Assembly (NCBI GenBank): GCA_035283065.1
Contig: DATEUP010000275.1
Location: forward strand, 1-58,852
DNA from: Thermoplasmatota archaeon
GTDB lineage: Archaea; Thermoplasmatota; DTKX01; DATEUP01
Reading direction: 5' to 3'
Length of the DNA stretch: 58,852 nt
Shown: piece after piece, positions 1-58,852 of the stretch
How positions within the stretch are numbered: position 1 is the first letter of the stretch
How the letters are laid out: every line of letters starts with the position of its first letter
The notes under the pieces: generated by a model
Databases searched by the model: none
Told to the model about the DNA's origin: nothing
Seen by the model: the letters and a program-made list of their open reading frames with translations, nothing else
Made by a program: the position numbers and the translations under genes

Positions 1-9
1 CCGCCGCAG

Positions 10-1905
10 GTGGCGTTCCTGCCGTGGACCTACGACCGCGCCCGCGGCGTGTGGCTTGCGCCCTCGAAGGACCTGTCGCTGATCATGCAGGCGTTCCCCG
101 GTGTGCGAATCCAGATGAACAAGTCCCTCGGGACCGAAGTAGCGCAAGCGAAGGAGAAGCGCGATGCTTCGGCGGCCGTGACGGCGCGCGGGGATCTTTT
201 GATCCCGGTCCCGGACGGCCTGGAACTCATGCCGTTCCAGGTCGCCGGCGTCGAGTGGATCGAGCGGTGCAGGGGGCGCGCGATGCTCGGGTGCGATATG
301 GGAACAGGCAAGACCATGCAGGCGCTCTCGTGGCTAAACCTTCACCCCGAGCATCGGCCGGCGGTGGTCGTATGCCCAAACAGCGTGAAGATAAACTGGC
401 AGCGGGAAGCGGAGAAGTGGTTGATCGACCCAAACGACCGCGTCGAGGTGGGTAAGGGCGGAAAGCCCAAGCCCGCGATCCTAAAGTCGGCCACCGTGCT
501 CGTGCTCAACTACGACATCCTGCACCGATGGGTAGAAGCGCTCGGGAAGGTCGCCGTCGCCATCCTCGACGAAGTTCACTACGTCAAGAGCCGCGACGCT
601 AGGCGGTCGGGTGCGGCCAAGACCCTATGCCGCAACGCCCGGCATGTCATCGCGCTTACCGGAACCCCGATCCTAAACCGTCCGGTTGAGGTCTGGCATC
701 AGGTGCATTGCATCGACCCGACCATCTTCCCCAACTTCGAGGAGTACGCCCGCGAGTACTGCGGCGGGAGCGGAAAGGGAAGGCGCGACCCGAAGGGACA
801 CGCCAATCTCGGGCAACTCGAGGAAGTGCTTCGGACCCGCGTGATGATTCGACGACGCAAGCAGGATGTACTCGACGATCTTCCCGAGAAGCGGCGCACC
901 ACGGTGTTGATGGAAATACCCATCACCGAGTACCAGGCGCACGAGCTGGAAGCGCGCGGCCGGGCCTCCCGGTTCAAGGAACTCAAGGAGGCGCTGCGCG
1001 GGATGCTAGAGGGCGTCGAGGATGAGGACGAACGCAAGCGGATACACGCCCAGAGCGTAGAGGGCCAAGAGGTCCCCAAGCTCCACGGCGCGCTCATGGC
1101 CGACATCGAGAATCTCAAGCAGGGCGCGGTCAACGCCAAGTACTCTCAGGTGATCGACTGGCTGAAGAACGCCGTCGAGCAGACGGACAAAATCATCGTG
1201 TTCGCCCACCACATCGCAATCCAGGACCGGCTCTTCAACGACCTTGAGGGCTACGGCGCGGCGCGGATCGCCGGGGGGATGAGCATCCAGAAGCGGCAGG
1301 CGAACATAGACAGGTTCCAGACGCAGGCCGACTGCCGGGTGATCGTCTGCTCGTTGGGCGCCGGCGCCTACGGGATCAACCTCCAGGCCGCCTCGCAGGT
1401 CGTGTTCGTCGAGTTGGGATGGAACCCGTCGCATCACGACCAGGCCGAGGACCGCGCGTACCGCAAGGGCCAGAAGAACGCCGTCAACTGCTGGTACATG
1501 GTCGCGCAGGGGACCATCGAGGAAGAGATCGCCCGGTTAATCGAGGCCAAGCGCGCTATCGTCTCGGCCGGCCAGGGAGACGTCGACCCCTACATCGAGC
1601 AGGACGGGATCATGGAGCGGGTGATAGACTACCTCGCCGGCGGGCCGACCGCGCATGTGGACCTGCCCGAGGCCGATCCCGACGACCCCGATTTTCACCC
1701 AAGTGAACAAGAAGCCGAGGATTGTGAACAGGACCCCGCCGAAGGTGAACAGGGCCCCGTTGAGGGAGAACGGCCCGGGCCTACGGAGCCCGCGGCGCCG
1801 CCCGATGAACCTGAACCGACCGACGAATCAACGCCGCCCGAGACAGCGCCTCCCGAAGACGAGCCGGAAACCGATCCAGAGGCTCAAGGCCCCGAAGGCC
1901 CCTGA
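10..1905 (+). CDS. SNF2/Rad54-family helicase/translocase; true 5' end probably at 58779 across the window junction
   Basis: 631-aa ORF opening at GTG. Motif I CDMGTGKT, motif II LDEVHYVK and LTGTPILNRP are present. C-lobe reads GINLQAASQVVFVELGWNPSHHDQAEDRAYRKGQ. The last ~80 aa form an acidic Pro/Glu-rich tail. Confidence 0.9.
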   Translation: MAFLPWTYDRARGVWLAPSKDLSLIMQAFPGVRIQMNKSLGTEVAQAKEKRDASAAVTARGDLLIPVPDGLELMPFQVAGVEWIERCRGRAMLGCDMGTGKTMQALSWLNLHPEHRPAVVVCPNSVKINWQREAEKWLIDPNDRVEVGKGGKPKPAILKSATVLVLNYDILHRWVEALGKVAVAILDEVHYVKSRDARRSGAAKTLCRNARHVIALTGTPILNRPVEVWHQVHCIDPTIFPNFEEYAREYCGGSGKGRRDPKGHANLGQLEEVLRTRVMIRRRKQDVLDDLPEKRRTTVLMEIPITEYQAHELEARGRASRFKELKEALRGMLEGVEDEDERKRIHAQSVEGQEVPKLHGALMADIENLKQGAVNAKYSQVIDWLKNAVEQTDKIIVFAHHIAIQDRLFNDLEGYGAARIAGGMSIQKRQANIDRFQTQADCRVIVCSLGAGAYGINLQAASQVVFVELGWNPSHHDQAEDRAYRKGQKNAVNCWYMVAQGTIEEEIARLIEAKRAIVSAGQGDVDPYIEQDGIMERVIDYLAGGPTAHVDLPEADPDDPDFHPSEQEAEDCEQDPAEGEQGPVEGERPGPTEPAAPPDEPEPTDESTPPETAPPEDEPETDPEAQGPEGP

Positions 1906-2719
1906 TTACCAGGTCGGCAACCTCGATCCCGTCGATTATGATCCTGCCCCGGATTGCGTTGAGGTTGGTCTCTCGGCGGGCTATGCCGAGGGGTTGAGTT
2001 CCGCGTTCGCGCGCCCGGGCCGCCTCATCGCGGATTGCCGTCAGTTCGACGGCGATGCCGAAGATCCGGCGCGAGGCCGTTTGTCTGGCCTCCTCGTCGA
2101 AGCGTTCGCCGGCTTGCTCGATCACCCGCGTTTGGGCGACGAACTCGTCTACCAGGCGGGCGGCCCGGTCGGCGCGCGCGATCAGACCGGCGACGTCGGC
2201 GGCGCGTCCGGCCAGGTGTTCGCGGGCGGCAAGCGAAACCTCGGGACGTTCGACGGCATCGGCGGCCTCTACGTCCACGCGTGCTTCCCCCCGCCGTCCG
2301 GCCGCTAACTGCGCCTCGACCTCTACCTCCAAGAGGGCGTTTTCGATGAGGGGGCGGAACTCTAGCACGCTACCCTCGATGCCGATTTGCGGGATTCCAG
2401 TGAGGCGCCCTAGGATCTGGAGCCTCAGAAGGTCTACCCGGAGCCGCGCTTGATCGAGTTCCGCCTCGGCTAGCCGCGCCGTCGCGCGCTCCACCTCGGC
2501 CATCTGGTTGAAGGACGTGATGCCAGACTTGATCCGCTCGGCGAACTCCGGGGCCGAGTTGGGGAATCGAAGATCGTTGAGCTTCTCGAGGCTTCCGGCC
2601 AGGAGGCGTGCGCGGAAGGCGCGCTCTTGGGACTCGGATACCTCTACCTGGAGGCGGATCGATTCCTTTAGGGCGCGCAGGTACGCTTCGATCAGGTCGT
2701 CCTCGAACGGGATGGGCAC
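1781..2719 (-). CDS. family-A paralog (helical, unknown function) ending ...VHRAAPRAP
   Basis: 312-aa ORF with GTG start. N-terminus VPIPFEDDLIEAYLRAL aligns with MPNGQEDLADQYRDTL of 13281-14138. The 3' 125 nt lie antisense to the helicase tail. Confidence 0.7.
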   Translation of the reverse strand: MPIPFEDDLIEAYLRALKESIRLQVEVSESQERAFRARLLAGSLEKLNDLRFPNSAPEFAERIKSGITSFNQMAEVERATARLAEAELDQARLRVDLLRLQILGRLTGIPQIGIEGSVLEFRPLIENALLEVEVEAQLAAGRRGEARVDVEAADAVERPEVSLAAREHLAGRAADVAGLIARADRAARLVDEFVAQTRVIEQAGERFDEEARQTASRRIFGIAVELTAIRDEAARARERGTQPLGIARRETNLNAIRGRIIIDGIEVADLVIRGLRGLEPLDRFPARLREALSRAALIRRSVQVHRAAPRAP

Positions 2720-2759
2720 GGGGGCATGGTAGTCGCCGGCGGGGACGCAAGCAAGAGAA

Positions 2760-2803
2760 GGCCCGGGCGACGTGATGGAGGGAGGCGAAGCTGCGCCCGG
2801 GCC
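2760..2803. repeat. 10-bp inverted repeat GGCCCGGGCG / CGCCCGGGCC with 24-nt spacer between two leftward genes
   Basis: Read directly from the sequence. Lies in the 110-nt gap upstream of the GTG at 2719. Confidence 0.5.
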
Positions 2804-2828
2804 CTGGGTTCCTATAGCCGTGGCGATT

Positions 2829-3101
2829 CTACCTGCGCCGGCGCGTCGATGCCATGGGCCACGAGGCGACGAGGCACCCGAGGTATCCGCCGGCGAGGAC
2901 GCGGCCGTCCGGGGCGACCAGGAGCACGGCGACGCGGCGGGCCCGGCGCATCACCCGGAAGAGCCGGTCGCGCGCCTCGTCGGACGAGGGGGTCTCGATG
3001 ATCAGGCGGTAGGACCGCCGGTCGTCCGCGCGGTCCCGTTGCCGGCCGGTGTGGCGGTAGACCCGCCAGCGGCCGCGGGCGAAGCCAACGTCGCCGATCA
3101 C
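2829..3101 (-). CDS. hypothetical protein (90 aa)
   Basis: GTG start overlaps the TGA of the upstream gene (GTGA). Protein-like C-terminal half: ...YRLIIETPSSDEARDRLFRVMRRARRVAVLLVAPDG. Confidence 0.5.
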   Translation of the reverse strand: MIGDVGFARGRWRVYRHTGRQRDRADDRRSYRLIIETPSSDEARDRLFRVMRRARRVAVLLVAPDGRVLAGGYLGCLVASWPMASTRRRR

Positions 3102-3406
3102 GCGCCCGCCTTCCGGGTCTCGATGAAGCCCAGGTCGAGAGCCACCTCTTGGGCGCGGTCGTCTTCGTGACGATGCTCCTTGACGTACTTGACCATGTCC
3201 CGGGTCGCCACGTGGTAGGACTTCTCCTTGCGGCCCCGCGGCCCGCGGCGGCACACCTCCACCGTGAAGACGCCCCCGCGATCCAAGGCGCATCGGCGGG
3301 CGTGCGCCAGCGCCGCCCGTTCGGCCTCGCGGGCCGTTCGGAAGGTCTTGAGGGAGCCGCCATAGTGGCAGAACCCCGTGCAGATCCAGTCCCACTTGCC
3401 GGTCAT
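3098..3406 (-). CDS. hypothetical protein (102 aa)
   Basis: ATG 3406 is preceded by GGGAGG. Begins MTGKWDWICTGFCHYGG. Confidence 0.65.
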   Translation of the reverse strand: MTGKWDWICTGFCHYGGSLKTFRTAREAERAALAHARRCALDRGGVFTVEVCRRGPRGRKEKSYHVATRDMVKYVKEHRHEDDRAQEVALDLGFIETRKAGA

Positions 3407-3419
3407 GGTGTCCTCCCTT

Positions 3420-3665
3420 CTAGCGATCCCTGAAGTCCTTCGCCGCCTCCAGCACATCGCTGAAGTAGTGGCCGTTGCCAGCGTCGTCGACGCTGTGGTT
3501 GTAGATCCACGTCACGTACTCGGGCCCGCTCCCAGTCTGGATGAAGTAGGCCATCACGATGAACATCCCGTGTCGGTTCCCCCATGGCTTGGCGGCGATC
3601 ACCGTGTGCCCGGAGAACTTGCAACCCATCAGGTCGTTGGCGCAGGTTTCGGTCGTCTGGTCCAT
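3420..3665 (-). CDS. hypothetical protein (81 aa)
   Basis: AAGGAG lies 7 nt upstream of ATG 3665. Composition is not low-complexity. Confidence 0.6.
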   Translation of the reverse strand: MDQTTETCANDLMGCKFSGHTVIAAKPWGNRHGMFIVMAYFIQTGSGPEYVTWIYNHSVDDAGNGHYFSDVLEAAKDFRDR

Positions 3666-3737
3666 TGGTAGCTCCTTCTCCCGGTAGTCCGGGCCGTTCG
3701 GGGCGGCCCCTTGCGGGGCGGCCCCTCCCGGTTCGGC

Positions 3738-4049
3738 CTACGCGACGATCTGGATCTTCTGCGTGACTTCGGCGCGCGCGGCGGTCTTGACCATCTCGAC
3801 GGCCTTCTTGCCGAGGCGGTCGGCGGCGCCCTCGCCGAACACCTGCTTGATCCGCGCGATGCTCGTGTCCGTGCGCTCCTGCGCCTCGAGGGTTGCAACG
3901 AACCGCTCGCCGGTCATGCGCCGGGTCTTGCGGTTCGTCAGCAAGCGCCGCACCGTGTCGGTGAGGATGCCGGCCTCCTTCTCGATGGAGGACTTCTGGG
4001 CGCGCAGTTCTCCGAGCCGGTCGACGAGATCGCTGATACGAACGCTCAT
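3738..4049 (-). CDS. hypothetical protein (103 aa), first gene of leftward block
   Basis: Internal ATG 4049 in the context GGAGGTACGCCATG. Begins MSVRISDLVDRLGELRAQK. Confidence 0.65.
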   Translation of the reverse strand: MSVRISDLVDRLGELRAQKSSIEKEAGILTDTVRRLLTNRKTRRMTGERFVATLEAQERTDTSIARIKQVFGEGAADRLGKKAVEMVKTAARAEVTQKIQIVA

Positions 4050-4263
4050 GGCGTACCTCCGAAAAGGGTGGGCGCCGGGGGTGGTGTTTGCGACGGCCTC
4101 GTAGCGGGAGGCGGTAGGCGCGGTCCCCCGGCGCCCGTTGTTCGTTTGTTCGTTCGTCGCAAACACCGTCCCTTCCCCTAGCAACCGCCGTGCCAGCGTG
4201 GCGCTGCGATCCGGCGGCGGAAAACGCGGAAGATTCTGCCGGGTGTCGAGCGCCGTCGACGCG

Positions 4264-4345
4264 GTGTAGACTTTCGTGGAATTTCGCGGATTGCGCCGCG
4301 CAATCGCGTCGACTTTTCTCTACGCGAGTCTTATGGATTCTACAC
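4264..4345. repeat. nested inverted repeats in the divergent control region
   Basis: GTGTAGA (4264-4270) pairs with TCTACAC (4339-4345). GATTGCG-CCG-CGCAATC sits at 4289-4305. GTCGAC occurs at 4255 and 4308. Confidence 0.6.
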
Positions 4346-4370
4346 AGCCATGGGCGAAAACCGCGATTCC

Positions 4371-4386
4371 GGTACGCATTCGTACC
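4371..4386. promoter_or_regulatory. operator-like palindrome GGTACGCATTCGTACC
   Basis: Perfect GGTACG-N4-CGTACC. Lies 83 nt upstream of the first rightward gene. Confidence 0.6.
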
Positions 4387-4468
4387 TTGCATTCTGGCAC
4401 GACGCTTGCTAAGGGTCAAGTCGGTGTTTGCGAACGAAACAACGACCCCCAACGAAGGGAGGACGGCT

Positions 4469-4663
4469 ATGGAACGGAAGAAACCGCGTCTCAAGCTCGT
4501 GGGCAAGGACGGCAACGCCTTCATGATCCTCGGCCTCGCGTTCCGCGCCCTGAAGGCTGCGGGATACACGCCCGAGGAGATCGCCAAGTTCAAGGCGCAA
4601 GCCACTGCTTCGGACTACGACCACCTGCTGCGCACGACGATGGAGTGGTTCGATGTCCGGTAA
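4469..4663 (+). CDS. hypothetical small protein (64 aa)
   Basis: GGGAGG SD upstream of ATG 4469. Sequence MERKKPRLKLVGKDGNAFMILGLAFRALKAAGYTPEEI. Confidence 0.7.
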   Translation: MERKKPRLKLVGKDGNAFMILGLAFRALKAAGYTPEEIAKFKAQATASDYDHLLRTTMEWFDVR

Positions 4664-4943
4664 CACCCACCCCAAGATCATCGACGCCGGGGCCCTCAAC
4701 GGCGCCCCGATATCCAAGACGACGACCCTCGATAGCCGGGCCAAGAACGGCCGGGAGTTCTTCGTGATCCACGCGACCGCCGGGTACGAGGCGGCCGGCG
4801 CGATGCTCCGCCGGACGGACGGCTACTTCGGCTGCGTCTTCTACCAGCAGGGCGCCCGCAACGGTCGGCTGACCAAGACCGAGGCCGAGGCGCGCGCGTT
4901 GTTCCAGATGTGGACCGCCCCCGAGGAGGTGGCCCGTGGTTAA
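4653..4943 (+). CDS. hypothetical protein (96 aa)
   Basis: ATG overlaps the upstream gene by 11 nt. Part of the same-strand chain. Confidence 0.55.
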   Translation: MSGNTHPKIIDAGALNGAPISKTTTLDSRAKNGREFFVIHATAGYEAAGAMLRRTDGYFGCVFYQQGARNGRLTKTEAEARALFQMWTAPEEVARG

Positions 4944-5175
4944 CACCTTCACGTTCCTCCAGTCCGCCGACCCCGAACTCCTGCGCGCGCAACGCCGCGG
5001 CCTGCGCGAACTGCGGGTGCTGATCAAGTGCTACCTGTACGACATGCTCTCGGAGGACGCCCGCCCTATCCGCGTCGTCAGCGTCCGCCGGGTATTCGGT
5101 TCCGGCCCGATTCGCTTCTCCGTCACGGTGCGCGGCCCCGCCAAGGCGACGCGCCAACTCAAGGAGGTGCTCTGA
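4936..5175 (+). CDS. hypothetical protein (79 aa)
   Basis: GTG start overlaps the upstream stop (GTGGTTAA). Confidence 0.5.
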   Translation: MVNTFTFLQSADPELLRAQRRGLRELRVLIKCYLYDMLSEDARPIRVVSVRRVFGSGPIRFSVTVRGPAKATRQLKEVL

Positions 5176-5459
5176 TGGCCAAAGTTCAGGTGTACGCCTT
5201 CGACAAGGACGGGAAGATGCTCCACTGCGCGCCTCGGGAGATCCCCGCGCGGTTCGGCCCCGGCACCATCCGTCGGTGGGAACGCGAGTGGCGCAAGTGG
5301 GCGCTGAACGAGGTGCCGGCCGACTGCCCGACCGGGATCGCCGTTCGGACCCGCCGCCACGGTTCCTGGTTGGTCGAGTGGCCGGCCAGTCCGGTCTACT
5401 ACGCGGCCAAGGGGCATCCGATGCGCCCGGCCGCGCAGGAGGTGACCGATGCGCGTTGA
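5175..5459 (+). CDS. hypothetical protein (94 aa)
   Basis: AAGGAGG SD. The ATG shares one nt with the upstream TGA. Confidence 0.65.
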   Translation: MAKVQVYAFDKDGKMLHCAPREIPARFGPGTIRRWEREWRKWALNEVPADCPTGIAVRTRRHGSWLVEWPASPVYYAAKGHPMRPAAQEVTDAR

Positions 5460-5712
5460 ACGCCGGTGGAACATCGACCCGGACCCCGACGTCGAGTACC
5501 GCGTCCACTCGGACGGCTACGGGTTCACGACCCGGACGCCCTTCGGCTACACGGCCTATCGGATCGTGGCCCTGCGCCGCGCCTGGTACACGGGCGGGGA
5601 ACTCTACATCGTCAAGGAGCGTCACCAGCGCCACGGCGCGACCCGCCGCTTCTTCACGCCGGTTGCCGTGTGGGAGGACGTGATGGCCGAGGTGTTTGGA
5701 GCGGAGGTGTAG
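5449..5712 (+). CDS. hypothetical protein (87 aa)
   Basis: ATG overlaps the upstream gene by 11 nt. Confidence 0.55.
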   Translation: MRVERRWNIDPDPDVEYRVHSDGYGFTTRTPFGYTAYRIVALRRAWYTGGELYIVKERHQRHGATRRFFTPVAVWEDVMAEVFGAEV

Positions 5713-5713
5713 C

Positions 5714-5926
5714 ATGGGGAACGCGATCAAGTGCAGCGGGTGCGGTTCGGTCGAGGTTCTCTGCCCTGAGTCCCCCTCGCCGGCGCCGCGCTGCCCGGAC
5801 TGCGGGAAGCCCAGGAAGGCACGGTCGCCCATCGGCGTCGGCGCATGCGGACACGTTCGCTGCGACTGCTCCGATGGGGCCTTCTACGGGCGCGAGGAGG
5901 TGTCGGACGCCGACCCCGGTTTGTAG
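5714..5926 (+). CDS. zinc-ribbon protein (70 aa)
   Basis: GGAGGTG SD. Two Cys pairs: CSGCG ... CPDCG. Confidence 0.6.
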   Translation: MGNAIKCSGCGSVEVLCPESPSPAPRCPDCGKPRKARSPIGVGACGHVRCDCSDGAFYGREEVSDADPGL

Positions 5927-5935
5927 GCCGAAGAC

Positions 5936-5964
5936 TTGACAAACGCTGCGTCAGAAGGTACGGT
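5936..5964 (+). promoter_or_regulatory. sigma70-like promoter TTGACA-N17-TACGGT
   Basis: Perfect -35 at 5936-5941. The -10 (5959-5964) is embedded in the operator-like site. Lies 31 nt upstream of ATG 5995. Confidence 0.45.
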
Positions 5965-5972
5965 ATCGTAAC
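5957..5972. promoter_or_regulatory. operator-like site GGTACGGTATCGTAAC (1 mismatch)
   Basis: Matches GGTACG-N4-CGTACC at 15 of 16 defined-plus-spacer positions. Overlaps the -10. Confidence 0.55.
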
Positions 5973-5994
5973 CTGTTGTTTTAGGAGGTACGCC

Positions 5995-7338
5995 ATGAGG
6001 CTCACGCATCTGAAGGTTTCCAACTTCCTCGGCCTCGAGGACTTCGAGCTCGAGGCCGGAAAGGTCGTCCTGGCTCGGGGGCCGAACGCCGCCGGCAAGA
6101 CCTCGATCATCAAGGCCATCAGCGCGGCCTTCGTGGGGGAGACCGACCCGAAGGTCATCCACCACGACGGCGAGACCGCCGAGGTGTTCGTCCAGCTCGA
6201 CAACGGGATGAGCATCCGCCGGGTGATCGGCGCGGGCGGCGCCACCCTGGACGTGCGGGACGCCGACGACGAGAAGGTCGCCAAGCCGCAGACGGTGATC
6301 AAGGCGCTGCTCGGCGCCCTCGCCTTCAACCCCGTCGAGTTCTACGCGCTCTCGGCGCGGGAACGCAAGCAGTACCTCCTGCGGGCGCTCGAGGTCAAGA
6401 TCAAGCGCCAGACGGTGGAGAAGTGGTGCGGGGAGGTTCCCGCCGGCGTCGACCTCGACCGCCACGGCCTCGAGGTCCTCAAGTCGCTCGAGGAGCACTA
6501 CTTCGCCCTCCGGCACGAGATCCACGCGAAGGCCCTGGACCGGGAGGGGGGAGCCAAGGAGATCGCGGCGGAACTGCCCGAGGGGTTCGCCCCCGACGTG
6601 GCCCGCTCCCTCAACGTCCACGACCTGATGGAGGTGGTCAACAGGCACGAGGCCGCCGAGGCGGCGCGCGCCGAGCGCACCGAGGCGGTTGCGGCCGCCC
6701 GCGAGGCCCTCGCGGCCCGCGAAGCCGAGGTGGAGCAACTGGCGATGCGGGTCGCCCGCGCCAAGGAACAGGTCAAGGCCGCGGTCGATGCCGTCGAGAA
6801 GACGAAGGGGGCGGTGGGCGAGGTTCGGGGCCCGGACGCATCGGCGGTCAAGGTCGCCCGCGAGACGCTGGCCGAGTACGACCGCACCAAGAAGGTCCTC
6901 GCCCGCCACGAGGAGATGACCCGTCTGATGGACGACGCGAAGACGGCCCGCGACGAGTGGGCGAAACTGGATGCGCTGGTCAAGTTCCTCCAGACGGAGG
7001 CGCCCAGGGAGATCCTCGAGAAGCTGCCGCCGGTGGCCAAGGGCCTCAAGATCGACGGCGAGAACCTCACCCTCAACGGGACCCCCCTCGACCATCTTTC
7101 CTCGGGCGAGCAATTGAGGTTCGCCGTGGAGATCGCCCGGGCCCTCGCCGGCGACCTCAAGCTCCTCTGCGTCGACGGGATCGAGCGGCTCGACCCGGAG
7201 GCCCGCGAGGCGTTCATGGCGCAGTGCAAGGGGGACGCCTACCAGTACGTCCTCACCGAGGTGGCCGGGGGGAAGATGAAGGTGACCTCGACGAACGGCG
7301 ACGTCAAGAAGGCCAAGCTGGCCGGGAGGAAGGCATGA
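5995..7338 (+). CDS. SMC/SbcC/RecF-like AAA ATPase with coiled-coil insert
   Basis: TAGGAGG SD. Walker A GPNAAGKTS, Ala/Glu/Arg-rich coiled-coil middle, signature LSSGEQLRF, Walker B LLCVDGIERLD. Confidence 0.8.
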   Translation: MRLTHLKVSNFLGLEDFELEAGKVVLARGPNAAGKTSIIKAISAAFVGETDPKVIHHDGETAEVFVQLDNGMSIRRVIGAGGATLDVRDADDEKVAKPQTVIKALLGALAFNPVEFYALSARERKQYLLRALEVKIKRQTVEKWCGEVPAGVDLDRHGLEVLKSLEEHYFALRHEIHAKALDREGGAKEIAAELPEGFAPDVARSLNVHDLMEVVNRHEAAEAARAERTEAVAAAREALAAREAEVEQLAMRVARAKEQVKAAVDAVEKTKGAVGEVRGPDASAVKVARETLAEYDRTKKVLARHEEMTRLMDDAKTARDEWAKLDALVKFLQTEAPREILEKLPPVAKGLKIDGENLTLNGTPLDHLSSGEQLRFAVEIARALAGDLKLLCVDGIERLDPEAREAFMAQCKGDAYQYVLTEVAGGKMKVTSTNGDVKKAKLAGRKA

Positions 7339-7619
7339 CCGAAGGTTGGATGGCTGAGATGCCAAGCGCGTCGCGGGTGTACCACTACATCGTGGACACC
7401 CGGAGCCTCTGCGGGAGGTGGGGCCTGTACATGGGGGAGTTGATGGGGTTCCGTTTGGGGAGGAGGGGGAAGGAGGACTGCGCCACATGCTACCGGAAGG
7501 CGCTTGAGCGCCAACCGCGATTCAAGGAACTCGTCGCCAAGTTGCGAAGGGACGGCGAGCCTTTACGCATCTCGCGGCAGAACGCCGCGAGGGTTATCGC
7601 AGAGGAGGCAATGCAATGA
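7335..7619 (+). CDS. hypothetical protein (94 aa)
   Basis: ATGA overlap with the upstream gene. Confidence 0.55.
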   Translation: MTEGWMAEMPSASRVYHYIVDTRSLCGRWGLYMGELMGFRLGRRGKEDCATCYRKALERQPRFKELVAKLRRDGEPLRISRQNAARVIAEEAMQ

Positions 7620-7918
7620 CGCCCGACGACTACAACCGCACCTACGAGATGGAAAAGTGGGGATCGCGGTCCGACTTGCGGCCCGCTGGCGACCCGGTTC
7701 CTCCGGCGCCGCGGCCGCTCGATGACCGGCCCGCCTCCCACGCCATGCTGGCGGCCGAACTTGCGGACGTGCGGCGCGACTGCAGGCGGCTTGTCGAGGT
7801 ACTCGGCGCGTGCGTCGAGCGCCTCGAACACTGCCAGCCTCCCGAAGGGGGACTGACCGAACAGGTGATCCGGTGCGCCAAGTCGGCGATCGCCGACGCC
7901 GAAAGGCGGTTGGGATGA
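7616..7918 (+). CDS. hypothetical protein (100 aa)
   Basis: ATGA overlap. Confidence 0.55.
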   Translation: MTPDDYNRTYEMEKWGSRSDLRPAGDPVPPAPRPLDDRPASHAMLAAELADVRRDCRRLVEVLGACVERLEHCQPPEGGLTEQVIRCAKSAIADAERRLG

Positions 7919-8055
7919 ACCCGGAGCGCGTCTACCGGCGCCTGCGGTTCCTCTGGAAGAACTGCAAGGAACTCTGCGGCCCGGGATGCGCGTGCGCGGA
8001 TCTGGTGATCGAAGCGGTCAAGGTTTTGGTCGAACAGGAAAGGAAGCGCCGATGA
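7915..8055 (+). CDS. hypothetical small protein (46 aa)
   Basis: ATGA overlap at both ends of the chain. Confidence 0.45.
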   Translation: MNPERVYRRLRFLWKNCKELCGPGCACADLVIEAVKVLVEQERKRR

Positions 8056-8234
8056 GCAACATCGTCACGAACGAGGACCTCGTCCGCGCCGACGAGCGAG
8101 TTTACGTCGCCGACGAAACTCTGAGGCTTGCGCGGCAGGCGGTGGAGAAGGCGACCGAGCATCTCAACGCCGCGGCCGAGGCGCGCAACGATATCCTCGC
8201 GGCCCTGCGGTACAACGGCGGGGTGCTCAGATGA
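8052..8234 (+). CDS. hypothetical protein (60 aa)
   Basis: ATGA overlap. Confidence 0.5.
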   Translation: MSNIVTNEDLVRADERVYVADETLRLARQAVEKATEHLNAAAEARNDILAALRYNGGVLR

Positions 8235-8494
8235 GGTACCGGACCTTCGAGTGGACGACCAAGGACGACGAGGAAGTCGGCCAGGCGATCAGCGCCGCAA
8301 CCCGCCTCGGCGTCCGCTGGTGGGGGCCGACCTCCAAGTGCTGCACGGCGGCCTACATCTTCACCCTGGCCCCGCCGGCCGACCGTGCTCCGGGGGCCGT
8401 CGTCGAGGCCCTTTGCCCCGCCTGCGACCTCCTGCGCTACACACGGATCGTGTGCCTCGAGATGATCGAGCGGGAAATGTGGGCGATGACGTGA
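8231..8494 (+). CDS. hypothetical protein (87 aa)
   Basis: ATGA overlap. Confidence 0.55.
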   Translation: MRYRTFEWTTKDDEEVGQAISAATRLGVRWWGPTSKCCTAAYIFTLAPPADRAPGAVVEALCPACDLLRYTRIVCLEMIEREMWAMT

Positions 8495-8652
8495 TGAATT
8501 GTTCCCATGGCGATGAGGTCTTCGCCGGTTGCATGGCGCGGAGGGCCGAAGACCCGTGCCCCCAGGACGCCGGCGGGATCCTCCTCAAGCAACAGGGGCC
8601 GGGCGCTTCGGCCGCCCGGCTTCCGCTATATTTTGAAGAGGCCAAGCCATGA
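8494..8652 (+). CDS. hypothetical small protein (52 aa)
   Basis: The ATG shares one nt with the upstream TGA. Confidence 0.4.
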   Translation: MNCSHGDEVFAGCMARRAEDPCPQDAGGILLKQQGPGASAARLPLYFEEAKP

Positions 8653-8885
8653 CGCCGGATGAACTTTGGCTTTGGCGTTGTGGTCCATGCCCGCACAAGG
8701 AAACGATCACGGGCTTGCGATCGGAATGTCTGCCATGTTTATCCGATCTGCTCCGCGCCGCCGAGATCGAGGCGCTGGAGTCAATTCGCTCGCGTCTTCC
8801 CGGCGGTTCCATTTGCGACCCGCAGGACATCGCGGACATGATTGATTCCGAGGTCGAGCGACTCAAGAAGGAGGCCGGGGCATGA
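8649..8885 (+). CDS. hypothetical Cys-pair protein (78 aa)
   Basis: ATGA overlap. Cys pairs CGPCP ... CLPC. Confidence 0.55.
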   Translation: MTPDELWLWRCGPCPHKETITGLRSECLPCLSDLLRAAEIEALESIRSRLPGGSICDPQDIADMIDSEVERLKKEAGA

Positions 8886-9304
8886 ACACCCACAAAGACG
8901 ACCGCGGTTGGAGCTGGTGGGACGTGTTCCCCCTCCGAGGCGGCCTGGTCAACCAGGTCAACCTCTCGTGGATGCACCCCGGGGCCATCAAAGGCATCCA
9001 TGCCCACCTGCGCCAGAGCGACTTCTGGTTCTGCGCCGCCGGGTGCATCCTCGTGGTCACCTGCGAGGCGCGGAAGGCAAGCGCGGAACCCGACGGAGAC
9101 GCGCTCAAGCGTCGGGTGCTCTACCCCGGCGACCCGGCGATCAAGATCCCGCCGGGCGTCTGGCACGGCTGCCGGGCCATCGGCGGGGAAAAGGCCCTGC
9201 TGGTCTACGGGGTCACCGAGCAGTACGATCCCTCCGACCCCGACGAGATTCGCCTGCCGTGGGACTCCTTCGGCGCGGACGTTTGGGAGATGCAACCCAA
9301 GTGA
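8882..9304 (+). CDS. RmlC-like cupin (dTDP-4-dehydrorhamnose 3,5-epimerase-like)
   Basis: The pattern DDRGW ... KGIHAHLRQSDFWFC ... IPPGVWHG ... YDPSDPDEIRLPWDS follows the RmlC layout. Confidence 0.6.
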   Translation: MNTHKDDRGWSWWDVFPLRGGLVNQVNLSWMHPGAIKGIHAHLRQSDFWFCAAGCILVVTCEARKASAEPDGDALKRRVLYPGDPAIKIPPGVWHGCRAIGGEKALLVYGVTEQYDPSDPDEIRLPWDSFGADVWEMQPK

Positions 9305-9666
9305 TCATCAGCTTCGCATGGACGACCGAGACGTTCCTCGCCGGCAAGAAGGACGTCACGCGCCGCCTGTGGGACGACGACTACGCCGCCCGGTTCCTCC
9401 CGGGCTCGCGCCACGACGCCTACGATAAGTCGCCGCGCTTCGGCGGGAAGAAGGTGGGCGAGGTGGAGATCGTGGACGTTCGCAAGGAGCCGCTCACGCG
9501 GATGGTCGAGGACTACGACTACGGCATCCAGGAGATAATGCGGGAAGGCGGCCTCTGGGTCAACCCGTTCGACTTCGTCGATGCGTTCGCCGCGGGCCAC
9601 AAGCGGCCGGCGCACGAGATCATGGTGTGGCGGGTGGAGTTCAAGAGGTTGGATAATGGGCGCTAA
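9301..9666 (+). CDS. ASCH/PUA-like domain protein
   Basis: GTGA overlap. Sequence [22 protein letters not shown] ... GEVEIVDV resembles ASCH domains. Confidence 0.45.
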
Positions 9667-9847
9667 GAGCAAGATCGAGTGGATCCGCGGCGCCGATGGC
9701 GCCGAAGGTTCCACGTGGAACCCGCTGCGTGGGAAGAAAGGCCGGTGGCACTGCACGAAGGTCAGCGCCGGCTGTGCGAACTGCTACGCGGAGCGCATCA
9801 ACCTCCGCTTCGGCGGACCCGCCTACATTGAGGAGGTGTGGCTCTGA
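9656..9847 (+). CDS. Gp37/Gp68 (DUF5131)-like N-terminal fragment, 63 aa
   Basis: KIEWIRG ... STWNPLRG ... [14 protein letters not shown] matches the N-terminal motif of a family that is normally ~250 aa. A stop follows after 63 aa. Confidence 0.5.
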
Positions 9848-10107
9848 TGGACGACCGTTGGAAGGCGGAACGAGAGCGCATCCTGGCGTCGGACCTCAAG
9901 GAGATTACCCGGTTCATCCACGAGTTGACCCAAGCCGATGCAGCACGCGCCTTTGTCGCCGTAGCGGCATGGATAGCGCAGGCGCACCTGTCCGCGGTGG
10001 TAGCCGGGCAACTCACGCACGAGGACGCCTTCAAGTCGATGGACGACATCACCACCCTCGTTCACCTGATCTACGGGAGTGGACGGCAGGAGTCCGATTT
10101 GGTATGA
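9847..10107 (+). CDS. hypothetical protein (86 aa)
   Basis: GAGGAGGTG SD. The ATG shares one nt with the upstream TGA. Confidence 0.55.
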   Translation: MDDRWKAERERILASDLKEITRFIHELTQADAARAFVAVAAWIAQAHLSAVVAGQLTHEDAFKSMDDITTLVHLIYGSGRQESDLV

Positions 10108-10487
10108 CCCCTGCCCTCAACGTGACCAGCGTGGAAGTCTGCACCGAGGGGGAAACGTGCGGGACCTGCCTCTCCTGCGCGGTGGCGCGCGCCCGCGACC
10201 AGCGCAACTTCTACTATCGCGCCCTCTTCGAGACGGCCGCGGCGGCCCGCCAGATTCTCGACGTCGTGGAACTTGAACCGCCGCCCCACGCCATGCACAC
10301 TATCGAGTGGGCCGAGGGGCTCGTCCAGGAGGACCTGCCCAGGCCCCCGAAGATGACGGACGTGTTGGACTTCATCGCCGCCGCCTACCGATGGCTAAAG
10401 AGCAACGGCTCGTGGGCGCAGCACGAACTGCTCCTCGTCCGCGCCGAGGCCCTCCTGCGTGCGGCCGGAAGGGAGATCCCGTCGTGA
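10104..10487 (+). CDS. hypothetical protein (127 aa)
   Basis: ATGA overlap. Confidence 0.55.
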   Translation: MTPALNVTSVEVCTEGETCGTCLSCAVARARDQRNFYYRALFETAAAARQILDVVELEPPPHAMHTIEWAEGLVQEDLPRPPKMTDVLDFIAAAYRWLKSNGSWAQHELLLVRAEALLRAAGREIPS

Positions 10488-10849
10488 ACGCCACCGAGCG
10501 AATCCCCCGCTACTACATCCCCCCGAAGGACACGCCGATGTATTGGGAGGACGAGACCTCCGGCGAACTCCGAACCGCCATGCACGCCTTCATCACGTGC
10601 GGTGCCGGCGGGGACAACTACCTGCCGCGCGACCAATTCGATCTGGTGAAGGAATACCTCGTGTACTTCATCCGCGCCCCTTTCTGGCGACGCGGCGCCA
10701 TGCTCGCCGGCGGGAACTTCGAGCGCCAACTGGACTACTGGATCAACGAGGCCGAGAACATCCAGAGCGTGCCTTGCGCCTTCAAGTTCACGGCGAAACT
10801 GGCGGAGGCGGGGATCGACCCCCTCGGCGGCCGGGGGGTCTACGAGTGA
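10484..10849 (+). CDS. hypothetical protein (121 aa)
   Basis: GTGA overlap. Confidence 0.55.
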   Translation: MNATERIPRYYIPPKDTPMYWEDETSGELRTAMHAFITCGAGGDNYLPRDQFDLVKEYLVYFIRAPFWRRGAMLAGGNFERQLDYWINEAENIQSVPCAFKFTAKLAEAGIDPLGGRGVYE

Positions 10850-11208
10850 GGCGCGTCCTCGTCGAAAGCCCGTCCGCCGGCGCGACCGAGCGCAACGTCA
10901 AGTACCTCAGAGGGTGCCTGCGCGACTGCCTCGATCGCGGGGAGGCACCGTTCGCATCGCACGCCCTATACATGCAGGATGGGGTACTCGACGACGAGGA
11001 CCCTGCGGAGCGCCGGATCGGGATCATGGCTGGCTTGGAATGGGGAAAGGTCGCCGAGGCGACCATCGTATACGTCGACTTCGGGGTCTCGCCGGGGATG
11101 GCGCACGGGATCCGCGAGGCCGTCGACGCCGGTCGGCCGGTCGAGCACCGGGTGATCGGACCCGAGCGCATCAAGGCCCTGTTCGGTTCGTACCACGTTG
11201 AGTTGTAG
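10846..11208 (+). CDS. hypothetical protein, possibly nucleoside 2-deoxyribosyltransferase-like (DUF4406-like)
   Basis: GTGA overlap. The pattern VLVESP ... GEAPFASHALY ... IVYVDFGVSPGM recalls that family from memory only. Confidence 0.35.
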   Translation: MRRVLVESPSAGATERNVKYLRGCLRDCLDRGEAPFASHALYMQDGVLDDEDPAERRIGIMAGLEWGKVAEATIVYVDFGVSPGMAHGIREAVDAGRPVEHRVIGPERIKALFGSYHVEL

Positions 11209-11217
11209 GAGGACGCC

Positions 11218-11616
11218 ATGCTGGTACTCGTGGGGATCGCGGTTGCGGCGTTCGTGCTCGGGGCGGCCTACGGCGCCGCCCGCGCCGAGAGGCGGTATTC
11301 AAACGCCTACGAGCGTGCGCGGGTCTCGTTGCGGGAAGTGGAGCAGGGCTACGAGCGGCTGGAGGCGGAACTCGGGGTCGAACTCCAAGATGGCGAGGTT
11401 CCGGGCGTCCTCTGCCCCGATTGCGGCGTGTGGGCCGTCGTGCGGCCCGACCCGGCCGCGCCCCTCGACGGCAGCCTCGAATGCTGCGAGTACCCCGTCA
11501 CGCGCGTCGGCGAGCGGCTGTCGGGCACGTGCATCTGGGAGCCGTGCCACCCGCCCGAGGCCGAGGACCGCTGGAACCCCTACGAGGAGCTTGGCCCCGA
11601 CCCATCGGCGGCCTGA
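11218..11616 (+). CDS. membrane-anchored Cys-rich protein (132 aa)
   Basis: TAGGAGG SD. N-terminal TM segment LVLVGIAVAAFVLGAAYG. Confidence 0.6.
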   Translation: MLVLVGIAVAAFVLGAAYGAARAERRYSNAYERARVSLREVEQGYERLEAELGVELQDGEVPGVLCPDCGVWAVVRPDPAAPLDGSLECCEYPVTRVGERLSGTCIWEPCHPPEAEDRWNPYEELGPDPSAA

Positions 11617-11822
11617 TCATCGGCCGCGGCGCGGAGAACATTCAGCTTCTCGGTGATGTCCCGCCGGCGGGACGTGATGTCGCGCTTTAGCAGGGTCACC
11701 GTATCCTCGGGCCTGACCATCGACCGAAGGTCTTCGGGCGTGGGCGTGTGCCCCAAAAGCGCCGGCGACCTTGCCACGCCGTTTCCGCCCCACCCCCAGA
11801 GCTTCTTGAACCAATCGAACAT
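11580..11822 (-). CDS. hypothetical protein (80 aa)
   Basis: GAGGAGG SD. The ATG shares a nt with the upstream TGA. The 3' end overlaps the convergent gene by 37 nt. Confidence 0.5.
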   Translation of the reverse strand: MFDWFKKLWGWGGNGVARSPALLGHTPTPEDLRSMVRPEDTVTLLKRDITSRRRDITEKLNVLRAAADDQAADGSGPSSS

Positions 11823-12127
11823 CACCGCCTCCTCGGGCCTACGGCCGCCAGAACGGTCGTGACCACCTCGTCGAACCGCCTCTGATCCTCTTGGTACTGA
11901 CTGAGAACCTCCACCATCTCCTTGTGGCATGCCGTCTTCATCTCGAGGGCGAGGAGAAACCACCTCTGGTTCTGGTCCTCCTTCTCCCTGACGAGGGCCA
12001 TTCTGCGGCGTTCGAGATACCAGACCACGCCGAGGAGAACGACGCAGAGGACGCCGAGCGGTCCCTGGTTCATCAGTACATCGACCACCTGGTCTGAGAC
12101 GCCGGCGGCCAGGAGCGTATTGATCAC
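11822..12127 (-). CDS. small membrane protein (101 aa)
   Basis: GTGA overlap. TM segment GPLGVLCVVLLGVVWYL. Confidence 0.55.
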   Translation of the reverse strand: MINTLLAAGVSDQVVDVLMNQGPLGVLCVVLLGVVWYLERRRMALVREKEDQNQRWFLLALEMKTACHKEMVEVLSQYQEDQRRFDEVVTTVLAAVGPRRR

Positions 12128-12321
12128 AGGCTCCCCGCCGAAGCAAGGTCGACGAGGCAGTCGACGCAGAGGTCCAGACCGATCACCTTCTGGCCAGGCA
12201 TCATGTGGACGAACTTCAGGCAGTCCTTACGCGCGCACGGCTTGCGCCAGCACACGACGAACTTTTCCTCGAAGAGGCATACCTCCACGGCCGGGGCGCT
12301 TGTCGGGTTCTGGCCAGACAT
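12124..12321 (-). CDS. hypothetical Cys-rich protein (65 aa)
   Basis: ORF in the leftward chain. Confidence 0.45.
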   Translation of the reverse strand: MSGQNPTSAPAVEVCLFEEKFVVCWRKPCARKDCLKFVHMMPGQKVIGLDLCVDCLVDLASAGSL

Positions 12322-12371
12322 CGACTTCGATCCTTTCCTCTGGATAGCCTACCAGTATCCGGGCACGCCAA

Positions 12372-13181
12372 TCAACGATTTGCCGATGCTGACCTCAACA
12401 GTTTTTTTCCCGCCTCCCAACAATCGAGACAAGATCGTCTGCTGCCGACCTTCCTTCCCGCGCCCTTGGCAGGCTCAAAGAGCCTCCCGCAGGCTAGGCA
12501 GGAACACTGTTCGGTCTCGTGTTCCCATCCAAACCCGACGTACAAGCATGGATTCTCGTGCACGATTTCCCAATCCAAGGATCTGATCGAGTACCAACGA
12601 TCATCTACCCCTGTGACCTTCGCCAATGCGTCGCAAACAGCGTCAACAAAGTTGACGGCGTCGGTGTTCATGGATGGCTTTTGAACGAAGAGGTCGATCC
12701 ATATTTTGCCGGTGGGGGGCCTAGTCCCATTTAAGGATGACGAAATGGCAACTTCCAACCCGTCGCGTGCCAGCCTGTGGTTGTCGCGCATGTAGATGCG
12801 GTTGTGGTTGTTCGCGGCCCGCCCGTACATCCTGTTTTTCGAGAGGACCGGAAGAAAGGGGAAAGATACGCAGTGGTACGCGATCAAGTTCGGTCCCGGC
12901 CGCCTAAAAAACTTCATGGGCGAGGTTGTGGTGGTGAGGTTTTTCTGACGACCATACCCCTTGGCGGCGTCGTAGGCGTTCCTTCTCCACTCAGCGTTCC
13001 TTCGATCCATCCCCGGATCCTTTTTTCTTCTTCGGCGGGTTGCGGCCCTCCACAGGCGATAGTTTACTTCCGGCCTGCACACAGCACAGTACATGTGGTA
13101 GGGGCTTCGTCGCGGAGCCCTTTTACCGCACTCCATGCAGATGATCGTCTTGGAAGGGTTCTTGGCGTTCCACCAGGCCAT
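12372..13181 (-). CDS. RusA-like Holliday-junction resolvase with N-terminal zinc ribbon
   Basis: ATG 13181. N-terminal CMECG ... CAVC. The pattern LSKNRMYGR ... IWIDLFVQKPSMNTDAVNFVDAVCDALAKVTGVDDRWY follows the RusA D-x-x-N ... DAL ... DD layout. Confidence 0.6.
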   Translation of the reverse strand: MAWWNAKNPSKTIICMECGKRAPRRSPYHMYCAVCRPEVNYRLWRAATRRRRKKDPGMDRRNAEWRRNAYDAAKGYGRQKNLTTTTSPMKFFRRPGPNLIAYHCVSFPFLPVLSKNRMYGRAANNHNRIYMRDNHRLARDGLEVAISSSLNGTRPPTGKIWIDLFVQKPSMNTDAVNFVDAVCDALAKVTGVDDRWYSIRSLDWEIVHENPCLYVGFGWEHETEQCSCLACGRLFEPAKGAGRKVGSRRSCLDCWEAGKKLLRSASANR

Positions 13182-13280
13182 CAGAGGAACAACACCTCGG
13201 GCTTGGGCATCCCGCGCATCGGAAGGACGAGCGTAGTTTTCCTTGCATGGCCCATGCCGATCCCGAACAATACGACCCGG

Positions 13281-14138
13281 ATGCCGAACGGTCAAGAAGA
13301 CCTCGCGGATCAGTACCGGGACACGCTCCGGCGAATCTACTGGCAGCGTCGCTTGCAAGAAGAGAACCTCCAGCGGATCAAACTCTTCAATCGCATGGCC
13401 GACACGCTCGTAGCCGCCGGCCTCACCGAGCGGGCGACCGAGTTCGTCGAGTCCGCATCATTTCAGAGCGCGGAAGCATCCCGCATGTCGCGGGAGTTGG
13501 GGGGGCTTGAGAGTACGCTTACGAGGATCGAAGAGGATGTGGTGAGGGAGGCCAGAACGGCGGGCCGCGCGGCCGGACTCACCGAAGCGGAGACCGAGGG
13601 CCGGATCGGAATTCTGAGAACTCACATCGGAACCGTGTCGGGTGCGGTCAGGACGGAGGCGGACTCCGCGGGCATGAACGCCACCTTGATGAACCTTGGA
13701 TTCAGAAACCAGGAAGGCTCGGCGATTCAAGAAGACACCCTATCGTCGTCGCTTCGAGCGCAGAGCGCGGATTATCTTTCGGCCAGGGCCCGAGACAGCA
13801 TCCGGGATGCGAGGACCATAGGAAGCGGGTTCTTCGCCGCTATTGTGGAGCGGCGGATCGAAGAAGACGGACAAATCAGTGCCAGCATCTCCGGAGAGTT
13901 CCGGGTGTTGACGAACCGGGTGGAGGAGAATGCAGCCCGGGCATCGAATGCCGCGCCGCTGAGGGCAGCGCTGTCTGGGCCGTTGATCAGAGCGGACGCG
14001 GCGTTCATGCGCGCGGAAGGGTTGGGTAAAGCGATGGACGTGGGGGCGTTCACTTCCGAAATCCGAAGCAGCCTCCGGCGATCGCGGACGGGCCGCGACC
14101 CGGTTGTACGCACGCAGCGAGGGGCCCCCCGGCCGTAG
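13281..14138 (+). CDS. family-A paralog 1 (285 aa) ending ...RTQRGAPRP
   Basis: Starts MPNGQED. An alternative ATG exists at 13254. Helical composition. Confidence 0.7.
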   Translation: MPNGQEDLADQYRDTLRRIYWQRRLQEENLQRIKLFNRMADTLVAAGLTERATEFVESASFQSAEASRMSRELGGLESTLTRIEEDVVREARTAGRAAGLTEAETEGRIGILRTHIGTVSGAVRTEADSAGMNATLMNLGFRNQEGSAIQEDTLSSSLRAQSADYLSARARDSIRDARTIGSGFFAAIVERRIEEDGQISASISGEFRVLTNRVEENAARASNAAPLRAALSGPLIRADAAFMRAEGLGKAMDVGAFTSEIRSSLRRSRTGRDPVVRTQRGAPRP

Positions 14139-14141
14139 GGT

Positions 14142-15002
14142 ATGCCAAACGGCGAACAGGACATCCCGCGCCAGATGGCCGAGACGCTCAAGGCCCTTCA
14201 CGAGATCAAGTCGTCGGCCCTCGAGGCTCAACTCAAGGCGGACATGGCCCGGCGGGTTGAGTTTCAGATGCGCGAGGCCGGACTTGCCGAGGCCGCCGCA
14301 CAGTGGCGCAACATTGAAGCCAACGCCGACCTGCGCCTAGGATTCCTCGGGCAGAACGTCCGCCAGCTCGAAGAGAACCTGACGCGGCTTGAGATCGAGT
14401 TGACCAACGCCACCATCGAAAGGGTGCGGGCCAGAGGCATTGTCCCGGGCGGTGTTGTCGAGGGCGAGCTGGAATCCCTCGTCCAGGAGATGGGCCGGGG
14501 GTTCCGAGAGGCGCGGCAGCAGGTCGAGACGCAGGTTCTGCGGGCGGGTTCGCGTGCCCTCGGCGAGCAAATCGGCATGTTGACGTCGGATTGGTTCGCC
14601 ATGTTCGACATGGCCGCATCAAGGAACCGATCATCGGATGTGGTGGACATCATCGCTGAACGCTACGATGAGATTGCGAGGATCGGACTGCGTGCGGAAC
14701 CCGAAGCGAGCAACCAGGTCGAACAGATCACCTTCGAGCTTGGACAGGCGCGTGCTGGCCGTGAGGCCGACGCCGTTGGGGCGCGGGACGCGCTTCAGAA
14801 TCAGGTGAGGAGCTTCGCTGAAGAGTCGCCGGTGCGATCGGAGTTGGCCGCACCGCTGTCTCGGTTCTTCACGCGGGCGAGGACCGGGCTTCCCGACATC
14901 CCGGGCCTAAGCCGTGAGATCCGGCTCAACATCCGCACCCTTCCCGGCCTTCGGCGAGTGTTTGGTACGGGGCGACTTCAGCGGGGGGCCGCGAGGCCGT
15001 AG
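14142..15002 (+). CDS. family-A paralog 2 (286 aa) ending ...RLQRGAARP
   Basis: Starts MPNGEQD. Lies 3 nt after the previous stop. Confidence 0.75.
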   Translation: MPNGEQDIPRQMAETLKALHEIKSSALEAQLKADMARRVEFQMREAGLAEAAAQWRNIEANADLRLGFLGQNVRQLEENLTRLEIELTNATIERVRARGIVPGGVVEGELESLVQEMGRGFREARQQVETQVLRAGSRALGEQIGMLTSDWFAMFDMAASRNRSSDVVDIIAERYDEIARIGLRAEPEASNQVEQITFELGQARAGREADAVGARDALQNQVRSFAEESPVRSELAAPLSRFFTRARTGLPDIPGLSREIRLNIRTLPGLRRVFGTGRLQRGAARP

Positions 15003-15004
15003 TC

Positions 15005-15844
15005 ATGCCGAACGGACAAAACGTTCCACAGGAGATTGCAGACGCAACCTCTCTTCTTTTCGAGGCGAGGGCTCGAGAAAGAAGCGCGTTACTGAGGAGG
15101 GATCAGGCTCGAGCCGTAGTGCGCGCGATGATGGCAGCCGGCCTGCGGGATCAAGTGCCCGTGTGGCAACGGATCGAGATGGAGGCGAGCGCAACTCTGG
15201 GTATAGCGATGTCCGACAGGGACAATCGCCTCGTGAATCTAACGCGGCTGGAAGGCGAGGCGATACGCGTCGCGAGGCTCAACGCTGAGACACGCGGCGC
15301 CAGTTCGTTGGACATCGATCACCTCTCCAGACTTATGCGCGAGAGCTTTCGGACTTCCCGACAGGTGGTTGAGACTGCCGGAGCGATTTCCGCGTCTCGG
15401 CAGATTACGCTCTCGGGAGCGCAAACTGAGTTCAATGCGGGCGGCATCCTCGCCGACGCGAGGAGCATTGAGGCGGCCAGGGACGTGGCTCAAGTGGCGG
15501 CCGGTGGGGCCGCCGAAACCGCTCGTGCCGGCATCGAGGCATCCGTCCAGGCACCGACACAAATCGAAACCCTGATGGAGATGGGGTTGCGAGTGAGAAC
15601 CGAGCTAATACGGACGGAGGTGCAGGATCGAACATTCGCCCAAACGTCAATCGCTGCAACAGCGCAAGAGGCGCCCGCCAGAGCCTCCATCGGAAACGTC
15701 TTGAGGACCTTCTTCTTCATGGTCACAGAGGGCAAGGCGGACGTTCCTGGCATCGGCAGGCAGATCACGCAGGCGTTGAGAACCCTTCCAGCGTTCCGCC
15801 TTCGCGCAACCAAGCCGCCGCGTGCGGCGCCGCGCGCGCCCTAG
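15005..15844 (+). CDS. family-A paralog 3 (279 aa) ending ...PPRAAPRAP
   Basis: Starts MPNGQNV. Lies 2 nt after the previous stop. Confidence 0.75.
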   Translation: MPNGQNVPQEIADATSLLFEARARERSALLRRDQARAVVRAMMAAGLRDQVPVWQRIEMEASATLGIAMSDRDNRLVNLTRLEGEAIRVARLNAETRGASSLDIDHLSRLMRESFRTSRQVVETAGAISASRQITLSGAQTEFNAGGILADARSIEAARDVAQVAAGGAAETARAGIEASVQAPTQIETLMEMGLRVRTELIRTEVQDRTFAQTSIAATAQEAPARASIGNVLRTFFFMVTEGKADVPGIGRQITQALRTLPAFRLRATKPPRAAPRAP

Positions 15845-16110
15845 TCCCCCAAGCCCCGGTCGCTTCGCCCGTGTCCGGGCAACCCTACGTCGGTTCGTGC
15901 GCGGCAGTAGTGCGGGAGGTAGCCGGTGACGGCGCGATCCAGTCCGTCCGCCGGCAGGACGAAACTCGGGTCGGGGTCGAAGGCGAGGCGCTCGCGGTCG
16001 CGGCAGTGCGCGTAGATCACCGTCCGCCCGCAGCGATGGCAGTCGGCGGTGAAGAGGGTTGCAGCCTCGCTGTGGTAGAGCTTCCCGTTGTGTCGATGGC
16101 GCTTACGCAT
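15841..16110 (-). CDS. hypothetical Cys-containing protein (89 aa)
   Basis: The ATG overlaps the upstream gene by 8 nt. Its stop overlaps the stop of 15005-15844 (CTAG). Confidence 0.5.
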   Translation of the reverse strand: MRKRHRHNGKLYHSEAATLFTADCHRCGRTVIYAHCRDRERLAFDPDPSFVLPADGLDRAVTGYLPHYCRARTDVGLPGHGRSDRGLGD

Positions 16111-16582
16111 AGTTGAAGAGCGGGAGATCGCGCTTCTTGTCTTCGGCCTCGCGTTGGACGGCAGGGTAGCCGTCCCAGAAGGTCTTGTCCAGTAGGACGC
16201 CACGCACGTCCCGGACGAAGACGCGGTCGGGCGACTCGTCGGCCACCTTCCCCTCGCGGCACCATATCTTCGCCGGGACGGAGGCCGTGCCGCGAAGGAA
16301 GGCGATCCCGAGGGGGGTGGCCCGGTAGAGGCCGCTTCGACGCACGGAGGTTTCAACAAGGCCGAACCATCGAAGGCGGGCGACGTGGACCTCGTCCGTG
16401 ACGAGGTGCGGCGTCCCCGCCCGCGCCCCGGCCGCGGCCGGATCGGCGAGGACCTTCACCCACACCGCGCCGACGAGGTTGTGCCGGGCGATGGCCTCCA
16501 GGACCCGGACCTTGGTCTTGTCCATCTGGTGGGGGTTGAGCTTTCGGATCCGCTGCCCGCAGGCTTCGCATCGGTCTCCCAT
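16103..16582 (-). CDS. hypothetical protein (159 aa), N-terminal CxxC
   Basis: Begins MGDRCEACGQRIRKLNPHQMDKTKVRVLEAIARH. Confidence 0.6.
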   Translation of the reverse strand: MGDRCEACGQRIRKLNPHQMDKTKVRVLEAIARHNLVGAVWVKVLADPAAAGARAGTPHLVTDEVHVARLRWFGLVETSVRRSGLYRATPLGIAFLRGTASVPAKIWCREGKVADESPDRVFVRDVRGVLLDKTFWDGYPAVQREAEDKKRDLPLFNYA

Positions 16583-16596
16583 GGCCTCCTCCTTGG

Positions 16597-17097
16597 TTAC
16601 GGGCTTTTGATGCCGAAGGCGTACAGGTCATCCTCGCGCAGTTCCAGGTGTCGCACGGTGAAGTTCTGTTCGGTGAGGAACATGTAGATCCCCTCGGGCC
16701 AGAAGTTCCAGAAGTGGGGCGGGGCGTGGTGCTTGCGCGCGCCGGCGGCTGTCGTGATGATGGCCTTCCCGCCCACCGGGAGAACCCGCGCGACCTCGGC
16801 TAGGGTTTCCCGCGGGTTCGCGTCGTGCTCGAGCATCTCGGGCATGAGGGTCCACTGGAACGAACCGCCCTCGAACGGCCATGCCTTGCCCGCTTCAACT
16901 ACCAGGTCCACGCCCGGGCCTTCGCGGATGTCGATGCCCAACCACTGAACGCCGGCGATGCCGTAGGCCGCGGGGAGATCCCGAAGGATCAGGCCCTGCG
17001 CGGTGGAATTGACGTCGAACGCCCCGACCTCCAATACCCGGTCACCTTGCTCGGGCCTGAACCACCGCTTGATGTACGCGAATGCCTCGGAGTGCAT
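16597..17097 (-). CDS. class I SAM-dependent methyltransferase
   Basis: Motifs RVLEVGAFDVN and LPVGGKAIITT. Confidence 0.65.
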   Translation of the reverse strand: MHSEAFAYIKRWFRPEQGDRVLEVGAFDVNSTAQGLILRDLPAAYGIAGVQWLGIDIREGPGVDLVVEAGKAWPFEGGSFQWTLMPEMLEHDANPRETLAEVARVLPVGGKAIITTAAGARKHHAPPHFWNFWPEGIYMFLTEQNFTVRHLELREDDLYAFGIKSP

Positions 17098-17267
17098 CAG
17101 TGTCCTCTCTTGTTGAGGGGGAGTGCCCCTCTCTTGCGCCGTCGATCCTCTGCGCGTAGACAGTCGCTTCCGTCCTTGCAACTCCAGACCTCGCCGATGT
17201 AGTTGGCCATGGTCTTCTTGGGGCGCAGGCGGCCGCAGCACTTGCACCAGACGAGGTTGTCGGCCAT
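17097..17267 (-). CDS. small zinc-ribbon protein (56 aa, not in the ORF track)
   Basis: Hand-translated as MADNLVWCKCCGRLRPKKTMANYIGEVWSCKDGSDCLRAEDRRRKRGALPLNKRGH. One-nt start-stop overlaps at both ends. Confidence 0.5.
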   Translation of the reverse strand: MADNLVWCKCCGRLRPKKTMANYIGEVWSCKDGSDCLRAEDRRRKRGALPLNKRGH

Positions 17268-18094
17268 CAGGTGAAGAGGCCGGGTTCAGGGTCGTAATTT
17301 GTCAAGAGGTACTCCTTGACGATGGGGTTGCCGTTCTCGTACTTCGTGCGCCGGTCGTTGGAGATTAAGAGGGAACGCTCCAGCACCTCGCGCCGCCACC
17401 CGTCGAACTTGTCGGCGTCCTCCTGCTTGCCCACCGAGACGAGGGCCTTGCCCTTGATCCGGCCGAGCCGTTCTACGAGGGCGTCGAGCTTCTCGGGCGG
17501 CCAGTCGTAGAGGCAGTCGTCGGCCGCCTCGCCGGCGGTTCCATAGGTGTACGGGGGGTCGAGGTAGAAGAAGGTCTGCGGGCCGTCGTAGCGATCGAGG
17601 ATGTCCGACCAGTCGAGGCACTCCATGGTCACGCGGGTTAGGCGGCCGGCCACGTTGAGGATGTTCCGACAGGCGTTCGAGTAGGCCGTCGCGCCGGTGA
17701 CGAGGGAGTAGCCGAAGTTGCCCGGCGACCAGGTAGGAACGCCCCCGAACGTCATCCTCTGCATGAAGAAAAACACGGCCGCCCGCTCGATGGGGTCCTC
17801 GGGCCGCCACCCATCCTTCGACCACTTCGTGGCCCACTCTCCGTAGAGCTTTCGGGCCTTGGGGGTCCAGTAGCATCGGCGCGCTAGTTCCTCGGCGTTG
17901 TCTCGGACCTGCATCATGAAATTCACCAGGTCGCCCCGGATGTCATTGTAGACCTCAACCTGCGAGGGGGCCTTCGTCATCAGAACCGCGGCGCCGCCGC
18001 CGAAGGGCTCGACGTAGCAGACGTGAGGGGGGATGCGGGCGATGATCTCGTCGGCCATCCCCGCCTTTCCCCCTGCCATCCGAAGGAGGTTCAT
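17267..18094 (-). CDS. DNA N6-adenine methyltransferase (Dam/D12 class)
   Basis: Motifs YVEPFGGGAAV and FFYLDPPY. ATGA overlap with the upstream gene. Confidence 0.85.
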   Translation of the reverse strand: MNLLRMAGGKAGMADEIIARIPPHVCYVEPFGGGAAVLMTKAPSQVEVYNDIRGDLVNFMMQVRDNAEELARRCYWTPKARKLYGEWATKWSKDGWRPEDPIERAAVFFFMQRMTFGGVPTWSPGNFGYSLVTGATAYSNACRNILNVAGRLTRVTMECLDWSDILDRYDGPQTFFYLDPPYTYGTAGEAADDCLYDWPPEKLDALVERLGRIKGKALVSVGKQEDADKFDGWRREVLERSLLISNDRRTKYENGNPIVKEYLLTNYDPEPGLFT

Positions 18095-18438
18095 CCGCCC
18101 TGCTTGGCCCCCGCGTCGCCGCCGAGGGCGCGGTTGATCGCCTCGTTGAACTTCTCGACCGCCACGTCGTTCGGCGGATGCTTGGGGGAGATCCCCACCT
18201 CGCGGGGGTTCTCGGGCAGGCCGCACTCTACCGCGATGGCCGCCAGCAGGGCCGAGACCATCCCCATCGCGGCCTTGCGCTCTCCGGCCTCGGGCGGCGC
18301 CGACTCGGCCATCGCCGAGACCAGCGCCGCCGCGTCGGCAAGCGCGCAGGCGTATGCCTCCCGCTTGGCCTTGAGGCCGGCGAACCTCACCGAGATCGCG
18401 GCGAGCGCGTTGACGTAGTCCTGGAGGGGGGTTCCCAT
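18091..18438 (-). CDS. hypothetical protein (115 aa)
   Basis: ORF in the leftward chain. Confidence 0.55.
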   Translation of the reverse strand: MGTPLQDYVNALAAISVRFAGLKAKREAYACALADAAALVSAMAESAPPEAGERKAAMGMVSALLAAIAVECGLPENPREVGISPKHPPNDVAVEKFNEAINRALGGDAGAKQGG

Positions 18439-18439
18439 G

Positions 18440-18811
18440 CTAGGCCGACGCCTCCATCAGTTCCGCCTTCGTCGCGTCGTGCTGGGCGTCCTTCTTCTTG
18501 GCATCCTTCTTCGGGTCGTACTTGGCGCACTTGAGGCCGTTCTCGAGCGTGATCTTGAACCGGCCGTCGACGATCAACTGCTTGATGCCGTAGGACGCCA
18601 TCGTCGCGATCACCTCTTCCTTGTCGATCTTGGCCGCTTTGGCGGCCTCGGCCGCGGCTTCCTTGGCTTCCAACCAGACCCTGGCCTTAGCGAGGGTCTC
18701 CTTCATCTCGGCGGTCAACGCCCCCGGAAGGTACGGCTGCGTGACGGGACTCCCCTTGACCTTCTTGCCGGGCTTCAGTTTGGACATCACGCCGCGTCGC
18801 TTCGCTCCCAT
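18440..18811 (-). CDS. hypothetical Lys-rich protein (123 aa)
   Basis: TAGGAGG SD upstream of ATG 18811. Confidence 0.6.
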   Translation of the reverse strand: MGAKRRGVMSKLKPGKKVKGSPVTQPYLPGALTAEMKETLAKARVWLEAKEAAAEAAKAAKIDKEEVIATMASYGIKQLIVDGRFKITLENGLKCAKYDPKKDAKKKDAQHDATKAELMEASA

Positions 18812-18819
18812 CGTTCCTC

Positions 18820-19845
18820 CTAGATCCAATATGTCCCCTTAGTTTTAGCGTGGGAGGCCGGTGGTACGCCAGTCCCGGCCTCCCCCCACGCCGCGGAGGG
18901 ACGCTTGCGGCGCGAAGTTTTCGTCTTCGGTTCCGTCGTCGTGCCGTTCGCGCCCGCCGGCGGAAGATCGAAGCCCGAGGGGCCTTCCCGGCGCCACTGG
19001 TGGCAGACGACCGACACCGGACACCAGTCCAGGCAGCGCAGCGGCTCGTTGCGGCGGTTCGTCCAGCGTTCGCGGTCGGAGCACTCGGGCAGTTGACCGT
19101 CGATCTTCTGGCGGGCCTGCATGTGGTTCTGCAGGCGCACCTTCAGGTACGCCGCGGCCCGGGCGTCCGACATCAAATCAAGGGGGAGAACCCCGAACGG
19201 CGGCGGGTACGGCTCGCCCCTGTCGCGCGCCTTGCGCGCGTGGGCCTTGTCCCAATCGCGGATCATGAAATGCAGGAACGCCTTCTGCGGGTCGCGCTTG
19301 ACCGGCTTGCCCGTTCCCTTGAACGTGCCGTGCCGCGCGAGGTGGGCGTAGAGCGATTCCTGCAAACTCTCGTCCTCGAGCGTGGCGATGCCGCGCTTCC
19401 ACCAGTGCCACCACTTGACCTTCCGGGTCTTGCGCGAGACGAGTACGTCGCAGCCTCGGCGGGGGTCAAAGTAGATTTTGTCGGGGGTTCCCCCGACGAT
19501 CTTGTCGCTCACCTTCATGACGATGGGGTGCTCCACGAGCAGGTCGCGCTGCACGCGCGCGAGCGCCCCCCGCTCCTCCATCTGCTGGTGGAACCATCGC
19601 CCCTGCGCGGCTTCGAGGATGTCCTCGAGTCGGATGGCGTAGTCGTGGCGCGAGCGGAGCGTCTGGACCTGCGGGGGTTCGAGGAGTTCCGTCACGGTGA
19701 TGTCGGCGTAGGCGCTGCGCCGCACGGTGGAGACCAGCCACGTGATCATCTCGGGGTCCATGTCGCCGAACCAATCGGGGTGCAGATGCGCCTCGTCGAG
19801 CGGTATCTTGCGGTTGTCGAGGGTGAGGAGGTGGGTAGCCGGCAT
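18820..19845 (-). CDS. PD-(D/E)XK-family exonuclease (Cas4/RecB-like) with C-terminal Cys cluster
   Basis: Core GGTPDKIYFDPRRGCDVLVSRKTRK. Cys cluster ECSD ... RCLDWCPVSVVC. Paired with the annealase upstream. Confidence 0.6.
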   Translation of the reverse strand: MPATHLLTLDNRKIPLDEAHLHPDWFGDMDPEMITWLVSTVRRSAYADITVTELLEPPQVQTLRSRHDYAIRLEDILEAAQGRWFHQQMEERGALARVQRDLLVEHPIVMKVSDKIVGGTPDKIYFDPRRGCDVLVSRKTRKVKWWHWWKRGIATLEDESLQESLYAHLARHGTFKGTGKPVKRDPQKAFLHFMIRDWDKAHARKARDRGEPYPPPFGVLPLDLMSDARAAAYLKVRLQNHMQARQKIDGQLPECSDRERWTNRRNEPLRCLDWCPVSVVCHQWRREGPSGFDLPPAGANGTTTEPKTKTSRRKRPSAAWGEAGTGVPPASHAKTKGTYWI

Positions 19846-20754
19846 TTACGGCCTCGCCGTGATCTTGGTTGTGTCGCCCTCGGTGACGAACATGCCCACG
19901 CCGTCGAGCACCGGCACGAACTGCTTGAGGACCACATCGCACTCCTCGCCCGTCAGATCGCGCGGGCTTGGAACGCCCCCGGACCATTGCTTGTTGGGCA
20001 AGAGCCACGTGATGGCGCCGAGGATTTGTTCGCGCGTTCCCATCCCCCGCTTGATGATGTTCTGGGCCATCTGGTAGACCTTTGTCTGGGCGGGGTTCAG
20101 GGTCTTGGCCTGCTCGTCCGCCGCCTGCTGCACCTTCTGCTCGTAGCGGCGGGCCTCCTGCTTGATCTTCGAGTGCTTGCCGCTGTAGACGTCCTCGGCC
20201 ACGCCGAACGAGTTGGCGCACTTCTTGAAGGCGTCCGTGGCGGCGCCCTTGAAACCGACGTCGGGGTCGGTGATGCCGCCCCCGTCCTTCCTCGCCTGGA
20301 CCCGGCCGGTGCCGTACTGCTCGCGGTGAATCCAGCCGGCGGGAGTGAGCACCTCCAGGCGGCCCTTGACGATGACGTAGTGCTCTTGGCGGATGAGATC
20401 CCACGGACAGGCGAGCTCGAACCCGAACCGCCATCCCACCTTCCCGAACGTCTCGTCGAGGACGCGGCGAACGTAGTCGTCGGTGACGTATGCGATCCCC
20501 GCTTTCTTGCCGACCTCGGGCCCGAGCACCTTGATGTCGGAGGCCGGGGTGGGAGCATCGAGGGCGGCGCGGATCATCTCGTGGTGCTGCTTGACCGTGG
20601 CCATCAGCACGACGTTGCGGCGAATCTCGGCGTCGGGGATCGCCATGACACCGGAGACCCCTCCGGGGGCTCCGTTGGGGGTGACCGGCGCGAGGGCGCG
20701 GGTCACGGGGCGGGACTTGGCCTTGCGGCGGGACTTGGCCTTGCGGCGTACCAT
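19846..20754 (-). CDS. Rad52/Sak-type single-strand annealing protein
   Basis: Motifs IAYVTDDYVRRVLDETFGKVGWRF and GFKGAATDAFKKCANSFGVAEDVY. AGGAGGTG SD. Confidence 0.8.
   Translation of the reverse strand: MVRRKAKSRRKAKSRPVTRALAPVTPNGAPGGVSGVMAIPDAEIRRNVVLMATVKQHHEMIRAALDAPTPASDIKVLGPEVGKKAGIAYVTDDYVRRVLDETFGKVGWRFGFELACPWDLIRQEHYVIVKGRLEVLTPAGWIHREQYGTGRVQARKDGGGITDPDVGFKGAATDAFKKCANSFGVAEDVYSGKHSKIKQEARRYEQKVQQAADEQAKTLNPAQTKVYQMAQNIIKRGMGTREQILGAITWLLPNKQWSGGVPSPRDLTGEECDVVLKQFVPVLDGVGMFVTEGDTTKITARP
20711..20746. repeat. perfect 18-bp tandem duplication (encodes RRKAKS RRKAKS)
   Basis: cgggacttggccttgcgg occurs twice in tandem inside the annealase N-terminus. Confidence 0.9.
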
Positions 20755-20773
20755 GCGTCACCTCCTGCGCCGC

Positions 20774-20802
20774 AGCCTACGGTATCGAAGCCGGAAGGTC
20801 AA
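20774..20802 (-). promoter_or_regulatory. sigma70-like promoter TTGACC-N17-TAGGCT for the recombination/methylase block
   Basis: Read on the minus strand, 19 nt upstream of ATG 20754. A partial operator (CCTACGGTATCGAAGC, 20776-20791) overlaps the -10 and spacer. Confidence 0.45.
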
Positions 20803-20809
20803 GAGAAAA

Positions 20810-20825
20810 GGTACGATTCCGTACC
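20810..20825. promoter_or_regulatory. operator-like palindrome GGTACGATTCCGTACC
   Basis: Perfect GGTACG-N4-CGTACC just upstream of the -35. Confidence 0.6.
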
Positions 20826-20965
20826 GATTATTTGGCGGCCTTCGAGCGCTCCTTGTTGCGGAGCTTGTGCTCTGCGGCCTTGTGGTAGGGGCAGCAGAAG
20901 CGGATCTTGGTGGGGAATCGTTGGCGGCACTTCCTGTACTCGCACCGGAGGGTTTGCGGCATGTA

Positions 20966-20981
20966 GGTACGATACCGTTAC
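20966..20981. promoter_or_regulatory. operator-like site GGTACGATACCGTTAC (1 mismatch)
   Basis: Lies in a low-GC gap just upstream of the giant rightward gene. Confidence 0.55.
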
Positions 20982-21042
20982 CCGGCCCCATGTCAACCTT
21001 TCCTTGCACGGGGGCCTCAAAATCGTATACCTTGAACGTCCA

Positions 21043-24000
21043 GTGGTCGACCGCCGCTTCTTCACGGTGCGCCAGTTCGTCCTCGGCGTGATCGAGGATC
21101 CGTTCCCGACGCTCAAGGACAAGGTCCAAACGCCGTGCCTGGAAGTGTCGGTGGTCATCGCCAGGGACGGACGCGAGTTCCTCCGGCTCGAAGCCTGCAA
21201 CCATCCACCGAACACGACCTTTGCCCTCTTCGCCACAGAGAACCCGACGCCGCCGTTCGGGGCGACGGCCCCTGTCGCGCAGTACACGACCGGGTCAGGG
21301 GGCGCCGCGAGCGCCATCCTGCCGGTCCCGCCATTCCTCGCGCTCCCCGCGCCGCCTCCACCGCCCCCGCCGCAACCCCCGCCGCCGCAACCTCCGCAAC
21401 CGCCGCCCCCGCCCGGGCCTCCGGGTCCCCCGGGACAGTCCGGGGCGTCTATGAACCAAATGGTCGTCTGGTTCGCCAACCCCGCCGGCGCGGCGTTCCT
21501 GTTCCCGCTCGCCACCAACGGGCAGGTGGTCACGAAGTCGCCGACGACCCCGTTCGGCGGCATCGCCTTCTTGTCGACCGCGCCCACCGGCGTGGGGACA
21601 GCGCCGCTACAGAGCGGGGACGAGCCCGTGCCCGACGAGGCCCCCGCCCCCGCCGGCCCGGACAAGACGGAAGTGCGGGACGCCATCAATCGCCTGATCA
21701 ACCTCGGGCGGGCCTGGGGCTTCGCCGAGGCGCGGTTCGACGAGGCAACCGCCGGCGTGGCAGAGGCGCGCGGCCTGGTGGCGCGCCAACGTCTCATCAC
21801 CTCCTTGACCGGCCTTTCGTCGGCGGATACCGAGATCCTCGCCGAGGCGCTGCGGATCATCCTCGAACAATCCCGACGAAGCGCTCTGCTTCAGGGGTTG
21901 GGCACGCAGGTCGTCGAGGACGATGACTTCTGGGAGGGCTTCAGAACGGCCCCGCCCGCGCCGGGCATTTTCCGCGTCCCCGCCCTCGAGTTCCTGCTCA
22001 TCACCCCCGACATGGAACGGCAGGCGGTGAACCGCCAGCGCCTTGGCGAGCACCTGGCCGCGGGCGTCGACAAGATCGCCAACGCGGTCTTCCTGGCCAT
22101 TATCGGGGGCCGGATTCAAGAGCTGGTCGGCGGGGTGGTCGTGCTGGTCGAAGCCCCCGCCCAACTGCCTGCCGAGGAAGCCCCCGCCGACCCGGCGAAC
22201 CTGGCATTCTTGATGATCCTCGTGCAGCAGAGCGCCGAGAACGGACGCCGCGACGCCGTCTCGCGTACAAAGGCGGAACTTGATCAGGTCTGGCTCGACC
22301 AGTTCCTAGTCGGCCAGCGGTTCCGCAACGCGCTGGCGTCCCTCGGCGTTTCCGCCGAGATGACCGAGGCGCTGGTCGAGCAGTTCACCGGCGTCTTCGT
22401 CGCCGGCGGGGCGGTCGCAGCCGCCGTCCCGGTGGAGGGCGTGCCTACGGACGAGCAGATCCGGGCGCAGACGATCGCCACCGGACGGTTGCGCGATCGG
22501 ATCGTTGAGACCCGTGAGTCCCTCGAGAAGGCCATCGCCGGTGCCGCCCCGCCCGCAGTGCCGCCGATCCCCGCGTTCCCCGCCGAACTCCAGGTCCCGG
22601 TGTTTGTGACCGGTGTCGACTTTGCGGGCTTCGCCGCGCGGGTTCGGTCCCTCATCTTCCGGATCGTACAACTGGCCTTACGCGCGGCGACGGGCGATGT
22701 CGATCTGGAGGCGGTCCGTCGAGCAACCGGGCAATTGGAGAGCGAGATCGGGGAGTGGGGGGAAATTGTCCTCGACCAGGCACGCCTGCGGGGCGTACCG
22801 GATGAGGATCGGGTCGTCATCGAGACCGCGCTTAACCGGATGACCCAAGGTTCGCGGCGGCTATTGCAGGCCATCACCTCGTTGCTCGAGGAAGCCGTCA
22901 AGAAGGAACCCAACAAGGAGTTGATCGGGGCGCAGTTGGCGATCATCGGCAAACTGGTCGGGATCAACCCCGAGACCAAAGAGATCTCGGGAATCAACGG
23001 CACCATCGAGGCGGGCGTGGCCGAAGTCGCAAAGCGCTTCAACGCGACCAAGGAGGAGGAGGCCCCCTCCACAGGCATCCCTCTCGACGCAGATCCTGAG
23101 ACCCTCAAGGAGAAACGTGCCGCGGAGGAAACCATCAAGAAGGAGGAAGCCGAAACCGGACAGCCGAAACGGTTCGCGGATCTGTGGGTTGAGGTTGCCC
23201 CGGATCTGGCGGCCTGGATCACGCTGATCAGGGATCTCGCGTTAGGCGTGATTCGGAAGTCCGGCGATAAGAAGGAGTTGCTCGCGAACCTCGATAGCGC
23301 CATCCGCCTCGCGGAGCGTCTGGTCGCATCCATCAAGGAGGAGAACTTTGCCTCCGACATCAGACTCGCCCTAACGGTGGATCAGCGCGAGCAGATCCTC
23401 ATTTACCTCAGTGGCATCATCGGCGAGCTTCGCTCCATCCGCAGCACCGCGCAGAAGGGAGGCAAGGAATCGGACATCAGAGAGCATGTGGAATTTGCCG
23501 AGAATCTGATCATTAGGATCACCAATCTGTACGCCCCCTTTGCCGACAGGCTCGGTCTCCGGGGGGCATTCCAGAACATCATTAACCGTATACTGAGAGA
23601 CCGCGAACCGTCCCCGAACGTCCTGCCCCCCATCGTCTTCGAGGTCTCTTTGACGACCCCGGGCACCGACGAGATCGCCATCAATATCGAACGGCTCCGC
23701 TCCGAGGACTCCGACGTGCGGGACCTGGGTTTCAACAACCTGATCGACATGACCCTGACGGCCCCCGACGCCGTGCGCGACGACCTGATCGAAAAGCTAG
23801 GGGCGGCAGCGGATTCTCCCGACCCCGAGCAGGCGGCAAGGGCAACGCGCATCCTCGACATGACCGTCGAGCGCCGGCTGGGCCGGATCGAGGAGTCCGC
23901 AGGCAAGGCGAGCGAGTTGATCCCGAAGCTCGAACAGGAGCCGATGGAGGCCGTCCCCCCGCCCACTCTGGACGAACTCCGAACGCGCAACGCCGCTATC

Positions 24001-25272
24001 AGCAGAGACCTGGACCGGCTCAGAGTATCCCGCAACGAGGAGCACGCGGCGCTTCAGGCGCTGTTGAAGGTCCAACTCAAGCAGGCCGCCCAGATGCTCC
24101 CGGGCGATCAGGCGGCGTTCCTCGTCGAGCGCCTCTTCGAGTTGTTCAACACGGTAGATTTCGCCTTCTTCGTTCTGGTGGGGGACATGGCCACTGCCAA
24201 CGAGGGAAGGGAGAGGATCCTCGCCCTCGACCGCTTCCTGCGGGCCGCCATCAACGGCGAACAGCCCGACTTCCTCGAATTCTTCGGTCAGACCCTCTTC
24301 AACGAACTGCAGGCATGGCACAGGCGCAAGCTCACGCCGGCCGAGACGGACGTGGACGCCAGGCGACCGACGCCCGAAGAAGAAAAGCGCCTGCGCCTTG
24401 AAGCCATCGCATCGGCCGCGCGGGCCGTCGAAGGCGCCGCCACGGTCAAAGACTTCGCCGAACCCGCGAGGGTGGTCCTCGTAGAGATCAATGCCCTGCT
24501 CTCGTCGGGGATCCCCCTATCCCTGCTTGAGTTCGACCACCTGATGCAGTTCCGGCGGGTGGTCGCGTTCAAGGCCGTCAGGTTTGGGATCGACCCGCCG
24601 GCGGGGTCGGTCGAGCCCACGCCAGAGACGGCCGCGTCCGTCAAGGAACGCGAGCAGGAAGGCATCAACGTACAAATCAACGCCGGACTGGCCTTGATCA
24701 ACGCGAGCATGGTCGCCAACACGATCCTCGCCGACTCGGGCAAGATCGCGTCGGTGGTGGTCACAGGCCTCACGGGCGCGCTCGCCGAGTTGGGTTTCGG
24801 GGGCTTCTTCGGCGGCGCCCTCCGCGCCGTCAGGCAAGCCCTCGCCGGCAGCACGCGGGTCGGACTCGATACGCGGGTCTGGATATTCGCCGTTGACGAG
24901 AGCGGCGTCGCCGTCAGCGCCCGATCCGAATCCGCCTTACAAGGTCAGGGGGAAATCTACGCGGGGGTGATGGGGGCCCAGGTCTGCGCCCCGGCCTTCA
25001 TCGCCACGGTCGCCCAACTGTCGGCCATGCTCCAGCGAACCGTCTCGGCCATCAAGGCGGCCGCCCGAGCCGAGGCGGATGCGCTGGTAGCGGCCGGCCT
25101 CGAGGAAACCGAACGCGCTATGGCCCTTTTCGGGGCGCTGCCCGTCTTCCGCTCGTTCGAGCAAGCCTTCGGCATGGCTATCGAGCGGGCTTCGGTGATC
25201 GGGGCATCCATCATCCAGCGCGGTATCTCGCCTGCGGACAGGCCGCCCGCCCGCCGCGCCGCCCGCTCCTAA
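21043..25272 (+). CDS. giant tail-motif protein (~1409 aa) ending ...PPARRAARS
   Basis: 3' part of the 2140-aa ORF. Third-position G+C rises sharply near GTG 21043 and no in-frame ATG occurs before 21451, so the start is uncertain (21004-21088). Layout: beta-like N-domain, PPPPPPPQPPPPQPPQPPPPPGPPGPPG linker, long helical body. Confidence 0.65.
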   Translation: MVDRRFFTVRQFVLGVIEDPFPTLKDKVQTPCLEVSVVIARDGREFLRLEACNHPPNTTFALFATENPTPPFGATAPVAQYTTGSGGAASAILPVPPFLALPAPPPPPPPQPPPPQPPQPPPPPGPPGPPGQSGASMNQMVVWFANPAGAAFLFPLATNGQVVTKSPTTPFGGIAFLSTAPTGVGTAPLQSGDEPVPDEAPAPAGPDKTEVRDAINRLINLGRAWGFAEARFDEATAGVAEARGLVARQRLITSLTGLSSADTEILAEALRIILEQSRRSALLQGLGTQVVEDDDFWEGFRTAPPAPGIFRVPALEFLLITPDMERQAVNRQRLGEHLAAGVDKIANAVFLAIIGGRIQELVGGVVVLVEAPAQLPAEEAPADPANLAFLMILVQQSAENGRRDAVSRTKAELDQVWLDQFLVGQRFRNALASLGVSAEMTEALVEQFTGVFVAGGAVAAAVPVEGVPTDEQIRAQTIATGRLRDRIVETRESLEKAIAGAAPPAVPPIPAFPAELQVPVFVTGVDFAGFAARVRSLIFRIVQLALRAATGDVDLEAVRRATGQLESEIGEWGEIVLDQARLRGVPDEDRVVIETALNRMTQGSRRLLQAITSLLEEAVKKEPNKELIGAQLAIIGKLVGINPETKEISGINGTIEAGVAEVAKRFNATKEEEAPSTGIPLDADPETLKEKRAAEETIKKEEAETGQPKRFADLWVEVAPDLAAWITLIRDLALGVIRKSGDKKELLANLDSAIRLAERLVASIKEENFASDIRLALTVDQREQILIYLSGIIGELRSIRSTAQKGGKESDIREHVEFAENLIIRITNLYAPFADRLGLRGAFQNIINRILRDREPSPNVLPPIVFEVSLTTPGTDEIAINIERLRSEDSDVRDLGFNNLIDMTLTAPDAVRDDLIEKLGAAADSPDPEQAARATRILDMTVERRLGRIEESAGKASELIPKLEQEPMEAVPPPTLDELRTRNAAISRDLDRLRVSRNEEHAALQALLKVQLKQAAQMLPGDQAAFLVERLFELFNTVDFAFFVLVGDMATANEGRERILALDRFLRAAINGEQPDFLEFFGQTLFNELQAWHRRKLTPAETDVDARRPTPEEEKRLRLEAIASAARAVEGAATVKDFAEPARVVLVEINALLSSGIPLSLLEFDHLMQFRRVVAFKAVRFGIDPPAGSVEPTPETAASVKEREQEGINVQINAGLALINASMVANTILADSGKIASVVVTGLTGALAELGFGGFFGGALRAVRQALAGSTRVGLDTRVWIFAVDESGVAVSARSESALQGQGEIYAGVMGAQVCAPAFIATVAQLSAMLQRTVSAIKAAARAEADALVAAGLEETERAMALFGALPVFRSFEQAFGMAIERASVIGASIIQRGISPADRPPARRAARS

Positions 25273-25742
25273 CGCGGCTTGCGGGCGACGATGAGAAAAC
25301 TGTAGAACTGGTCGGCCCCGCTCTCGGTCTGGTTGTGGACGACCACGCCGCCGAGGGCCTTGATGACCGACGTGACGTCCCCCGGCTCGAACTCGTGGAA
25401 GTGCTCGGGGTTCGGAACCTTGTAGAGATCCTTGTGGGGGAGGTAGAGGATGAGGTAGCCGCCGGGGGCGATGACCCGCCACCAGAGGGGAAGGATCTGG
25501 CCGGGCGGTGGGACCAGATGCTCGAGGCAGTGGGAGCTGAAGACGTAGTCGAACTCCCCATCCTCAAACGGGAGCGACCCGGTCAAGTCCAGGGCCATGT
25601 CCACGGACGGGATGATCCTCGCGTCAACTCCGATGGCGTCCGGGCAGATTTTCTCCCCGCCGCATCCGAGGTCGAGGCCCTTGCCCATGCAGAGGCCGCG
25701 CACGCGCTCCCGAACCTTCGCCGTTTCGCTGTAGAACGCCAT
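25269..25742 (-). CDS. class I SAM-dependent methyltransferase
   Basis: Motifs GLDLGCGG, VFSSHCLEHL and PGGYLILY. Confidence 0.8.
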   Translation of the reverse strand: MAFYSETAKVRERVRGLCMGKGLDLGCGGEKICPDAIGVDARIIPSVDMALDLTGSLPFEDGEFDYVFSSHCLEHLVPPPGQILPLWWRVIAPGGYLILYLPHKDLYKVPNPEHFHEFEPGDVTSVIKALGGVVVHNQTESGADQFYSFLIVARKPR

Positions 25743-26147
25743 CTACCCCCTCAACTCCATAAGGTGCGCCGGATGGATCTGGGCCTCCGGGATCCGGCTA
25801 CGGACGATCTCCTCGGCCTCCGCGAAGGAACGGCCGGTAAACTCGACGAGCCACGCGAGGACCACGGCCGGCGACCTCGACCGTCCGACCATGCAGTGAA
25901 CCAGAACCCGGTGTCCGCGACGCACAAGCATCTCAAGGACGGTGGCGGCCGCCTCAACCGTCCCCGTTGGGTTTCCCGGACCGTCCCGCATGGGTACTCG
26001 AGCGTGCTCGAACCCCTTCTCGAAGATTTCGTAGTTGGCGTCGCCGGCGACGTTGAGGACCCCCGTGATCCCTTCGGCCTTGAGCCCCTCAAAGTTTACC
26101 GCATCGGCATACGCGCCCTGGTACACCGCAGGCGTTACCCTTCTCAC
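25743..26147 (-). CDS. dual-specificity (Cys-based) protein phosphatase
   Basis: Active-site loop VHCMVGRSRS (HCxxGxxRS). Confidence 0.8.
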   Translation of the reverse strand: MRRVTPAVYQGAYADAVNFEGLKAEGITGVLNVAGDANYEIFEKGFEHARVPMRDGPGNPTGTVEAAATVLEMLVRRGHRVLVHCMVGRSRSPAVVLAWLVEFTGRSFAEAEEIVRSRIPEAQIHPAHLMELRG

Positions 26148-26917
26148 AGGTATCGGGCGACCGCGTTGAAGACGACCTCGGCCGGGATGTTCATGCAGGC
26201 GTTCTTTCTTCCCGGCTCAAGGGAGCACTCGGTGAAGTGGCGGGGTGCCGGGCCGCGATGGTGGCATCCGAGGCACTCGAGGTCGGTTCGACGGATGGCC
26301 GACACCTTCGCCTGCGGGGCAACGCGGAACCGGGACTCCGTCGAACCGAAGAGGACCACCGCCGGCGTGCCCACCGCCTGGGCCACGTGAGCCAACAGGC
26401 TGTCGGGGCCCACGAAGGCCCGGGCGTTCTTGATGAGCGCCGCGACGACCCCGAGGGACTGGCGGGCCACCCGGATGAGTTCGGGCACCGTCCTGGGGTG
26501 GTGGCCGAGGCCGACCACCTGAAGGCCGCGAGTCCTCAACATCCGCACGAGCCTTCCGGTCTCGGGGTCGCCCCATGTCCTGCTCGGCCACGTGACCGAA
26601 AGATCGAGCGCCACGTAGGAGTGGGGCCGAACGATGCGCGCCGCGGTTTGGGCGTCAAGAGTACGCACCTCGAAGTCGGCGCGGAAGTCCACGACGCGCA
26701 CGCCGGCGGCGCGGGCGTAGGCCGAGACGATGTGCTCGTTGGGCGAACGCTCGTAGACGTCGTCGAGGTTGATGACCCTCTGGCCGTTCGTGTTCGGGGG
26801 CCAACCGCGGACCTCGGCCACGTACCGCGACTGGATGACGTCGGGGGTTTCGGTCCAGAGGACCACCCTCTTGCCCTGCGCCGAAAGGGCCCGGGCGATG
26901 AGGGTCGTCAACAGCAC
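26144..26917 (-). CDS. glycosyltransferase family 9 (heptosyltransferase-like); N-terminus may extend upstream
   Basis: Motif GPDSLLAHVAQAVGTPAVVLFGST. In-frame upstream codons read IHIVRRAARGD before VLLTT but contain no ATG, GTG or TTG. Confidence 0.7.
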   Translation of the reverse strand: MLLTTLIARALSAQGKRVVLWTETPDVIQSRYVAEVRGWPPNTNGQRVINLDDVYERSPNEHIVSAYARAAGVRVVDFRADFEVRTLDAQTAARIVRPHSYVALDLSVTWPSRTWGDPETGRLVRMLRTRGLQVVGLGHHPRTVPELIRVARQSLGVVAALIKNARAFVGPDSLLAHVAQAVGTPAVVLFGSTESRFRVAPQAKVSAIRRTDLECLGCHHRGPAPRHFTECSLEPGRKNACMNIPAEVVFNAVARYL

Positions 26918-26940
26918 GTCGCCGCGCGCCGCCCTTCGGA

Positions 26941-27681
26941 CTATGTGAATCGTCTCGTTGATAGGTAGTGCCCGTGGCGGGCCAAAAGGAGGTGATGGTT
27001 GTGGTTCCAGTGGTCCTTGAGGTTCGGCGGGGCCGGAGTCTTCTCCGACTCGTCTCGGCGGAACTGCACGGCCTCAACCGCCGCGACGCGGTAGCCCCGG
27101 GACCGGAGCCGAAGCGAGAGATCGGCGTCCTCGGCGTAGGCCAACCGGAACGCCGGGTCGAACAGGCTCCCCATGTGCTGGACCAACGAACGCCGGATCA
27201 TGAACAGGGCCCCATCGGCGTACTCGGGGAGCGTCAGAAGGGGTCGAAGGCTCAGGGGTACTTCGGCCATCGTGCAGCCGACGCCGGCGGGCGTGAGGGC
27301 GTTGAAGATGTGGACCGGGCACGTCTGGGCCACCCGCTGGTCGCGGAACGGGGCCATCAGCGCCTCCTGCCAGCCGCGGCCGAAGGTGATGTCGTTCGTC
27401 GTGGCAACGATGAAGTCGCCCTTCCCTCGCCTGGCCATCTCGTTGTGCGCGGCGCCGTAGCCGATGTTGTCCGGCGAGAGGAAGAGGGTGAACCGCATCG
27501 CCCGGGCCTGGACCTGGAGCCACCCCCGAAGCTCGGGTTGGGAGGCGTTGTCCCATACGAGGAGTTCGGTCGGCATGCTCGCGGTGCGCGAGATCGACTC
27601 GATGGCGCGCATGGTCTGCCGGGGGCGGTCACGCGTCACCATCTGAACGGTGATGATGGGTTTCCTCGACAGGAATCTCAC
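26941..27681 (-). CDS. glycosyltransferase family 2
   Basis: Motifs ITVQMVTRDR ... LLVWDNAS ... NIGYGAAHN ... ATTNDITF ... AYAEDADLSLRLRSRGYRV. Confidence 0.8.
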   Translation of the reverse strand: MRFLSRKPIITVQMVTRDRPRQTMRAIESISRTASMPTELLVWDNASQPELRGWLQVQARAMRFTLFLSPDNIGYGAAHNEMARRGKGDFIVATTNDITFGRGWQEALMAPFRDQRVAQTCPVHIFNALTPAGVGCTMAEVPLSLRPLLTLPEYADGALFMIRRSLVQHMGSLFDPAFRLAYAEDADLSLRLRSRGYRVAAVEAVQFRRDESEKTPAPPNLKDHWNHNHHLLLARHGHYLSTRRFT

Positions 27682-27687
27682 GGCCCC

Positions 27688-27694
27688 TATAATA
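27688..27694. promoter_or_regulatory. overlapping opposite-strand -10 hexamers (TATAAT plus strand, TATTAT minus strand)
   Basis: Read directly in the 44-nt divergent gap. The minus-strand hexamer lies 7 nt from GTG 27681. Confidence 0.4.
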
Positions 27695-27725
27695 CCCGCG
27701 AAGCCTCGCCGTGCAAGCAGACGCT

Positions 27726-28511
27726 ATGGTTTGGACGTGGGGGGTCCACCCTCAGTACCGCCCGATGATGGAGGCCCACGCGCGCGCTTGGGCGGACGCC
27801 CTCGGCGCACATTACGGCGGGGAGGCAAGAAGGAACTCCCCCTTCCACCTGGCGAACCGCCACTTGATCGTGGGCGCCCTCGTCAACGAGGCCGTGATCC
27901 CGGCGCGGAACGTCACGGTGTGGTTTCCCGAGCAGCCGGCGCGCTCGCTCCCCACCGCGATGGGCATGGCGGCGCGGGGCGCCCGTGTCCTCACCTGCTA
28001 CCGAAACTATCCGGGCCAGCACGCCTTGATCTCCTTCTTCCCGGCCTACTACCACCCCACGTTCGAGGCACCGAGCAACGGAGCGCCCAAGACGCCGCTC
28101 TACTTCTGCGGCTGGCCCACCGAACGCCGGGAAGCACTGGTGGCGGATCTGGCGCAGGCCCCGTGGTTCCGGTGGGATCGAGAGGCCGTTCCCTATCCTC
28201 GCTACCTTCTGCAGGTCGCCCAGAGCAGGTGCGGGCTCGTGATGGGGTCGTGGGAGGAGCGGTTGTTCTACCCCGTTCGCATCGTGTGCGAACTTCTCGC
28301 CAACGGCGTCACGCCCCTCGTCGAACGCCGCTACATGGAGGGGGCCTACGAGGACCTCCTGCCCTACCTGGTTCCGTTCGACTCGGTGTCGGACCTTGAG
28401 GGCCTGGCGCACGACCCAGGAATCCATCGCATCGGGCGGGCCGGGCAGGCGCACGTCCGCAAAAACTACGATCTCCGGCACCTCGTCGAAACCTTGCATC
28501 CCCTCGCGTAA
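27726..28511 (+). CDS. putative glycosyltransferase (CgeB/GT1-like C-terminal domain)
   Basis: An alternative GTG exists at 27711. The C-terminal half resembles that of 46539-47531. Confidence 0.4.
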   Translation: MVWTWGVHPQYRPMMEAHARAWADALGAHYGGEARRNSPFHLANRHLIVGALVNEAVIPARNVTVWFPEQPARSLPTAMGMAARGARVLTCYRNYPGQHALISFFPAYYHPTFEAPSNGAPKTPLYFCGWPTERREALVADLAQAPWFRWDREAVPYPRYLLQVAQSRCGLVMGSWEERLFYPVRIVCELLANGVTPLVERRYMEGAYEDLLPYLVPFDSVSDLEGLAHDPGIHRIGRAGQAHVRKNYDLRHLVETLHPLA

Positions 28512-28529
28512 ATCGCTACGCTTGCCCCC

Positions 28530-29723
28530 GTGGCTCGCCTATGCGTCGACGTCCCAGACTTCCCGCCCGGCCCGGACATTCCCACAGAGCTTATCAAACG
28601 CATAGAAACGGAGGTCGCCCGAGAGGTGAACCTGCTCCAGCCGGGAGCCGGAACTGGTAAGTTCCAAACGAAGGTCGACGTCCAGGCCGACGGCACGATC
28701 ACCCTCGGCAACCTCCCGCCTGGTGCATTGGATGCATCGTTCGTGAGGTTCGCGCTGCTTGGCGCGAGGAAGGTGCATCGGGGACCGTTTACAATCGTCA
28801 TCTTGCGTAAAGCGGAAGAAGATCGCAGCGTAAGCGTCGTCCCAGAGGCGCCGAAGGGCATCCTCACAGCGGCATTCGTCCTGATCACCAGAATCGTCAA
28901 CCTCGGGCGCGGGGGCCTCAAAGCAGCGGCCGATGCGCTGGCCCTCGAGTTGACCCTGTTGGCGCGCGCCAACGGGGCCACGCCAGATGAAGAACTTCGG
29001 CTGGCCAACTCCCTCGCGATCGCGGCAAACCCAGCGGACGAAACCGAACGAACCGCAGCGACGATCGAGGCCGAGACCATCATCGACAACGTCGCTCGAA
29101 GGGCCGAAGCTCGGCAGGAGGCTGAAGATAAGCTCCGAGCAGAGGAGGGGGTTCGGGCACCAACCAATGGCGCGCCCACCGACGAACTCAGGGTCGAATT
29201 GTTTGAGCTCCAGGATCAGATCGAAGCCCTCGAGAAGGCGCAGACGGAACCCACTTTCTCCTCGAGCTTAGAGTTCATCCGGGGCCTCGATGCGCTAAGA
29301 AAGCGCGCCGCCGCACTTCGGGCAGAGCTTGAGGCAAGGCGCCCCGACATCAAATTCATCGATCTCCCGCCGGTCGAATTGGTGCCGGTCGCCGAGGTTC
29401 AGGCAGAGGCCGACCGCTTGCGCCGCGATATCGAGGCGGCCGAGTCGGCGCAGAACGATCCGAACTTCAGCGGGTCCCTCGAGTTCTACCGGGGGCTCCA
29501 GAAGATGCGGGATCGGCTGAGTTTCATCACCACTTCTGCCGTGATTACGCCCACCCCATCCCGTGCTGTGATGAACAGCTTCTTGGCCAGAGCATTTCTC
29601 AACGTCCTCAACCTGACACCTGACGTTCTTGTGGAGAAGGCGGCCCACGCCGCCCTCCGCGTGGCAGAGGGCTTGGGCCTGCCTCCGGGCGGCCTTCCCC
29701 CGGCTCGCCGAGCCGCCCGCTAA
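28530..29723 (+). CDS. tail-motif protein (397 aa) ending ...PPARRAAR
   Basis: GTG start. Contains an internal duplicated motif AQxxPxFSxSLEFxRGL. Confidence 0.7.
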   Translation: MARLCVDVPDFPPGPDIPTELIKRIETEVAREVNLLQPGAGTGKFQTKVDVQADGTITLGNLPPGALDASFVRFALLGARKVHRGPFTIVILRKAEEDRSVSVVPEAPKGILTAAFVLITRIVNLGRGGLKAAADALALELTLLARANGATPDEELRLANSLAIAANPADETERTAATIEAETIIDNVARRAEARQEAEDKLRAEEGVRAPTNGAPTDELRVELFELQDQIEALEKAQTEPTFSSSLEFIRGLDALRKRAAALRAELEARRPDIKFIDLPPVELVPVAEVQAEADRLRRDIEAAESAQNDPNFSGSLEFYRGLQKMRDRLSFITTSAVITPTPSRAVMNSFLARAFLNVLNLTPDVLVEKAAHAALRVAEGLGLPPGGLPPARRAAR

Positions 29724-29761
29724 GCGTTGAACGAGACGCCGTCTCGTGTATACTCGGGGCC

Positions 29762-32700
29762 GTGGCCCAACCGCTTCCGCCGCTTTCGGCCATCATTCCG
29801 GCCGAGGCGCAGACGCCCGCCCTTGACGTTGCATTCGCCGCCGGTAACGTCTCCCTCGGCCGGTTGATCCGGGAGGACGGCGAGCGGGTCGACGAGGCCA
29901 TCACCACCTCGACGGAACTCTTGCAGGCCGCCCGCCTCGGCATCGAGGCCCTCTTCAACACCGGCCGGCAGGTCACGGTCGACCACATGGCCGGGTTGTG
30001 GTGGGGTCTTCGCCTGTTTGCTCGACTCCTTCAGACAGACCGCAAGGTGCCCGCTTCTGTGCTCGAAACGGCCAACTCGGAGGGTGCCGCAGGCGGCCTC
30101 TTCCTGCGCCGGCTGACAGCGGGACCTGCCGAATTCGCGGGCGCCCCCGTGCGCCTCTTCGAGCGGGTCGCTGCGGCGGATCAAGCCGGCGCTCTCGCCT
30201 TCGTCGACCACCTTGGGACCGTTCTAGCCGGGGAGCCTACCGTCTCGGACGGGGCGGTAGAGATCGCGGCGCTTCCCCCGCAGGACCCGGATGCCCTTGC
30301 CCAACTGATCAAGTCCGACGAGAGGTTCAATTACTTCCAGATCCGCGACGGGGTTGGACGCGCGGCCGACACCAGAGACATCACGGTCGAGCTGGTACGC
30401 AACCTCGACGGAACCTTCGCGCCGTCCTCGAGCGTTCCGCAGTTCATCTTTGTGCGGCTGGGGTTCGCGCGGAACCCCGACTCCCTGGAGGTGATGCGCG
30501 ATCTGCTCTTCGCCTCCCTGGACTCGAAGGCGCGGGAGGTCACCGGCAAGCTCAAGGAGGTGGTGGACCGTATCCGCGCGGCCAAGGACACGCGAGAAGA
30601 CGCGGCCCTCACCAACCTCAAGCGCGACCCCAAGGCCCGCCAGCGGCTGATCATTGCGATCCGCCGCGCCCGGGACGCCCAGGCGATCCCGGCTCTCACC
30701 GCAGCGCTCGAAGACAAGGACCCGCAGGTGAGGGCCGCGGCGGCCGACGCCCTCAAGCGCCTCGACGCCAAGGAAGCCATCCCCGCACTTGAGAAATCGC
30801 TCACGGACAAGGACATGGCCGTTCGCGAGCAGGCGGCGCTCGCGCTGGCCTTCCTCGGCGCCGGCGCCGCGGCCCTGATCAAGGCGTTCAAGGGGTCGAA
30901 GGGGCGGGGAAAGGCAGCGATCATAGAGGCGCAGGGGGTGCTTTTCTTCCAGGCCACCGACGATGAGAAGAAGTCCATCCTCGCCAACATCGAATCGGCC
31001 ACCAAGGACAAGGAACCCGAGGTGCGAATCGGCGCGCTCTTGGCGGCCCGGGCCACCGAGGACCCGACGCTGACCATCGACCTGGCCCGTCGCGCCCTGG
31101 CCGACAAGGACGAGGCGGTGCAAGCGGCGGCCATCGATGTGCTTCGGGATTTGGCGGTTCGCCTGCCGGAGAACACCAAGGAGGTGTCCTCCATCCTCAA
31201 GGGGGCTATCAGTGATCTTGCGAAAAACCCGGTGCTGCAGGAACGGGCGCAAGACGCCGTGGAAGGGTTCAACGACGATCCGGGAGAACGGGTAGGAACC
31301 TCCGTCAACGGCGTCCGAAACGTCGGGGCCTTCGTTCTCGCCTTCGACGTGTCGGGTAGCACCCTATCGGACCCGGACGACGTCGAGCGCGGGAAGACCA
31401 AGGCCGAGGCCGGGTTCAAGCAGATGAAGGACCTGATCAACTCCCTCAAGCCCAACCAGCGATTCAACATCATCCTCGCCTCGACCGTGGCCTTCGACGA
31501 GGGCATCGCCATCTTCAAGTCGCGTAGGCTTTCCGCCCGCGACATCGCCCTGCTTGAGGCAGAGGGACGCCTGGTGCCCGGAACGCTCGTTGCCGGCGAC
31601 CTGGTCCCCGAGTCGGTTCTCGCCACCGACCAGAACAAGGCCGCCGCCATCGCGTTCCTCGACCGTTCGCTGGCCTTTCTCACAAGCGACGCCAACCGCT
31701 CCTCGCGCGGCTTCTTCAAGGGGCGATACAACCTCTTCGATTCGATCATCCGCGCCTTCGCCGACCGCACGATCAACAAGCTCTGGTTGGGCGGGGACTT
31801 CAGGCCCACGGCGGGATCTTTGACGGACTCCAACACGATCCTCGACGCCATCGAGGGTTTCGTCAAGTACACCCGCGTGCGGATCGACACGGTTGTCTTC
31901 GGCAGCAGCGGGGTCGACCGCAACCTGGCGACGGACCTGGCCACTTCTTCGCGCGGTCGGGTGGTGGAGCGGTCGGCGCAGAAGATGTTTCCCGACGTCC
32001 TGCCCGGCCCGGTCTTCTTCGCCGACCCCGTCGACATGGAGCAGGACATCCTTCAGCAGGGCTTCAGGGTCTACGAGGACACCGGTAGGCTCCGGGCCAG
32101 TTCCGCGATGGCCGAGCGGATGGAGCGGTCGGCCGACTCGATTGCGGCGACCGCCTCGGTCACAGAGGGCGTTCGCTTCAAGAGCAACCTTCAACTACAA
32201 GCCGCTCAGCTCCGGGCAACGGCCGCAGAACTGCGGGTGGTTGCGGATCGTGAACTCGTGAGGGCGTCCGATTCGTCGGTTCGCCTGTCTGATATCGGGG
32301 AAGACGTGCTTCGCCGGTTGAGGGATCGAGGCGCATCGGAGGAGGCGGTCAAGTCGGTAGAGGAAGCCCTCACAAGTTATCGCCTCATCCTAAGACGCGA
32401 GGGCGAACTCGTCGGCAATGCGCGCCAGATAGAAGCGTTCTCCTTCGCTCGATTTGACTTTACGCTTTTCCCCCAGATGTCCGGGCGCATCGAAGGGTCT
32501 CGCAGGCGGGTCGAGGAATCCTCTTCGCGCATTGCGTTGATCATCACGGCGGCCGAGCAGTCGATCCAGACGGAAAACTCCGGCCTGCTCCAAAGCCAAC
32601 TTGCCGCCATACGGATGGCATCCTCCGAGAGCAGTCAAAGGGCGATGGTGATGTCCCAGGATGAGGGCACGGCATTTGCGCGGTTCGCCGTACGCCTCGA

Positions 32701-32857
32701 TGAGAAGATCGCTTCGACGAGATCGTTGTGGGACATCCTCGCTCGCCCCGCCCGCCCCGGCATCGAAGAGGTGACCGAGCAGGTAGGCCGCGCCCTTCGT
32801 CAGGTGAGGCCGAGAGACGGCTTCCCGTTGAGAAGAGCCGCCCCACGTGCCCCATGA
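29762..32857 (+). CDS. tail-motif protein (1031 aa) with HEAT repeats and a vWA-like domain, ending ...LRRAAPRAP
   Basis: HEAT_PBS-like repeats: AIPALTAALEDKDPQVRAAAADALKRL and AIPALEKSLTDKDMAVREQAALAL. MIDAS-like FVLAFDVSGS. Confidence 0.75.
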   Translation: MAQPLPPLSAIIPAEAQTPALDVAFAAGNVSLGRLIREDGERVDEAITTSTELLQAARLGIEALFNTGRQVTVDHMAGLWWGLRLFARLLQTDRKVPASVLETANSEGAAGGLFLRRLTAGPAEFAGAPVRLFERVAAADQAGALAFVDHLGTVLAGEPTVSDGAVEIAALPPQDPDALAQLIKSDERFNYFQIRDGVGRAADTRDITVELVRNLDGTFAPSSSVPQFIFVRLGFARNPDSLEVMRDLLFASLDSKAREVTGKLKEVVDRIRAAKDTREDAALTNLKRDPKARQRLIIAIRRARDAQAIPALTAALEDKDPQVRAAAADALKRLDAKEAIPALEKSLTDKDMAVREQAALALAFLGAGAAALIKAFKGSKGRGKAAIIEAQGVLFFQATDDEKKSILANIESATKDKEPEVRIGALLAARATEDPTLTIDLARRALADKDEAVQAAAIDVLRDLAVRLPENTKEVSSILKGAISDLAKNPVLQERAQDAVEGFNDDPGERVGTSVNGVRNVGAFVLAFDVSGSTLSDPDDVERGKTKAEAGFKQMKDLINSLKPNQRFNIILASTVAFDEGIAIFKSRRLSARDIALLEAEGRLVPGTLVAGDLVPESVLATDQNKAAAIAFLDRSLAFLTSDANRSSRGFFKGRYNLFDSIIRAFADRTINKLWLGGDFRPTAGSLTDSNTILDAIEGFVKYTRVRIDTVVFGSSGVDRNLATDLATSSRGRVVERSAQKMFPDVLPGPVFFADPVDMEQDILQQGFRVYEDTGRLRASSAMAERMERSADSIAATASVTEGVRFKSNLQLQAAQLRATAAELRVVADRELVRASDSSVRLSDIGEDVLRRLRDRGASEEAVKSVEEALTSYRLILRREGELVGNARQIEAFSFARFDFTLFPQMSGRIEGSRRRVEESSSRIALIITAAEQSIQTENSGLLQSQLAAIRMASSESSQRAMVMSQDEGTAFARFAVRLDEKIASTRSLWDILARPARPGIEEVTEQVGRALRQVRPRDGFPLRRAAPRAP

Positions 32858-32896
32858 AATGCTTGAATCCGGTCCTGTTTTGGGTAAGGTGAGGTC

Positions 32897-33226
32897 ATGA
32901 ACTTCATCGGTGTACGCAACGAGGTCATCTTCTACTGCATGGTGTGGGAGAGCCGCGCCGAGCCGACGACCGGCTCGTTCGTGGAAATCCTGCGGGAGCA
33001 GTTCGCCCGCATCGCGCAGGAAGCGAAGATGGCGGTCGCCGAGGTCATCCAGTTCTGCCCGCCGAAGCTGCGCGACATCCTCCTCGGGCCTCCCGTGCCC
33101 CCGGTGACCCCGCCGGTCTCCCCGGTCTTCGCCGAGATCATCGTGATCGGCGAGCCCGAGGAACCGCCGATGTTCCCCGAGCGGGCACCGAACCCGGCCG
33201 GCCCGGGCCCCGTGACCCCGACCTAG
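32897..33226 (+). CDS. small protein (109 aa) ending ...RAPNPAGPGPVTPT
   Basis: AAGGTGAGG SD. Pro-rich C-terminal half. Confidence 0.6.
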   Translation: MNFIGVRNEVIFYCMVWESRAEPTTGSFVEILREQFARIAQEAKMAVAEVIQFCPPKLRDILLGPPVPPVTPPVSPVFAEIIVIGEPEEPPMFPERAPNPAGPGPVTPT

Positions 33227-33373
33227 TTCGGGGCCACGCGCGCGCGCACGGGTAGGGGCAGAGCGGAGGTCCTTTTCCCTCTCCATGGGAGGGGGGCCCC
33301 CCCCTACCCCCCCTGTCCGGGCATCTGATTTACGTCGGCCCTTCTATAAAGAGTCGGGTGCAACTTCACCGAT

Positions 33374-33411
33374 GATGCAGGTAGCATTCTCCTTGCATCG
33401 GATGCAGGTAG
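33374..33411. promoter_or_regulatory. GATGCA(GGTAG) repeat array upstream of the RHH gene
   Basis: GATGCAGGTAG at 33374 and 33401 (direct repeat). TGCATC at 33394 (inverted). Confidence 0.5.
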
Positions 33412-33429
33412 ACGTACACTGGCATCATC

Positions 33430-33648
33430 GTGGCACGCAGCCAGGACGACTACTTCGACCAGAAAATTCCCCTCAACGTGCGCGTCGACCGCAAGATCCA
33501 CGGCCAGATCAGGCAGGTCGCCACGCGCGAGGGGCGTTCCACGTCGGACGTGGTTCGGGAGGCCCTCGCCCGCTTCTTGATGAACTGGAACCACGCCGCC
33601 AGGGGCGCGGAGGTCGCCCCCACCGTCACCCCAAGGCAAGCCGGCTGA
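33430..33648 (+). CDS. ribbon-helix-helix (CopG/Arc-like) transcriptional regulator
   Basis: The pattern IPLNVRVDRKIHGQIRQVATREGRSTSDVVREALARFL follows the RHH layout. Confidence 0.7.
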   Translation: MARSQDDYFDQKIPLNVRVDRKIHGQIRQVATREGRSTSDVVREALARFLMNWNHAARGAEVAPTVTPRQAG

Positions 33649-33986
33649 TGCTTCCCTGCCCGAAGTGCTCGAGCGACGAACGGGTAGAGGTTGTCGGCCA
33701 AGGGCCGCAGCAGGTGGAGATCCGGGCGATGGACGAGAGGGGGAACCCCACCGAGGTCTTCCGCCACCCGAGGATGATGTACGAGTGCGTCGGCTGCAAC
33801 GTCACCCTCATCGAGAACAGAATCGCCGGGACGCTCGAGCCGGTCTCGGACGAGAAGGGCAAGCCCGTGCCGACCCGCGCCGACGAGGAGGCGCGGCAGG
33901 CCAAGATCATCGCAGACGACCGCAAGCGCATCTACGACCCGCGGGCCAGCGGACGAATGCGCATGACCCCGCGCCGCAGCGTCTAG
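33648..33986 (+). CDS. zinc-ribbon protein (112 aa)
   Basis: The ATG shares one nt with the upstream TGA. Cys pairs CPKC ... CVGC. Confidence 0.6.
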   Translation: MLPCPKCSSDERVEVVGQGPQQVEIRAMDERGNPTEVFRHPRMMYECVGCNVTLIENRIAGTLEPVSDEKGKPVPTRADEEARQAKIIADDRKRIYDPRASGRMRMTPRRSV

Positions 33987-34009
33987 CGCGCGGCTACCCC
34001 AAAAAGGAA

Positions 34010-34031
34010 GCCCCCGGCTTGCGCCGGGGGC
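34010..34031 (-). terminator. rho-independent terminator (9-bp GC stem, TTGC loop; U-tract on minus strand)
   Basis: GCCCCCGGC-TTGC-GCCGGGGGC is preceded by AAAAA on the plus strand. Lies between convergent genes. Confidence 0.7.
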
Positions 34032-34056
34032 CGGCTGTCTCCCAGGTTGGCGTCCG

Positions 34057-34806
34057 TTACGGCGCCGTGTGCTTCAGCGTGACGACCTTGTTCAGGTCGG
34101 GCAGCACGGCGATGTTGACGAACGTGGCCGGCGGCGGCAGCGCGACGGCCGCATCGACCATCTTGGTGATCAGATCGTCGAGTTTGGCGTTCGCGTCCGT
34201 GACGCTGAACCCCTTGTCGACGGCGACCCCAAGCTGGACCAGCAACTGGACGATGTTCGACCGCAACACACTTCGCATCAGAAGCGAGGTGATGTTGGTC
34301 GGGAGGAGGCCATCGATCTGGTAAGAACCGCGGGTGTACTTCACTCCGCGGCGGTCGCCTGTCATGGCCGACGCCGCGTAGGGTCCCGGTCCTCGTTCTC
34401 CCAGAGCGGAGGTGCTGGTCATCTCGAGCGTGAACGCCACGCGCGAGAGCCAGTTGTTCGCCTTCTCGTCGACCTTCCGCTTGAACTCGTCTCCGTCGTT
34501 GGCGAAGACGTTGTCGTGGGCCTGCTTGGCGCCGACTTCCGAAGCCTCCATGTTGAATTCCATGAAGCGCTTGATGAAGTCCGCGCTACGGCCGCGCCGC
34601 GACACGAAAGCGGGGTTGACGAAAGGCCCGAAAGCGATGGCCGCTTCCTTTGCCAGAGCCGTCCAGTTCGCCGTCGCCAAATCCCACCGCTGCTTCATGA
34701 TGCTCGCCGCGTTCTTCAGGTTCTCCGTGAACCGCGTGAAGATTTGCGTCGGCACCACGTTCACCGGCGTGACCGGGAGGGTCGCCTCGAGGATGACCGT
34801 GGGCAT
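34057..34806 (-). CDS. monocistronic 249-aa protein, candidate abundant structural protein
   Basis: Only gene in the window with its own promoter-like region, a GGGAG SD and a canonical terminator. No recognisable family. Confidence 0.7.
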   Translation of the reverse strand: MPTVILEATLPVTPVNVVPTQIFTRFTENLKNAASIMKQRWDLATANWTALAKEAAIAFGPFVNPAFVSRRGRSADFIKRFMEFNMEASEVGAKQAHDNVFANDGDEFKRKVDEKANNWLSRVAFTLEMTSTSALGERGPGPYAASAMTGDRRGVKYTRGSYQIDGLLPTNITSLLMRSVLRSNIVQLLVQLGVAVDKGFSVTDANAKLDDLITKMVDAAVALPPPATFVNIAVLPDLNKVVTLKHTAP

Positions 34807-34839
34807 CCGAGGACTCCCTAAATGGTGACGCTAAACAAA

Positions 34840-34856
34840 GGCTGGACCGTCCAGCC
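34840..34856. promoter_or_regulatory. 17-bp perfect palindrome GGCTGGACCGTCCAGCC
   Basis: Read directly. Lies between ATG 34806 (minus) and ATG 34881 (plus). Confidence 0.5.
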
Positions 34857-34865
34857 TCCGAGGGC

Positions 34866-34872
34866 TATAGTA
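34866..34872. promoter_or_regulatory. overlapping opposite-strand -10 hexamers (TATAGT plus strand, TACTAT minus strand)
   Basis: Plus strand: TGGACC-N17-TATAGT. Minus strand: TTGCAT-N17-TACTAT. Confidence 0.4.
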
Positions 34873-34880
34873 CGCAGGGT

Positions 34881-35165
34881 ATGGACCGCATGCAAGGGTT
34901 TTGGTGTTTTCGCGGCGCAACCGCTTGGCGGCTAAGGCGTTGCTGGTACGCCATCGTACCTCTGGCGTTTTTCGCACTGATGGCCGCCTGCTCCGGTCTC
35001 CAGCTTGAACGAGCCGGCGATGCGGCGGGCACGGCCGCCGAGGTGGCAGGAACCGCCGGGGCCGTTACAGGAAACCCCCTCTTCCTGGGCGCCGCAATCG
35101 CTTTGGGGGCGATCAGCGCGGGCCTGACGGGGGTTGGTCGCCTCATGCGCTCGAGGGGGAAGTAG
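34881..35165 (+). CDS. putative lipoprotein (94 aa)
   Basis: Basic n-region RLRR, hydrophobic core, lipobox-like ALMAAC, C-terminal hydrophobic segment. Confidence 0.5.
   Translation: MDRMQGFWCFRGATAWRLRRCWYAIVPLAFFALMAACSGLQLERAGDAAGTAAEVAGTAGAVTGNPLFLGAAIALGAISAGLTGVGRLMRSRGK
34945..34960. promoter_or_regulatory. operator-like palindrome GGTACGCCATCGTACC
   Basis: Perfect GGTACG-N4-CGTACC. Lies inside the 5' part of the lipoprotein ORF. Confidence 0.55.
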
Positions 35166-35512
35166 TGGACGTCCCGCAGGAAGTCCTCGCCGACCACTCC
35201 CTCGGGGTCCACACCAGCGCCGCGTTCGTGGTCATCTTCCTGGTGATGGGGATAAAGAAGATGATCCCCGAGTCGTGGAACCGCGCGCTGCCCCTGTTCG
35301 TGGTGATGATCTCGTTCGCCTACGCCTTCCTGTTCCACTACTTCAACAAGACGCAGGAGTTGGTGAACCCGATGCTCCTGGGATCGCAGATCGCCGCCGC
35401 CGCCATCTCCATCTTCTCCGGTGCCAAGACCGTCTTTGCGATGAGGTCGGATCAGAAACCCGCGGCCGCGGAACCGCCGGCTCCCCCGCCGCTTCCGCCC
35501 CCGCCTGCTTAG
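35165..35512 (+). CDS. three-TM small membrane protein (holin-like)
   Basis: The GTG shares a nt with the upstream TAG. Hydrophobic segments AAFVVIFLVMGI, LPLFVVMISFAYAFLF and GSQIAAAAISIF. Confidence 0.5.
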   Translation: MDVPQEVLADHSLGVHTSAAFVVIFLVMGIKKMIPESWNRALPLFVVMISFAYAFLFHYFNKTQELVNPMLLGSQIAAAAISIFSGAKTVFAMRSDQKPAAAEPPAPPPLPPPPA

Positions 35513-35522
35513 GAGGCACGCC

Positions 35523-35675
35523 ATGGCAAGCGCCGAGGAAGTCTTCGCCCGCCAGAACGAGATCAATCGCGACAGCCGCACGTTCACGTCGGTGCGCCCG
35601 GACGGCCCGGACCAGCGGCGCTCGGAGCGCCGGCCCAACCCAGCGGCGCCCGGCCCGGTGACGCCGACGTCCTAG
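35523..35675 (+). CDS. small protein (50 aa, below track cutoff) ending ...RRPNPAAPGPVTPTS
   Basis: AGGAGG SD 6 nt upstream. Hand-translated as MASAEEVFARQNEINRDSRTFTSVRPDGPDQRRSERRPNPAAPGPVTPTS. Confidence 0.55.
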   Translation: MASAEEVFARQNEINRDSRTFTSVRPDGPDQRRSERRPNPAAPGPVTPTS

Positions 35676-35699
35676 CTGGCGACGCGAGAGGATACGCTT

Positions 35700-36509
35700 T
35701 TGGGCATCGGAGACAGAACCGAGTTGATCTTCCTTCGCCTTGCGTTCGCGCAGGACGGAACCGGCATCGACCCGCGCCAGCTCCCGCCCAAGCAAGCCTT
35801 CGGCGAGAAACCGAAGGGGAGGGACCGACCGTTCAAGGTGTACGAGGATACGTTCACCGCGCAGGCGAAGAAACTCGCCGATGAACTGTCCATGGAGAAG
35901 GACCAGAAAGCGCGCACGCGCAACAACGGGTTTCGTATGCGCTCGCTGGTTCGCAAGATCGACGACGCCACGGCAGAGGTCAACTCCCTCGCCGCCTCGG
36001 GGCCGGTGCCCCCGGCCAAGGTGGCCCAGATGTGGATGGCCCTCAACCTCTTCGCCCGCACCATCGGCAATCCGAAGACGGGAGGGGGCGGGGCGATCGA
36101 CGTCAACGCCTCGGACTTTGCGTCCGCGACCAGTTCCTATGACGCGGCGGTGCGCGCCCTCAACGCCGGCTTCAAGTCCCTCGGCACGGACCAGAAGACG
36201 CGCGTGGAGACGTTTAGTCTTGCGTTGGTCCGCGAGTTCGAGACAATAGCCACGGAGGTCTTGGACAGAGAAGTCGTGCGAACCATCGAAGAACAGATCG
36301 AGGTGCTGACCGACGAGGTCAAGGCCCGCCCGCGTCCCGTTCGCGCGCCGCGCGAGGAACGGCGGACGGGTCCGGTTGTGCCCCCGCCGTCTCCCCTGCC
36401 CGACGAACCAGTGCCCCTACCCGAGACGCCGCCTCCTCCCGAAGAGGAGCCGCCGCCCATCCCGCCGCCCCCCATCCCCCAACTGGAGCCCGCGCCGGCG
36501 GCACGCTGA
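35700..36509 (+). CDS. hypothetical protein (269 aa), Pro-rich C-terminus ending ...EPAPAAR
   Basis: TTG start per the track. Weak match to the tail motif. Confidence 0.55.
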   Translation: MGIGDRTELIFLRLAFAQDGTGIDPRQLPPKQAFGEKPKGRDRPFKVYEDTFTAQAKKLADELSMEKDQKARTRNNGFRMRSLVRKIDDATAEVNSLAASGPVPPAKVAQMWMALNLFARTIGNPKTGGGGAIDVNASDFASATSSYDAAVRALNAGFKSLGTDQKTRVETFSLALVREFETIATEVLDREVVRTIEEQIEVLTDEVKARPRPVRAPREERRTGPVVPPPSPLPDEPVPLPETPPPPEEEPPPIPPPPIPQLEPAPAAR

Positions 36510-37222
36510 TGGCCAACCGCGTCAACCCCTTCACCGGCGAGGCCGTCGCCCTCGACGTCGAAGACCTGGTCCGCATCGGGCCGCAGGACAGTTCCAGGAG
36601 CAACCGCCAACCCACGCAGCAGGACTACGACTTCCGCGACCAGCTCCGGGCGCGCGTGCGTCGGTGGGACGAAATGCGGGCCGAACTGCGCGGCATTGTC
36701 GACACCTACCGCTTCCTCATCGACAAACTCCCCGTCCAACGCGACAGCCTGCTCCAGCTTTTCAACGAGCAGTTCGCCGCGGCCGTGAAGGCCGGCACCT
36801 CCGACCCCAACGTCGGCCTCGTCGAACGCCCGGACGCCACGTTCGGTCTCGAGACGCCGTCCATCAAGGCGGCGATGGCCGCCGAGGTCGGGCGCGTCCG
36901 CAAGGAGAAGGGGATCAACATCACCGAGTCGAGCGTGTTCATGCGCGGCGACTTCCGGCGCCTCTCCGAGGTCCAGAGGCTCGTGATCGAAGACGCCGGC
37001 TTCATGATCGGGGCGTACAGGGACGCGGTGCTTCTCGAAGACCGTACCCGCGGCGCCGAACGCCTCGACGAGGCCGACCGAATCGGCCGGCGCATCGTAG
37101 ACGACATCGACAGCGTGACGGGTGGTCTGTGGTCGAAGACCATCAAGGAACTGCCCGGGCCCGAGGCCGAGAAGGGGGTCAAGCCCGTCGAGAAAGAGCA
37201 GAGGGCGGCGCCGAGGCCATGA
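36509..37222 (+). CDS. tail-motif protein (237 aa) ending ...EQRAAPRP
   Basis: The ATG shares a nt with the upstream TGA. Confidence 0.7.
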   Translation: MANRVNPFTGEAVALDVEDLVRIGPQDSSRSNRQPTQQDYDFRDQLRARVRRWDEMRAELRGIVDTYRFLIDKLPVQRDSLLQLFNEQFAAAVKAGTSDPNVGLVERPDATFGLETPSIKAAMAAEVGRVRKEKGINITESSVFMRGDFRRLSEVQRLVIEDAGFMIGAYRDAVLLEDRTRGAERLDEADRIGRRIVDDIDSVTGGLWSKTIKELPGPEAEKGVKPVEKEQRAAPRP

Positions 37223-40200
37223 CGAACTTCGCACGAGGAGAACTGCCCCCGGGGCCGGCCCTCCCCCCCGAGTTCCGCGCCGGGCCGTCGACGACCCTAG
37301 GGACGCTGTCTCGGGAATTCCCCACCCTCGACGGCGAGGACATCGCCAGACTCCTCACCGTAGGCTTCCCAGAGGACGCGATCTCGCGCGGAGTCCACGA
37401 GGCCATTCGCAAGCGCCTCATCGACCAGACGACCGGCCTTATCGTCGGGATGCCCGGGGGCGGGCCGCCGCTCATCTCCACCCCCATCGAAGTGGACTTC
37501 TCCCGGTTCCTGGGCCAGCTTCGGGCCTCCGACGCCTACTACCGCCGCCCGGACGTGGTCGCCCGGATGCAGGGCGTGCTCGGGGTCAACCTCGGCGGCC
37601 AGGGCAACCGCGAGAAGCGCATCGGGGAGGCGCTGAACAGCCTGCTCTTGATCCTCCCGGACCTCCAGGAAGCGGTGAACGACGTCTGGGAGTTGACGTC
37701 CATCACGGGCGAACCCGCCAACCTCGACGACCAGCCGATCAATGTAGACGACGAAACGTGGGACAACGCCGTCCGCCACTTCGACCCCGACGAGGGCTTC
37801 TATTCGCGGCTCTTCGACATCATCGAGCCGCTGGTCGAAGAGGTCGCGCAGCACCCGCTGGCGACGTGGATGAGGTGGGGGATCGAGAATATCTTCTCGG
37901 CCATCGTGCGCCTCGCGGCGGTGTACGGCTCCGAGGTGACCCTCGAGCAGCGTTTCCCCGGCTTTACCGAGGCCAACCTCGACCCGCTGGTCGGCGATCT
38001 CTACGAGTACATCCGGTCGGAGGCGCAGCAGATCAAGGATCTGCCGGCCGCCAACGCCGAGCACCCGACCATGTTCATGACGATGGCGGCGTGGCCCTTC
38101 CCGCCGTGGTCGGCGTTTTCCTTCGTGGAGAACCAGGACATCCTTTCGGCCAAGAGCCTCCCCGAGATTCACCGGCGGATCATGATGGGCTCGGGCCTCG
38201 TGGATTCCCTCTTCGCCCTCATCGACGGCGGCAACGTCCCGGTGCGTCCGGGCCCGGGCGGACGCCCGAGGTTCCGCCCCCGGGAACTCTCGCCCGAACG
38301 GCAGGCCCGGATGCTACGGATGGTCGAGCAGATCATGCGCGCCATCGTCGACCCGCGCATGCCCCTGCGCGAGCTCCACAAGACTGTGCCTTTGGCCGTG
38401 TCGAGCAGTAACGCCCGCTTCTTGAACATCCTCGCCGAGGCAGGCAAGGACGGCCCGAGGGCGACCGAGCGGTTCTTCGAGCAGCTTTCCTTTTCGGCCG
38501 AGACGCGAGCGGCGAGCATCGCCAACATCCGCACGTCGGTGATCCGGTTCATCGAGTCGAGCTTCGCCTTCCCCAAGGGCAACGTCCTCCGACAGGTCAT
38601 CGTCGCCACGATCAAGCGCCTCAACGCCCAACTCGGCTCGCGCCTGAAGCTGACGCAGTCGATCCCCACCATCCCAGAGTTCCCGCCAGCGCAGGAGACG
38701 GTCGAATCGACCCTCGACGTGATCGCCTCCATGCGCGAGGGAGCCGGCGTTTCCGACCCGCTCGGGTCCGTGCCGCAGGGGATCAACAACGCCACCACGC
38801 GCGCCCTGTTCGCGCGGATCCAGCGCCTCGAACAGGCCATCGAGGCCGAGGCGACCAAGGGGCCGGGGGAACCCCTCAGCATCCCTCGGGTCGACCTCGT
38901 AACGGATGAAATCCTCCGCGCAGTGTTCCCGGCGGGGTCCAAGACATCCCTCATCAGCGACCGGGACCTGATCCAGGTGGTCGACCGCCTCTCGAAAGTC
39001 CGAATCCCCCTCGAGACGTACAGCAGCGCCTGGCGCAACTCCATCGTGAACCTCAATCTCCGCAGATTCGCCCTCGGCGGCAGGCAGCCCGCCGCCACCA
39101 TCAAGCGGTTCGAGAAGGAAGCCGTCGCCGACCGGGTCAACAAGGGCGCCAACAAGGTCGCCGAACGCGAGGCGACGGAGGTCGCGGAGACGAGCACGCC
39201 GGCGGCGGCCGCCGAGTCGACCCAGATCCGCGAGGAACTCCAGGGCACGCCCCCCAAGTCCGAGGCCAGGTCGCGGCTGGAGAACGCCCTCAAAATCCTC
39301 CGGCGCAACTCCCGCGGCCGGTCGCCCACGGCGTTCTCGGGCGCGGACATGATCTTCGTCTCGGCCGCCATCGCGTCCTTCGCGGTCGACAACCTGACCG
39401 AGGAGGAGTTCAACGCCATGCTCGCGGCGGATCTTCCCCAGGCGCTGGAGCCGGGCGAAGAGGTTATCACGCCCATCACCGTGTCGCCGGAGCTTACGCC
39501 GGCGAATCGAATCGGCCCTATCATCGAAAGGCTTCGGGCGAAGGGCGGCTTCGAGAAGGAGTCGTCAATCAAGGCGAGGCTGATCCTCGGCAACATCCAA
39601 AGCGCCATCATCGATCCGGCTACGGGATCTCGCGCGCCCCGCCAAAACCTAGAGCGCTTCCGGGCCGCGATCCAAGCGACCTTTGAATTGGCGAATCCCC
39701 GCGCCAGTCTGGTCGAGGGCAAACTGTCCGAGCGAGATTTTGCGACAACACTCCGCGCCGCCCTCGGCTTCGCCGGGCGGGCTCGGATCGGAAGCGACGC
39801 AGTCCGCCGCATCCTCGAGGCCGAGACCCGGCGCGTCCTCGAAGAGCCGGTCGAGACCCCGCAGGTCAACGAGCCGCGCGCGGACGTCGTCAAGCAGGAG
39901 TCGGCCCGCGTCGAAGAGCAGATGGCCGAGGGCGGCGGGAGTCCGCGCGATGAGGGGCGCTTCCGAACCGAGCAGCGGTCGCGGTCGAAGAACCCCGAAA
40001 CCTACCTCGGCTCGAAGATGCTCGGCGAGTCGTCGCCCTACATCGCCAAACTGTCAGAAACCCTCGGCGCCGTGTTCCGCCGGTCCTCGAGCGAGCGCGA
40101 GCAGACGGAGGTGAGACTTGCGAAGGCGAGCGCGATCAAGGCGTCCCTCGAGGCGGAAATCATCAACCGGCAAATCGACGTGGATGCCGCCCGGCAAGCC

Positions 40201-41259
40201 AAAGATGCCGCCCGACAAGCCGGCGATGCCGTCCGCGAAGACGTTCAGGCACGCAGGGAGCGGGCGAACCAGCGCGCACTCGACAAGGCGCGCGATCTTC
40301 TGACCATCTCCAACCGGGACATCCGGGAGGCAGAGCAGAGGCTCGTCTTCGTGCAAGCCTTCGAGAAGCTGCCGCTCGTGGCCCGACTTGCCGTGCGAGC
40401 CGGCAACCTCGTCACCCTCAAGGCCATCCGGCTTTTCTTCACCGCTCAGATCCGCGCCTTCCGCGAGGCCACCTCGACGCAGGAGCGCGCCTTTCCCGCG
40501 TTCGCCATGCAGCAGGGCACCGAGTACTTCTTCGGGTGGGGCATCGGCTTCATGATCGCGTTCTTCAACTTCCCCGCCGTCGTGTTCAAGGGCTTGATCC
40601 TCGGCACGAGCATCGGAAAGCGCAGGGAGATCGAGGACCTGATCAAGGCCGGCGACATCGAGGCCGCGCAGAAGGAACTGGCGGAAATGAAGGATCGCGC
40701 CGCTTCGTTCCGCGCGTTCAACGAGAGCGCGCTAGGGACCGTCGTTCGTATCCCGAGCCTTTCCTTGTTCGGCCTGCTGATCGACGCGGGAATCGAGGAC
40801 ATCGAGAGCTTCGTCCAAAACGCCGAAGGGACGCTGATCCCGAACCAGTTGGCCTTCAAGGCCCGCCGCCTCGCCGATCAGGTGAGGCAGGTCGACTTCC
40901 GGTTGCGGGACCTCGAGCTCGACAAGCCGGTCGAAATCCGGTCCATCCTCCGCGATCTTCGCGCCGCCTCCGATGGCGTCAAGGAGGACGGGCGCGTCAT
41001 CATCGCGCCGGTTCTGCGGGTGACCCCGGAGGATCGCCGCGCCATCGACGATGGGACCATCACGGTTCGTCGCGCCATCGAACTTCTCGGAGAAGAGGAC
41101 CTGATCCGGTCCCTTCAGGTGCCGGTGCCCGAGGAAGCACCTCGGCCGCCCGAAGAGATCCCGGTGCCGCCAACGCCCGAGGAGCAAAGCCGTCTGGAGC
41201 GGCAGGCTATTGAGGAGCCGGAGTTGTTCTTCCTAAGAAGAAGGGCGGCGAGGGGATGA
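37219..41259 (+). CDS. giant tail-motif protein (1346 aa) ending ...LRRRAARG
   Basis: ATGA overlap. Begins MTNFARGELPPGPALPPEF. No recognisable domain. Confidence 0.75.
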   Translation: MTNFARGELPPGPALPPEFRAGPSTTLGTLSREFPTLDGEDIARLLTVGFPEDAISRGVHEAIRKRLIDQTTGLIVGMPGGGPPLISTPIEVDFSRFLGQLRASDAYYRRPDVVARMQGVLGVNLGGQGNREKRIGEALNSLLLILPDLQEAVNDVWELTSITGEPANLDDQPINVDDETWDNAVRHFDPDEGFYSRLFDIIEPLVEEVAQHPLATWMRWGIENIFSAIVRLAAVYGSEVTLEQRFPGFTEANLDPLVGDLYEYIRSEAQQIKDLPAANAEHPTMFMTMAAWPFPPWSAFSFVENQDILSAKSLPEIHRRIMMGSGLVDSLFALIDGGNVPVRPGPGGRPRFRPRELSPERQARMLRMVEQIMRAIVDPRMPLRELHKTVPLAVSSSNARFLNILAEAGKDGPRATERFFEQLSFSAETRAASIANIRTSVIRFIESSFAFPKGNVLRQVIVATIKRLNAQLGSRLKLTQSIPTIPEFPPAQETVESTLDVIASMREGAGVSDPLGSVPQGINNATTRALFARIQRLEQAIEAEATKGPGEPLSIPRVDLVTDEILRAVFPAGSKTSLISDRDLIQVVDRLSKVRIPLETYSSAWRNSIVNLNLRRFALGGRQPAATIKRFEKEAVADRVNKGANKVAEREATEVAETSTPAAAAESTQIREELQGTPPKSEARSRLENALKILRRNSRGRSPTAFSGADMIFVSAAIASFAVDNLTEEEFNAMLAADLPQALEPGEEVITPITVSPELTPANRIGPIIERLRAKGGFEKESSIKARLILGNIQSAIIDPATGSRAPRQNLERFRAAIQATFELANPRASLVEGKLSERDFATTLRAALGFAGRARIGSDAVRRILEAETRRVLEEPVETPQVNEPRADVVKQESARVEEQMAEGGGSPRDEGRFRTEQRSRSKNPETYLGSKMLGESSPYIAKLSETLGAVFRRSSSEREQTEVRLAKASAIKASLEAEIINRQIDVDAARQAKDAARQAGDAVREDVQARRERANQRALDKARDLLTISNRDIREAEQRLVFVQAFEKLPLVARLAVRAGNLVTLKAIRLFFTAQIRAFREATSTQERAFPAFAMQQGTEYFFGWGIGFMIAFFNFPAVVFKGLILGTSIGKRREIEDLIKAGDIEAAQKELAEMKDRAASFRAFNESALGTVVRIPSLSLFGLLIDAGIEDIESFVQNAEGTLIPNQLAFKARRLADQVRQVDFRLRDLELDKPVEIRSILRDLRAASDGVKEDGRVIIAPVLRVTPEDRRAIDDGTITVRRAIELLGEEDLIRSLQVPVPEEAPRPPEEIPVPPTPEEQSRLERQAIEEPELFFLRRRAARG

Positions 41260-44200
41260 GCGCAGGACGCCACCTGCCGTTCTTCTTCGTGCCGGGTCCG
41301 GGCGGCGACGGGGCCGCCACCGCCGGCCTGTTCGTCAAGATCGACGAGGGGCGCTTCGCCGAGATCACCCCCGAGGACCTTGAGGCCGCCTTCGGCGAGG
41401 GGTTCGACGACCTCGAAGCCATCGAGATCCGGGACGCCGTCGTGGCGCTCTCGCTTCAGAACGCTTTCAAACTTCCGCCGACGCCGGGGATCACCGCGCG
41501 TCCCCTCGACGCGACCACGTTCGCCGACATCAAGCTGATCATCGAACGCCGGCAGTTCGCCCGCGACCGCGGAGACGAGGCCCTCAACTCCTCATGGTCT
41601 TTCGAGTTGGCCCGCGTGCTTCAGGCAACATTCCTTGCGCGCGTCGGGCCGGCCGGCGGCCTCGCCCGGGGCATCGGCATCACGGGTGCAGCGTTCCCTC
41701 TCGCGCGTCCCGACGTTGAGGACGTCACGCTCGATGACATCCGCGCCCTCAACGACGTGGAAAAGGCCCGGTTCGACGAGCATCTCAAGGGCATGGACGC
41801 CTATATGGCCCGCGTCAACGAGGCGCTGGCGGCGTCGATGAAGGTGAAGATCACCGAGCAGGCGCCCGTGTTCGAGCAGATCATGAAGGCCATCGACGAA
41901 CTGGCGGGGCCGGCCACCGAGGAACTGATCGAGGTAGCGCCCACCATCGCCCTGGTTCGGTTCCTCTCGGGAGGCGTCGACCCGGACCCGGACGGCCCCA
42001 GGCCCGAGAACATCGAAGACTACATCTGGGATCAGTACCGGGCGCTCTTCGCCTCGGATGGTCTCTTCACCCGGCTGGCACTCGTCAAGGACAGGATCGT
42101 GACCCTGCTGCCGCGGCACACGGGCCGCACGAAAATCTTCAACCTGCTTCAGGGGGACCTTCCGGTAGAGACCGAGCGCGAGGTCGGAGACGCCGAGGTC
42201 CAAAACGAGCCGGCGACCGAGGGCGGCGCTGGCCTCCTGCCCCTCATCGAGTACGCCGAGGTGCTCGGCGAACTTCTTCCTCAGATGCAGACGGTCGAGG
42301 ATCGCCTGGCCGTCATCGACGCCCTAAACGCCATCCGGGGGGAGATCGCCGCGACGGTCAAGAAGATCCGGGCCGTGCCCGGCGAGCTGTCGGCGAACCC
42401 GCCGAAACTGGCGACGTGGTCGCGGTTCATCCGGCGTTTCTCGGACTTCGCGCCCGAGGTCCAGCATCAGGCGTTCCTCATCATGGCCACGCGCGGCAGG
42501 CTCGAGGAGCAGGAAAACACCGAGACGGCGCTGCTTATCGAGGAGGGGTTCATCGTATTCCTGTCCGTTATCGCGGCCATCGCGGTCCTGCGGGGGGTTA
42601 AGACGGCGGGCACCAAGCCCCTCGGCCCGCGCGCGAGACTCAACCCGACCGTCAACCCCGTGGGCCAGCCGATTCTTTCGCGCCAGATGATCACGCGTGC
42701 GCAGCAGTTTACGTCGGCCGTCGAACGAACCGCCCGCGGCGCCTCCAAGATCAATCCCCCGGTCAACGACATGGAGACGAAGTTGTCGGTGTTTACCGAG
42801 CTTCGCAACGTCGCGCTTCGCGGAAACACGCGCCAGCTTTTCGAGGCGGCCGTCCAGGCGAGGGCGCAAAACCTCATCGACACCGGCGGGATCACCGCCC
42901 GGGGCGGGAAAGTGGTCAGGGCTTCGGGGATCGGCAAGATCACCCTCGATTGGGCCGCGAGGCTCATGCAAGCAGGAACAGCGAAGCGGGCGGTTGAAAC
43001 GATTCTTCTGGACCTCCGAAGCACCATCGTCACCGCCAACTCGATCGCCGAGTTCTCCGCGCTCCAGGGCAAGCCCCTGCCCCCGCGCAACCTCGCGGAG
43101 GCAGACGCGTTCACGCGCCAGATCCGAAGAACGATCCGGCAGGCGACGGGCGACCCGGATACGGCCCGCTTCAATCTGCAGAGCGTGGTTGAGTCGGCGG
43201 TACGGGAGGCGATCCTTCTGCCTGAGCAGCCGATCATCTCGAAGCAGGCACTGGCCAGGATCCTGTCGGCGGTTCGGGCGTCGGCGCGTCTGGCCGGCCT
43301 CACCGAGAGTCAGATCAACGGCCTCTTCGGCGAGGCGTTCCGCAACCTCGGGGTGATCAGGGTCTTCGAGCGGCCCCTCCCGGAAGTCCCGGAGATCGGG
43401 CCGATCGAAGTCGATATACCGATCAAGCCCTTGTTCTTCACCGCCCACGCCGTCCCGCCGCCGCTTTCGGACGCGATTCCGATGTCGCCCAACGTGCTCC
43501 CCGACCCGGTCTTCGTCCTCGACCTTTCGGCCGGGGTTTCCGGCGCCGCGGCCGCCGGCGGCAACCCCCTCCCGTCAAAAGACACCCCCGAGGGGGCCGC
43601 GCTGGCGCGGGGCGTGGAGGCGGTTTCGGCTACCAGGCCCACAGGGGCCGACACGGCCGCGATCACCTTCCGGCAGGTACTTGGCGCCCCGGTTTCGGCC
43701 GCTCTTCGCGGCCTGCTTTCCCCCGCAAGCCTGTTGGCGGCCCTCGAGGAAGCCATGGCCTACGGGGCCTTCCACCTGGCCCCGGCCGCGGTTCGGGGGG
43801 TGGTCGTCGAGCTCGTCGAAGCATTCAACTTGGGACCGTTCCTTGGAACGCCGCCGGTCCCCCCCGAGGTCGTCCTGCCCGTGGAAGACCTGGCCGACCG
43901 CTTCGTCGCCTCCCCGGACGGCCGGCACGAGGAGGTCGGACTCGCATGGGCGCAGGTCGTAGCGCGGGTCTTCCGCTTGTTCGAGACCCCCAACGACCCG
44001 GTGAACTTCCGGGCCCTCATCGGCGCGGCCAACCAGGGCGACCTTCTGGTCGCGGTCGGCGCCGGCGGGAACCTCCTCGGCAAGTCCCTCAAGGTCTTCA
44101 AGGGGATCGTCGGGATGGCCTCGCGGATGATGATCCGCCGCTACCTCAAGGGCGCCCCCCTCGGCAACCCCGACCCCGTCGCATGGCACTTCGTCTTGCA

Positions 44201-44726
44201 GGAACTCTTCTGGACGCCGGCCATGACCCTCCCCGGCATGGAAGGCGTGGTGGCCGAACTCGCGGACGCCGCGACGCTTGCGCGCGCCGCATGGCTGCGC
44301 GCTGTCGAGGCGAACGAGCGGTCCGATCCTCTCGGGGCCGCATCGCACGTCCGGGGCGCGGCCGGCCTGATCGACGAATATCAGCGCCTGTTTGATCAGG
44401 CCCGGCCCGCGCTGGAGTTCGGCGGGTGGGCGGACGCGGTCGAGGAGGACCTTCGCATGCTTCGGGACGCCAACGCGGCCGCGGCGGAACTGGCGGCCGC
44501 CGTCGCCTCGCGGCAGGATCAAGAACGCCGGAGGCTCCTCGAGTTCAACGGCCCGGCCCGCATGGAGCGCATGGCCGAGGAAGCGGAGCGAACGGGGGCA
44601 GAGGCCGAGGCGGAAGGCGCCCTGCCGCCGCCGTCGAAGGAATTCGCCTTCCCGGTGGGGCCGCCGCGGGGGCCGCTGGCCCAACGAGCACCCCGGCAAC
44701 CGCCGCGCGCCGCCACTCGCGGTTAG
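41256..44726 (+). CDS. giant tail-motif protein (1156 aa) ending ...PPRAATRG
   Basis: ATGA overlap. Begins MSAGRHLPFFFVPGPGGDG. No recognisable domain. Confidence 0.75.
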   Translation: MSAGRHLPFFFVPGPGGDGAATAGLFVKIDEGRFAEITPEDLEAAFGEGFDDLEAIEIRDAVVALSLQNAFKLPPTPGITARPLDATTFADIKLIIERRQFARDRGDEALNSSWSFELARVLQATFLARVGPAGGLARGIGITGAAFPLARPDVEDVTLDDIRALNDVEKARFDEHLKGMDAYMARVNEALAASMKVKITEQAPVFEQIMKAIDELAGPATEELIEVAPTIALVRFLSGGVDPDPDGPRPENIEDYIWDQYRALFASDGLFTRLALVKDRIVTLLPRHTGRTKIFNLLQGDLPVETEREVGDAEVQNEPATEGGAGLLPLIEYAEVLGELLPQMQTVEDRLAVIDALNAIRGEIAATVKKIRAVPGELSANPPKLATWSRFIRRFSDFAPEVQHQAFLIMATRGRLEEQENTETALLIEEGFIVFLSVIAAIAVLRGVKTAGTKPLGPRARLNPTVNPVGQPILSRQMITRAQQFTSAVERTARGASKINPPVNDMETKLSVFTELRNVALRGNTRQLFEAAVQARAQNLIDTGGITARGGKVVRASGIGKITLDWAARLMQAGTAKRAVETILLDLRSTIVTANSIAEFSALQGKPLPPRNLAEADAFTRQIRRTIRQATGDPDTARFNLQSVVESAVREAILLPEQPIISKQALARILSAVRASARLAGLTESQINGLFGEAFRNLGVIRVFERPLPEVPEIGPIEVDIPIKPLFFTAHAVPPPLSDAIPMSPNVLPDPVFVLDLSAGVSGAAAAGGNPLPSKDTPEGAALARGVEAVSATRPTGADTAAITFRQVLGAPVSAALRGLLSPASLLAALEEAMAYGAFHLAPAAVRGVVVELVEAFNLGPFLGTPPVPPEVVLPVEDLADRFVASPDGRHEEVGLAWAQVVARVFRLFETPNDPVNFRALIGAANQGDLLVAVGAGGNLLGKSLKVFKGIVGMASRMMIRRYLKGAPLGNPDPVAWHFVLQELFWTPAMTLPGMEGVVAELADAATLARAAWLRAVEANERSDPLGAASHVRGAAGLIDEYQRLFDQARPALEFGGWADAVEEDLRMLRDANAAAAELAAAVASRQDQERRRLLEFNGPARMERMAEEAERTGAEAEAEGALPPPSKEFAFPVGPPRGPLAQRAPRQPPRAATRG

Positions 44727-45148
44727 CCGGCGCGCAGCGCCCGGTAGACCCTGACCGTTTCCTCGACGCAGTCGCGTCCGTAAGCGAGCACGTCGCGTCC
44801 CCAAAAGCGAAGCGTCACCCACCCGGCGGCGCGCAGGATCGCGTCGCGCTCGTCGTCGTTGCGGGCCTGCGCCTCCGTTCTGCCGTGCCAGGCTTCGCCG
44901 TCGATCTCGACGGCAAGGCGAACCGCGGGGAAACCGAAGTCCGGGTGCAGGGGTTTGACGTCGGGGCACTGCTTGACGTAGAGGCCGGCGAGTTCGGACT
45001 GCTTGAGGGCGACCTCGTAGGCGATCTCGATGTTGGTGTCGCAGGTCCGCTGAAACCGCCCCGCCTGACCGGACTTCTTGAGGCTACGAACGAGCCTGCT
45101 GTTGCGTCCGAAGATCCGCCGGATAGCATCCAGGAGGGCGGGGCTCAC
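44723..45148 (-). CDS. DUF559/Vsr-like endonuclease-fold protein
   Basis: The pattern FPAVRLAVEIDGEAWHG ... DDERDAILRAAGWVTLRFW follows the DUF559 layout. Confidence 0.55.
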   Translation of the reverse strand: MSPALLDAIRRIFGRNSRLVRSLKKSGQAGRFQRTCDTNIEIAYEVALKQSELAGLYVKQCPDVKPLHPDFGFPAVRLAVEIDGEAWHGRTEAQARNDDERDAILRAAGWVTLRFWGRDVLAYGRDCVEETVRVYRALRAG

Positions 45149-45157
45149 GTGGTCCGA

Positions 45158-45532
45158 CTATTTGAAGTCGAAGGACACGCTGACGAAGCGGATGGACCCC
45201 ACCCCCGCGCCCGTGGTGTCGCTCTCGATGGTCACCTTCTTGGCATTGGCAACCGCAAGCACATCCGCGACGAAGAAGGCCCCGGTGAATGCAGAGGGGA
45301 TGGTGTGCGTGAGGGCCGTGTCGATCCCGTCCAACCTGAACGTCAGAACGGTCGGTCCGTCGAGGGTGTTCAGACCCACGGTCCCCCGCACGTTCTGGAT
45401 CAAGCCCGGCCTGGTGGAAAGGTACTCCACGATTGACTCGGATGTGGCGGGGAGGGCACCCGGAGAGAGGCCGACGTTCAGATACCTCACCTGCCCTGAT
45501 GCCTGAGACCCCTCAAAACCCTGGATGATCAT
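45158..45532 (-). CDS. beta-rich protein with NTLDG module (124 aa)
   Basis: GGAGGAGG SD before MIIQGF. Module IQNVRGTVGLNTLDGPTVLTFRLDG ... IPSAFTG. Confidence 0.6.
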   Translation of the reverse strand: MIIQGFEGSQASGQVRYLNVGLSPGALPATSESIVEYLSTRPGLIQNVRGTVGLNTLDGPTVLTFRLDGIDTALTHTIPSAFTGAFFVADVLAVANAKKVTIESDTTGAGVGSIRFVSVSFDFK

Positions 45533-45686
45533 CTCAGCCTCCTCCGCTCCCGCCCCTTGCGGGTTTGGACGACGTGCGATTTTCGCCACCATTACAGGTA
45601 TCCCCTTAGCATCTCAACATAGTGATGATACCACAGGTGGCGTTCAATGGAAAGCGTCCGATGGCGGGCCGCTATCAGCGCCGGAC

Positions 45687-46535
45687 TCATCCGATCTCGT
45701 AGCTGACCACGAGCCGAATCGCTCCGGTGGTTCCGCCGGTGGCAGCCTCCACGCTTACGTCCTGGCCGTCCCCGACGCTGGCCGTAGCCGCAATGTCCAC
45801 GTCCGTAGTGTCCCCGGCGGGGATCACGGCCGTGATTGCCGTGGCAACCCCCGCGACCCGAATGGTGACCGTGGTTGATCCGTCGAGTGTGTTGCTCGGG
45901 ATGCTGATCCGGATCCGGCTGATTGTGGAGTTCCGGGTGGCGCGGTAGGATGCCAGGTTCTCGGTGACCGCCGTGGAGGGCACATTGCCGGAAAACAGGT
46001 ACGCCGTGGTCGCGGCCGGCAGTCCTGCGGTGGGCCCGTTGCCGTGGATCATCATCGTTCCGCCCGGCGTCGCAGGCGAGAACACGTAGGCGACCAGCAT
46101 CGGTAGGCCGGCAGGCGGGTTCTCGACCCGGACGGGCCCTGCGCCCCCTCCGAGCTGGACCTGAACGATGTAAGTTCGGTCTTCCGCGCCGAGCTTGTCG
46201 ATGCGTTGGAAGTTGACGTGGGAGATCGAAGCGAACCCGCCCTCGGTGACGTCCTGGCGGATGATCCCGCCGAGGGGGAGGTTAGGGTTGCCCGATGGCA
46301 CCTGATGGACCATCTGGAGCGTCGCCGTGCTTCCGGCCGCCCCCGCCGAGAGCTGGCCGTCGAAGAAGAGCCAGATGAACGAACCCGCCGGCACGCCCGT
46401 GATGTCGAGTTGGACGACGTCGACGAACACCGCGAACTCGGCCGTGACGGGTGCGTTCTGGAGCGACGCCTGAAACTGCTTGAAGAACGTGACGCTTCCG
46501 GCGCCGGGGACCGGGGGTTGGGGGAGGTTCGTCAC
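45687..46535 (-). CDS. beta-rich protein (282 aa), C-terminal NTLDG module
   Basis: Module ISRIRISIPSNTLDGSTTVTIRVAG ... IPAGDTT. Confidence 0.65.
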   Translation of the reverse strand: MTNLPQPPVPGAGSVTFFKQFQASLQNAPVTAEFAVFVDVVQLDITGVPAGSFIWLFFDGQLSAGAAGSTATLQMVHQVPSGNPNLPLGGIIRQDVTEGGFASISHVNFQRIDKLGAEDRTYIVQVQLGGGAGPVRVENPPAGLPMLVAYVFSPATPGGTMMIHGNGPTAGLPAATTAYLFSGNVPSTAVTENLASYRATRNSTISRIRISIPSNTLDGSTTVTIRVAGVATAITAVIPAGDTTDVDIAATASVGDGQDVSVEAATGGTTGAIRLVVSYEIG

Positions 46536-46538
46536 GGC

Positions 46539-47531
46539 CTACAAGAACTCCTTGAGCATGTCGCCATAGTGGTGGTCCCAGAGGTGACGTTCAAGGAAAA
46601 CCGTTCGCTGCCGGCGGGCGTACTTCTTCCACTGGTCGAAGGTCAACAGACCCTTCACGACCGCCACGGCGTTCTCGATGGAGCGGAAGACCGGGATGGC
46701 GTCGCCGAACTCGACCTCGAGGCCCCGAATCTCCCACGTGGCGTAGGAGCGTGCGGACGCGATCCCCTGAAAGAGGCGCTCCGGGTAGTACCCCTTGATG
46801 TCGTAGTGGTTTACCCCGAGGACCACCTTCCCCGACTTGTAGAAGCGGACGAGGTCCTCGTTGCCGAGGATGCCCTTGTGGTTGGATAGACCCGCCTGCT
46901 CCCAACCGGCGCCGCAGTAGGCGAAGTTGAAGGCCCGGGAGATTGCCTGCAGGAGCTTGAGGCGGATGCCCGAATACGGGTGCGCCCCCTTCGGACTGAT
47001 GTAGTTGTTCCCGGCGAAGACCACGTCGTACTCGGGCGCGGCCTTTTCGACGTCCTCGTCGGAGCGGAAGAGGAAAGGGTCCTCGCTACCGTAGAGGGTT
47101 CTAACCTTGTCCCGCACGCCCTGATGAATAAAGTACGTGGAGTAGTCCGGGTCGGCGTGGTTCATGTACATCCGGTGGATCAGGGGAAACTGCCGGCGCA
47201 CATCGCCGGGGTAGAACGTGCGGATCTCTTCGTTCCAGCAGAGTATAGGCACGTGTTCGCGGGCGATGATGTCGAGCACCTCCGGGTGGAAGAGGCCGTC
47301 CGGTAGCCAGAGGCCGTTGTGCTCGACGAGAGCGTGCGTGGGCTTCCACCGGCGGATGCCGGTTCGGATCACCTTCGCGTGGTCTACCGTACTGGAGACG
47401 TGCGTCCAGACCTGTTCGTCGCCTACGATCCGCTTGAGGGCGTCCGCCTTGTGCTGGTAGCGTCGGTTGCATCGGGGGACGTACAGGAGCCGCACGACGG
47501 GAAGTTTAGTTTGAAACCCTTGATCGGCCAA
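46539..47531 (-). CDS. CgeB-like glycosyltransferase
   Basis: The pattern DVVFAGNNY ... GILGNEDLVRFYKSGKVVLGVNH ... ERLFQGIASARSY follows the CgeB/DUF3880 layout. TTG start per the track. Confidence 0.6.
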   Translation of the reverse strand: MADQGFQTKLPVVRLLYVPRCNRRYQHKADALKRIVGDEQVWTHVSSTVDHAKVIRTGIRRWKPTHALVEHNGLWLPDGLFHPEVLDIIAREHVPILCWNEEIRTFYPGDVRRQFPLIHRMYMNHADPDYSTYFIHQGVRDKVRTLYGSEDPFLFRSDEDVEKAAPEYDVVFAGNNYISPKGAHPYSGIRLKLLQAISRAFNFAYCGAGWEQAGLSNHKGILGNEDLVRFYKSGKVVLGVNHYDIKGYYPERLFQGIASARSYATWEIRGLEVEFGDAIPVFRSIENAVAVVKGLLTFDQWKKYARRQRTVFLERHLWDHHYGDMLKEFL

Positions 47532-47557
47532 CGTAAAATCCGAATCGCCATCACAAC

Positions 47558-48073
47558 ATGACCAGCGCCGAAGAGGTGTTCAGGGGCTTGGCCTTGCAAG
47601 GGCGGATTCCCGTCCCCCGCCTTCAGAGGCGACCGGCTCCGGTCCTTGTTTCTCCCGTGGAGGATGAAGCCATGATCTCCGATTTTTCCAATTCGTCCGG
47701 GTTCGTGGTGCCCGGACCTGCGGGAACGCAGGTCACAAAGTCCGCGACGTTTTCGCTGGCCACCGCCGTCCGGCTGTTCGAGGTGCTCGCCGGCTTCAAG
47801 ACCGGCATGGGTGCGATCGTCAAAGTTGTGGACGTGCTGATCGACGGGTCGAGCATGGGCTTTGGAAGCGAACCCACGTCCGCCTCCGATGTGGCGATTG
47901 GCGCGTTCGAGAACTTGGCGCAACGCCAGGCGACCACGCTATCGGCGGGATCTCATACGATGGCGGTGGTGTACGAGAACGCCGATAGGGACAACCTCGA
48001 TCAGACGGTCCTAGCCGGTGAGGCTCTGGCTCGGCTCATTACCGCAGCCGGCGTCAGCTCGTCGCTGGCGTGA
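47558..48073 (+). CDS. beta-rich hypothetical protein (171 aa; alternative SD-led ATG at 47672)
   Basis: N-terminus MTSAEEVF mirrors MASAEEVF of 35523-35675. Confidence 0.55.
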   Translation: MTSAEEVFRGLALQGRIPVPRLQRRPAPVLVSPVEDEAMISDFSNSSGFVVPGPAGTQVTKSATFSLATAVRLFEVLAGFKTGMGAIVKVVDVLIDGSSMGFGSEPTSASDVAIGAFENLAQRQATTLSAGSHTMAVVYENADRDNLDQTVLAGEALARLITAAGVSSSLA

Positions 48074-48543
48074 ACGCTGTTTCGGGCGAGTGGGAGCTGC
48101 GAACGGGCAGGGTGGTGTCGCTTTGGCATGGACGCACCGCATGGATGCACGACCAGCAGGCCGAGCGCGAGTTCGCCGCTCAATGGTTCGATCGGATGAT
48201 GGGTCATGTCCTGATGGCCGGCCTGGGCATCGGCCTCCACGCCAAATACGTCGCGGCCAATCCCCGCGTCCGCTTGATTACGGTGCTTGAGGCGTGCCCT
48301 GACGTGGTATCGCTGTATGCTCAGTCGCCCTACCGCATCGAGGGCATGGAGATCCGGGTCGGGGACTACTTCCGCTGGGATCCCCCCCAGATGTACGACT
48401 CCCTGTGGGTGGACATCCACCCGCGCCCGCCCTCAAGCGAGGAACTCCGGCATGTGCTCGTGCGGGCTTCATCCTTCACAACCGGGCCGGTGGTGATCTG
48501 GCCCGTTGGCGGGCAGCGGAGTCAAGGAGAATCTGTCTCTTGA
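48070..48543 (+). CDS. spermidine-synthase-like / class I methyltransferase fold protein
   Basis: GTGA overlap. Pattern VLMAGLGIGL ... ITVLEACPDVV ... YDSLWVDI. Confidence 0.45.
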   Translation: MNAVSGEWELRTGRVVSLWHGRTAWMHDQQAEREFAAQWFDRMMGHVLMAGLGIGLHAKYVAANPRVRLITVLEACPDVVSLYAQSPYRIEGMEIRVGDYFRWDPPQMYDSLWVDIHPRPPSSEELRHVLVRASSFTTGPVVIWPVGGQRSQGESVS

Positions 48544-48618
48544 TCAGGTTGGGGTCCCCACGCTATACTACCCCCCATAACACCGCCCCGGTACATCTAC
48601 AACGCCCGCGTCCTCGAG

Positions 48619-48891
48619 GTGGTCGACGGCCAGACCGTTCAACTCAGGGTCGACCTTGGCTTCAGAAAGACGCTCGAGGCCGTTTTCAAACTCGACCGAA
48701 TGAAGGTCGTGACAGACACAGAACCCAAGGCGTCCGCGGCGCGGGCGCAACTCGAGGCGTGGATCAAGGGCCGTCAGGTCATCGTACAAAGCGCCAATCT
48801 CCCAGGCTACCCGGTCGAGATGTGGTTGCCCGGCGATCCTGTCAGCGTCAACGAGAAGATGATCGCGGCCCGGCAGGCCGTTCGCGCATGA
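48619..48891 (+). CDS. hypothetical protein, SNase/OB-like N-terminus
   Basis: VVDGQTVQLRVDLGF. The in-frame upstream codons (YIYNARVLE) contain no canonical start. Confidence 0.35.
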   Translation: MVDGQTVQLRVDLGFRKTLEAVFKLDRMKVVTDTEPKASAARAQLEAWIKGRQVIVQSANLPGYPVEMWLPGDPVSVNEKMIAARQAVRA

Positions 48892-48907
48892 CCAGCAGCG
48901 AAATCGT

Positions 48908-49153
48908 TTGATCCCCACAGGGTTGACGGGCACTATCCGGTATATGCGCCTCTGGATAGATGGAGGTGTTGCGTTCTTCTTCTCTGCGGAGAAGTCCAGT
49001 ACGATGCCGGGGGATCGCTTTTCCGTGAACCTCGCGGCGGCCCCTCAAGGAATCTCGTTCGTGGGTGCGGATTTTACGGTAGACGATACCAACGTCGGCT
49101 TCAATTTAGTGGGCACGACCTACCACTGGCTCGCTTTCTCGACGAGTCCGTAG
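48908..49153 (+). CDS. hypothetical protein (81 aa; likelier SD-led start at ATG 49004)
   Basis: TTG start per the track. The 5' 90 nt are low-GC. Confidence 0.35.
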   Translation: MIPTGLTGTIRYMRLWIDGGVAFFFSAEKSSTMPGDRFSVNLAAAPQGISFVGADFTVDDTNVGFNLVGTTYHWLAFSTSP

Positions 49154-49178
49154 GGCTGGCTCCCTCAACTCCGAGGGG

Positions 49179-49505
49179 ATGTACTTAGCCGCAGCAGCGG
49201 ATTCGTTGTCTGAAAACCGTGTACCTATCCCGAGTGCCGGCAATCTTCAGAGCTTCCGCGTTGTCGCATCGGAGAATACCTTGGATGTTGTGACGGTCGT
49301 GGATCTACGGATCAATGGAGTAGCTATCGTGGGAAGCGCCATCGCGATCCCTGTGGGTACGACGGGCTTTTCTTTCCTCGCCGGGCCTTTCTCGGTCAGC
49401 GGTGTGGATCAAGGACTCACCATCCGATTCGAGAAGGTGGCCGGGACAGGCACCCACAAAGCCGCTGCGACTGCGGAGGACGCCCCTAGCCGGGCACGTC
49501 TGTAA
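49179..49505 (+). CDS. beta-rich protein with NTLD module (108 aa)
   Basis: Module LQSFRVVASENTLDVVTVVDLRINGVAIVGSAIAIPVGTTG. Confidence 0.6.
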   Translation: MYLAAAADSLSENRVPIPSAGNLQSFRVVASENTLDVVTVVDLRINGVAIVGSAIAIPVGTTGFSFLAGPFSVSGVDQGLTIRFEKVAGTGTHKAAATAEDAPSRARL

Positions 49506-49740
49506 GCTCGCGTGGGACCATACTCAGGACCTCTCGCGGAATCGCCAGCGTGGTTACGCCGATGCGTCGGAGAAACTGCTCAAGCGTCTCGCCTCGCTGA
49601 AGCCCTATTCCGACGAACCCAGATTCCGGGTTGCTGGTCAGGCCCATGTGCATGACGTTGCTGACCAGACTGGAAACAGCGGCCTCGCTGCCTTCGACGG
49701 CGGCGATCGCGGCTCTCATGTGACCTTCTGCGTGGGGCAT
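49486..49740 (-). CDS. hypothetical protein (84 aa)
   Basis: Strong AAGGAGG SD. The 3' end overlaps the convergent gene by 20 nt. Confidence 0.6.
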   Translation of the reverse strand: MPHAEGHMRAAIAAVEGSEAAVSSLVSNVMHMGLTSNPESGFVGIGLQRGETLEQFLRRIGVTTLAIPREVLSMVPRELTDVPG

Positions 49741-49742
49741 GA

Positions 49743-49895
49743 CTACCTCCTTGCCTGAACCCTTCTGATCTTGACCCGTCCGCCGGAACCGACCGCCTCG
49801 GATGCGATCCGGTCGACGAGGCGGTTGACGTCCGCCATCGGGCCTTCGGCGGCGACGACCGTCGCCCGTGCCTGGCCGTTGCCCATCACCATCAT
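49743..49895 (-). CDS. possible small protein (50 aa)
   Basis: Hand-translated as MMVMGNGQARATVVAAEGPMADVNRLVDRIASEAVGSGGRVKIRRVQARR. Its stop lies 2 nt before the next ATG. Confidence 0.3.
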   Translation of the reverse strand: MMVMGNGQARATVVAAEGPMADVNRLVDRIASEAVGSGGRVKIRRVQARR

Positions 49896-50145
49896 GGTGG
49901 TCGCCACGGCGCGGCGCCTTCGTTCGTCTGCCACGGCCGGAGTATACGGGGGCGGGCGGGGCCGTTCAAGGATCAGGCGAGTCCGTTGCACGCGGCGCCG
50001 CTTTCGCCTATACTCGCCGTCTGGTGTGCCGGATGCCGAAACGGTTTTCGCCCGATTCGTCCGGGACCACAAGCAAAGCCTGGTGGTGCCGCTTCGGCGG
50101 CGACCTCCTCCGGTTTCGGCGTTCGTACCTCCGGGGGACCTAGAG

Positions 50146-50499
50146 GTGCAGCACGCGTTCAACCTCAACGGGCCGCTGGTCGTAGGCGACGACATCGACG
50201 GCCGCCACAACTGGGGATTCACCGGCACGGAGAACTTCGTGGTGTTCCGCCGCGAGAACGCGGGCGCCGGGGGAACCACCACGCTTGAACTTCGTCGGGG
50301 CGGTGTCGCCATCGCCTCGGCCACGTTCACGCCGGCGGAAGGGGCCAACGTCCAGAAGACGGTGGCGCTTGCCGGCGCGTTCATCGCGACGACGCAGTAC
50401 AGCTTCCACGTTACCACGGTCGAGACGGCAAGCGGGATCGGGGTCAACCAGCTCCCCGCAGACGCCTCGGCCGCACTCGACGTGACGAGGACTGCCTGA
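50146..50499 (+). CDS. beta-rich protein (117 aa)
   Basis: GTG start inside the 242-aa track ORF. Sequence TTTLELRRGGVAIASATFTPAEG resembles the module family. Confidence 0.5.
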   Translation: MQHAFNLNGPLVVGDDIDGRHNWGFTGTENFVVFRRENAGAGGTTTLELRRGGVAIASATFTPAEGANVQKTVALAGAFIATTQYSFHVTTVETASGIGVNQLPADASAALDVTRTA

Positions 50500-51035
50500 T
50501 GGCGACGACCCTCCCGCGCGGCGACTTCCTTCGCGCGATCGCCACCAAGGAGTTCGACATCAGTGGTGGCGGATCGTTCGTCGAGGTGGCCTACACCGCC
50601 TTCGGCAACACGTACCGGGGCCTCCGCGCCCTCAACGGCCTCGACCGATCCGCGCGCCACTCGGCCGGGAGGTTCCCGGCGAACATCGACACCACCTCGG
50701 CACCACGAGTCGCCTTCCAGTGGCTTGCGCCCAGCACCGCTATAGCCGGCAACGTCCGTCTCCAGTTCGACGCCGCCGCGCGCGCCGACGCCGCGGCGTT
50801 CTCGTCGGCCGCGGTCTACGATTTCACGGCCACCGCGGACATGCCCATCGTCGCCACGGCCGCCGGGGAGATTGCGCCGGAGGACGTGATCTTCACGCTC
50901 CCGCTGGCGCTGGCGGTCGCCAACTCGGTCCTGTTGATCCGCATCTCGCGGTTGGGTGCGGACGCCGCCGACACCTACGGGGCGCCCGTGATCCTCACAA
51001 ACGCCGCAACCCTGTTTCGGAGGTTGGTGCTGTGA
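50499..51035 (+). CDS. hypothetical structural-like protein (178 aa)
   Basis: The ATG shares a nt with the upstream TGA. Confidence 0.6.
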   Translation: MATTLPRGDFLRAIATKEFDISGGGSFVEVAYTAFGNTYRGLRALNGLDRSARHSAGRFPANIDTTSAPRVAFQWLAPSTAIAGNVRLQFDAAARADAAAFSSAAVYDFTATADMPIVATAAGEIAPEDVIFTLPLALAVANSVLLIRISRLGADAADTYGAPVILTNAATLFRRLVL

Positions 51036-51346
51036 CGCAGGTAGCAGGCACCCTGGCGGTAGAGGCCGTCGTCTCCGATCCGAACTCGGCCATCACGGCG
51101 GAAGTCCTTCAGATCCCCGTCAGCGTGGATCCGCAGAACCCCATGCTCAACCGGGTGGAGGCCGCGTTCACGGATCAAACCTCGGTGGTCGTCGTCCACA
51201 ACTTCGGGCGTATTCCGCACGTCACTGTCTTAGACGGTGCCGGCGAGGTAATCATTGCGGACTCAATTCGCCACGACTCGCTCAAGAACCACTTCACCGT
51301 CACGTTCACCCTGACGCAGAGCGGGACAATCATCTCAAGCCTGTAG
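51032..51346 (+). CDS. hypothetical protein (104 aa)
   Basis: GTGA overlap. Confidence 0.55.
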   Translation: MTQVAGTLAVEAVVSDPNSAITAEVLQIPVSVDPQNPMLNRVEAAFTDQTSVVVVHNFGRIPHVTVLDGAGEVIIADSIRHDSLKNHFTVTFTLTQSGTIISSL

Positions 51347-51355
51347 GAGATTCCC

Positions 51356-51586
51356 ATGAAGGTCAACGGTACGCTCGATGCAGAAGTAGTCCGGGCGAAT
51401 CAGAAGATGGACGCGGTGGCCCTCTTGATCGTCCAGCCGACGGGCATCGTGGCCAAGGGCAAACAGAAGAATCAGAACGAGACGGAGTTCGAGGTCTTCG
51501 AGGGAATCATTATGAAGTCGCCAAGCGGCGCGATGTGGCGGTTCGGTGTCAGCGATACCGGCCAGCCCGTGTTCACCCCAGTTTAA
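51356..51586 (+). CDS. hypothetical protein (76 aa)
   Basis: TAGGAGA SD. Confidence 0.6.
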   Translation: MKVNGTLDAEVVRANQKMDAVALLIVQPTGIVAKGKQKNQNETEFEVFEGIIMKSPSGAMWRFGVSDTGQPVFTPV

Positions 51587-51598
51587 CAGGAGAACGAC

Positions 51599-51790
51599 AT
51601 GACTGATCTGCCAAGCACCACCGTCAGAGAAGTGAACTTCCAGAAGCGCGGGGAGATCCCCTCCGGCGCGCGCCTGGTGATCGTGCTCAATCCTACCACC
51701 CTCACGGGTGGTCAGGTGATCTTGGATCGCACCGTACCGGCGGGCCTGACGTTCGACGGACTCGTGCAGGTCGCCGGCACGCTCAAGTAG
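51599..51790 (+). CDS. hypothetical protein (63 aa)
   Basis: CAGGAGA SD. Confidence 0.6.
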   Translation: MTDLPSTTVREVNFQKRGEIPSGARLVIVLNPTTLTGGQVILDRTVPAGLTFDGLVQVAGTLK

Positions 51791-51860
51791 TCGTGAGATT
51801 CTCAAACGACGCCGGCGGCGAGACCATCGCCGTCAGCGCGAACCTCATCGTCGTGGAGTT

Positions 51861-52091
51861 CTAGCCGGTCTTCCAGCGAGCCGAACTCGGCCTGTGCGCC
51901 CCGTGGCGCGGCGCGGCAGGATCGAGGCTGACGTACTGCCGATTCCCGCACCAGCAGCAGACGAGAACGCCGTCCGTCCTCTCGGGGACTGATTCTCCGC
52001 GGTTGATCGTGCCGGGGTGCAGGCAGTGCTCGTGGAACGTGCGGCACGCCCCGAGCGCGTTGAGGGGAACCGGCCGGATGACGTCGTCCAT
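51861..52091 (-). CDS. hypothetical Cys-rich protein (76 aa)
   Basis: Internal ATG 52091. No clear SD. Confidence 0.35.
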   Translation of the reverse strand: MDDVIRPVPLNALGACRTFHEHCLHPGTINRGESVPERTDGVLVCCWCGNRQYVSLDPAAPRHGAHRPSSARWKTG

Positions 52092-52155
52092 TGAAGAAGG
52101 CCCGGGGCGGGAAAGCAAGCCGAGAATCCAGGCCCCGGGCCTTGGGGGTTGGGCA

Positions 52156-52431
52156 CTATCTTCGCTTGGGCTTCTTCATGCTCGAGGGCCTGTTCTTCCC
52201 GCCCGACTTCTTCTTCGGCCTCGGCGCCGCGGGGGTGGGGGAGAGTTCGACGACAGGTGACGGCTCGACCACGGGGGCCGCCGGCGCGGGCGGCGGTGGA
52301 GGGGGCGGCACCGGAGGGGCCTCGTACTTCGGCGAGCGGTTGGAGTAGCTCGCGCACTTGGGGCACTTGCCGGCGGGCGTCTGCGTGGCCTCGAAGTCGA
52401 TCGCGCAGAGCGGGCAGTGGTATCGGGGCAT
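52156..52431 (-). CDS. zinc-ribbon protein with poly-Pro linker and basic tail (91 aa)
   Basis: AGGAGG SD. Cys pairs CPLC ... CPKC. Confidence 0.65.
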   Translation of the reverse strand: MPRYHCPLCAIDFEATQTPAGKCPKCASYSNRSPKYEAPPVPPPPPPPAPAAPVVEPSPVVELSPTPAAPRPKKKSGGKNRPSSMKKPKRR

Positions 52432-52536
52432 CCGTAGTCCTCCTGGTTGTTAGGGACCCGGCACCGGCCGGCCGGGCGAGGTGCCGGGCCCCACGTCCAA
52501 TTGGCGAAGGCGAAACACACGCGAACCCTACCAAAA

Positions 52537-52548
52537 CGTACCCGTACC
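52537..52548. promoter_or_regulatory. tandem half-sites CGTACC CGTACC
   Basis: Direct repeat of the operator half-site within a 326-nt divergent gap. Confidence 0.4.
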
Positions 52549-52757
52549 CGTCAAGCGTTTCGGAACTTTCTTCGCGGGAACTTGCCCGGATGCTTGACGC
52601 CGAGGCGTCCCGTTGTAGACTGGCGATTAGGTAGACTGATGAATACGCAGACCCCCGAGCGAGACGCCGGCGAACCGGCTCCGGTCCCGCCTTGCGTGGC
52701 ATCGGTCTACCTCCGGTCGTCGGCGTTCTCGCTAGGGGGTCGTTTGGGAGATCGCCG

Positions 52758-53018
52758 ATGACAACCCGCAATGCACCCCCGGGCGGTGCAATCGCCTCGT
52801 TGGCCGCGAATCACAACACCACTGAGCGCACCGAGGCAAGAGACCGGCTCCACGCCCAACTTGATGCCCTTGGGGGTCGGACTCCAACCGATACCGAACT
52901 GCGGAGTCTCCTTCAGACCGCAGACGATGCCTTTCACCCCAAGTCCGCCGCGTGGCGGCTGATGTCCGCCCTGGTCCGCGCTCTCGGTGAAGCGAAGAGA
53001 CGGATCTCAAATGGCTAA
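52758..53018 (+). CDS. hypothetical protein (86 aa)
   Basis: GGGAG SD before ATG 52758. Confidence 0.55.
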   Translation: MTTRNAPPGGAIASLAANHNTTERTEARDRLHAQLDALGGRTPTDTELRSLLQTADDAFHPKSAAWRLMSALVRALGEAKRRISNG

Positions 53019-53841
53019 GGGCGTCCACAAGATCCCCTCGTTCCCCTTCTACCCGGGCGACTGGCGCAAGGATCCCGAACTCAACGCCTGCTCCAAGGCC
53101 GCCAAGGGGGTCTGGATTGACCTGATGTGCTTCCTCTGGGAGGCCCCCCAGAGGGGTAAGTTGACGGGCACCTGGGCCGACTTCGCCAACCTTCTGGGCC
53201 TCCCAGAGCCCACCGCCCGTGCGCTCATCCAGGAGCTCGTCGACCATCGAGTTCCCACGCTCGTCACGCATCGTCACAACAAAGTCACGTTGATGTCACG
53301 CCGCTTTATCCGAATGGAGAAAGAGCGCATAAACGCGGCCAATAGGCAGAACGAGGCCAGAAAACGCAAGCGCGATCAAGGTGGTGTCACGCCAGAATCA
53401 CGCCCCAGTCACGGTAACGTCACGCCGATGTTCACCCCCTCTTCATCTTCATCTTCATCTTCATCTTCATCTTCCCTTACGGGTGAGGAGGGGGAGGCGG
53501 CCCACGCCGCCGCCCCCGCGCCCGCCGATCCGGTCTCGTTGATGGACGCAGCGGCCGAGATCAAGGCCGCTCTTCGGACGTCGACGGCGCCCCGGTGGAT
53601 CGTCGAGGACATCGAAGCGGCGATGGCCCGGACGCCCGGCCTTATGCTCGGAACCCTGGTCAACCGGATCAGGTCGAAGGCGTCGGAGTTCGCTGGCCAG
53701 CCGGCGCGGACGTGCATCGAAACGCTCTGGCCCTGCCAGCCCGCGCCCCGAGCGAAGCCGTCGCAGATCGACATGATCGCCGAGATCAACCGCAAGCCCC
53801 TGCCTCCTAGGAAGAAGGCGGATCCCAATGGAAGAGCATGA
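53011..53841 (+). CDS. DUF1376-domain protein (replication-associated?)
   Basis: FPFYPGDWRKDPELNACSKAAKGVWIDLMCFLW matches the DUF1376 N-terminal motif. Contains a 12-Ser run. Confidence 0.65.
   Translation: MAKGVHKIPSFPFYPGDWRKDPELNACSKAAKGVWIDLMCFLWEAPQRGKLTGTWADFANLLGLPEPTARALIQELVDHRVPTLVTHRHNKVTLMSRRFIRMEKERINAANRQNEARKRKRDQGGVTPESRPSHGNVTPMFTPSSSSSSSSSSSSLTGEEGEAAHAAAPAPADPVSLMDAAAEIKAALRTSTAPRWIVEDIEAAMARTPGLMLGTLVNRIRSKASEFAGQPARTCIETLWPCQPAPRAKPSQIDMIAEINRKPLPPRKKADPNGRA
53441..53474. repeat. hexanucleotide tandem repeat (CTTCAT) x5.7 encoding poly-Ser
   Basis: Read directly. Uses AT-ending Ser codons in a high-GC gene. Confidence 0.9.
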
Positions 53842-54304
53842 GTTCCTTGGGGCGTCTTCCATGTTGGCCCGGAACTTCGGGCCGACGTGGTGGGAGAACT
53901 TCATGACGATGCTCTGGGAGGACTACGGTCACCTGGACGTCGACACGTGGCGCAAAGTAGTCGAGTTCGTCCGCAAGCACGAGACCTCGCACTGGCCTTT
54001 GATCTCGCGATTCGAGGAGGCGGTCGCCTCGGTGAAGGGCGGTATCATCACTCAAATCGGGAAGCAAGACGTCGACCTCCAGCGTCGCCGCGACGCCGAG
54101 GCCCTCGAAGAGGATAAGAGATACCAAGAGGCGATGGGGCGCTTCGAGAAACTCGCCGACGAGAAGCGTGCCCCCTATCTTGCGGCGGCCACCGATCAGC
54201 TCAACAGGCTGCCCCCGTTCAAGGGGCGCACGGCCGACCAAGACGACGCGTACCGCCGCCGGTGGGCGTGCCTCGAGTGGCTTCGGGAGACGGGTGGCAG
54301 GTGA
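53828..54304 (+). CDS. hypothetical protein (158 aa)
   Basis: The ATG overlaps the upstream gene by 14 nt. Confidence 0.6.
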   Translation: MEEHEFLGASSMLARNFGPTWWENFMTMLWEDYGHLDVDTWRKVVEFVRKHETSHWPLISRFEEAVASVKGGIITQIGKQDVDLQRRRDAEALEEDKRYQEAMGRFEKLADEKRAPYLAAATDQLNRLPPFKGRTADQDDAYRRRWACLEWLRETGGR

Positions 54305-54750
54305 GCAGGCTTACGATAGTGCCGTGCGACCTGGATGAAGCGAACGCCTTCGTCGAACGGGTGCATCGTTACCACGGGCCTGTGGTCGGGCACAAGTTCT
54401 CCCTGGCGGTGACGGACGAGGCTGACGTGATTCGATGCGTAGCGATCGTCGGCCGCCCGGTCGCCCGGCACCTCGACGACGGATGGACGCTCGAGGTCAC
54501 CCGCGTCGCAACGGATGGGTGCCCGAACGCATGCTCTGCGCTCTACGGCGCTGCGCGTCGCGCGACCTTCGCCCTCGGGTTCCGTCGACTGGTCACGTAC
54601 ACCCTCCCGGCCGAAAGCGGGGCGTCCTTGCGGGGCGCTGGCTGGCGGGTCATAGGGGAGGCAGGCGGCGGAAGCTGGTCGCGGAAGGATCGGCCGCGGG
54701 TCGACAAACACCCGACGCAGGCGAAACTCCGGTGGGAGATTAGTTCGTGA
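54301..54750 (+). CDS. conserved methylase-associated protein (XF1762-like, recalled from memory)
   Basis: GTGA overlap. Pattern FVERVHRYHGPVVGHKF ... IVGRPVARHLDDGWTLEVTRVATDG ... SLRGAGW. Confidence 0.4.
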   Translation: MSRLTIVPCDLDEANAFVERVHRYHGPVVGHKFSLAVTDEADVIRCVAIVGRPVARHLDDGWTLEVTRVATDGCPNACSALYGAARRATFALGFRRLVTYTLPAESGASLRGAGWRVIGEAGGGSWSRKDRPRVDKHPTQAKLRWEISS

Positions 54751-55961
54751 GCATCCCCGAGGTTCTCGCCGGCTCCCGCTCCTGGCACGTCGAAACCGGG
54801 GACGCCCTCGCCGTGCTCCGGTCGATGCTCGACGCCTCGGTCCAGTGCTGCGTGACATCGCCGCCTTATTTTGGACTCCGCAATTATCAGGCTGATGGGC
54901 AGATCGGCCTTGAGCGCACGTTGCAGGAGTACGTCGCTAGGCTCGTAGAGGTCTTCGCCGAGGTGCGACGCGTCCTCCGCGAGGACGGGACGCTCTGGCT
55001 GAACATCGGCGACTGCTACAACGCCTACCCCGACAACCGAGGGACCGAGAGCGAGTACGCCGGCAAACGCAAGGAGATGGAGGCGCGATTCCCTGAAGGT
55101 TACGGCTTGATGGCCCCGTCCCTCAAGCCCAAAGACCTCTGCGGCATCCCGTGGAGGGTCGCCTTCGCGCTACAGGCCGATGGCTGGTGGCTGCGATCCG
55201 ACATCATTTGGGAAAAAAGTAACCCAATGCCAGAGAGCGTCCGGGACCGGCCAACAAAGGCGCACGAGTACATCTTCCTGCTGACGAAAAGGGATCGCTA
55301 CTTCTGGGACTCCGACGCGGTTCGAGAGCCACATCACTCCCAGAGCATCGCGCGCCGGAACCGCGCAAGAAGCGGGGGCAAGTACCGGGGGACGAACGGA
55401 GCGCAGCCGAAAGGCAACCCCCACTCCATCACGCTGGCGTTGGATCACTGCCTGCACCCGGCCGGCCGCAACATGCTGACCGTCTGGCGCATGGCGACGC
55501 AACCCTTCCCCGGCGACCACTTCGCGGTCTTCCCCTTCGAGCTGGCCGAGCGATGCATCAAGGCGGGAACTTCGGAGATGGGATGCTGCTCGCGGTGCGG
55601 CGCCCCGCGCATGCGGCGGGTCGAGCGGGAGCCTATGGTCATTCGCCGATCCGGGCGCACGCACGAGAAGGGGCGAACGCGATCGAGCGGCACCGTCGTT
55701 GAACCCCCGCGGGCGACGACGGTCGGGTGGTCTGCATCCTGCGACTGCGGCGCGGCCGGCGTGGGGTGCGTCGTGCTCGACCCGTTCTGCGGCGCCGGAA
55801 CCGCCGGCGTCGTCGCAACCCACCTCGTCCGCAGGTTCGTTGGGATAGAACTCAACCCCGAGTACGCCGAGATGGGCCGCGATCGGATCCGGCGTGGCTA
55901 CTACGCGCCGCATCCGACCGATACGGAAACGCCGCTGTTTGACGGAGCAGGAGCATGTTGA
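54747..55961 (+). CDS. beta-class DNA methyltransferase (N4-cytosine or N6-adenine)
   Basis: VTSPPY (motif IV) lies near the N-terminus. VLDPFCGAGTAGV (motif I) lies near the C-terminus. Confidence 0.8.
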   Translation: MSIPEVLAGSRSWHVETGDALAVLRSMLDASVQCCVTSPPYFGLRNYQADGQIGLERTLQEYVARLVEVFAEVRRVLREDGTLWLNIGDCYNAYPDNRGTESEYAGKRKEMEARFPEGYGLMAPSLKPKDLCGIPWRVAFALQADGWWLRSDIIWEKSNPMPESVRDRPTKAHEYIFLLTKRDRYFWDSDAVREPHHSQSIARRNRARSGGKYRGTNGAQPKGNPHSITLALDHCLHPAGRNMLTVWRMATQPFPGDHFAVFPFELAERCIKAGTSEMGCCSRCGAPRMRRVEREPMVIRRSGRTHEKGRTRSSGTVVEPPRATTVGWSASCDCGAAGVGCVVLDPFCGAGTAGVVATHLVRRFVGIELNPEYAEMGRDRIRRGYYAPHPTDTETPLFDGAGAC

Positions 55962-56422
55962 CGTTCTACATCATCGCAGGGATCGCCATCGTGTTGACGG
56001 CATGTCTCGCCGAGGATATTGGTAAAGTTTTGTTCGACGGGTTGCACAGGTGGTGGCGCATCCGTCGTGCCTGTAAGACTATTAACCGCATCGTCTCGGA
56101 GGAAGAAAAGAACCTCCCCCCTCTCCCCGAGAAGATGCACGCGCCGAGCCTGTGGTACAACGGGCCGGACGTAACGCCCGAATTCCCCGAGATCGTAGTC
56201 GCGTGCGCTCCCGACGATCTGTTCACGAACAGTCGCGGCGTGACGCACTTCAAGGGCTGCTACTGCGTGTATACGCCTGACTACCCGGAAGCATGCTCTT
56301 GCCCCGCTCCCTACGGCAAGCACTCTCTGCCGTGCCCATACCAGCCACCGCCCGAACCGCCCTGCCCGCACGATCACGTGGACCCGGATTGGGCCGATAA
56401 AGAATTCGACAGGATGGCATGA
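55955..56422 (+). CDS. membrane-anchored Cys/Pro-rich protein (155 aa)
   Basis: N-terminal TM FYIIAGIAIVLTACL. GGAGCAGGAG SD. Confidence 0.55.
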   Translation: MLTFYIIAGIAIVLTACLAEDIGKVLFDGLHRWWRIRRACKTINRIVSEEEKNLPPLPEKMHAPSLWYNGPDVTPEFPEIVVACAPDDLFTNSRGVTHFKGCYCVYTPDYPEACSCPAPYGKHSLPCPYQPPPEPPCPHDHVDPDWADKEFDRMA

Positions 56423-57738
56423 AGGAGACCGCCGATGACGTGGTTGTACCTCCCCTCCGAGTGCTTGCCCTCTGCGCCGGCGGGGGCGGAATCGAACTCG
56501 GTCTCCAGCTCGTCCTCGGGCGCGAGGGAGTACGCACCGTGGGGTACTGTGAACGGGAAGCCTACGCAGCGGCCGTCATCGTGGCGCGGATGGAAGACGC
56601 GGCCCTGGATCACGCGCCTGTCTGGGACGACGTTGGAACCTTCGACGGCCGACGCTGGCGTGGAGCGGTGGATCTCGTCGCTGCAGGCTTCCCCTGCCCT
56701 CCGGTTTCGGTCGCCGGCAAGCGCAAGGGCGACAACGACGAGCGCTGGCTCTGGCCGGACGTCTTCCGGGTCTGGCAGGAGACGGGCGCGCCGTGGCTCT
56801 TCGTCGAAAACGTCGCCGGGCTCCGCTCATCCGACATTGGGGATCGCAGTAGCGTTCCTGTGCTCGGAGGGATACCTGACGAGTGGGCAGGGGCTTCTGA
56901 GCGGGCGCTACAACTCATACTGCGAGACCTTGCCGCGGGCGGGTACTCTGCGGAATGGATCTCTCTATCGGCGGAACAACTGGGTGCCCCGCATCAGCGG
57001 GATCGGGTGTTCCTCTTGGCCCACGCCGATGAGCGGGGCGGCCACAAGGACGGCGCAGGGGGGCATCCAGCTATCGCAGGCGGCACGGGGGTGGCCGACG
57101 CAGGACGCGGGGACCAGTCAAAACGGCCACGGCCGGCGGGGCGGACGCCCGGACAACGGGAGCCAGAGCGGGGAGCGGCTGGAGGCAACGGCCAAGATGT
57201 GGCCGACCCCGCCGGCGGGCGACGTCGCCGGCGGGCGGACCACCAAGGGCAAAGCCCGGCAGGGGGAAACGGGGCTGAGGAAGGTGGCGCAGAAGTGGCC
57301 GACCCCCAAGCAGAAGACCGGCGGCCCGGAGGGGCGGGCGTCGCGGGCCCGAAGGGGAGCCGGCGGGGAAGACCTCGACGCCAGCGCCCGGATGTGGGGG
57401 ACGCCGCGCGCGGCCGAGTGGAAGGGGGCGGGGCCGGTCGGAAGCTCCTCGCACCAGCACTGGCTGGATCACAAGTACCTGACGGCGCAGGCGACGCTCT
57501 TCCGCTGTGGCCCCCCGGACGAGACGAGTACGACGCCTGGCGAGACGTCCTCGCCGTCCGACCCGACCTCGCGCCGGCAGTTGAATCCACGCATGGCAGA
57601 GTGGCTGATGGCATGGCCAATTGGATGGAGCGACTCCAACTTATCGGGAACGGTGTTGTGCCGGTCTGTGCAGCAGTGGCGTTCCTCGTCATTGCCCATC
57701 GTTCTGGCCTGTCTGGAATCTTTAAGGAGCAGCCGTGA
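56419..57738 (+). CDS. DNA (cytosine-5)-methyltransferase
   Basis: Motif I LALCAGGGG, IV GFPCPPVS, VI FVENVAG, VIII QRDRVFLLA, X IGNGVVP. The ~170-aa Gly/Arg/Ala-rich middle looks non-native. Confidence 0.75.
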   Translation: MKETADDVVVPPLRVLALCAGGGGIELGLQLVLGREGVRTVGYCEREAYAAAVIVARMEDAALDHAPVWDDVGTFDGRRWRGAVDLVAAGFPCPPVSVAGKRKGDNDERWLWPDVFRVWQETGAPWLFVENVAGLRSSDIGDRSSVPVLGGIPDEWAGASERALQLILRDLAAGGYSAEWISLSAEQLGAPHQRDRVFLLAHADERGGHKDGAGGHPAIAGGTGVADAGRGDQSKRPRPAGRTPGQREPERGAAGGNGQDVADPAGGRRRRRADHQGQSPAGGNGAEEGGAEVADPQAEDRRPGGAGVAGPKGSRRGRPRRQRPDVGDAARGRVEGGGAGRKLLAPALAGSQVPDGAGDALPLWPPGRDEYDAWRDVLAVRPDLAPAVESTHGRVADGMANWMERLQLIGNGVVPVCAAVAFLVIAHRSGLSGIFKEQP

Positions 57739-57748
57739 AAGCGTGTAA
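56435..57748 (+). CDS. co-extensive +1-frame ORF (WPTP-repeat sequence): overprinted gene or frameshifted methylase segment
   Basis: AAGGAG lies 7 nt upstream of ATG 56435. Five W-P/G-T-P/Q repeats and LNPRMAEWLMAWPIGWSD. High third-position G+C. Confidence 0.4.
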   Translation: MTWLYLPSECLPSAPAGAESNSVSSSSSGAREYAPWGTVNGKPTQRPSSWRGWKTRPWITRLSGTTLEPSTADAGVERWISSLQASPALRFRSPASARATTTSAGSGRTSSGSGRRRARRGSSSKTSPGSAHPTLGIAVAFLCSEGYLTSGQGLLSGRYNSYCETLPRAGTLRNGSLYRRNNWVPRISGIGCSSWPTPMSGAATRTAQGGIQLSQAARGWPTQDAGTSQNGHGRRGGRPDNGSQSGERLEATAKMWPTPPAGDVAGGRTTKGKARQGETGLRKVAQKWPTPKQKTGGPEGRASRARRGAGGEDLDASARMWGTPRAAEWKGAGPVGSSSHQHWLDHKYLTAQATLFRCGPPDETSTTPGETSSPSDPTSRRQLNPRMAEWLMAWPIGWSDSNLSGTVLCRSVQQWRSSSLPIVLACLESLRSSRESV

Positions 57749-58208
57749 TAACTGCGGGGAAGAATTACTCAAACGCCCACAAGAGTGGCCAGCACGCTTT
57801 GCTGCCCGAGAATTTTGCAACCGCTCGTGCGCTACGAGGGCAAGGGGTGTAAATCCCGTCACCACCAGGTATCGGCACATCAAGGTTGGAGGGCGGGCGT
57901 ACCAAGAGCACAGATGGGTGATGCAGAACGCCATCGGGCGTCCGCTGCGGAGCGATGAGTTTGTACATCACAAGAACGGGAACAAGCTGGACAACCGACC
58001 GGAGAATCTTGAAGTGCTCGACCCGGTGACGCACGGCCGGGAGCATCACCTGATTCTTCCTTTGAGGAAGCCCTGTGTTGTATGTGGCCGGGAGTTCACC
58101 CCTCACAAGACGAAGCGACGGCGGGCGAAGGTGTGCGGTCCAGAATGTAGGGAGGCTCTAAGGAGGCGCCCCCGTACCTCCAAGAAGGAACGCGATGTCG
58201 TTGCTTGA
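57735..58208 (+). CDS. HNH endonuclease
   Basis: AAGGAG SD and GTGA overlap. Motif HHKNGNKLDNRPENLEVLDPVTHGREH flanked by Cys pairs. Confidence 0.85.
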   Translation: MKACNNCGEELLKRPQEWPARFAAREFCNRSCATRARGVNPVTTRYRHIKVGGRAYQEHRWVMQNAIGRPLRSDEFVHHKNGNKLDNRPENLEVLDPVTHGREHHLILPLRKPCVVCGREFTPHKTKRRRAKVCGPECREALRRRPRTSKKERDVVA

Positions 58209-58343
58209 CCTGGCCCGCCCCGGATGTGACGCTGTGGGCCGTGCAGCAAGTCAAGGGGTTGGCGAAGTCGCCGCGATAACGCAGGTATGCTCGCTGGCGT
58301 TCCTTCATTTGCTCAGCCGCGCCGGAGGTGGTAGAGATGGTGC

Positions 58344-58526
58344 GTGAAACTGGTGCGGGCGTTGGGGTTCGGCGTGGGTCTTTGCCTTCTGGCGGCGGGG
58401 ATGATCATGAGCGTTGAACGAGGGCTTGAAGACGGTTCGGCCGCGGCGATGCTCGCCGGCGGATGCCTGCTGGTAGCTTGGTACGTTGAAACGTGGAGGC
58501 GCGATGACGCAAACCCCAAACCCTGA
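58344..58526 (+). CDS. two-TM small membrane protein (60 aa)
   Basis: GTG start with GGAGGTGG upstream. Confidence 0.45.
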   Translation: MKLVRALGFGVGLCLLAAGMIMSVERGLEDGSAAAMLAGGCLLVAWYVETWRRDDANPKP

Positions 58527-58782
58527 AGAAGTGGCCCGCCGGATCGGGGAGGCGTCGGCCTTGATCATCACCACCCTCAACGACCACGGCTACGAGGGCG
58601 CAGAGATCGTGGCGGCGTGCTCGAACGTCGTGTCGGTCTTCTTCGCCGGCGCCGTCAAGGAGGGCCTTGCCTACGAACGCGGCGAGGACTTCATGCTTGA
58701 ACTGATGGCCGGGATGCAGGAGCAGTTCGAGCGGCAGTTCCCCGCGCTCAACCGGCAGTCGCGCGATGGGGGTGGGTCGTGA
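58504..58782 (+). CDS. hypothetical protein (92 aa)
   Basis: GGAGG SD before ATG 58504. Confidence 0.55.
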   Translation: MTQTPNPEEVARRIGEASALIITTLNDHGYEGAEIVAACSNVVSVFFAGAVKEGLAYERGEDFMLELMAGMQEQFERQFPALNRQSRDGGGS

Positions 58783-58852
58783 CGGTCGAGATCTGCCGCG
58801 AATCCGATGAGAAGCTGGCCCTCCGGTTCGTCACGGGCGACCGGCGGCCGCC
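58779..58852 (+). CDS. partial ORF, probable N-terminus of the SNF2 helicase
   Basis: GTGA overlap. VTVEICRESDEKLALRFVTGDRRP runs off the window. It is in frame with ORF 10-1905 if the terminal CCGCC copies are merged. Confidence 0.5.
   Translation, partial: MTVEICRESDEKLALRFVTGDRRP

Follow-up and report, generated by a model that had tools for sequence, protein, structure and literature searches.

A proline-rich peptide shared by two small proteins and by the N-terminal leaders of beta-rich proteins in a virus-like genome from groundwater

The two tail-bearing genes

An uncharacterised, virus-like genome of 59 kb from a groundwater source carries two small genes whose products end in nearly the same proline-rich peptide. 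The element (size ~58.8 kb, roughly 70 proteins, circular or circularly permuted in topology) was analysed over the whole stretch of 58,852 nucleotides, referred to here as the window. Samples containing it come from the Rifle aquifer, for example SRR1658462 and the ANAN16 assemblies. Only two lineages with its genes were found in all the collections searched, and each protein is 51-85% identical (15-49% diverged) to its counterpart in a sister genome. No capsid, portal or terminase gene was recognisable with Pfam and PHROGs among about 40 window ORFs, so any virion mentioned below is a presumed one. The two genes and their tails are the following:

32897..33226, + strand: P0001, 109 aa, last gene of the operon 27711-33226; its translation ends in ERAPNPAGPGPVTPT at the stop codon
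33179..33223, + strand: tail copy 1, ERAPNPAGPGPVTPT, residues E95-T109 of P0001
35523..35675, + strand: P0002, 50 aa, MASAEEVFARQ...ERRPNPAAPGPVTPTS up to the stop codon, a stand-alone 'leader' protein
35625..35672, + strand: tail copy 2, ERRPNPAAPGPVTPTS, residues E35-S50 of P0002

The motif, in letters RRPNPAAPGPVTPTS, is written R-[RA]-P-N-P-A-x-P-G-P-V-T-P-[TS], and beyond these two no full copy exists in the window or in the entire 2.76-Mb bin. The sequence-only reading that first drew attention to them had placed both ORFs and both tails correctly, P0001 after a 1031-aa gene (HEAT-repeat) and P0002 ahead of a run of giant genes; four giant genes lie downstream of P0002 and two small membrane-protein genes on its other side. 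Its statement that the upstream bodies of the two proteins are unrelated also holds.

Both ORFs are, by the marks of their sequences, real genes, because they have strong Shine-Dalgarno (SD) sequences, a GC3 of 0.94 (P0001) and 0.92 (P0002), and orthologues that keep the tails. The SD of P0001 is AAGGTGAGG at 32886-32894; that of P0002, AGGAGG at 35511-35516, lies 6 nt ahead of the ATG and is present in the sister lineage too. The sister orthologue of P0001 is 74% identical, and that of P0002 is P0005. Moreover, P0002 is called by gene finders in at least 7 independent assemblies; the doubt raised earlier, that the 50-aa ORF might not be translated, is met by every computational mark of a translated gene.

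P0001 consists of an N-terminal helical domain of 63 aa (residues 1-63, AF2 pLDDT 80-87) and a proline-rich half predicted to be disordered (residues 70-109, pLDDT below 55). The motif thus lies in the predicted disordered part, off the folded domain, as is typical of linear motifs. Foldseek searches of PDB and BFVD with the AF2 model yielded nothing below an E of 0.7, and homologues of P0001 form only two clusters among 5.8 billion proteins. A G/C-rich inverted repeat 3' of P0001, read by eye and unflagged by the scan, is a possible terminator.

Pfam and PHROGs were uninformative for both tail-bearing proteins, for the proteins next to them and for the beta-rich ones described below, and nothing similar was found in the viral, genome and metagenome collections. 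A scan with the back-translated motif gave 0 matches in viral_contigs, 0 in genome_contigs and 1 in metagenome_contigs, the last being outside any ORF and dismissed as chance. No CRISPR or other link between bin and contig was found. A 249-aa neighbour was modelled with an AF2 pLDDT of 36; the profile of its 30 distant relatives matched no PDB or PHROG family and nothing in viral or genome collections or in 11 other genomes of the bin's class, and comparable tails are absent from the contexts of those relatives (low-GC small contigs).

Selection on the peptide

The tails of P0001 and P0002 share 13 of 15 aligned residues, 8 of which are written with different codons. By the Nei-Gojobori method pS is 0.71 and pN 0.10 over the 15 codons, with a pN of 0.04 in the 12-codon core; the synonymous sites are saturated, and the DNA past the two stop codons is unrelated. 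The alignment of the 3' ends with a count of both kinds of change, as had been proposed, therefore gives a clear synonymous excess, and the earlier view that third-position differences reflect selection on the peptide is borne out. Because synonymous sites are saturated and flanks unrelated, a recent DNA duplication reaching beyond the coding ends, which that view had named as the outcome speaking against it, is excluded, and gene conversion was rejected on the same figures.

Orthologous tails agree. Between lineages, 6 of 13 codons of the P0001 tail have changed synonymously and 1 non-synonymously; the 15 codons of the P0002 tail show 8 synonymous changes and 1 non-synonymous change, and the 35 codons ahead of it 5 and 19, respectively. 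A T/S exchange is tolerated at the last motif residue. On these codon comparisons selection is acting on the peptide, not on the DNA, and P0002 outside its tail evolves almost freely. As a bin-wide control, C-termini were compared across all 30,208 stop-to-stop ORFs: only 7 pairs, the tail pair among them, match at 11/12 residues or more while sharing no more than 31/36 bases, and of these the tail pair alone both lies on a single contig and has orthologues to back it.

An N-terminal leader on beta-rich proteins

The motif is also, as a new finding from sequence comparison, part of a larger N-terminal leader module and not just a C-terminal tail. The leader follows the pattern M-[A/T]-S-x-E-E-V-F ... 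RRPxP(...GPVTPT), and P0002 is, by its sequence, a stand-alone copy of it. The leader-bearing genes of the window are:

45158..45592, - strand: 144-aa beta-rich protein with a short leader, MVAKIARRPNPQGAGAEEAE
47558..48073, + strand: P0047, 171 aa; leader MTSAEEVFRGLALQGRIPVPRLQRRPAPVLVSPVEDEA at 47558-47671, then a beta-rich body
50026..50499, + strand: P0049, 157 aa; GTG start, leader VPDAETVFARFVRDHKQSLVVPLRRRPPPVSAFVPPGD, then a beta-rich body

P0048, the sister orthologue of P0047, carries RRPNPAQDGPVTPT inside the protein and is matched by P0002 in BLASTP with E=3e-6. The sequence-only reading had described a C-terminal tail system tied to the giant proteins of the same element that end in the RxAAxR tail; this lacks support in that form, as the leader is common to the three genes listed and the motif is internal in the sister, and no link to the RxAAxR proteins was found beyond gene neighbourhood. 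The adaptor, chaperone or substrate roles that it put forward are candidates.

The motif is reduced to RRPxP in P0047, P0049, the 144-aa protein and the sister proteins of 142, 112 and 151 aa. In P0047 it has decayed to RRPAPVLVSPV, so the full motif is dispensable in at least one context, and in the window orthologue of the sister 142-aa gene the leader is lost (MTSSEIV, then a stop). Where leaders are kept, the N-termini are identical across lineages through synonymous changes. For example, 5 synonymous changes and 0 non-synonymous ones separate P0047 from its orthologue over the first 9 codons, and the sister leader of P0049, (GTG)ASDEAVLAAFVRDRKRDLPVPLRRRPVPEAVLPP, is identical at 17/29 residues with different codons at 11 of those 17.

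The leaders are followed by bodies that consist of beta-rich domains paralogous to one another (BLASTP 8e-16 and 8e-4); the former value is for the 144-aa protein's body against the C-terminal domain encoded at 45687-46535. Identity of these bodies between lineages is only 28-35%, versus 51-85% for other genes. A conserved anchor ahead of a variable body is, in our analysis, the pattern seen in viral fibres and spikes, and the leader-bearing proteins look like surface or receptor-binding modules.

In 5 of the 7 leader-bearing genes examined (both lineages) an in-frame SD and ATG stand directly after the leader, which ends in GGAGGA or GAGGAGG in 5/7 cases, 5-9 nt ahead of the ATG. In P0047 the junction has GGAGGA and an ATG at 47672; in the 144-aa protein, GGAGGAGG and an ATG at 45532 lie 3' of the leader. 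This start-site arrangement suggests long and short isoforms, so that labelled long and unlabelled short forms are probably both made.

What the shared peptide may do

The sequence feature is well supported and confined to the two known lineages: the motif, the selection on it, its conservation, the homology of the leaders and the start-site architecture are established. From these we infer its function: that it binds, what it binds, that there are isoforms and what P0002 does. Our preferred reading, tentatively held at a probability of about 0.45, is that the motif may be a portable docking peptide by which several proteins attach to a partner they have in common, for which an element-encoded virion or assembly component is the most plausible candidate. 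Otherwise unrelated proteins would attach at one site through it. Its three settings are the free C-terminus of P0001, behind a small helical head; the C-terminus of P0002, which has little besides the label and a short N-terminal helix; and, where it is complete or degenerate, the inside of the N-terminal leader of several fast-evolving beta-rich proteins. The unrelated bodies and the varied positions (C-terminal in P0001 and P0002, internal in P0048) were counted in its favour. P0002 would then be a free label, acting as filler, competitor or cap for the docking site.

The same peptide could instead be a recognition site for a modifying enzyme of the element, its likeliest fate being O-glycosylation of the terminal Thr/Ser in ...PGPVTPT(S), with T-P phosphorylation also possible. 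We consider this unlikely; the invariant Thr/Ser-Pro end and at least 5 glycosyltransferase genes fit it as well as they fit docking. Pro-flanked Thr is a frequent setting for O-glycosylation, and the T/S exchange at the last residue suits an acceptor. Moreover, the element encodes a GT9 (heptosyltransferase-like), a GT2 and two or three Glyco_trans_1_2 genes, one glycosyltransferase gene lying between two leader-bearing beta-protein genes, together with sugar-type methyltransferases (TylF in the sister), a weak Maf_flag10_N match and a dual-specificity phosphatase (DSPc), which would suit phosphorylation. However, it is rare for a plain acceptor to depend on 12-15 invariant residues, with N, G and four P among them, and the RRPxP core is kept in the P0047 and P0049 leaders, where the Thr is lost; the glycosyltransferases could act on DNA or host glycans instead, and no protein substrate was assigned to any of them. 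That the motif marks the boundary of a propeptide or linker seems more doubtful still. Leaders would be cleaved, or bypassed by internal initiation, and P0002 would be a leftover leader that a stop codon has cut off from its body, the 269-aa gene at 35700; by itself it would do little unless read-through of the TAG joined them again. Behind each leader come acidic residues and then a Met at the start of the conserved body, P0002 is in frame with the 269-aa gene across a single TAG and 8 sense codons in both lineages, and the loss in the orthologue of the sister 142-aa gene indicates that leaders can be shed. The in-frame arrangement, however, has a prior of one in three in two lineages that are not independent, and TAG is an ordinary stop in the element's long genes. 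P0001 has the same tail with nothing downstream, and the P0002 tail is under strong purifying selection in both lineages while the remainder drifts, which argues that the free 50-aa product works via its tail. Family scans recognised neither a protease gene nor, for comparison with T4-type propeptides, a maturation-protease family in this element, most of whose ORFs match no family.

Viruses commonly engage host domains via short disordered proline-rich motifs, and no viral partner has been identified, so the peptide might recruit or block a host factor. This is quite improbable: a module serving as N-terminal anchor of variable beta-rich proteins fits assembly better, and there is no sign of host mimicry, as the 83.5%-complete archaeal bin grouped with the contig has no peptide resembling the motif. 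Least credible is a functionless similarity due to chance, low-complexity composition or recent duplication. The genome is GC-rich and rich in Pro, Ala and Gly, with proline-rich segments in many element proteins; this reading is nevertheless refuted by the unrelated flanks, the kept peptide at saturated synonymous sites, the conservation of both copies in a lineage 15-49% diverged and the pair's standing in the bin-wide control.

A speculative extension of the docking reading, itself improbable as a whole, is that two address labels build the particle, RxAAxR on large helical proteins and the MxSxEEVF...RRPNPAxPGPVTPT leader on small and beta-rich surface proteins. Two forms would come from every beta-protein gene. 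The labelled long one would begin at a 5' start codon that is leaderless or lacks an SD and stands 9-18 nt 3' of a -10/TATA-like hexamer, and the unlabelled short one at the internal SD-led ATG; P0002 would set the occupancy of the docking site as a controller of stoichiometry. Were this true, the isoform design and the label-only protein would amount to an unusual control of the copy number of anchored surface proteins. More generally, in an element whose structural genes cannot be named, shared terminal peptides are a rare handle for sorting proteins into functional groups. Were the motif a docking label, a synthetic copy of it would serve as direct bait for the hub on which this opaque particle is assembled, and the leader would tell which proteins the particle displays.

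Comparison with known systems

Several familiar classes of short peptide were considered and rejected. A RiPP precursor does not fit, as the motif is also on proteins of 109 and 173 aa and the genes next to P0002 encode membrane proteins and giant helical ones, none of them in a RiPP enzyme family. LPXTG, PEP-CTERM and PGF-CTERM sorting signals were dismissed because the proteins stop 0-1 residue past the motif, without a hydrophobic segment, and a Tat signal peptide because proline-rich and acidic residues, with no hydrophobic stretch, come after RRPxP.

Encapsulin targeting peptides stand at either terminus of unrelated proteins on a flexible Pro/Gly-rich linker and bind one shell-protein pocket non-covalently (PMC8229669). 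The motif is likewise a short conserved terminal peptide on unrelated proteins; it is, however, unrelated in sequence to GGDLGIRK and TVFSLIQ, its docking is our proposal, and an encapsulin or HK97-fold shell gene was absent from the Pfam and PHROGs matches of about 40 window ORFs. In the adenovirus fibre an N-terminal FNPVYPY tail binds the penton base and thereby fixes a receptor-binding protein on the capsid (PMC8156859). The leader resembles it as a conserved proline-rich N-terminal peptide ahead of a variable body (28-35% identical here) but differs in sequence, the motif is also C-terminal on two small proteins, and no penton base was identified in the element.

Glycosyltransferases of the mycobacteriophages Che8, Corndog and Myrna modify the phages' own virion proteins (PMC12363180; work also cited in PMC12582341). 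In Che8 the capsid and tail-tube proteins both end in GS. Freeman et al. 2023 reportedly placed glycans at the C-termini of capsid and tail-tube subunits. The present element, like Che8, encodes its own glycosyltransferases (GT9, GT2, Glyco_trans_1_2), but a two-residue end there compares with an invariant motif of 12-15 residues here, whose carriers are not recognisable capsid or tail proteins. If the tail were glycosylated, virion glycosylation would extend beyond actinobacteriophages.

Phages have nested in-frame genes with two starts, such as lambda C/Nu3 and the S107/S105 holin pair. The internal SD and ATG described above would similarly give a long and a short protein, with the difference that the predicted long form would add an addressing leader. 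Within the element itself, the RxAAxR tail is also a terminal peptide common to dissimilar proteins; it is always C-terminal, without GPVTPT, and its carriers are large, Cys-free and helical, in contrast to the small or beta-rich ones here. Its versions ending in ...RGAPRP and ...RAAPRAP loosely resemble the ER-A-P-N-P start of the motif, a likeness that may be compositional.

Two small genes with a shared C-terminal peptide

The proline-rich peptide PNPAxPGPVTPT ends two small proteins of the window, P0001 and P0002; their C-terminal ends, and those of their orthologues in a related (sister) genome, all directly before the stop codon, are the following.

32897-33226: P0001, 109 aa, end ...FPERAPNPAGPGPVTPT; sister orthologue ERAPNPAGPGPVTPS
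35523-35675: P0002, 50 aa, end ...SERRPNPAAPGPVTPTS; sister orthologue QRRPNPAGPGPVTPTS

Judging from start signals, composition and conservation, both ORFs are genes. The ribosome-binding site of P0001 (AAGGTGAGG) ends 2 nt 5' of its ATG, AGGAGG lies 6 nt upstream of that of P0002, GC3 is 0.94 and 0.92, respectively, and both genes are kept, with conserved SD sites, in the sister genome (Logan SRR22388270 contig 12408, 58,790 bp; proteins 51-85% identical to those of the window). Between the P0002 orthologues, the 15 tail codons show 8 synonymous changes and 1 non-synonymous change, whereas the 35 codons before them show 5 and 19, and therefore the tail is the selected part of P0002. The 50-aa ORF is also called by gene finders in every independent assembly examined; the sequence-only reading had allowed that it might not be translated, and its SD site, GC3, conserved orthologue and tail selection speak against this.

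Alignment of the two 3' ends gives 13 identical residues out of 15, 8 of them written with differing codons (Nei-Gojobori pS 0.71, pN 0.10; pN 0.04 for the 12-residue core), and the DNA beyond the two stop codons is unrelated. The selection on the peptide first suspected from third-position differences is thus confirmed, and a DNA duplication running past the coding ends is not seen. As a bin-wide control, every stop-to-stop ORF of the bin (30,208 in all) was compared with the others at its C-terminus: in 7 pairs at least 11/12 residues but no more than 31/36 bases are identical, and P0001/P0002 is the only one with both a single-contig location and orthologue backing. Chance or recent duplication as the source of the likeness is excluded on these grounds, with a negligible residual probability.

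A six-frame search of the window and of the 2.76-Mb, 302-contig bin gave no further full copy. The proposed database search returned matches only in the window and sister lineages, and back-translated pattern scans of viral, genome and metagenome collections, together with protein searches, found the motif nowhere else; on this evidence it is a lineage-specific feature.

In the AF2 model of P0001, residues 1-63 form a head of four helices (pLDDT 80-87), and the 46 C-terminal residues are disordered; Foldseek found no fold match in PDB or BFVD. Residues 54-108 are nearly invariant across the two lineages. Positions 33117-33170 within the gene (54 nt, peptide PVFAEIIVIGEPEEPPM) form the longest exact nucleotide match to the sister genome in about 20 kb of DNA at roughly 73-78% identity. 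The palindrome GATCATCGTGATC, with its two GATC (Dam) sites, lies in this segment, which may serve at the DNA or RNA level in addition to its coding constraint.

A conserved leader on fast-evolving bodies

The motif had been described as a C-terminal tail; this holds for P0001 and P0002, but when the sister genome was scanned, a third copy, RRPNPAQDGPVTPT, turned up inside P0048. Beyond the plain tail view, sequence comparison indicates that the motif belongs to an N-terminal leader, M-[A/T]-S-x-E-E-V-F...RRPxP, heading beta-rich proteins.

L020:19509-20030 (sister): P0048, 173 aa, start (V)TSAEEVFRRLAGARGLPVRIW-RRPNPAQDGPVTPT-GPPEEEA-MIFDF...
47558-48073: P0047, 171 aa, window orthologue of P0048, start MTSAEEVFRGLALQGRIPVPRLQ-RRPAPVLVSPV-EDEA-MISDF...
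50026-50499: P0049, leader VPDAETVFARFVRDHKQSLVVPLRRRPPPV...
Sister 142-aa gene: leader MTSEERVFKDLSAAPGLPVRRLQRRPAGVPVPPEEDD-M...
45158-45592: short leader MVAKIARRPNPQGAGAEEAE-M..., its sister gene also with a short version

P0002 (MASAEEVFARQ...ERRPNPAAPGPVTPTS) is thus a stand-alone paralogue of this leader of about 40 residues. BLASTP matches P0002 to P0048 at E=3e-6 through the motif alone, and the first eight residues are also common to both. Over their first nine codons, P0047 and P0048 are separated by five changes, all of them synonymous, which means that the leader is translated; in P0049, 17 of 29 leader residues are identical to those of the sister orthologue, 11 of them through differing codons. 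M1, E5, V7, R-R-P and one later P are invariant among seven aligned leaders. Behind the leaders lie beta-rich domains that are paralogous to one another (BLASTP 8e-16 and 8e-4). Between lineages these bodies are only 28-35% identical, far under the 51-85% of other genes, so that a conserved anchor is joined to a body that evolves fast.

The window counterpart of the sister 142-aa gene (48888-49153) has lost the leader: the frame at 48888-48911 reads MTSSEIV and stops, and the body (MRLWIDGG...) goes on in a different frame. Leaders have therefore been gained and lost between lineages.

Five of the seven leaders end in GGAGGA/GAGGAGG, 5-9 nt 5' of an in-frame ATG, so that the acidic stretch doubles as a candidate internal ribosome-binding site. 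Among the long (AEEVF-type) leaders, four out of five have a start without an SD, located 9-18 nt downstream of a TATACT/TAAAAT/TAAATT/TATCCT hexamer. Labelled long and unlabelled short forms are thus plausible predictions.

A proposed docking peptide and its alternatives

The most economical reading, to which we give a probability of about 0.45, is a portable docking peptide, because the motif lies in disordered sequence, is selected as a peptide, is used at either end of unrelated bodies and is coupled to variable surface-like domains. P0001 would then be a small adaptor and P0002 a free label. Encapsulin targeting peptides dock from either terminus (PMC8229669), as the motif would, and the adenovirus fibre tail FNPVYPY is likewise a docking peptide (PMC8156859); the defining features of both families were not found here, and the likeness is therefore one of analogy, not membership.

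It is rather unlikely that the motif is instead an acceptor for O-glycosylation or another modification: the element has many glycosyltransferase genes and phage Che8 offers a precedent, but the long invariant part consists of non-Ser/Thr residues and some leaders without Thr still keep RRPxP. In Che8 (L006 5051-5872, 7613-8422) the major capsid and major tail (tube) proteins, both reported glycosylated, end in ...NKTGS and ...YSDGS, GS being a minimal common C-terminal end. A propeptide boundary or split-gene remnant seems less probable still. In both lineages P0002 is in frame with the following 269-aa gene (TTG at 35700) across one TAG and 8 sense codons (window 35673-35702, sister L001 12783-12812), and reading through the TAG would remake a leader-plus-body protein; the prior for a shared frame is 1/3, which makes this a weak sign, and strong selection on the P0002 tail and the absence of anything downstream of the motif in P0001 argue against it. 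A host-binding motif is improbable, a peptide search of the bin having detected no mimicry.

The element and its other genes

Rifle-type groundwater metagenomes have repeatedly yielded the same genome, in contigs of 58,596-58,988 bp whose start points differ; the genome is therefore complete, circular or circularly permuted, at about 58.8 kb. The window, itself a whole contig, has no terminal repeat. The bin is archaeal because it contains ribosomal protein S28e, but no CRISPR or other tie between contig and bin was found, and thus the bin does not fix the host. One recognisable product is an SNF2 helicase, for which the best matches are in phages of Thermus and Arthrobacter. The element further encodes an SbcC-like ATPase, a DnaD-like protein, at least four DNA methylases, at least five glycosyltransferases, methyltransferases and a DSPc phosphatase. 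The sister genome adds Rad52, RusA, DUF5131, Phage_zn_bind_8, TylF and a weak Maf_flag10_N match. Pfam and PHROGs scans of about 40 window ORFs recognised no capsid, portal, terminase or protease family.

The gene most conserved between lineages (84%) encodes a predicted all-alpha protein of 249 aa (34057-34806, minus strand; low AF2 confidence) for which Pfam, PHROG and PDB gave no match. A search of 1.8 billion representatives turned up about 33 distantly related proteins of 250-270 aa at 25-38% identity, three of them on small low-GC (39-42%) contigs crowded with short ORFs, at least one beside a called RHH gene; no comparable tails were found on these contigs.

Two small membrane-protein genes lie directly 5' of P0002 (34881-35512). 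One product (94 aa) has a lipoprotein signal with lipobox LMAAC (ISAC in the sister) and a C-terminal transmembrane helix; the other (115 aa) contains three hydrophobic helices and weakly matches a PHROG holin (E=0.006). Large helical proteins with RxAAxR-type C-termini (...PPARRAARS, ...LRRAAPRAP, ...FLRRRAARG) occur at 1781-44726; versions with the end ...RGAPRP or ...RAAPRAP bear a loose likeness, which may be compositional, to the ER-A-P-N-P with which the motif begins. A G/C-rich inverted repeat, GGGTAGGGG...CCCCTACCC, lies 3' of P0001 (about 33251-33311), and the direct repeat GATGCAGGTAG (33374-33384 and 33401-33411), just 5' of a ribbon-helix-helix gene (33430-33648), is probably the operator of that gene.

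Follow-up and report, generated by a model that had tools for sequence, protein, structure and literature searches.

Four translationally coupled orphan genes with a common C-terminal tail in a complete 58.85-kb genome

What is encoded by four adjacent genes whose products add up to 3008 aa and resemble no described protein family, and what might be the purpose of the short basic tail in which all four end? The genes, here named p1 to p4, lie in the window (the whole stretch of 58,852 nucleotides analysed), which represents a complete genome of 58.85 kb. Replication and recombination genes are present in this genome, namely those of a SNF2 helicase and of a Rad52/Erf-type annealing protein and exonuclease, together with several DNA methyltransferases, DUF5131 and a RecF/SMC-like ATPase in common with Pseudomonas, Yersinia and Salinibacter phages. 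Judged from these sequences, what lies outside the block resembles a phage in its genes for replication, recombination and methylation. Using Pfam and PHROGs, no capsid, portal, terminase or tail genes were recognisable across the complete genome; any shell on which tails could dock is for this reason hypothetical, and the element is only putatively a virus. Scans for Rfam families and tRNAs found none.

The gene block and its upstream neighbours

The four genes are located on the plus strand and comprise p1 (35700-36509, 269 aa, with a TTG start), p2 (36509-37222, 237 aa), p3 (37219-41259, 1346 aa) and p4 (41256-44726, 1156 aa). All four frames are open. Their stop-start junctions read TGATG for p1/p2 (1 nt) and ATGA for both p2/p3 and p3/p4 (4 nt each), in agreement with the original description of four ORFs overlapping by 1-4 nt. 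The block was also correctly described as ending stop-to-stop against a nuclease gene: the TAG of p4 (44724-44726) overlaps the stop codon of a convergent gene for a DUF559/Vsr-like nuclease (44723-45148, minus strand).

A lipoprotein gene, a holin-like gene and a 50-aa ORF had been placed directly before the block, and all three are present there on the plus strand. The lipoprotein (34881-35165) is a 94-aa protein with a lipobox (FFALMAAC), a C-terminal transmembrane (TM) helix and a basic end. It is conserved in a second genome described below (91 aa) and has no PHROG match. From its sequence it resembles a small lipoprotein or a unimolecular spanin, but its periplasmic part is only approximately 25 aa. 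The last nucleotide of its gene overlaps the start of the next (35165-35512), encoding a holin-like membrane protein of 115 aa whose C-terminus is rich in Pro and which matches PHROG holins weakly (phrog_1299, E=0.006; phrog_1129, E=0.023). No endolysin was found. The 50-aa ORF (35523-35675), also conserved in the second genome, ends in PNPAAPGPVTPTS, an ending in common with a 109-aa protein (32897-33226; E=6.5e-5). Just upstream of the lipoprotein gene is a sigma-70-like promoter match on the plus strand (TGGACC-17-TATAGT, 34843-34871; a consensus match only), preceded by the inverted repeat GGCTGGAC/GTCCAGCC. The block is on the same strand as the lipoprotein/TM and holin-like genes and is tightly packed behind them, and p1-p4 probably make up the distal end of an operon of seven genes headed by these two. 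With the gene order and overlaps observed, ribosomes would translate the four genes as a coupled unit; the transcript probably begins at about 34875 and would also encode the lipoprotein/TM and holin-like proteins.

A second genome (L001; Logan SRR22388270, 58,790 bp) retains all four genes with identical overlaps. The amino acid identities of p1, p2, p3 and p4 to their counterparts are about 69, 75, 72 and 55% (74-75% for p2 and 54-55% for p4), with dN/dS values of 0.29, 0.30, 0.28 and 0.52, respectively, making p4 the fastest evolving of the four; as a comparison of two genomes at approximately 70% identity, this measure of conservation is shallow. Long ORFs in sequence of 66% GC may be non-coding shadows cast by genes of the other strand. 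Indeed, the plus frame at 18850-25272 is open across real minus-strand exonuclease and Rad52-like genes, and p3 and p4 are overlapped by minus-strand ORFs of up to 574 aa. Such an artefact is refuted here, its probability being practically nil, by the lengths and overlaps kept in the second genome despite a dS of approximately 0.65-0.9, by the dN/dS values, and by independent gene callers, which recover these four genes from more than ten contigs. The GC content by codon position in the plus frames of p1-p4 (about 0.70/0.50/0.81-0.86) is likewise that of real genes. As the sister genome keeps the layout with dN/dS of 0.28-0.52, p1-p4 are genuine, conserved genes.

Orphan helical proteins with a common C-terminal tail

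No family match was obtained for p1-p4 in Pfam or PHROGs (at E<=1 for p3 and p4) or in NCBIfam (at E<=0.1 for p3 and p4), and nothing significant in PADLOC, where p1 gave a sub-threshold MTase_I match (E=0.006, 13 bits). Searches of 50,697 phage records (INPHARED; tblastn and megablast) and a PDB sequence search with all four proteins gave no match. Word-seeded HMMER analysis of 5.8 billion clusters using p3, p4 and a 249-aa protein (34057-34806) recovered the same lineage only, a full phmmer search of p3 residues 147-1346 against 1.84 billion representatives recovered P0002 only, and a scan of IMG/VR and GTDB genomes with p3 gave no relatives. In collections of up to approximately 15 billion proteins, p3, p4 and the 249-aa protein are thus found in one sister genome only, the sole relative of p3 being P0002 (72%) and that of p4 being P0004 (54%). 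The original description of the four as unknown genes is borne out, no library or database searched having returned anything beyond the sister genome; confident homology to a well-known family, on which that description was to stand or fall, was not found in profile or sequence libraries. Profile searches and structure prediction had both been proposed: the former found no family and the latter gave unusable models. AlphaFold2 with two-sequence alignments predicted all-helical content at a pLDDT of 37.4 for p4 and 36.7 for p3 residues 147-1346. Foldseek matches of these models in BFVD (tape measures, ATV ORF800 and others) are meaningless, as TM-scores were 0.05-0.12 and the query pLDDT was 37; with RMSD values of 30-50 A they were set aside as long-helix noise.

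In p1, the N-terminal ~200 aa are helical; a spacer rich in Pro comes next (~65 aa, nt 36312-36491), and APAAR (nt 36492-36506) forms the tail. Like p2, which ends in RAAPRP (nt 37202-37219), p1 contains neither Cys nor His. Both giant proteins are predicted to be all-alpha and are Cys-free, with Pro-rich stretches before their tails: p3 ends in ELFFLRRRAARG (tail nt 41236-41256) and p4 in RAATRG (nt 44706-44723). Pro makes up 6.5% of p3 and is evenly spread, and in the low-confidence model helices run for only 15-30 residues before a break, apart from those at residues ~940-1145. The only confidently modelled part of p3 is a set of coiled-coil-like long helices (residues ~959-1046, nt 40093-40356, plus strand), containing DAARQAK as a 21-nt x 2.5 tandem repeat.

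It had been stated that the four proteins lack TM segments, and this is incorrect for both giants. In p3, a hydrophobic TM-like segment (residues ~1100-1133, nt 40516-40617, plus strand; GTEYFFGWGIGFMIAFFNFPAVVFKGLILGTSIG) contains a stretch at ~1104-1132 (FFGWGIGFMIAFFNFPAVVFKGLI) with a Kyte-Doolittle value of 1.86, nearly all residues of which are invariant between the two genomes; it sits in the most conserved part of p3 (blocks of 84-90% identity). In p4, a single strongly hydrophobic TM-like helix was located on the Kyte-Doolittle scale (residues 427-446, nt 42534-42593, plus strand), reaching 2.36 at 427-445 (LIEEGFIVFLSVIAAIAVL), bordered by EE at one end and by R/K at the other and largely conserved in P0004. 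The reported absence of Walker motifs is essentially right: the sole regex match, GGNLLGKS at p4 residue 937, was dropped as a P-loop, its Gly being non-conserved and the site lying within a predicted helix. No catalytic signature was found in p1-p4, as had been claimed, and searches of p3 and p4 for internal repeats found none. Paralogy of p3 and p4 (BLASTP E=0.008 over 125 aa) was rejected on an hhalign probability of 4%. The N-terminal Pro-Gly-Pro element that had been proposed as a shared feature is present, but it is not conserved in the second genome (VPLGGNG in p4, PQGP in p3, and no such element in the counterpart of the 28530-29723 protein) and was discarded. No N-terminal signal peptide was seen in p1-p4 on reading the sequences, no predictor having been run.

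The basic tail reported for the block is real and more significant than had been implied, as it marks 11 proteins across the genome. The tails of p1-p4 (...APAAR, ...RAAPRP, ...RRRAARG and ...RAATRG) are conserved in the second genome. Among 637 six-frame ORFs of 50 or more codons, [R]AAxR occurs 0-2 residues from the stop in 11, ten of which are genuine genes; about 0.4 would be expected by chance (Poisson P ~3e-11 for the ten genuine proteins). An eleventh protein (13254-14138) carries the variant RGAPRP. The tail spans 5-8 residues, mostly follows Pro/Gly-rich, non-helical sequence, and is conserved in the second genome while the preceding linkers diverge. It is a protein-level motif, encoded by differing codons. 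An origin as by-product of an embedded ribosome-binding site was rejected because of these differing codons and because three tail genes, p4 and the 21043-25272 ORF among them, have no co-directional gene downstream.

Tail-bearing genes are spread over five loci. Besides p1-p4, they encode a 312-aa helical protein among early-type genes (1781-2719, minus strand; ...HRAAPRAP) and, on the plus strand, three adjacent paralogous helical proteins of ~290 aa (13254-15844; RGAPRP, RGAARP and PRAAPRAP), a third giant orphan of ~1409 aa (21043-25272; ...PPARRAARS), a 397-aa protein (28530-29723; ...PPARRAAR) and a 1031-aa HEAT-repeat protein (within 28530-32857; ...RRAAPRAP). The last of these gave the only significant match of the other tail proteins in Pfam, PHROGs, NCBIfam and PADLOC (HEAT_2, E=8e-19). 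A split of the third giant into 975 and 442 aa in another contig is due to a scaffold gap of Ns and has no biological meaning. The three ~290-aa paralogues (E=4e-23 and 4e-4) have N-termini with MPNG, and a scan of JGI metagenome contigs with their alignment found two contigs of the same element only. The tail set amounts to ~7000 aa, or approximately one third of the coding capacity, and contains about 4 Cys (~0.06%), with His depleted too; p1-p4 have no Cys in 3008 aa, whereas the 20 ORFs counted as annotated or enzyme-like have 86 in 5294 aa (1.6%). Proteins destined for places outside the cytoplasm are typically depleted of Cys and His in this way.

Virion-carried proteins and competing explanations

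It is possible, and is proposed here tentatively, that p1-p4 are late, virion-carried proteins of the internal or ejection type, recruited via a common C-terminal docking peptide. Our best guess, by analogy, is that they are closest in function to the internal-core/ejection proteins of podoviruses, in an element whose structural genes are all unrecognisable. Each product is all-alpha by prediction and Cys-free, with no signal peptide seen by reading, and a Pro/Gly-rich tether leads to [R]AAxR at the free C-terminus. This peptide may dock all 11 proteins on one receptor, most simply the inside of an assembling shell, in the manner of the C-terminal coat binding of P22 scaffolding protein or of an encapsulin C-terminal loading peptide. 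As no signal peptide was seen by reading, release in a particle at lysis would be the simplest way out of the cell. Thereafter, by analogy only, the conserved hydrophobic helices of p3 and p4 could insert into the envelope of the host as the genome is delivered. The depletion of Cys and His, the enrichment of the tail, the three paralogues of ~290 aa, the lysis-type neighbours, the phage-like remainder of the genome and the all-alpha character with conserved hydrophobic segments count for virion carriage; the HEAT-repeat protein, a plausible receptor that itself bears the tail, counts against it, as do the absence of recognisable capsid, portal, terminase or tail genes, the absence of a p3 relative in IMG/VR, the length of the tail and the unusable structure models.

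The ejection proteins of T7 (gp14-gp15-gp16) and P22 (gp7-gp20-gp16) are likewise encoded by contiguous, co-directional late genes, small members preceding giants that exceed 1000 aa, and the order of two small and two giant genes recalls T7 gp13/14/15/16, gp16 being approximately 1300 aa. They too are mainly alpha-helical, with hydrophobic membrane-inserting segments, and evolve fast enough to be hard to detect by sequence. In architecture only, the p1-p4 block matches a T7-like core (contiguous genes, helical products, TM-like segments). The p1-p4 proteins differ in having no sequence or profile similarity to these, no lytic transglycosylase domain and no adjacent portal or tail genes. To our knowledge, the T7 and P22 ejection proteins have no common C-terminal peptide.

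The scaffolding protein of P22 is a mainly helical protein of 303 aa with a charged C-terminal coat-binding element, a 36-residue helix-turn-helix, which directs the protein to the procapsid interior, and cargo fused upstream of this element is encapsidated with it (PMC9962691). The three ~290-aa helical paralogues match it in size and character and, by this analogy, look like scaffolding proteins. Here, however, a peptide of 5-8 residues, much shorter than the P22 element, follows a Pro/Gly tether in place of a charged helix-turn-helix of ~35 aa, and no coat protein was found. We know of no description of a single tag of this kind being used in nature by 11 different proteins. Encapsulin cargo is loaded through C-terminal peptides. 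A dedicated mechanism that brings cargo into the HK97-fold shell of encapsulins is outlined in PMC8346489. The tail resembles such signals as a short, conserved C-terminal peptide placed after a flexible linker on otherwise unrelated proteins. It differs in that the cargo would be giant helical orphans rather than enzymes, in a phage-like mobile element, and neither Linocin_M18 nor HK97 was matched in the scanned ORFs or the precomputed Pfam tables. The [R]AAxR peptide is also unlike any encapsulin loading peptide known to us.

Other roles were weighed against carriage in a virion. A rather unlikely one is that the proteins are non-virion intracellular scaffolds, serving replication, a compartment or the takeover of the host, and that the tail is a short linear motif recognised by a receptor built of helical repeats, such as the 1031-aa HEAT protein, comparable to importin/NLS or PEX5/PTS1 recognition. 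The HEAT-repeat protein is encoded 3 kb upstream, the tail lies 0-2 residues from the free C-terminus as in C-terminal peptide ligands, its genes occupy five loci including 1781-2719 among early-type genes, and no virion hallmark genes were found in the genome. Yet the HEAT protein bears the tail itself, and intracellular scaffolding would leave the extreme depletion of Cys and His in exactly the tail set (against 1.6% Cys in the genome's enzymes), the coupling of the block to lysis-type genes and the conserved TM-like helices with no obvious role. These last two features would be accommodated by an envelope complex made in the infected cell, tied to the lysis cassette and acting in egress, lysis control or superinfection exclusion. 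It would be membrane-anchored or envelope-spanning, its spacer coming from p1 (Pro-rich and TonB-like) and its hydrophobic helices from p3 and p4. The probable common operon with its start-stop coupling is consistent with such a complex, as are the 65-aa spacer of p1 and the Pro-rich ends of the holin-like protein, p3 and p4. It is nevertheless decidedly unlikely: no signal peptide was seen by reading on p1-p4, 3008 aa greatly exceeds any known lysis or exclusion system, the holin assignment is weak (E=0.006), and seven other soluble helical proteins with the same tail would be left unexplained.

Less likely still is a siphovirus or myovirus tail module, with p1 and p2 acting as chaperones of tail assembly, p3 as the tape measure and p4 as a protein of the distal tail or hub. 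Like tape measures, p3 is long and helical; it has a stretch of coiled coil, and its C-terminal third contains a conserved hydrophobic segment. It is preceded by two small genes, and tape measures were among the top Foldseek matches. Those matches, however, are the ones with TM-scores of 0.05-0.12 from a model of pLDDT 37, and no tape-measure, tube, sheath, chaperone or baseplate match was found anywhere in Pfam, PHROGs or NCBIfam. There is no in-frame slippery heptamer X_XXY_YYZ (Y = A or T) in p1, p2 or p3 and no chaperone frameshift of the G/GT type, the high, even Pro content and short, broken helices of p3 are unlike an extended tape measure, and the common tail would go unexplained. Ejection or cargo proteins carried in a virion remain the best available reading, on indirect evidence.

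A possible protein-addressing code

In its widest form, which we regard as unlikely, the proposal is that p1-p4 belong to the particle-building and cargo machinery of an undescribed bacterial dsDNA virus lacking an HK97 capsid, portal and terminase, in which a universal C-terminal [R]AAxR docking peptide directs the products of about a third of the 58.85-kb genome, namely 11 Cys-free, mostly giant, all-alpha orphans, to one site of assembly. If this were true, a virus would naturally possess a code that addresses proteins across its whole genome. As an addressing signal, [R]AAxR would tag a whole set of unrelated proteins for a common destination and might serve as a packaging tag; we know of no earlier natural case of a phage-like element tagging an unrelated protein set with one short peptide. 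Phage-like and complete, with no recognisable capsid, portal or terminase, the genome is a clean example of viral dark matter, and the role of p1-p4 would help to define how particles are built and delivered in this lineage.

Coding status and sequence features of p1–p4

The four ORFs p1 (35700-36509, TTG start, 269 aa), p2 (36509-37222, 237 aa), p3 (37219-41259, 1346 aa) and p4 (41256-44726, 1156 aa) were located on the forward strand exactly where the original prediction had placed them, and the start-stop coupling described for them was found at the junctions TGATG, ATGA and ATGA (overlaps of 1, 4 and 4 nt). As had also been described, p4 ends stop-on-stop against a convergent nuclease gene (DUF559/Vsr-type), their stop codons overlapping. 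The GC content of the window is 66% and long shadow ORFs are present; one forward frame is open from 18850 to 25272, running across exonuclease and Rad52-like genes that are real and lie on the minus strand. The coding status of p1–p4 was therefore checked directly. Their codon-position GC (~0.70/0.50/0.82-0.86) matches that of real genes of this genome, and independent gene callers predicted the identical four genes on more than ten metagenomic contigs. In a sister genome (L001, Logan SRR22388270; 58,790 bp) all four genes are present and overlap by the same 1, 4 and 4 nt. Amino acid identities to L001 are 69, 75, 72 and 55% for p1 to p4, with dN/dS values of 0.29, 0.30, 0.28 and 0.52, p4 being the fastest-evolving; these comparisons rest on two genomes, the window and L001, and the conservation evidence is shallow for that reason. 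p1–p4 are genuine genes under purifying selection. The likelihood that they are non-coding shadow ORFs is negligible, that reading being refuted by the L001 conservation, the dN/dS values and the independent gene calls.

No cysteine occurs in the 3008 residues of p1–p4, in which histidine is very scarce, compared with 86 cysteines in 5294 residues (1.6%) of twenty annotated or enzyme-like ORFs of the same genome. All four C-termini consist of Pro/Gly-rich sequence (the Pro-rich spacer of p1 is 65 residues long) followed by a short basic tail, namely APAAR in p1, RAAPRP in p2, RRRAARG in p3 and RAATRG in p4. Contrary to the claim that transmembrane (TM) segments were lacking, both giants (p3 and p4) carry TM-like hydrophobic segments, at residues 427-445 of p4 (Kyte-Doolittle 2.36) and ~1104-1132 of p3 (Kyte-Doolittle 1.86). 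The latter lies within the most conserved block of p3, is near-invariant between the window and L001, and has a coiled-coil-like stretch just upstream (~959-1046). Conserved blocks of p3 are found at residues 250-400 and 1050-1200. Internal repeats are absent, and the reported lack of Walker motifs stands, the sole Walker-A regex match being non-conserved and within a predicted helix. The HExxH motif is absent, and no signal peptide was seen in p1–p4 on reading by eye. The Pro-Gly-Pro element noted at the N-termini is not kept in L001.

Searches of p1–p4 against Pfam, PHROGs, NCBIfam and PADLOC gave no significant match, and neither tblastn and megablast against INPHARED phages nor PDB sequence searches gave any. 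In a database of 5.8 billion clusters, p3 and p4 retrieved their own query cluster and the L001 orthologue and nothing else; a full phmmer search of p3 residues 147-1346 against 1.84 billion representatives returned the L001 orthologue (P0002) alone, and neither IMG/VR nor 185,579 GTDB species genomes contain a relative of p3. Relatives of p3, of p4 and of the Cys-free 249-aa protein encoded at 34057-34806 were limited to one sister genome (54-85% amino acid identity) and a 1.2-kb fragment. The description of these four genes as unknown thus holds, profile, phage, PDB and billion-cluster searches having given the sister genome only; as judged by these searches, p1–p4 are true orphans outside every known family. 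AlphaFold2 models built from two-sequence alignments have mean pLDDT values of 36.7 (p3) and 37.4 (p4), with pLDDT above 70 confined to long helices at p3 ~976-1036, and DSSP analysis of these models (mean pLDDT ~37) describes them as essentially all-alpha. Foldseek matches were disregarded (TM-scores 0.05-0.12), and paralogy of p3 and p4 is unsupported (hhalign probability 4%).

Distribution of the C-terminal tail

The 637 stop-terminated frames of the genome that reach 50 codons or more were all scanned for the tail ([RHGP]AA.?R, 0-2 residues, stop). Of the eleven matches obtained, ten fall in genuine genes; the overall frequency of the motif would give ~0.4 C-terminal occurrences (P ~3e-11). 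The tail described for p1–p4 is present, and is found on six further genuine genes: a 312-aa gene (1781-2719, minus strand) and, on the plus strand, two ~290-aa paralogues (14142-15002 and 15005-15844), a third giant of ~1409 aa (21043-25272), a gene at 28530-29723 and a 1031-aa HEAT-repeat protein (29762-32857). A third ~290-aa paralogue (13254-14138, plus strand) carries the variant RGAPRP and is the eleventh member of the set, in which the forms RAAPRAP (three times), RAAPRP, RRAAR(S/G) and GAARP also occur. These eleven proteins make up about one third of the genome, are nearly free of cysteine (~4 in ~7000 aa) and, except for the HEAT-repeat protein, are family-less orphans. The frame of the third giant is the one that continues back to 18850 as a shadow; its apparent split into 975 and 442 aa (contig scaffold_561) is due to a run of Ns, not biology.

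An origin of the tail as a by-product of the ribosome-binding site of a coupled downstream gene was rejected: its codons vary among copies, three carriers have no co-directional gene downstream, and RAAxR is kept where the p4 linker has diverged between the window and L001.

The three paralogues are adjacent (13254-15844, plus strand), helical, 294, 286 and 279 aa long and share an N-terminal MPNG motif; in size and character they look like phage scaffolding proteins. The 312-aa tail gene is convergent with an SNF2 helicase gene (10-1905, plus strand), the two overlapping by 125 nt (1781-1905); the strand opposite its [R]AAxR tail codes for the end of the helicase, which is acidic and Pro-rich.

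Genome content and the probable operon

Independent contigs of 58.6-59.0 kb have differing breakpoints, and two link the end of the window to its start; the window is therefore a complete genome of ~58.85 kb, circular or circularly permuted. Its recognisable genes have phage-type replication, recombination and modification functions, among them the SNF2 helicase, a Rad52/Erf-type annealing protein and exonuclease, a DnaD-like loader, a RecF/SMC-like ATPase (23-33% identity to Pseudomonas, Yersinia and Salinibacter phage proteins), several DNA methyltransferases, DUF5131, five glycosyltransferase-like genes and a dTDP-sugar isomerase. Capsid, portal, terminase and tail families were detected in none of the ORFs of the window, and once the enzymes and the orphans bearing the tail are set aside, none of the unannotated ORFs reaches the length of a typical terminase or portal; tRNA and Rfam scans gave no matches. 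We infer that the element is viral. The load of sugar-modifying genes (25269-28511, 46539-47531 and 8882-9304) is unusual, comprising GT9, GT2, two to three Glyco_trans_1_2-like genes, the dTDP-sugar isomerase, a DSPc phosphatase and small SAM methyltransferases, and may point to the glycosylation of either particles or the host surface. Two beta-rich, Cys-free proteins (45158-45592 and 45687-46535, minus strand) share a C-terminal domain of ~100 aa (E=6e-13) and are candidate variable receptor-binding or capsid-surface proteins; the second (282 aa) has no counterpart at the syntenic position of L001. Further beta-rich, Cys-free proteins are encoded at 47558-48073 and 50499-51035.

A lipoprotein-type ORF, a holin-like protein and a 50-aa ORF directly precede p1–p4, as first reported, and lie on the same strand. 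Within 34881-35512, a 94-aa ORF combines a lipobox with a TM helix at its C-terminus, and its stop overlaps the next start. It resembles a unimolecular spanin but has only ~25 periplasmic residues. The holin-like protein, translationally coupled to it, has a weak PHROG match (E=0.006); no recognisable endolysin was found nearby. Given these same-strand small genes and a promoter-like site at 34843-34871, the transcription unit is likely 34881-44726. A second common C-terminal tail, PNPA(G/A)PGPVTPT(S), occurs on the 50-aa protein (35523-35675) and a 109-aa protein (32897-33226; BLASTP E=6.5e-5) and is kept in the sister genome; in view of the five glycosyltransferase-like genes, it could serve for glycosylation or docking. 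A 72-aa Arc/CopG-type ribbon-helix-helix regulator (33430-33648, plus strand; PHROG E=1.5e-4) is encoded between the HEAT block and this operon, and a strong terminator-like hairpin (34009-34032) follows the minus-strand 249-aa gene.

Possible roles of p1–p4

Encapsulin cargo is loaded via C-terminal peptides, while T7 gp14/15/16 and the P22 ejection proteins are internal or ejection proteins, and it is on the latter that an analogy with p1–p4 is based. The reading we favour, tentatively, is that p1–p4 are expressed late and are particle-associated; on this analogy they would be internal or ejection proteins, with the hydrophobic helices of p3 and p4 engaging the host envelope. The tail would act as a docking peptide that recruits all members of the set to a common receptor, in the simplest case the inner face of an assembling shell. 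Precedents exist in encapsulin cargo loading (PMC8346489) and in the P22 scaffolding protein (303 aa, helical, with a charged C-terminal coat-binding element), where fusion of cargo to that element is sufficient for encapsidation (PMC9962691). The three ~290-aa helical paralogues resemble such scaffolding proteins, each bearing the tail tag. Defining sequence features of tape measures, T7-type core proteins, encapsulin cargo and P22-type scaffold domains were tested for and not found, and the resemblances of p1–p4 to these four systems are architectural only.

The tail might instead belong to an intracellular scaffold or addressing system in which it is read by the HEAT protein, itself a tail bearer; we consider this unlikely. 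A lysis-linked complex at the envelope, which the neighbouring holin-like and lipobox genes would suit, is doubtful. A tape-measure or tail module, which the length of p3 might suggest, is more doubtful still, the tests of family, frameshift and neighbourhood having gone against it. There is a small but real probability that the block is part of something categorically new, namely a virus that lacks the hallmark genes and uses a C-terminal addressing code across its genome. p1–p4 are linked to lysis-type genes within a phage-like genome, and a tethered C-terminal peptide is common to them and seven other orphan proteins. The block is filed under giant helical proteins of a phage late operon that bear a presumed targeting tail.

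Follow-up and report, generated by a model that had tools for sequence, protein, structure and literature searches.

Two co-extensive, same-strand reading frames of a phage-borne C5 cytosine methyltransferase family are conserved under interleaved purifying selection

The methyltransferase locus of the window (the whole stretch of DNA that was analysed, 58,852 nucleotides) is made up of two long reading frames, frame A and frame B, which run over one another on the same strand for almost their entire length (Table 1). The frame A ATG overlaps the stop codon of the upstream ORF (ATGA), and the start codon of frame B follows 16 nt further on. An earlier note on this DNA had described both frames as open, with C5 methylase motifs I, IV, VI, VIII and X in frame A around a Gly/Arg/Ala low-complexity middle, and with an AAGGAG-N7-ATG start, five W-P/G-T-P/Q repeats and a high third-position G+C in frame B. 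All of these features were found where the note had placed them; residues 208-360 of frame A are 56% Gly, Ala and Arg, and the third-position G+C of frame B was computed as 0.88-0.95 over 57139-57558.

Table 1. Features of the two-frame methyltransferase locus, in window positions.
Feature	Frame	Position	Strand	Description
Frame A ORF	A	56419-57738	+	439 aa, ATG start; putative catalytic, alpha-like C5 cytosine methyltransferase chain
AAGGAG hexamer		56422-56427	+	Shine-Dalgarno-like; 7 nt 5' of the frame B ATG, within the first frame A codons; read from sequence
Frame B ORF	B	56435-57748	+	437 aa, ATG start, +1 relative to A; repeat-rich, putative beta-like partner chain
Region R1	A, B	56438-56695	+	Both frames constrained; A motifs I-IV and B N-terminal module
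B N-terminal module	B	within 56438-56695	+	MTWLYLPS...; SWRGWKTRPWITRLSG at 56579-56626; VERWISSL at 56660-56683
Motif I, LCAGGGG	A	56470-56490	+	Inside the PF00145 match; AdoMet-binding FxGxG-type loop
Motif IV, GFPCPP	A	56686-56703	+	Pro-Cys catalytic dipeptide
Region R2	A, B	56696-57007	+	Only A constrained (motifs IV-VIII; ENV, QRDRVF); B is a Ser/Arg/Gly-rich spacer
Motif VI, ENV	A	56806-56814	+	
LPRAGTLRNG	B	56930-56959	+	Start of the B C-terminal module in the present sub-lineage
Motif VIII, QRDRVF	A	56995-57012	+	QxRxR type
Region R3	A, B	57008-57529	+	Constraint on B alone (WxTP repeats); in A, an unconstrained Gly/Ala/Arg tether
Five W(P/G)T(P/Q) repeats	B	57017-57028, 57092-57103, 57200-57211, 57296-57307, 57395-57406	+	
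Gly/Ala/Arg tether	A	57040-57498	+	Residues 208-360; sequence unconstrained
G6 run		57058-57063	+	Present; candidate frameshift site without a supported role
Conserved C-terminal element	A	57505-57585	+	LWPPGRDEYDAW...RPDLAPAVE; AF2 helices 371-389, pLDDT 73-87
Region R4	A, B	57530-57661	+	Both constrained; B motif-IX-like element and A motif X
Motif-IX-like element	B	57572-57634	+	(SRRQ)LNPRMAEWLMAWPIGW(SD), with LNPRMAEWLMAWPIGW itself at 57581-57628; best-conserved B block
B C-terminal helix	B	57644-57739	+	Residues 404-435; AF2 pLDDT 72-88
Motif X, GNGVVP	A	57646-57663	+	Frame A C-terminus; overlaps the start of the B C-terminal helix

Judged by profiles, frame A does not by itself make up a complete methylase. 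The PF00145 match, at residues 14-204 (E 1e-23), covers only model positions 2-163 of 324, while TIGR00675 covers only positions 2-162 of 329 with a score of 67.6, below its cut-off of 100.65; neither profile gives a full-length match in frame A, the variable region and motif IX being missing. A phrog_363 match spans residues 12-426. Among 56 homologues of frame A, residues C93, E130, N131, V132 and R196, W374 of the C-terminal element and G410, N411, G412, V413 and P415 of motif X are invariant, and P365/P366 show 90% conservation or more. The AF2 model reaches a pLDDT above 90 across most of residues 10-207 and stays below 50 over the disordered residues 212-359. With Foldseek, this model was matched to M.HhaI and M.HaeIII over ~195 columns, which correspond to the large domain only.

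Searches of Pfam and NCBIfam with frame B returned no match, and a sequence search of the PDB with a B profile gave only chance matches to MS2 coat protein; phrog_1008 is matched by residues 154-270 (E 2e-22). The family keeps the B ATG and a conserved N-terminus, M.WL(Y/F).P, in which W3 and P7 are invariant. The WxTP repeats follow the consensus L..xA..WPTPxAxD with a median spacing of 31 aa and range from 1 to 11 in number among the family loci. Towards the C-terminus, the motif-IX-like element reads RRLNPxFVEWLMGWPxGWTD in the B family and overlaps RPDLAPAVE...RVADGMANWME of frame A. AF2 of B alone, built on 30 homologues, yielded a mostly disordered model with a mean pLDDT of 49, too poor for a fold search. 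Some B motifs (SAPA, ASPA/ASRA) correspond to the +1 reading of the LCAG and GFPC of frame A.

Long open frames arise by chance in DNA of this composition. The window is 66% G+C, and in the alternative frames of its other genes stretches without a stop reach 221 codons (+1) and 450 codons (+2), the latter within one 496-codon gene, so that the case for dual coding rests on conservation and not on openness at this locus. The openness of both frames at 56419-57748 exceeds chance: when A is recoded synonymously, ~4.6 stops are expected in the +1 frame, excluding the stop forced by the ATGA start, and when B is recoded in the same way, ~6 stops are expected in the -1 frame, excluding the terminator of A itself. 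Across 12 divergent lineages, A and B are the only stop-free frames, the other four holding 70-131 stops in total. All antisense frames are rich in stops in these lineages, and an antisense gene as the cause of the conservation was ruled out on that ground.

Hundreds of phages and prophages have retained the pairing of A with B, which is annotated there as a single methylase gene. Our survey took in ~325 related loci, drawn from viral contigs, from genomes and from metagenomes; among their sources are Alphaproteobacteria, Burkholderia phages, Solirubrobacterales, Nitrospirota and Longimicrobiales. Both frames are full length in 153 of 165 loci picked by similarity to B, in 74 of 80 picked by similarity to A and in 68 of 81 metagenome loci; those without both full-length frames lie mostly at contig ends. 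B is always in the A+1 frame, as in all 80 of the loci picked by frame A similarity, and the two starts are 4 nt apart (NTGNATG) in 143 of 150 related loci. No B without A, and no A of the present subfamily without B, was found in the loci surveyed. In an exhaustive profile search, thousands of representative ORFs matched frame B (E up to 1e-30), counts that are upper bounds, with at least one top match (P0187, a 2350-aa tandem-repeat protein) being spurious. When B was used in tblastn searches, the phage matches were confined to phi1026b-like Burkholderia phages and the plasmids gave one partial match. The earlier note had thought that homologues aligning end to end with frame A, together with a lack of database support for frame B, would speak against dual coding; end-to-end alignment of A is indeed seen, but B has massive database support too. 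Wherever a record was named or looked at (protein names of NCBI and JGI, phi1026b), the only annotation is 'DNA cytosine methyltransferase'. Gene callers forbid overlaps of this length, and no earlier description of a two-frame methylase family was found in the literature.

Both ORFs are conserved and under interleaved purifying selection. Synonymous-recoding simulations on the 12 divergent lineages, in which observed and simulated identities were compared region by region, reject the recoding null in R1, R3 and R4 (z about 12-20) and leave it standing in R2. In R1, the identity of A at third codon positions is 0.59 versus 0.43 simulated (z = 15) and the amino-acid identity of B is 0.49 versus 0.32 (z = 18). 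The synonymous sites of R2 are saturated, and R2 therefore serves as an internal control, with a third-position identity of A of 0.41 both observed and simulated (z = 0.6; recoding z ~0.6-2). The identity of B in R3 is 0.37 versus 0.215 simulated (z = 16), and the excess amounts to 0.05-0.14 at B third positions, which are the first positions of A, versus 0.22-0.41 at B positions 1 and 2. For R4, the third-position identity of A is 0.625 versus 0.418 simulated (z = 11.5). Selection on B is greater than A alone would impose (z = 12-18 in R1, R3 and R4), and each ORF is held open by selection across its own unconstrained spacer, B remaining open through R2 and A through R3 in 12 of 12 lineages (joint P ~1e-6 and ~1e-13, respectively).

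These comparisons bear directly on the notion that B is a non-functional 'shadow' ORF, kept open by the high G+C content and conserved only through A. The base composition and the long alternative-frame runs of other genes in the window would be in keeping with such an origin, as would the SAPA and ASPA/ASRA motifs if, as their sequence suggests, they are by-products of frame A motifs. Against this stand the failure of the recoding null in three of the four regions, a codon-position pattern in R3 that follows B and not A, the conservation of the B ATG and N-terminus, and the abundance of stops in the other four frames, and we regard a shadow ORF as extremely improbable. A chance ORF in G+C-rich DNA was ruled out by the recoding tests.

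Of the two readings offered by the earlier note, dual coding with a WPTP-repeat protein gains support from the family of B homologues, the conserved start and N-terminus and the selection beyond that on A, whereas its compensating frameshifts, whether ascribed to a pseudogene, to sequencing error or to programmed shifting, go unsupported, the same frames being present in independent assemblies (P0001, P0067) and isolate genomes. Sequencing error and pseudogene were ruled out by this agreement. The G6 run that the note had suggested as a shift site does exist, but it falls in a gapped, poorly alignable, lineage-specific segment. A single A-B-A polypeptide, produced by a +1 shift after motif VIII and a -1 shift between motifs IX and X, whether programmed or reflecting indel error or a pseudogene, would suit a conservation profile that runs roughly A, then B, then A; the chimera has the canonical order of motifs I-VIII, variable region, IX and X, its IX and X part is colinear with M.HhaI, and rare frame-switching ORFs do occur (P0002, P0042, P0344). 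We nonetheless hold this to be very unlikely, since the B ATG and the N-terminal 87 residues of B are under selection (56438-56695, z = 15-18), invariant residues of A (WPPGP...W; W374, P365/P366) fall in the very stretch that would be skipped, and the same nucleotides serve motif VIII of A and the first WPTP of B. Moreover, hundreds of independent assemblies, isolate genomes included, keep both ORFs open over their full length, and with the chimera as query no single-frame relative outscores the A-type proteins. No X_XXY_YYZ heptamer was seen by eye around 57600-57650 and the G6 run is not conserved, which leaves the frame junctions with no conserved slippery site. Conservation of B starts at its ATG. 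That the main product arises by a programmed double frameshift was rejected. P0002 is an A/B deletion-fusion variant.

We propose that the locus probably encodes a two-chain methyltransferase like M.EcoHK31I, formed by two complete same-strand proteins one base apart, in which A would bind AdoMet and catalyse and B would supply motif IX, and probably DNA recognition, in trans. A would consist of the core with motifs I-VIII, a disordered tether of ~150 residues whose sequence is irrelevant, the short conserved element and motif X, parts that together would correspond to the 'large domain' of M.HhaI and similar enzymes, with a constrained variable region and motif IX absent. B would comprise a conserved N-terminal module of 87 residues, a spacer for which openness suffices, five WxTP units, the motif-IX-like element and the C-terminal helix. 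The two proteins would thus share the sequence by turns, the free spacer of each chain lying over the constrained domain of the other and only the ends being doubly constrained. Translation would proceed from the two neighbouring starts, B having its own AAGGAG at the present locus and most relatives, with starts 4 nt apart, presumably using one common ribosome-binding site. We infer that B is translated, that A and B associate, and that B is needed for methylation or specificity.

[quoted passage not shown] The alpha chain of M.EcoHK31I is 309 aa long, with a second ORF of 176 aa nested inside it, and frame A has short relatives of about the size of this alpha chain (299-330 aa). In contrast to the nested arrangement, the second ORF here is co-extensive with the first (437 versus 439 codons, with starts 4-16 nt apart) and has an additional conserved N-terminal module. 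The TRD is assigned to alpha in M.EcoHK31I, whereas here the alpha-like chain has a free tether as its variable region and the constrained repeats reside in B.

The earlier note had likened LNPRMAEWLMAWPIGW to the element that precedes motif X, that is motif IX, and this likeness probably holds. In hhalign comparisons with M.HhaI, the C-terminal block of B matches only residues 269-291, which are motif IX (weak, P 0.09), and the B block joined to motif X of A is colinear with residues 266-313, spanning motifs IX and X (weak, P 0.011). Pfam searches with the A-B-A chimera, a B+A C-terminal chimera and the natural single-chain variants never extended PF00145 past model position ~168, and an HMM search of the PDB with the IX+X chimera profile produced chance matches only. 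Natural variants lend further support to the motif IX assignment and, judged by their sequences, appear to tie B to the enzyme. On one contig (L247), a linker-less A is fused in frame to the C-terminal half of B (P0324) and the R1 module persists as a separate, overlapping ORF of 108 aa, so that R1 may do more than dock B to A. On two contigs from separate samples (L328, with P0135, and L329), the A chain itself contains the motif-IX element, immediately before motif X, and the +1 ORF keeps R1 and the repeats and has no motif IX. Such informative variants are rare, L247 being a single contig and L328 and L329 two. Phages of the phi1026b type have B joined to a ParB-like DNA-binding protein.

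A rival reading is dual coding of another kind, with A as the whole enzyme and B as an independent overprinted protein unrelated to methylation, for example one that is DNA-binding, partition-related or anti-defence. This would agree with the fusion to a ParB-like protein in Burkholderia phages, the persistence of R1 as its own ORF in L247, the want of a Pfam or NCBIfam family, the largely predicted disorder with short repeated linear motifs, the variable repeat number and the weak similarity to motif IX. However, B and A of this subfamily were never found apart, A has neither a constrained variable region nor motif IX, the C-terminal half of B is fused to A in L247, and in L328 and L329 the motif-IX element occupies its canonical position in A. 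Nor is B the younger or more restricted partner, as would be looked for in an overprinted gene, given that all 80 A-picked loci carry it and that it is present in distant phyla. We consider an independent B unlikely and favour the two-chain methyltransferase.

Same-strand overlaps of protein genes longer than 1 kb and conserved across phyla are, to our knowledge, almost absent outside small viruses. It is conceivable, if doubtful, that the present family surpasses, in size and in length, all other known cases of same-strand protein genes that overlap completely in dsDNA phages and bacteria, and that it represents an obligate two-chain C5 methyltransferase with a +1-frame recognition subunit over the whole catalytic gene and with the WxTP units as exchangeable recognition modules. 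If so, gain or loss of repeats would retune or multiply the specificity of phage methylation and leave the catalytic chain untouched, because A reads the repeats only as a free tether. In the records named or inspected, a whole protein family, that of B, is missing from annotation, and phage methylases of this kind that are cloned from their annotated frame alone may turn out inactive or mis-specified. The interleaved constraint, with each disordered spacer lying over the folded part of the other chain, offers a clean natural system for the study of dual coding and two-start translation. Should the two-chain reading be true, the long-isolated M.EcoHK31I would be the tip of a very large phage-borne family.

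Further known systems share some of these traits. [quoted passage not shown] The ORFs of M.AquI overlap only at their ends. This C5 methyltransferase is naturally split within the variable region into parts that assemble into one enzyme (PMC3404938), a serial split into alpha (I-VIII) and beta (IX-X) that places motif X on the small subunit, whereas here it is on the catalytic chain. [quoted passage not shown] That insertion is a mobile element that overlaps the methylase frame locally and serves an unrelated function in homing, whereas the second frame described here spans the whole gene, occurs throughout the subfamily and seems to belong to the enzyme.

The C5 methyltransferases of the Bacillus phages SPR, phi3T and rho11s are multispecific and carry short target-recognising modules in tandem and in varying number. 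Unlike the A/B pair, they are single polypeptides read in one frame, and their likeness to the WxTP repeats is an analogy that serves as a lead only. For a classical target-recognition domain, a range of 1-11 repeats is unusual.

In the window, frame A (the C5 cytosine methylase ORF) and frame B (the co-extensive ORF with WxTP repeats) are both open on the same strand, with B offset by +1, and the C5 methylase motifs claimed for frame A, terminal GNGVVP included, were all five located. The Gly/Arg/Ala-rich middle of frame A was likewise recovered (56% Gly/Ala/Arg over residues 208-360), and its PF00145 match is limited to residues 14-204. Frame B has the described AAGGAG 7 nt 5' of its ATG, the five W(P/G)T(P/Q) units and LNPRMAEWLMAWPIGW, and a third-position G+C of 0.88-0.95 over the repeat region, in line with the ~90% of the earlier note, which also placed a G6 run correctly at 57058-57063.

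Features of the A/B gene and its surroundings. R1 to R4 are segments of the overlap; A3, third-position identity of A; Baa, amino acid identity of B; both observed vs simulated
Feature	Position	Strand	Remarks
Frame A ORF	56419-57738	+	439 aa
Frame B ORF	56435-57748	+	437 aa
LCAGGGG (A)	56470-56490	+	
GFPCPP (A)	56686-56703	+	
ENV (A)	56806-56814	+	
QRDRVF (A)	56995-57012	+	
GNGVVP (A)	57646-57663	+	motif X
R1	56438-56695		A3 0.59 vs 0.43 (z = 15); Baa 0.49 vs 0.32 (z = 18); both constrained
R2	56696-57007		A3 0.41 vs 0.41 (z = 0.6); Baa 0.296 vs 0.277 (z = 2.2); A only
R3	57008-57529		A3 0.53 vs 0.37 (z = 12); Baa 0.37 vs 0.215 (z = 16); B only
R4	57530-57661		A3 0.625 vs 0.418 (z = 11.5); Baa 0.52 vs 0.31 (z = 15.7); both constrained
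Helicase (phrog_62)	10-1905		
Very large ORF	18850-25272		2140 aa
Very large ORF	29762-32857		1031 aa
Very large ORF	36376-41259		1627 aa
Very large ORF	41256-44726		1156 aa
PF01555 N6/N4 methylase	54747-55961		upstream of A/B gene
ORF without family	55955-56422		155 aa; stop overlaps A start
HNH_3 endonuclease	57735-58208		downstream; GTG start (57735) overlaps A and B stops

The first lead to a frame B family came from a phage tblastn search, which hit Burkholderia phage phi1026b in the +1 frame inside an annotated C5 methylase; this frame begins MVWLFIPS, 4 nt past the annotated methylase start, and is open across the entire gene. In phi1026b (NC_005284; locus L001, 2539-4659) the frame-B ORF lacks a stop at the methylase end and forms a 706-aa B-ParB fusion ORF, in frame with the annotated ParB-like gene; in the NC_005284 annotation the methylase is accompanied only by a ParB gene from an internal ATG, and the newer PV072766 and OM892879 carry a 'chromosome partitioning protein'. 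Searching proteins with frame B gave 66 homologues (among those listed, most of 300-500 aa, with Pfam domains in two chimeric ORFs only), many ~35% identical across 90-97% of frame B. Thirty aligned homologues share the N-terminus M.WL(Y/F).P, SWRGWKTRPWI.RLSGT, WxTP repeats and RRLNPRFVEWLMGWPIGWTD. At E <= 1e-30, an exhaustive frame-B profile search collected 6,849 representative proteins, an upper bound since at least one top match is spurious: P0187 (2350 aa, a 57-aa Lys/Arg-rich unit repeated 41 times in tandem) reaches E 3e-116 via repeated weak matches.

Both frames are full length in 153/165 loci fetched by B similarity, with B = A+1 in every one; in 124 the two ends are separated by 13 or 16 nt. 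Among the 80 loci fetched by A similarity, a set unbiased for B, frame B is present in all and both frames are full length in 74; 68 of 81 metagenome loci have the same arrangement, and exceptions to full-length pairing across the three sets are for the most part contig ends. In 143/150 loci the B ATG is preceded at a distance of exactly 4 nt by a start codon in frame A, usually ATG (NTGNATG); the window departs from this spacing, its B ATG lying 16 nt downstream of an A ATG that overlaps the upstream stop (ATGA). Short A-type relatives (299-330 aa, named 'DNA cytosine methyltransferase' at NCBI) are paired with correspondingly shorter B frames, and near-identical copies of the window locus in other assemblies (P0001, P0067) have unchanged frames. 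Hosts include many Alphaproteobacteria, Burkholderia phages, Solirubrobacterales, Nitrospirota, Longimicrobiales and Hydrogenedentota. The A/B pairing is thus a family trait rather than a local accident; our literature searches found no published description of a dual-frame methylase family.

Long alternative-frame ORFs do arise by chance in this DNA of 66% G+C, as at the PHROG family 1499 gene, where the +2 frame is open for 450 codons and an antisense ORF of 534 aa is also present (window 5845-7338 (+), 5884-7488 (-), 6423-7619 (+)). That frame B is a shadow ORF of this sort is nevertheless contradicted by an alignment of 12 divergent lineages, in which per-codon-position conservation was compared with synonymous-recoding simulations and constraint on A alone was rejected in R1, R3 and R4. 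R2 agrees with the A-only null, so synonymous sites have reached saturation among the lineages compared, and R2 can validly serve as the internal control. The free sites of R3 are B third positions, that is, A first positions (excess identity 0.05-0.14), and in R3 the amino acid identity of A falls short of what the non-coding third frame gives. Despite free sequence, A stays open across R3 and B across R2 in 12/12 lineages (joint probabilities ~1e-13 and ~1e-6), whereas the other four frames contain stops. Both frames are under selection, interleaved along the overlap.

The first reading of the earlier note, a single product restored by two compensating frameshifts, is contradicted on four counts: the B N-terminus is under selection, the segment to be skipped holds invariant A residues, the same nucleotides serve A motif VIII and the first B WPTP, and, with an A-B-A chimera as query, no single-frame relatives score better than A-type proteins. 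With B homologues, 80/80 co-occurrence and z = 15.7-18 in R1, R3 and R4, the second reading, an overprinted WPTP-repeat protein, is supported, and we regard the locus as very probably dual-coding.

By profile, A on its own is half a methylase: it covers positions 2-162 of 329 in TIGR00675 (score 67.6, below the cut-off of 100.65). Foldseek matches M.HhaI, M.HaeIII and DNMT1 over ~195 columns, the large domain only. AF2 models most of residues 10-207, the catalytic domain, at pLDDT >90, with 212-359 disordered and confident C-terminal helices. Frame B alone is modelled as disordered for the most part, with a confident C-terminal helix and a short helix ahead of 3/5 WxTP units; its repeat consensus is L..xA..WPTPxAxD (1 to 11 copies, median spacing 31 aa).

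In M.EcoHK31I, motifs I-VIII and X lie on the alpha chain and IX on beta, encoded in another frame within alpha (PMC2836561, PMC3404938). In hhalign, the sole match of the B family to M.HhaI (sequence identical to PDB entry 10mh_A) places the conserved B block weakly on HhaI 269-291, motif IX (P 0.09); with A motif X added, the block is colinear with HhaI 266-313, also weakly (P 0.011). Natural variants add weight to a link of B with methylation. In L247 (Logan SRR29900440 contig; 1393-1719, 1395-2891), the sole example in 81 metagenome loci, a short tether-less A continues in frame into the C-terminal half of B, and an overlapping +1 ORF of 108 aa preserves R1, the N-terminal module of B, on its own. 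L328 (1999-3053) and L329, from two samples (Logan SRR14194044, SRR15167843), have RLNPAFVEWLMGWPEGW within the A chain, after WPPGP...PDLAPA and ahead of motif X, in the order WPPGP...PDLAPAIDG-RLNPAFVEWLMGWPEGWS, a 45-aa spacer, then RADRLRLIGNGVVP; in their +1 ORF, R1 and the WPTP repeats are retained but motif IX is missing. In phi1026b-type phages B continues in frame into the ParB-like protein. An independent function of B, unrelated to methylation, appears unlikely. Overall, the locus probably encodes a C5 methyltransferase of two chains, akin to M.EcoHK31I but differing from it in that the overlap is complete and the variable region would be shifted to the second chain.

Further apparent rearrangements occur among the homologues. 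In P0002 (JGI), a near-identical metagenome variant, A residues 1-222 are joined to B from 235 (…HPAIAGG|RPDNGSQ…), which fits a ~52-nt deletion between GGCGG-like repeats (window about 57085-57137) that would yield a single-chain A-B fusion. P0207 and P0240, frame-B homologues from the exhaustive profile search, have a ~200-aa insertion inside the B N-terminal module; the methylase frame that overlaps it would then be interrupted between motifs I and IV, perhaps by a mobile element or intein. P0042 is a single ORF running from a PF01555 C-terminus through the B N-terminus to A motifs VI-VIII, and P0344 one running from the A N-terminal part to the B C-terminus; these switches may be either assembly indel errors or real variants. 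Elsewhere in the window, the four very large ORFs gave no PHROG match at E <= 1e-5. The A/B gene itself belongs to a tight operon-like row with the PF01555 methylase, the 155-aa ORF and the HNH_3 endonuclease.
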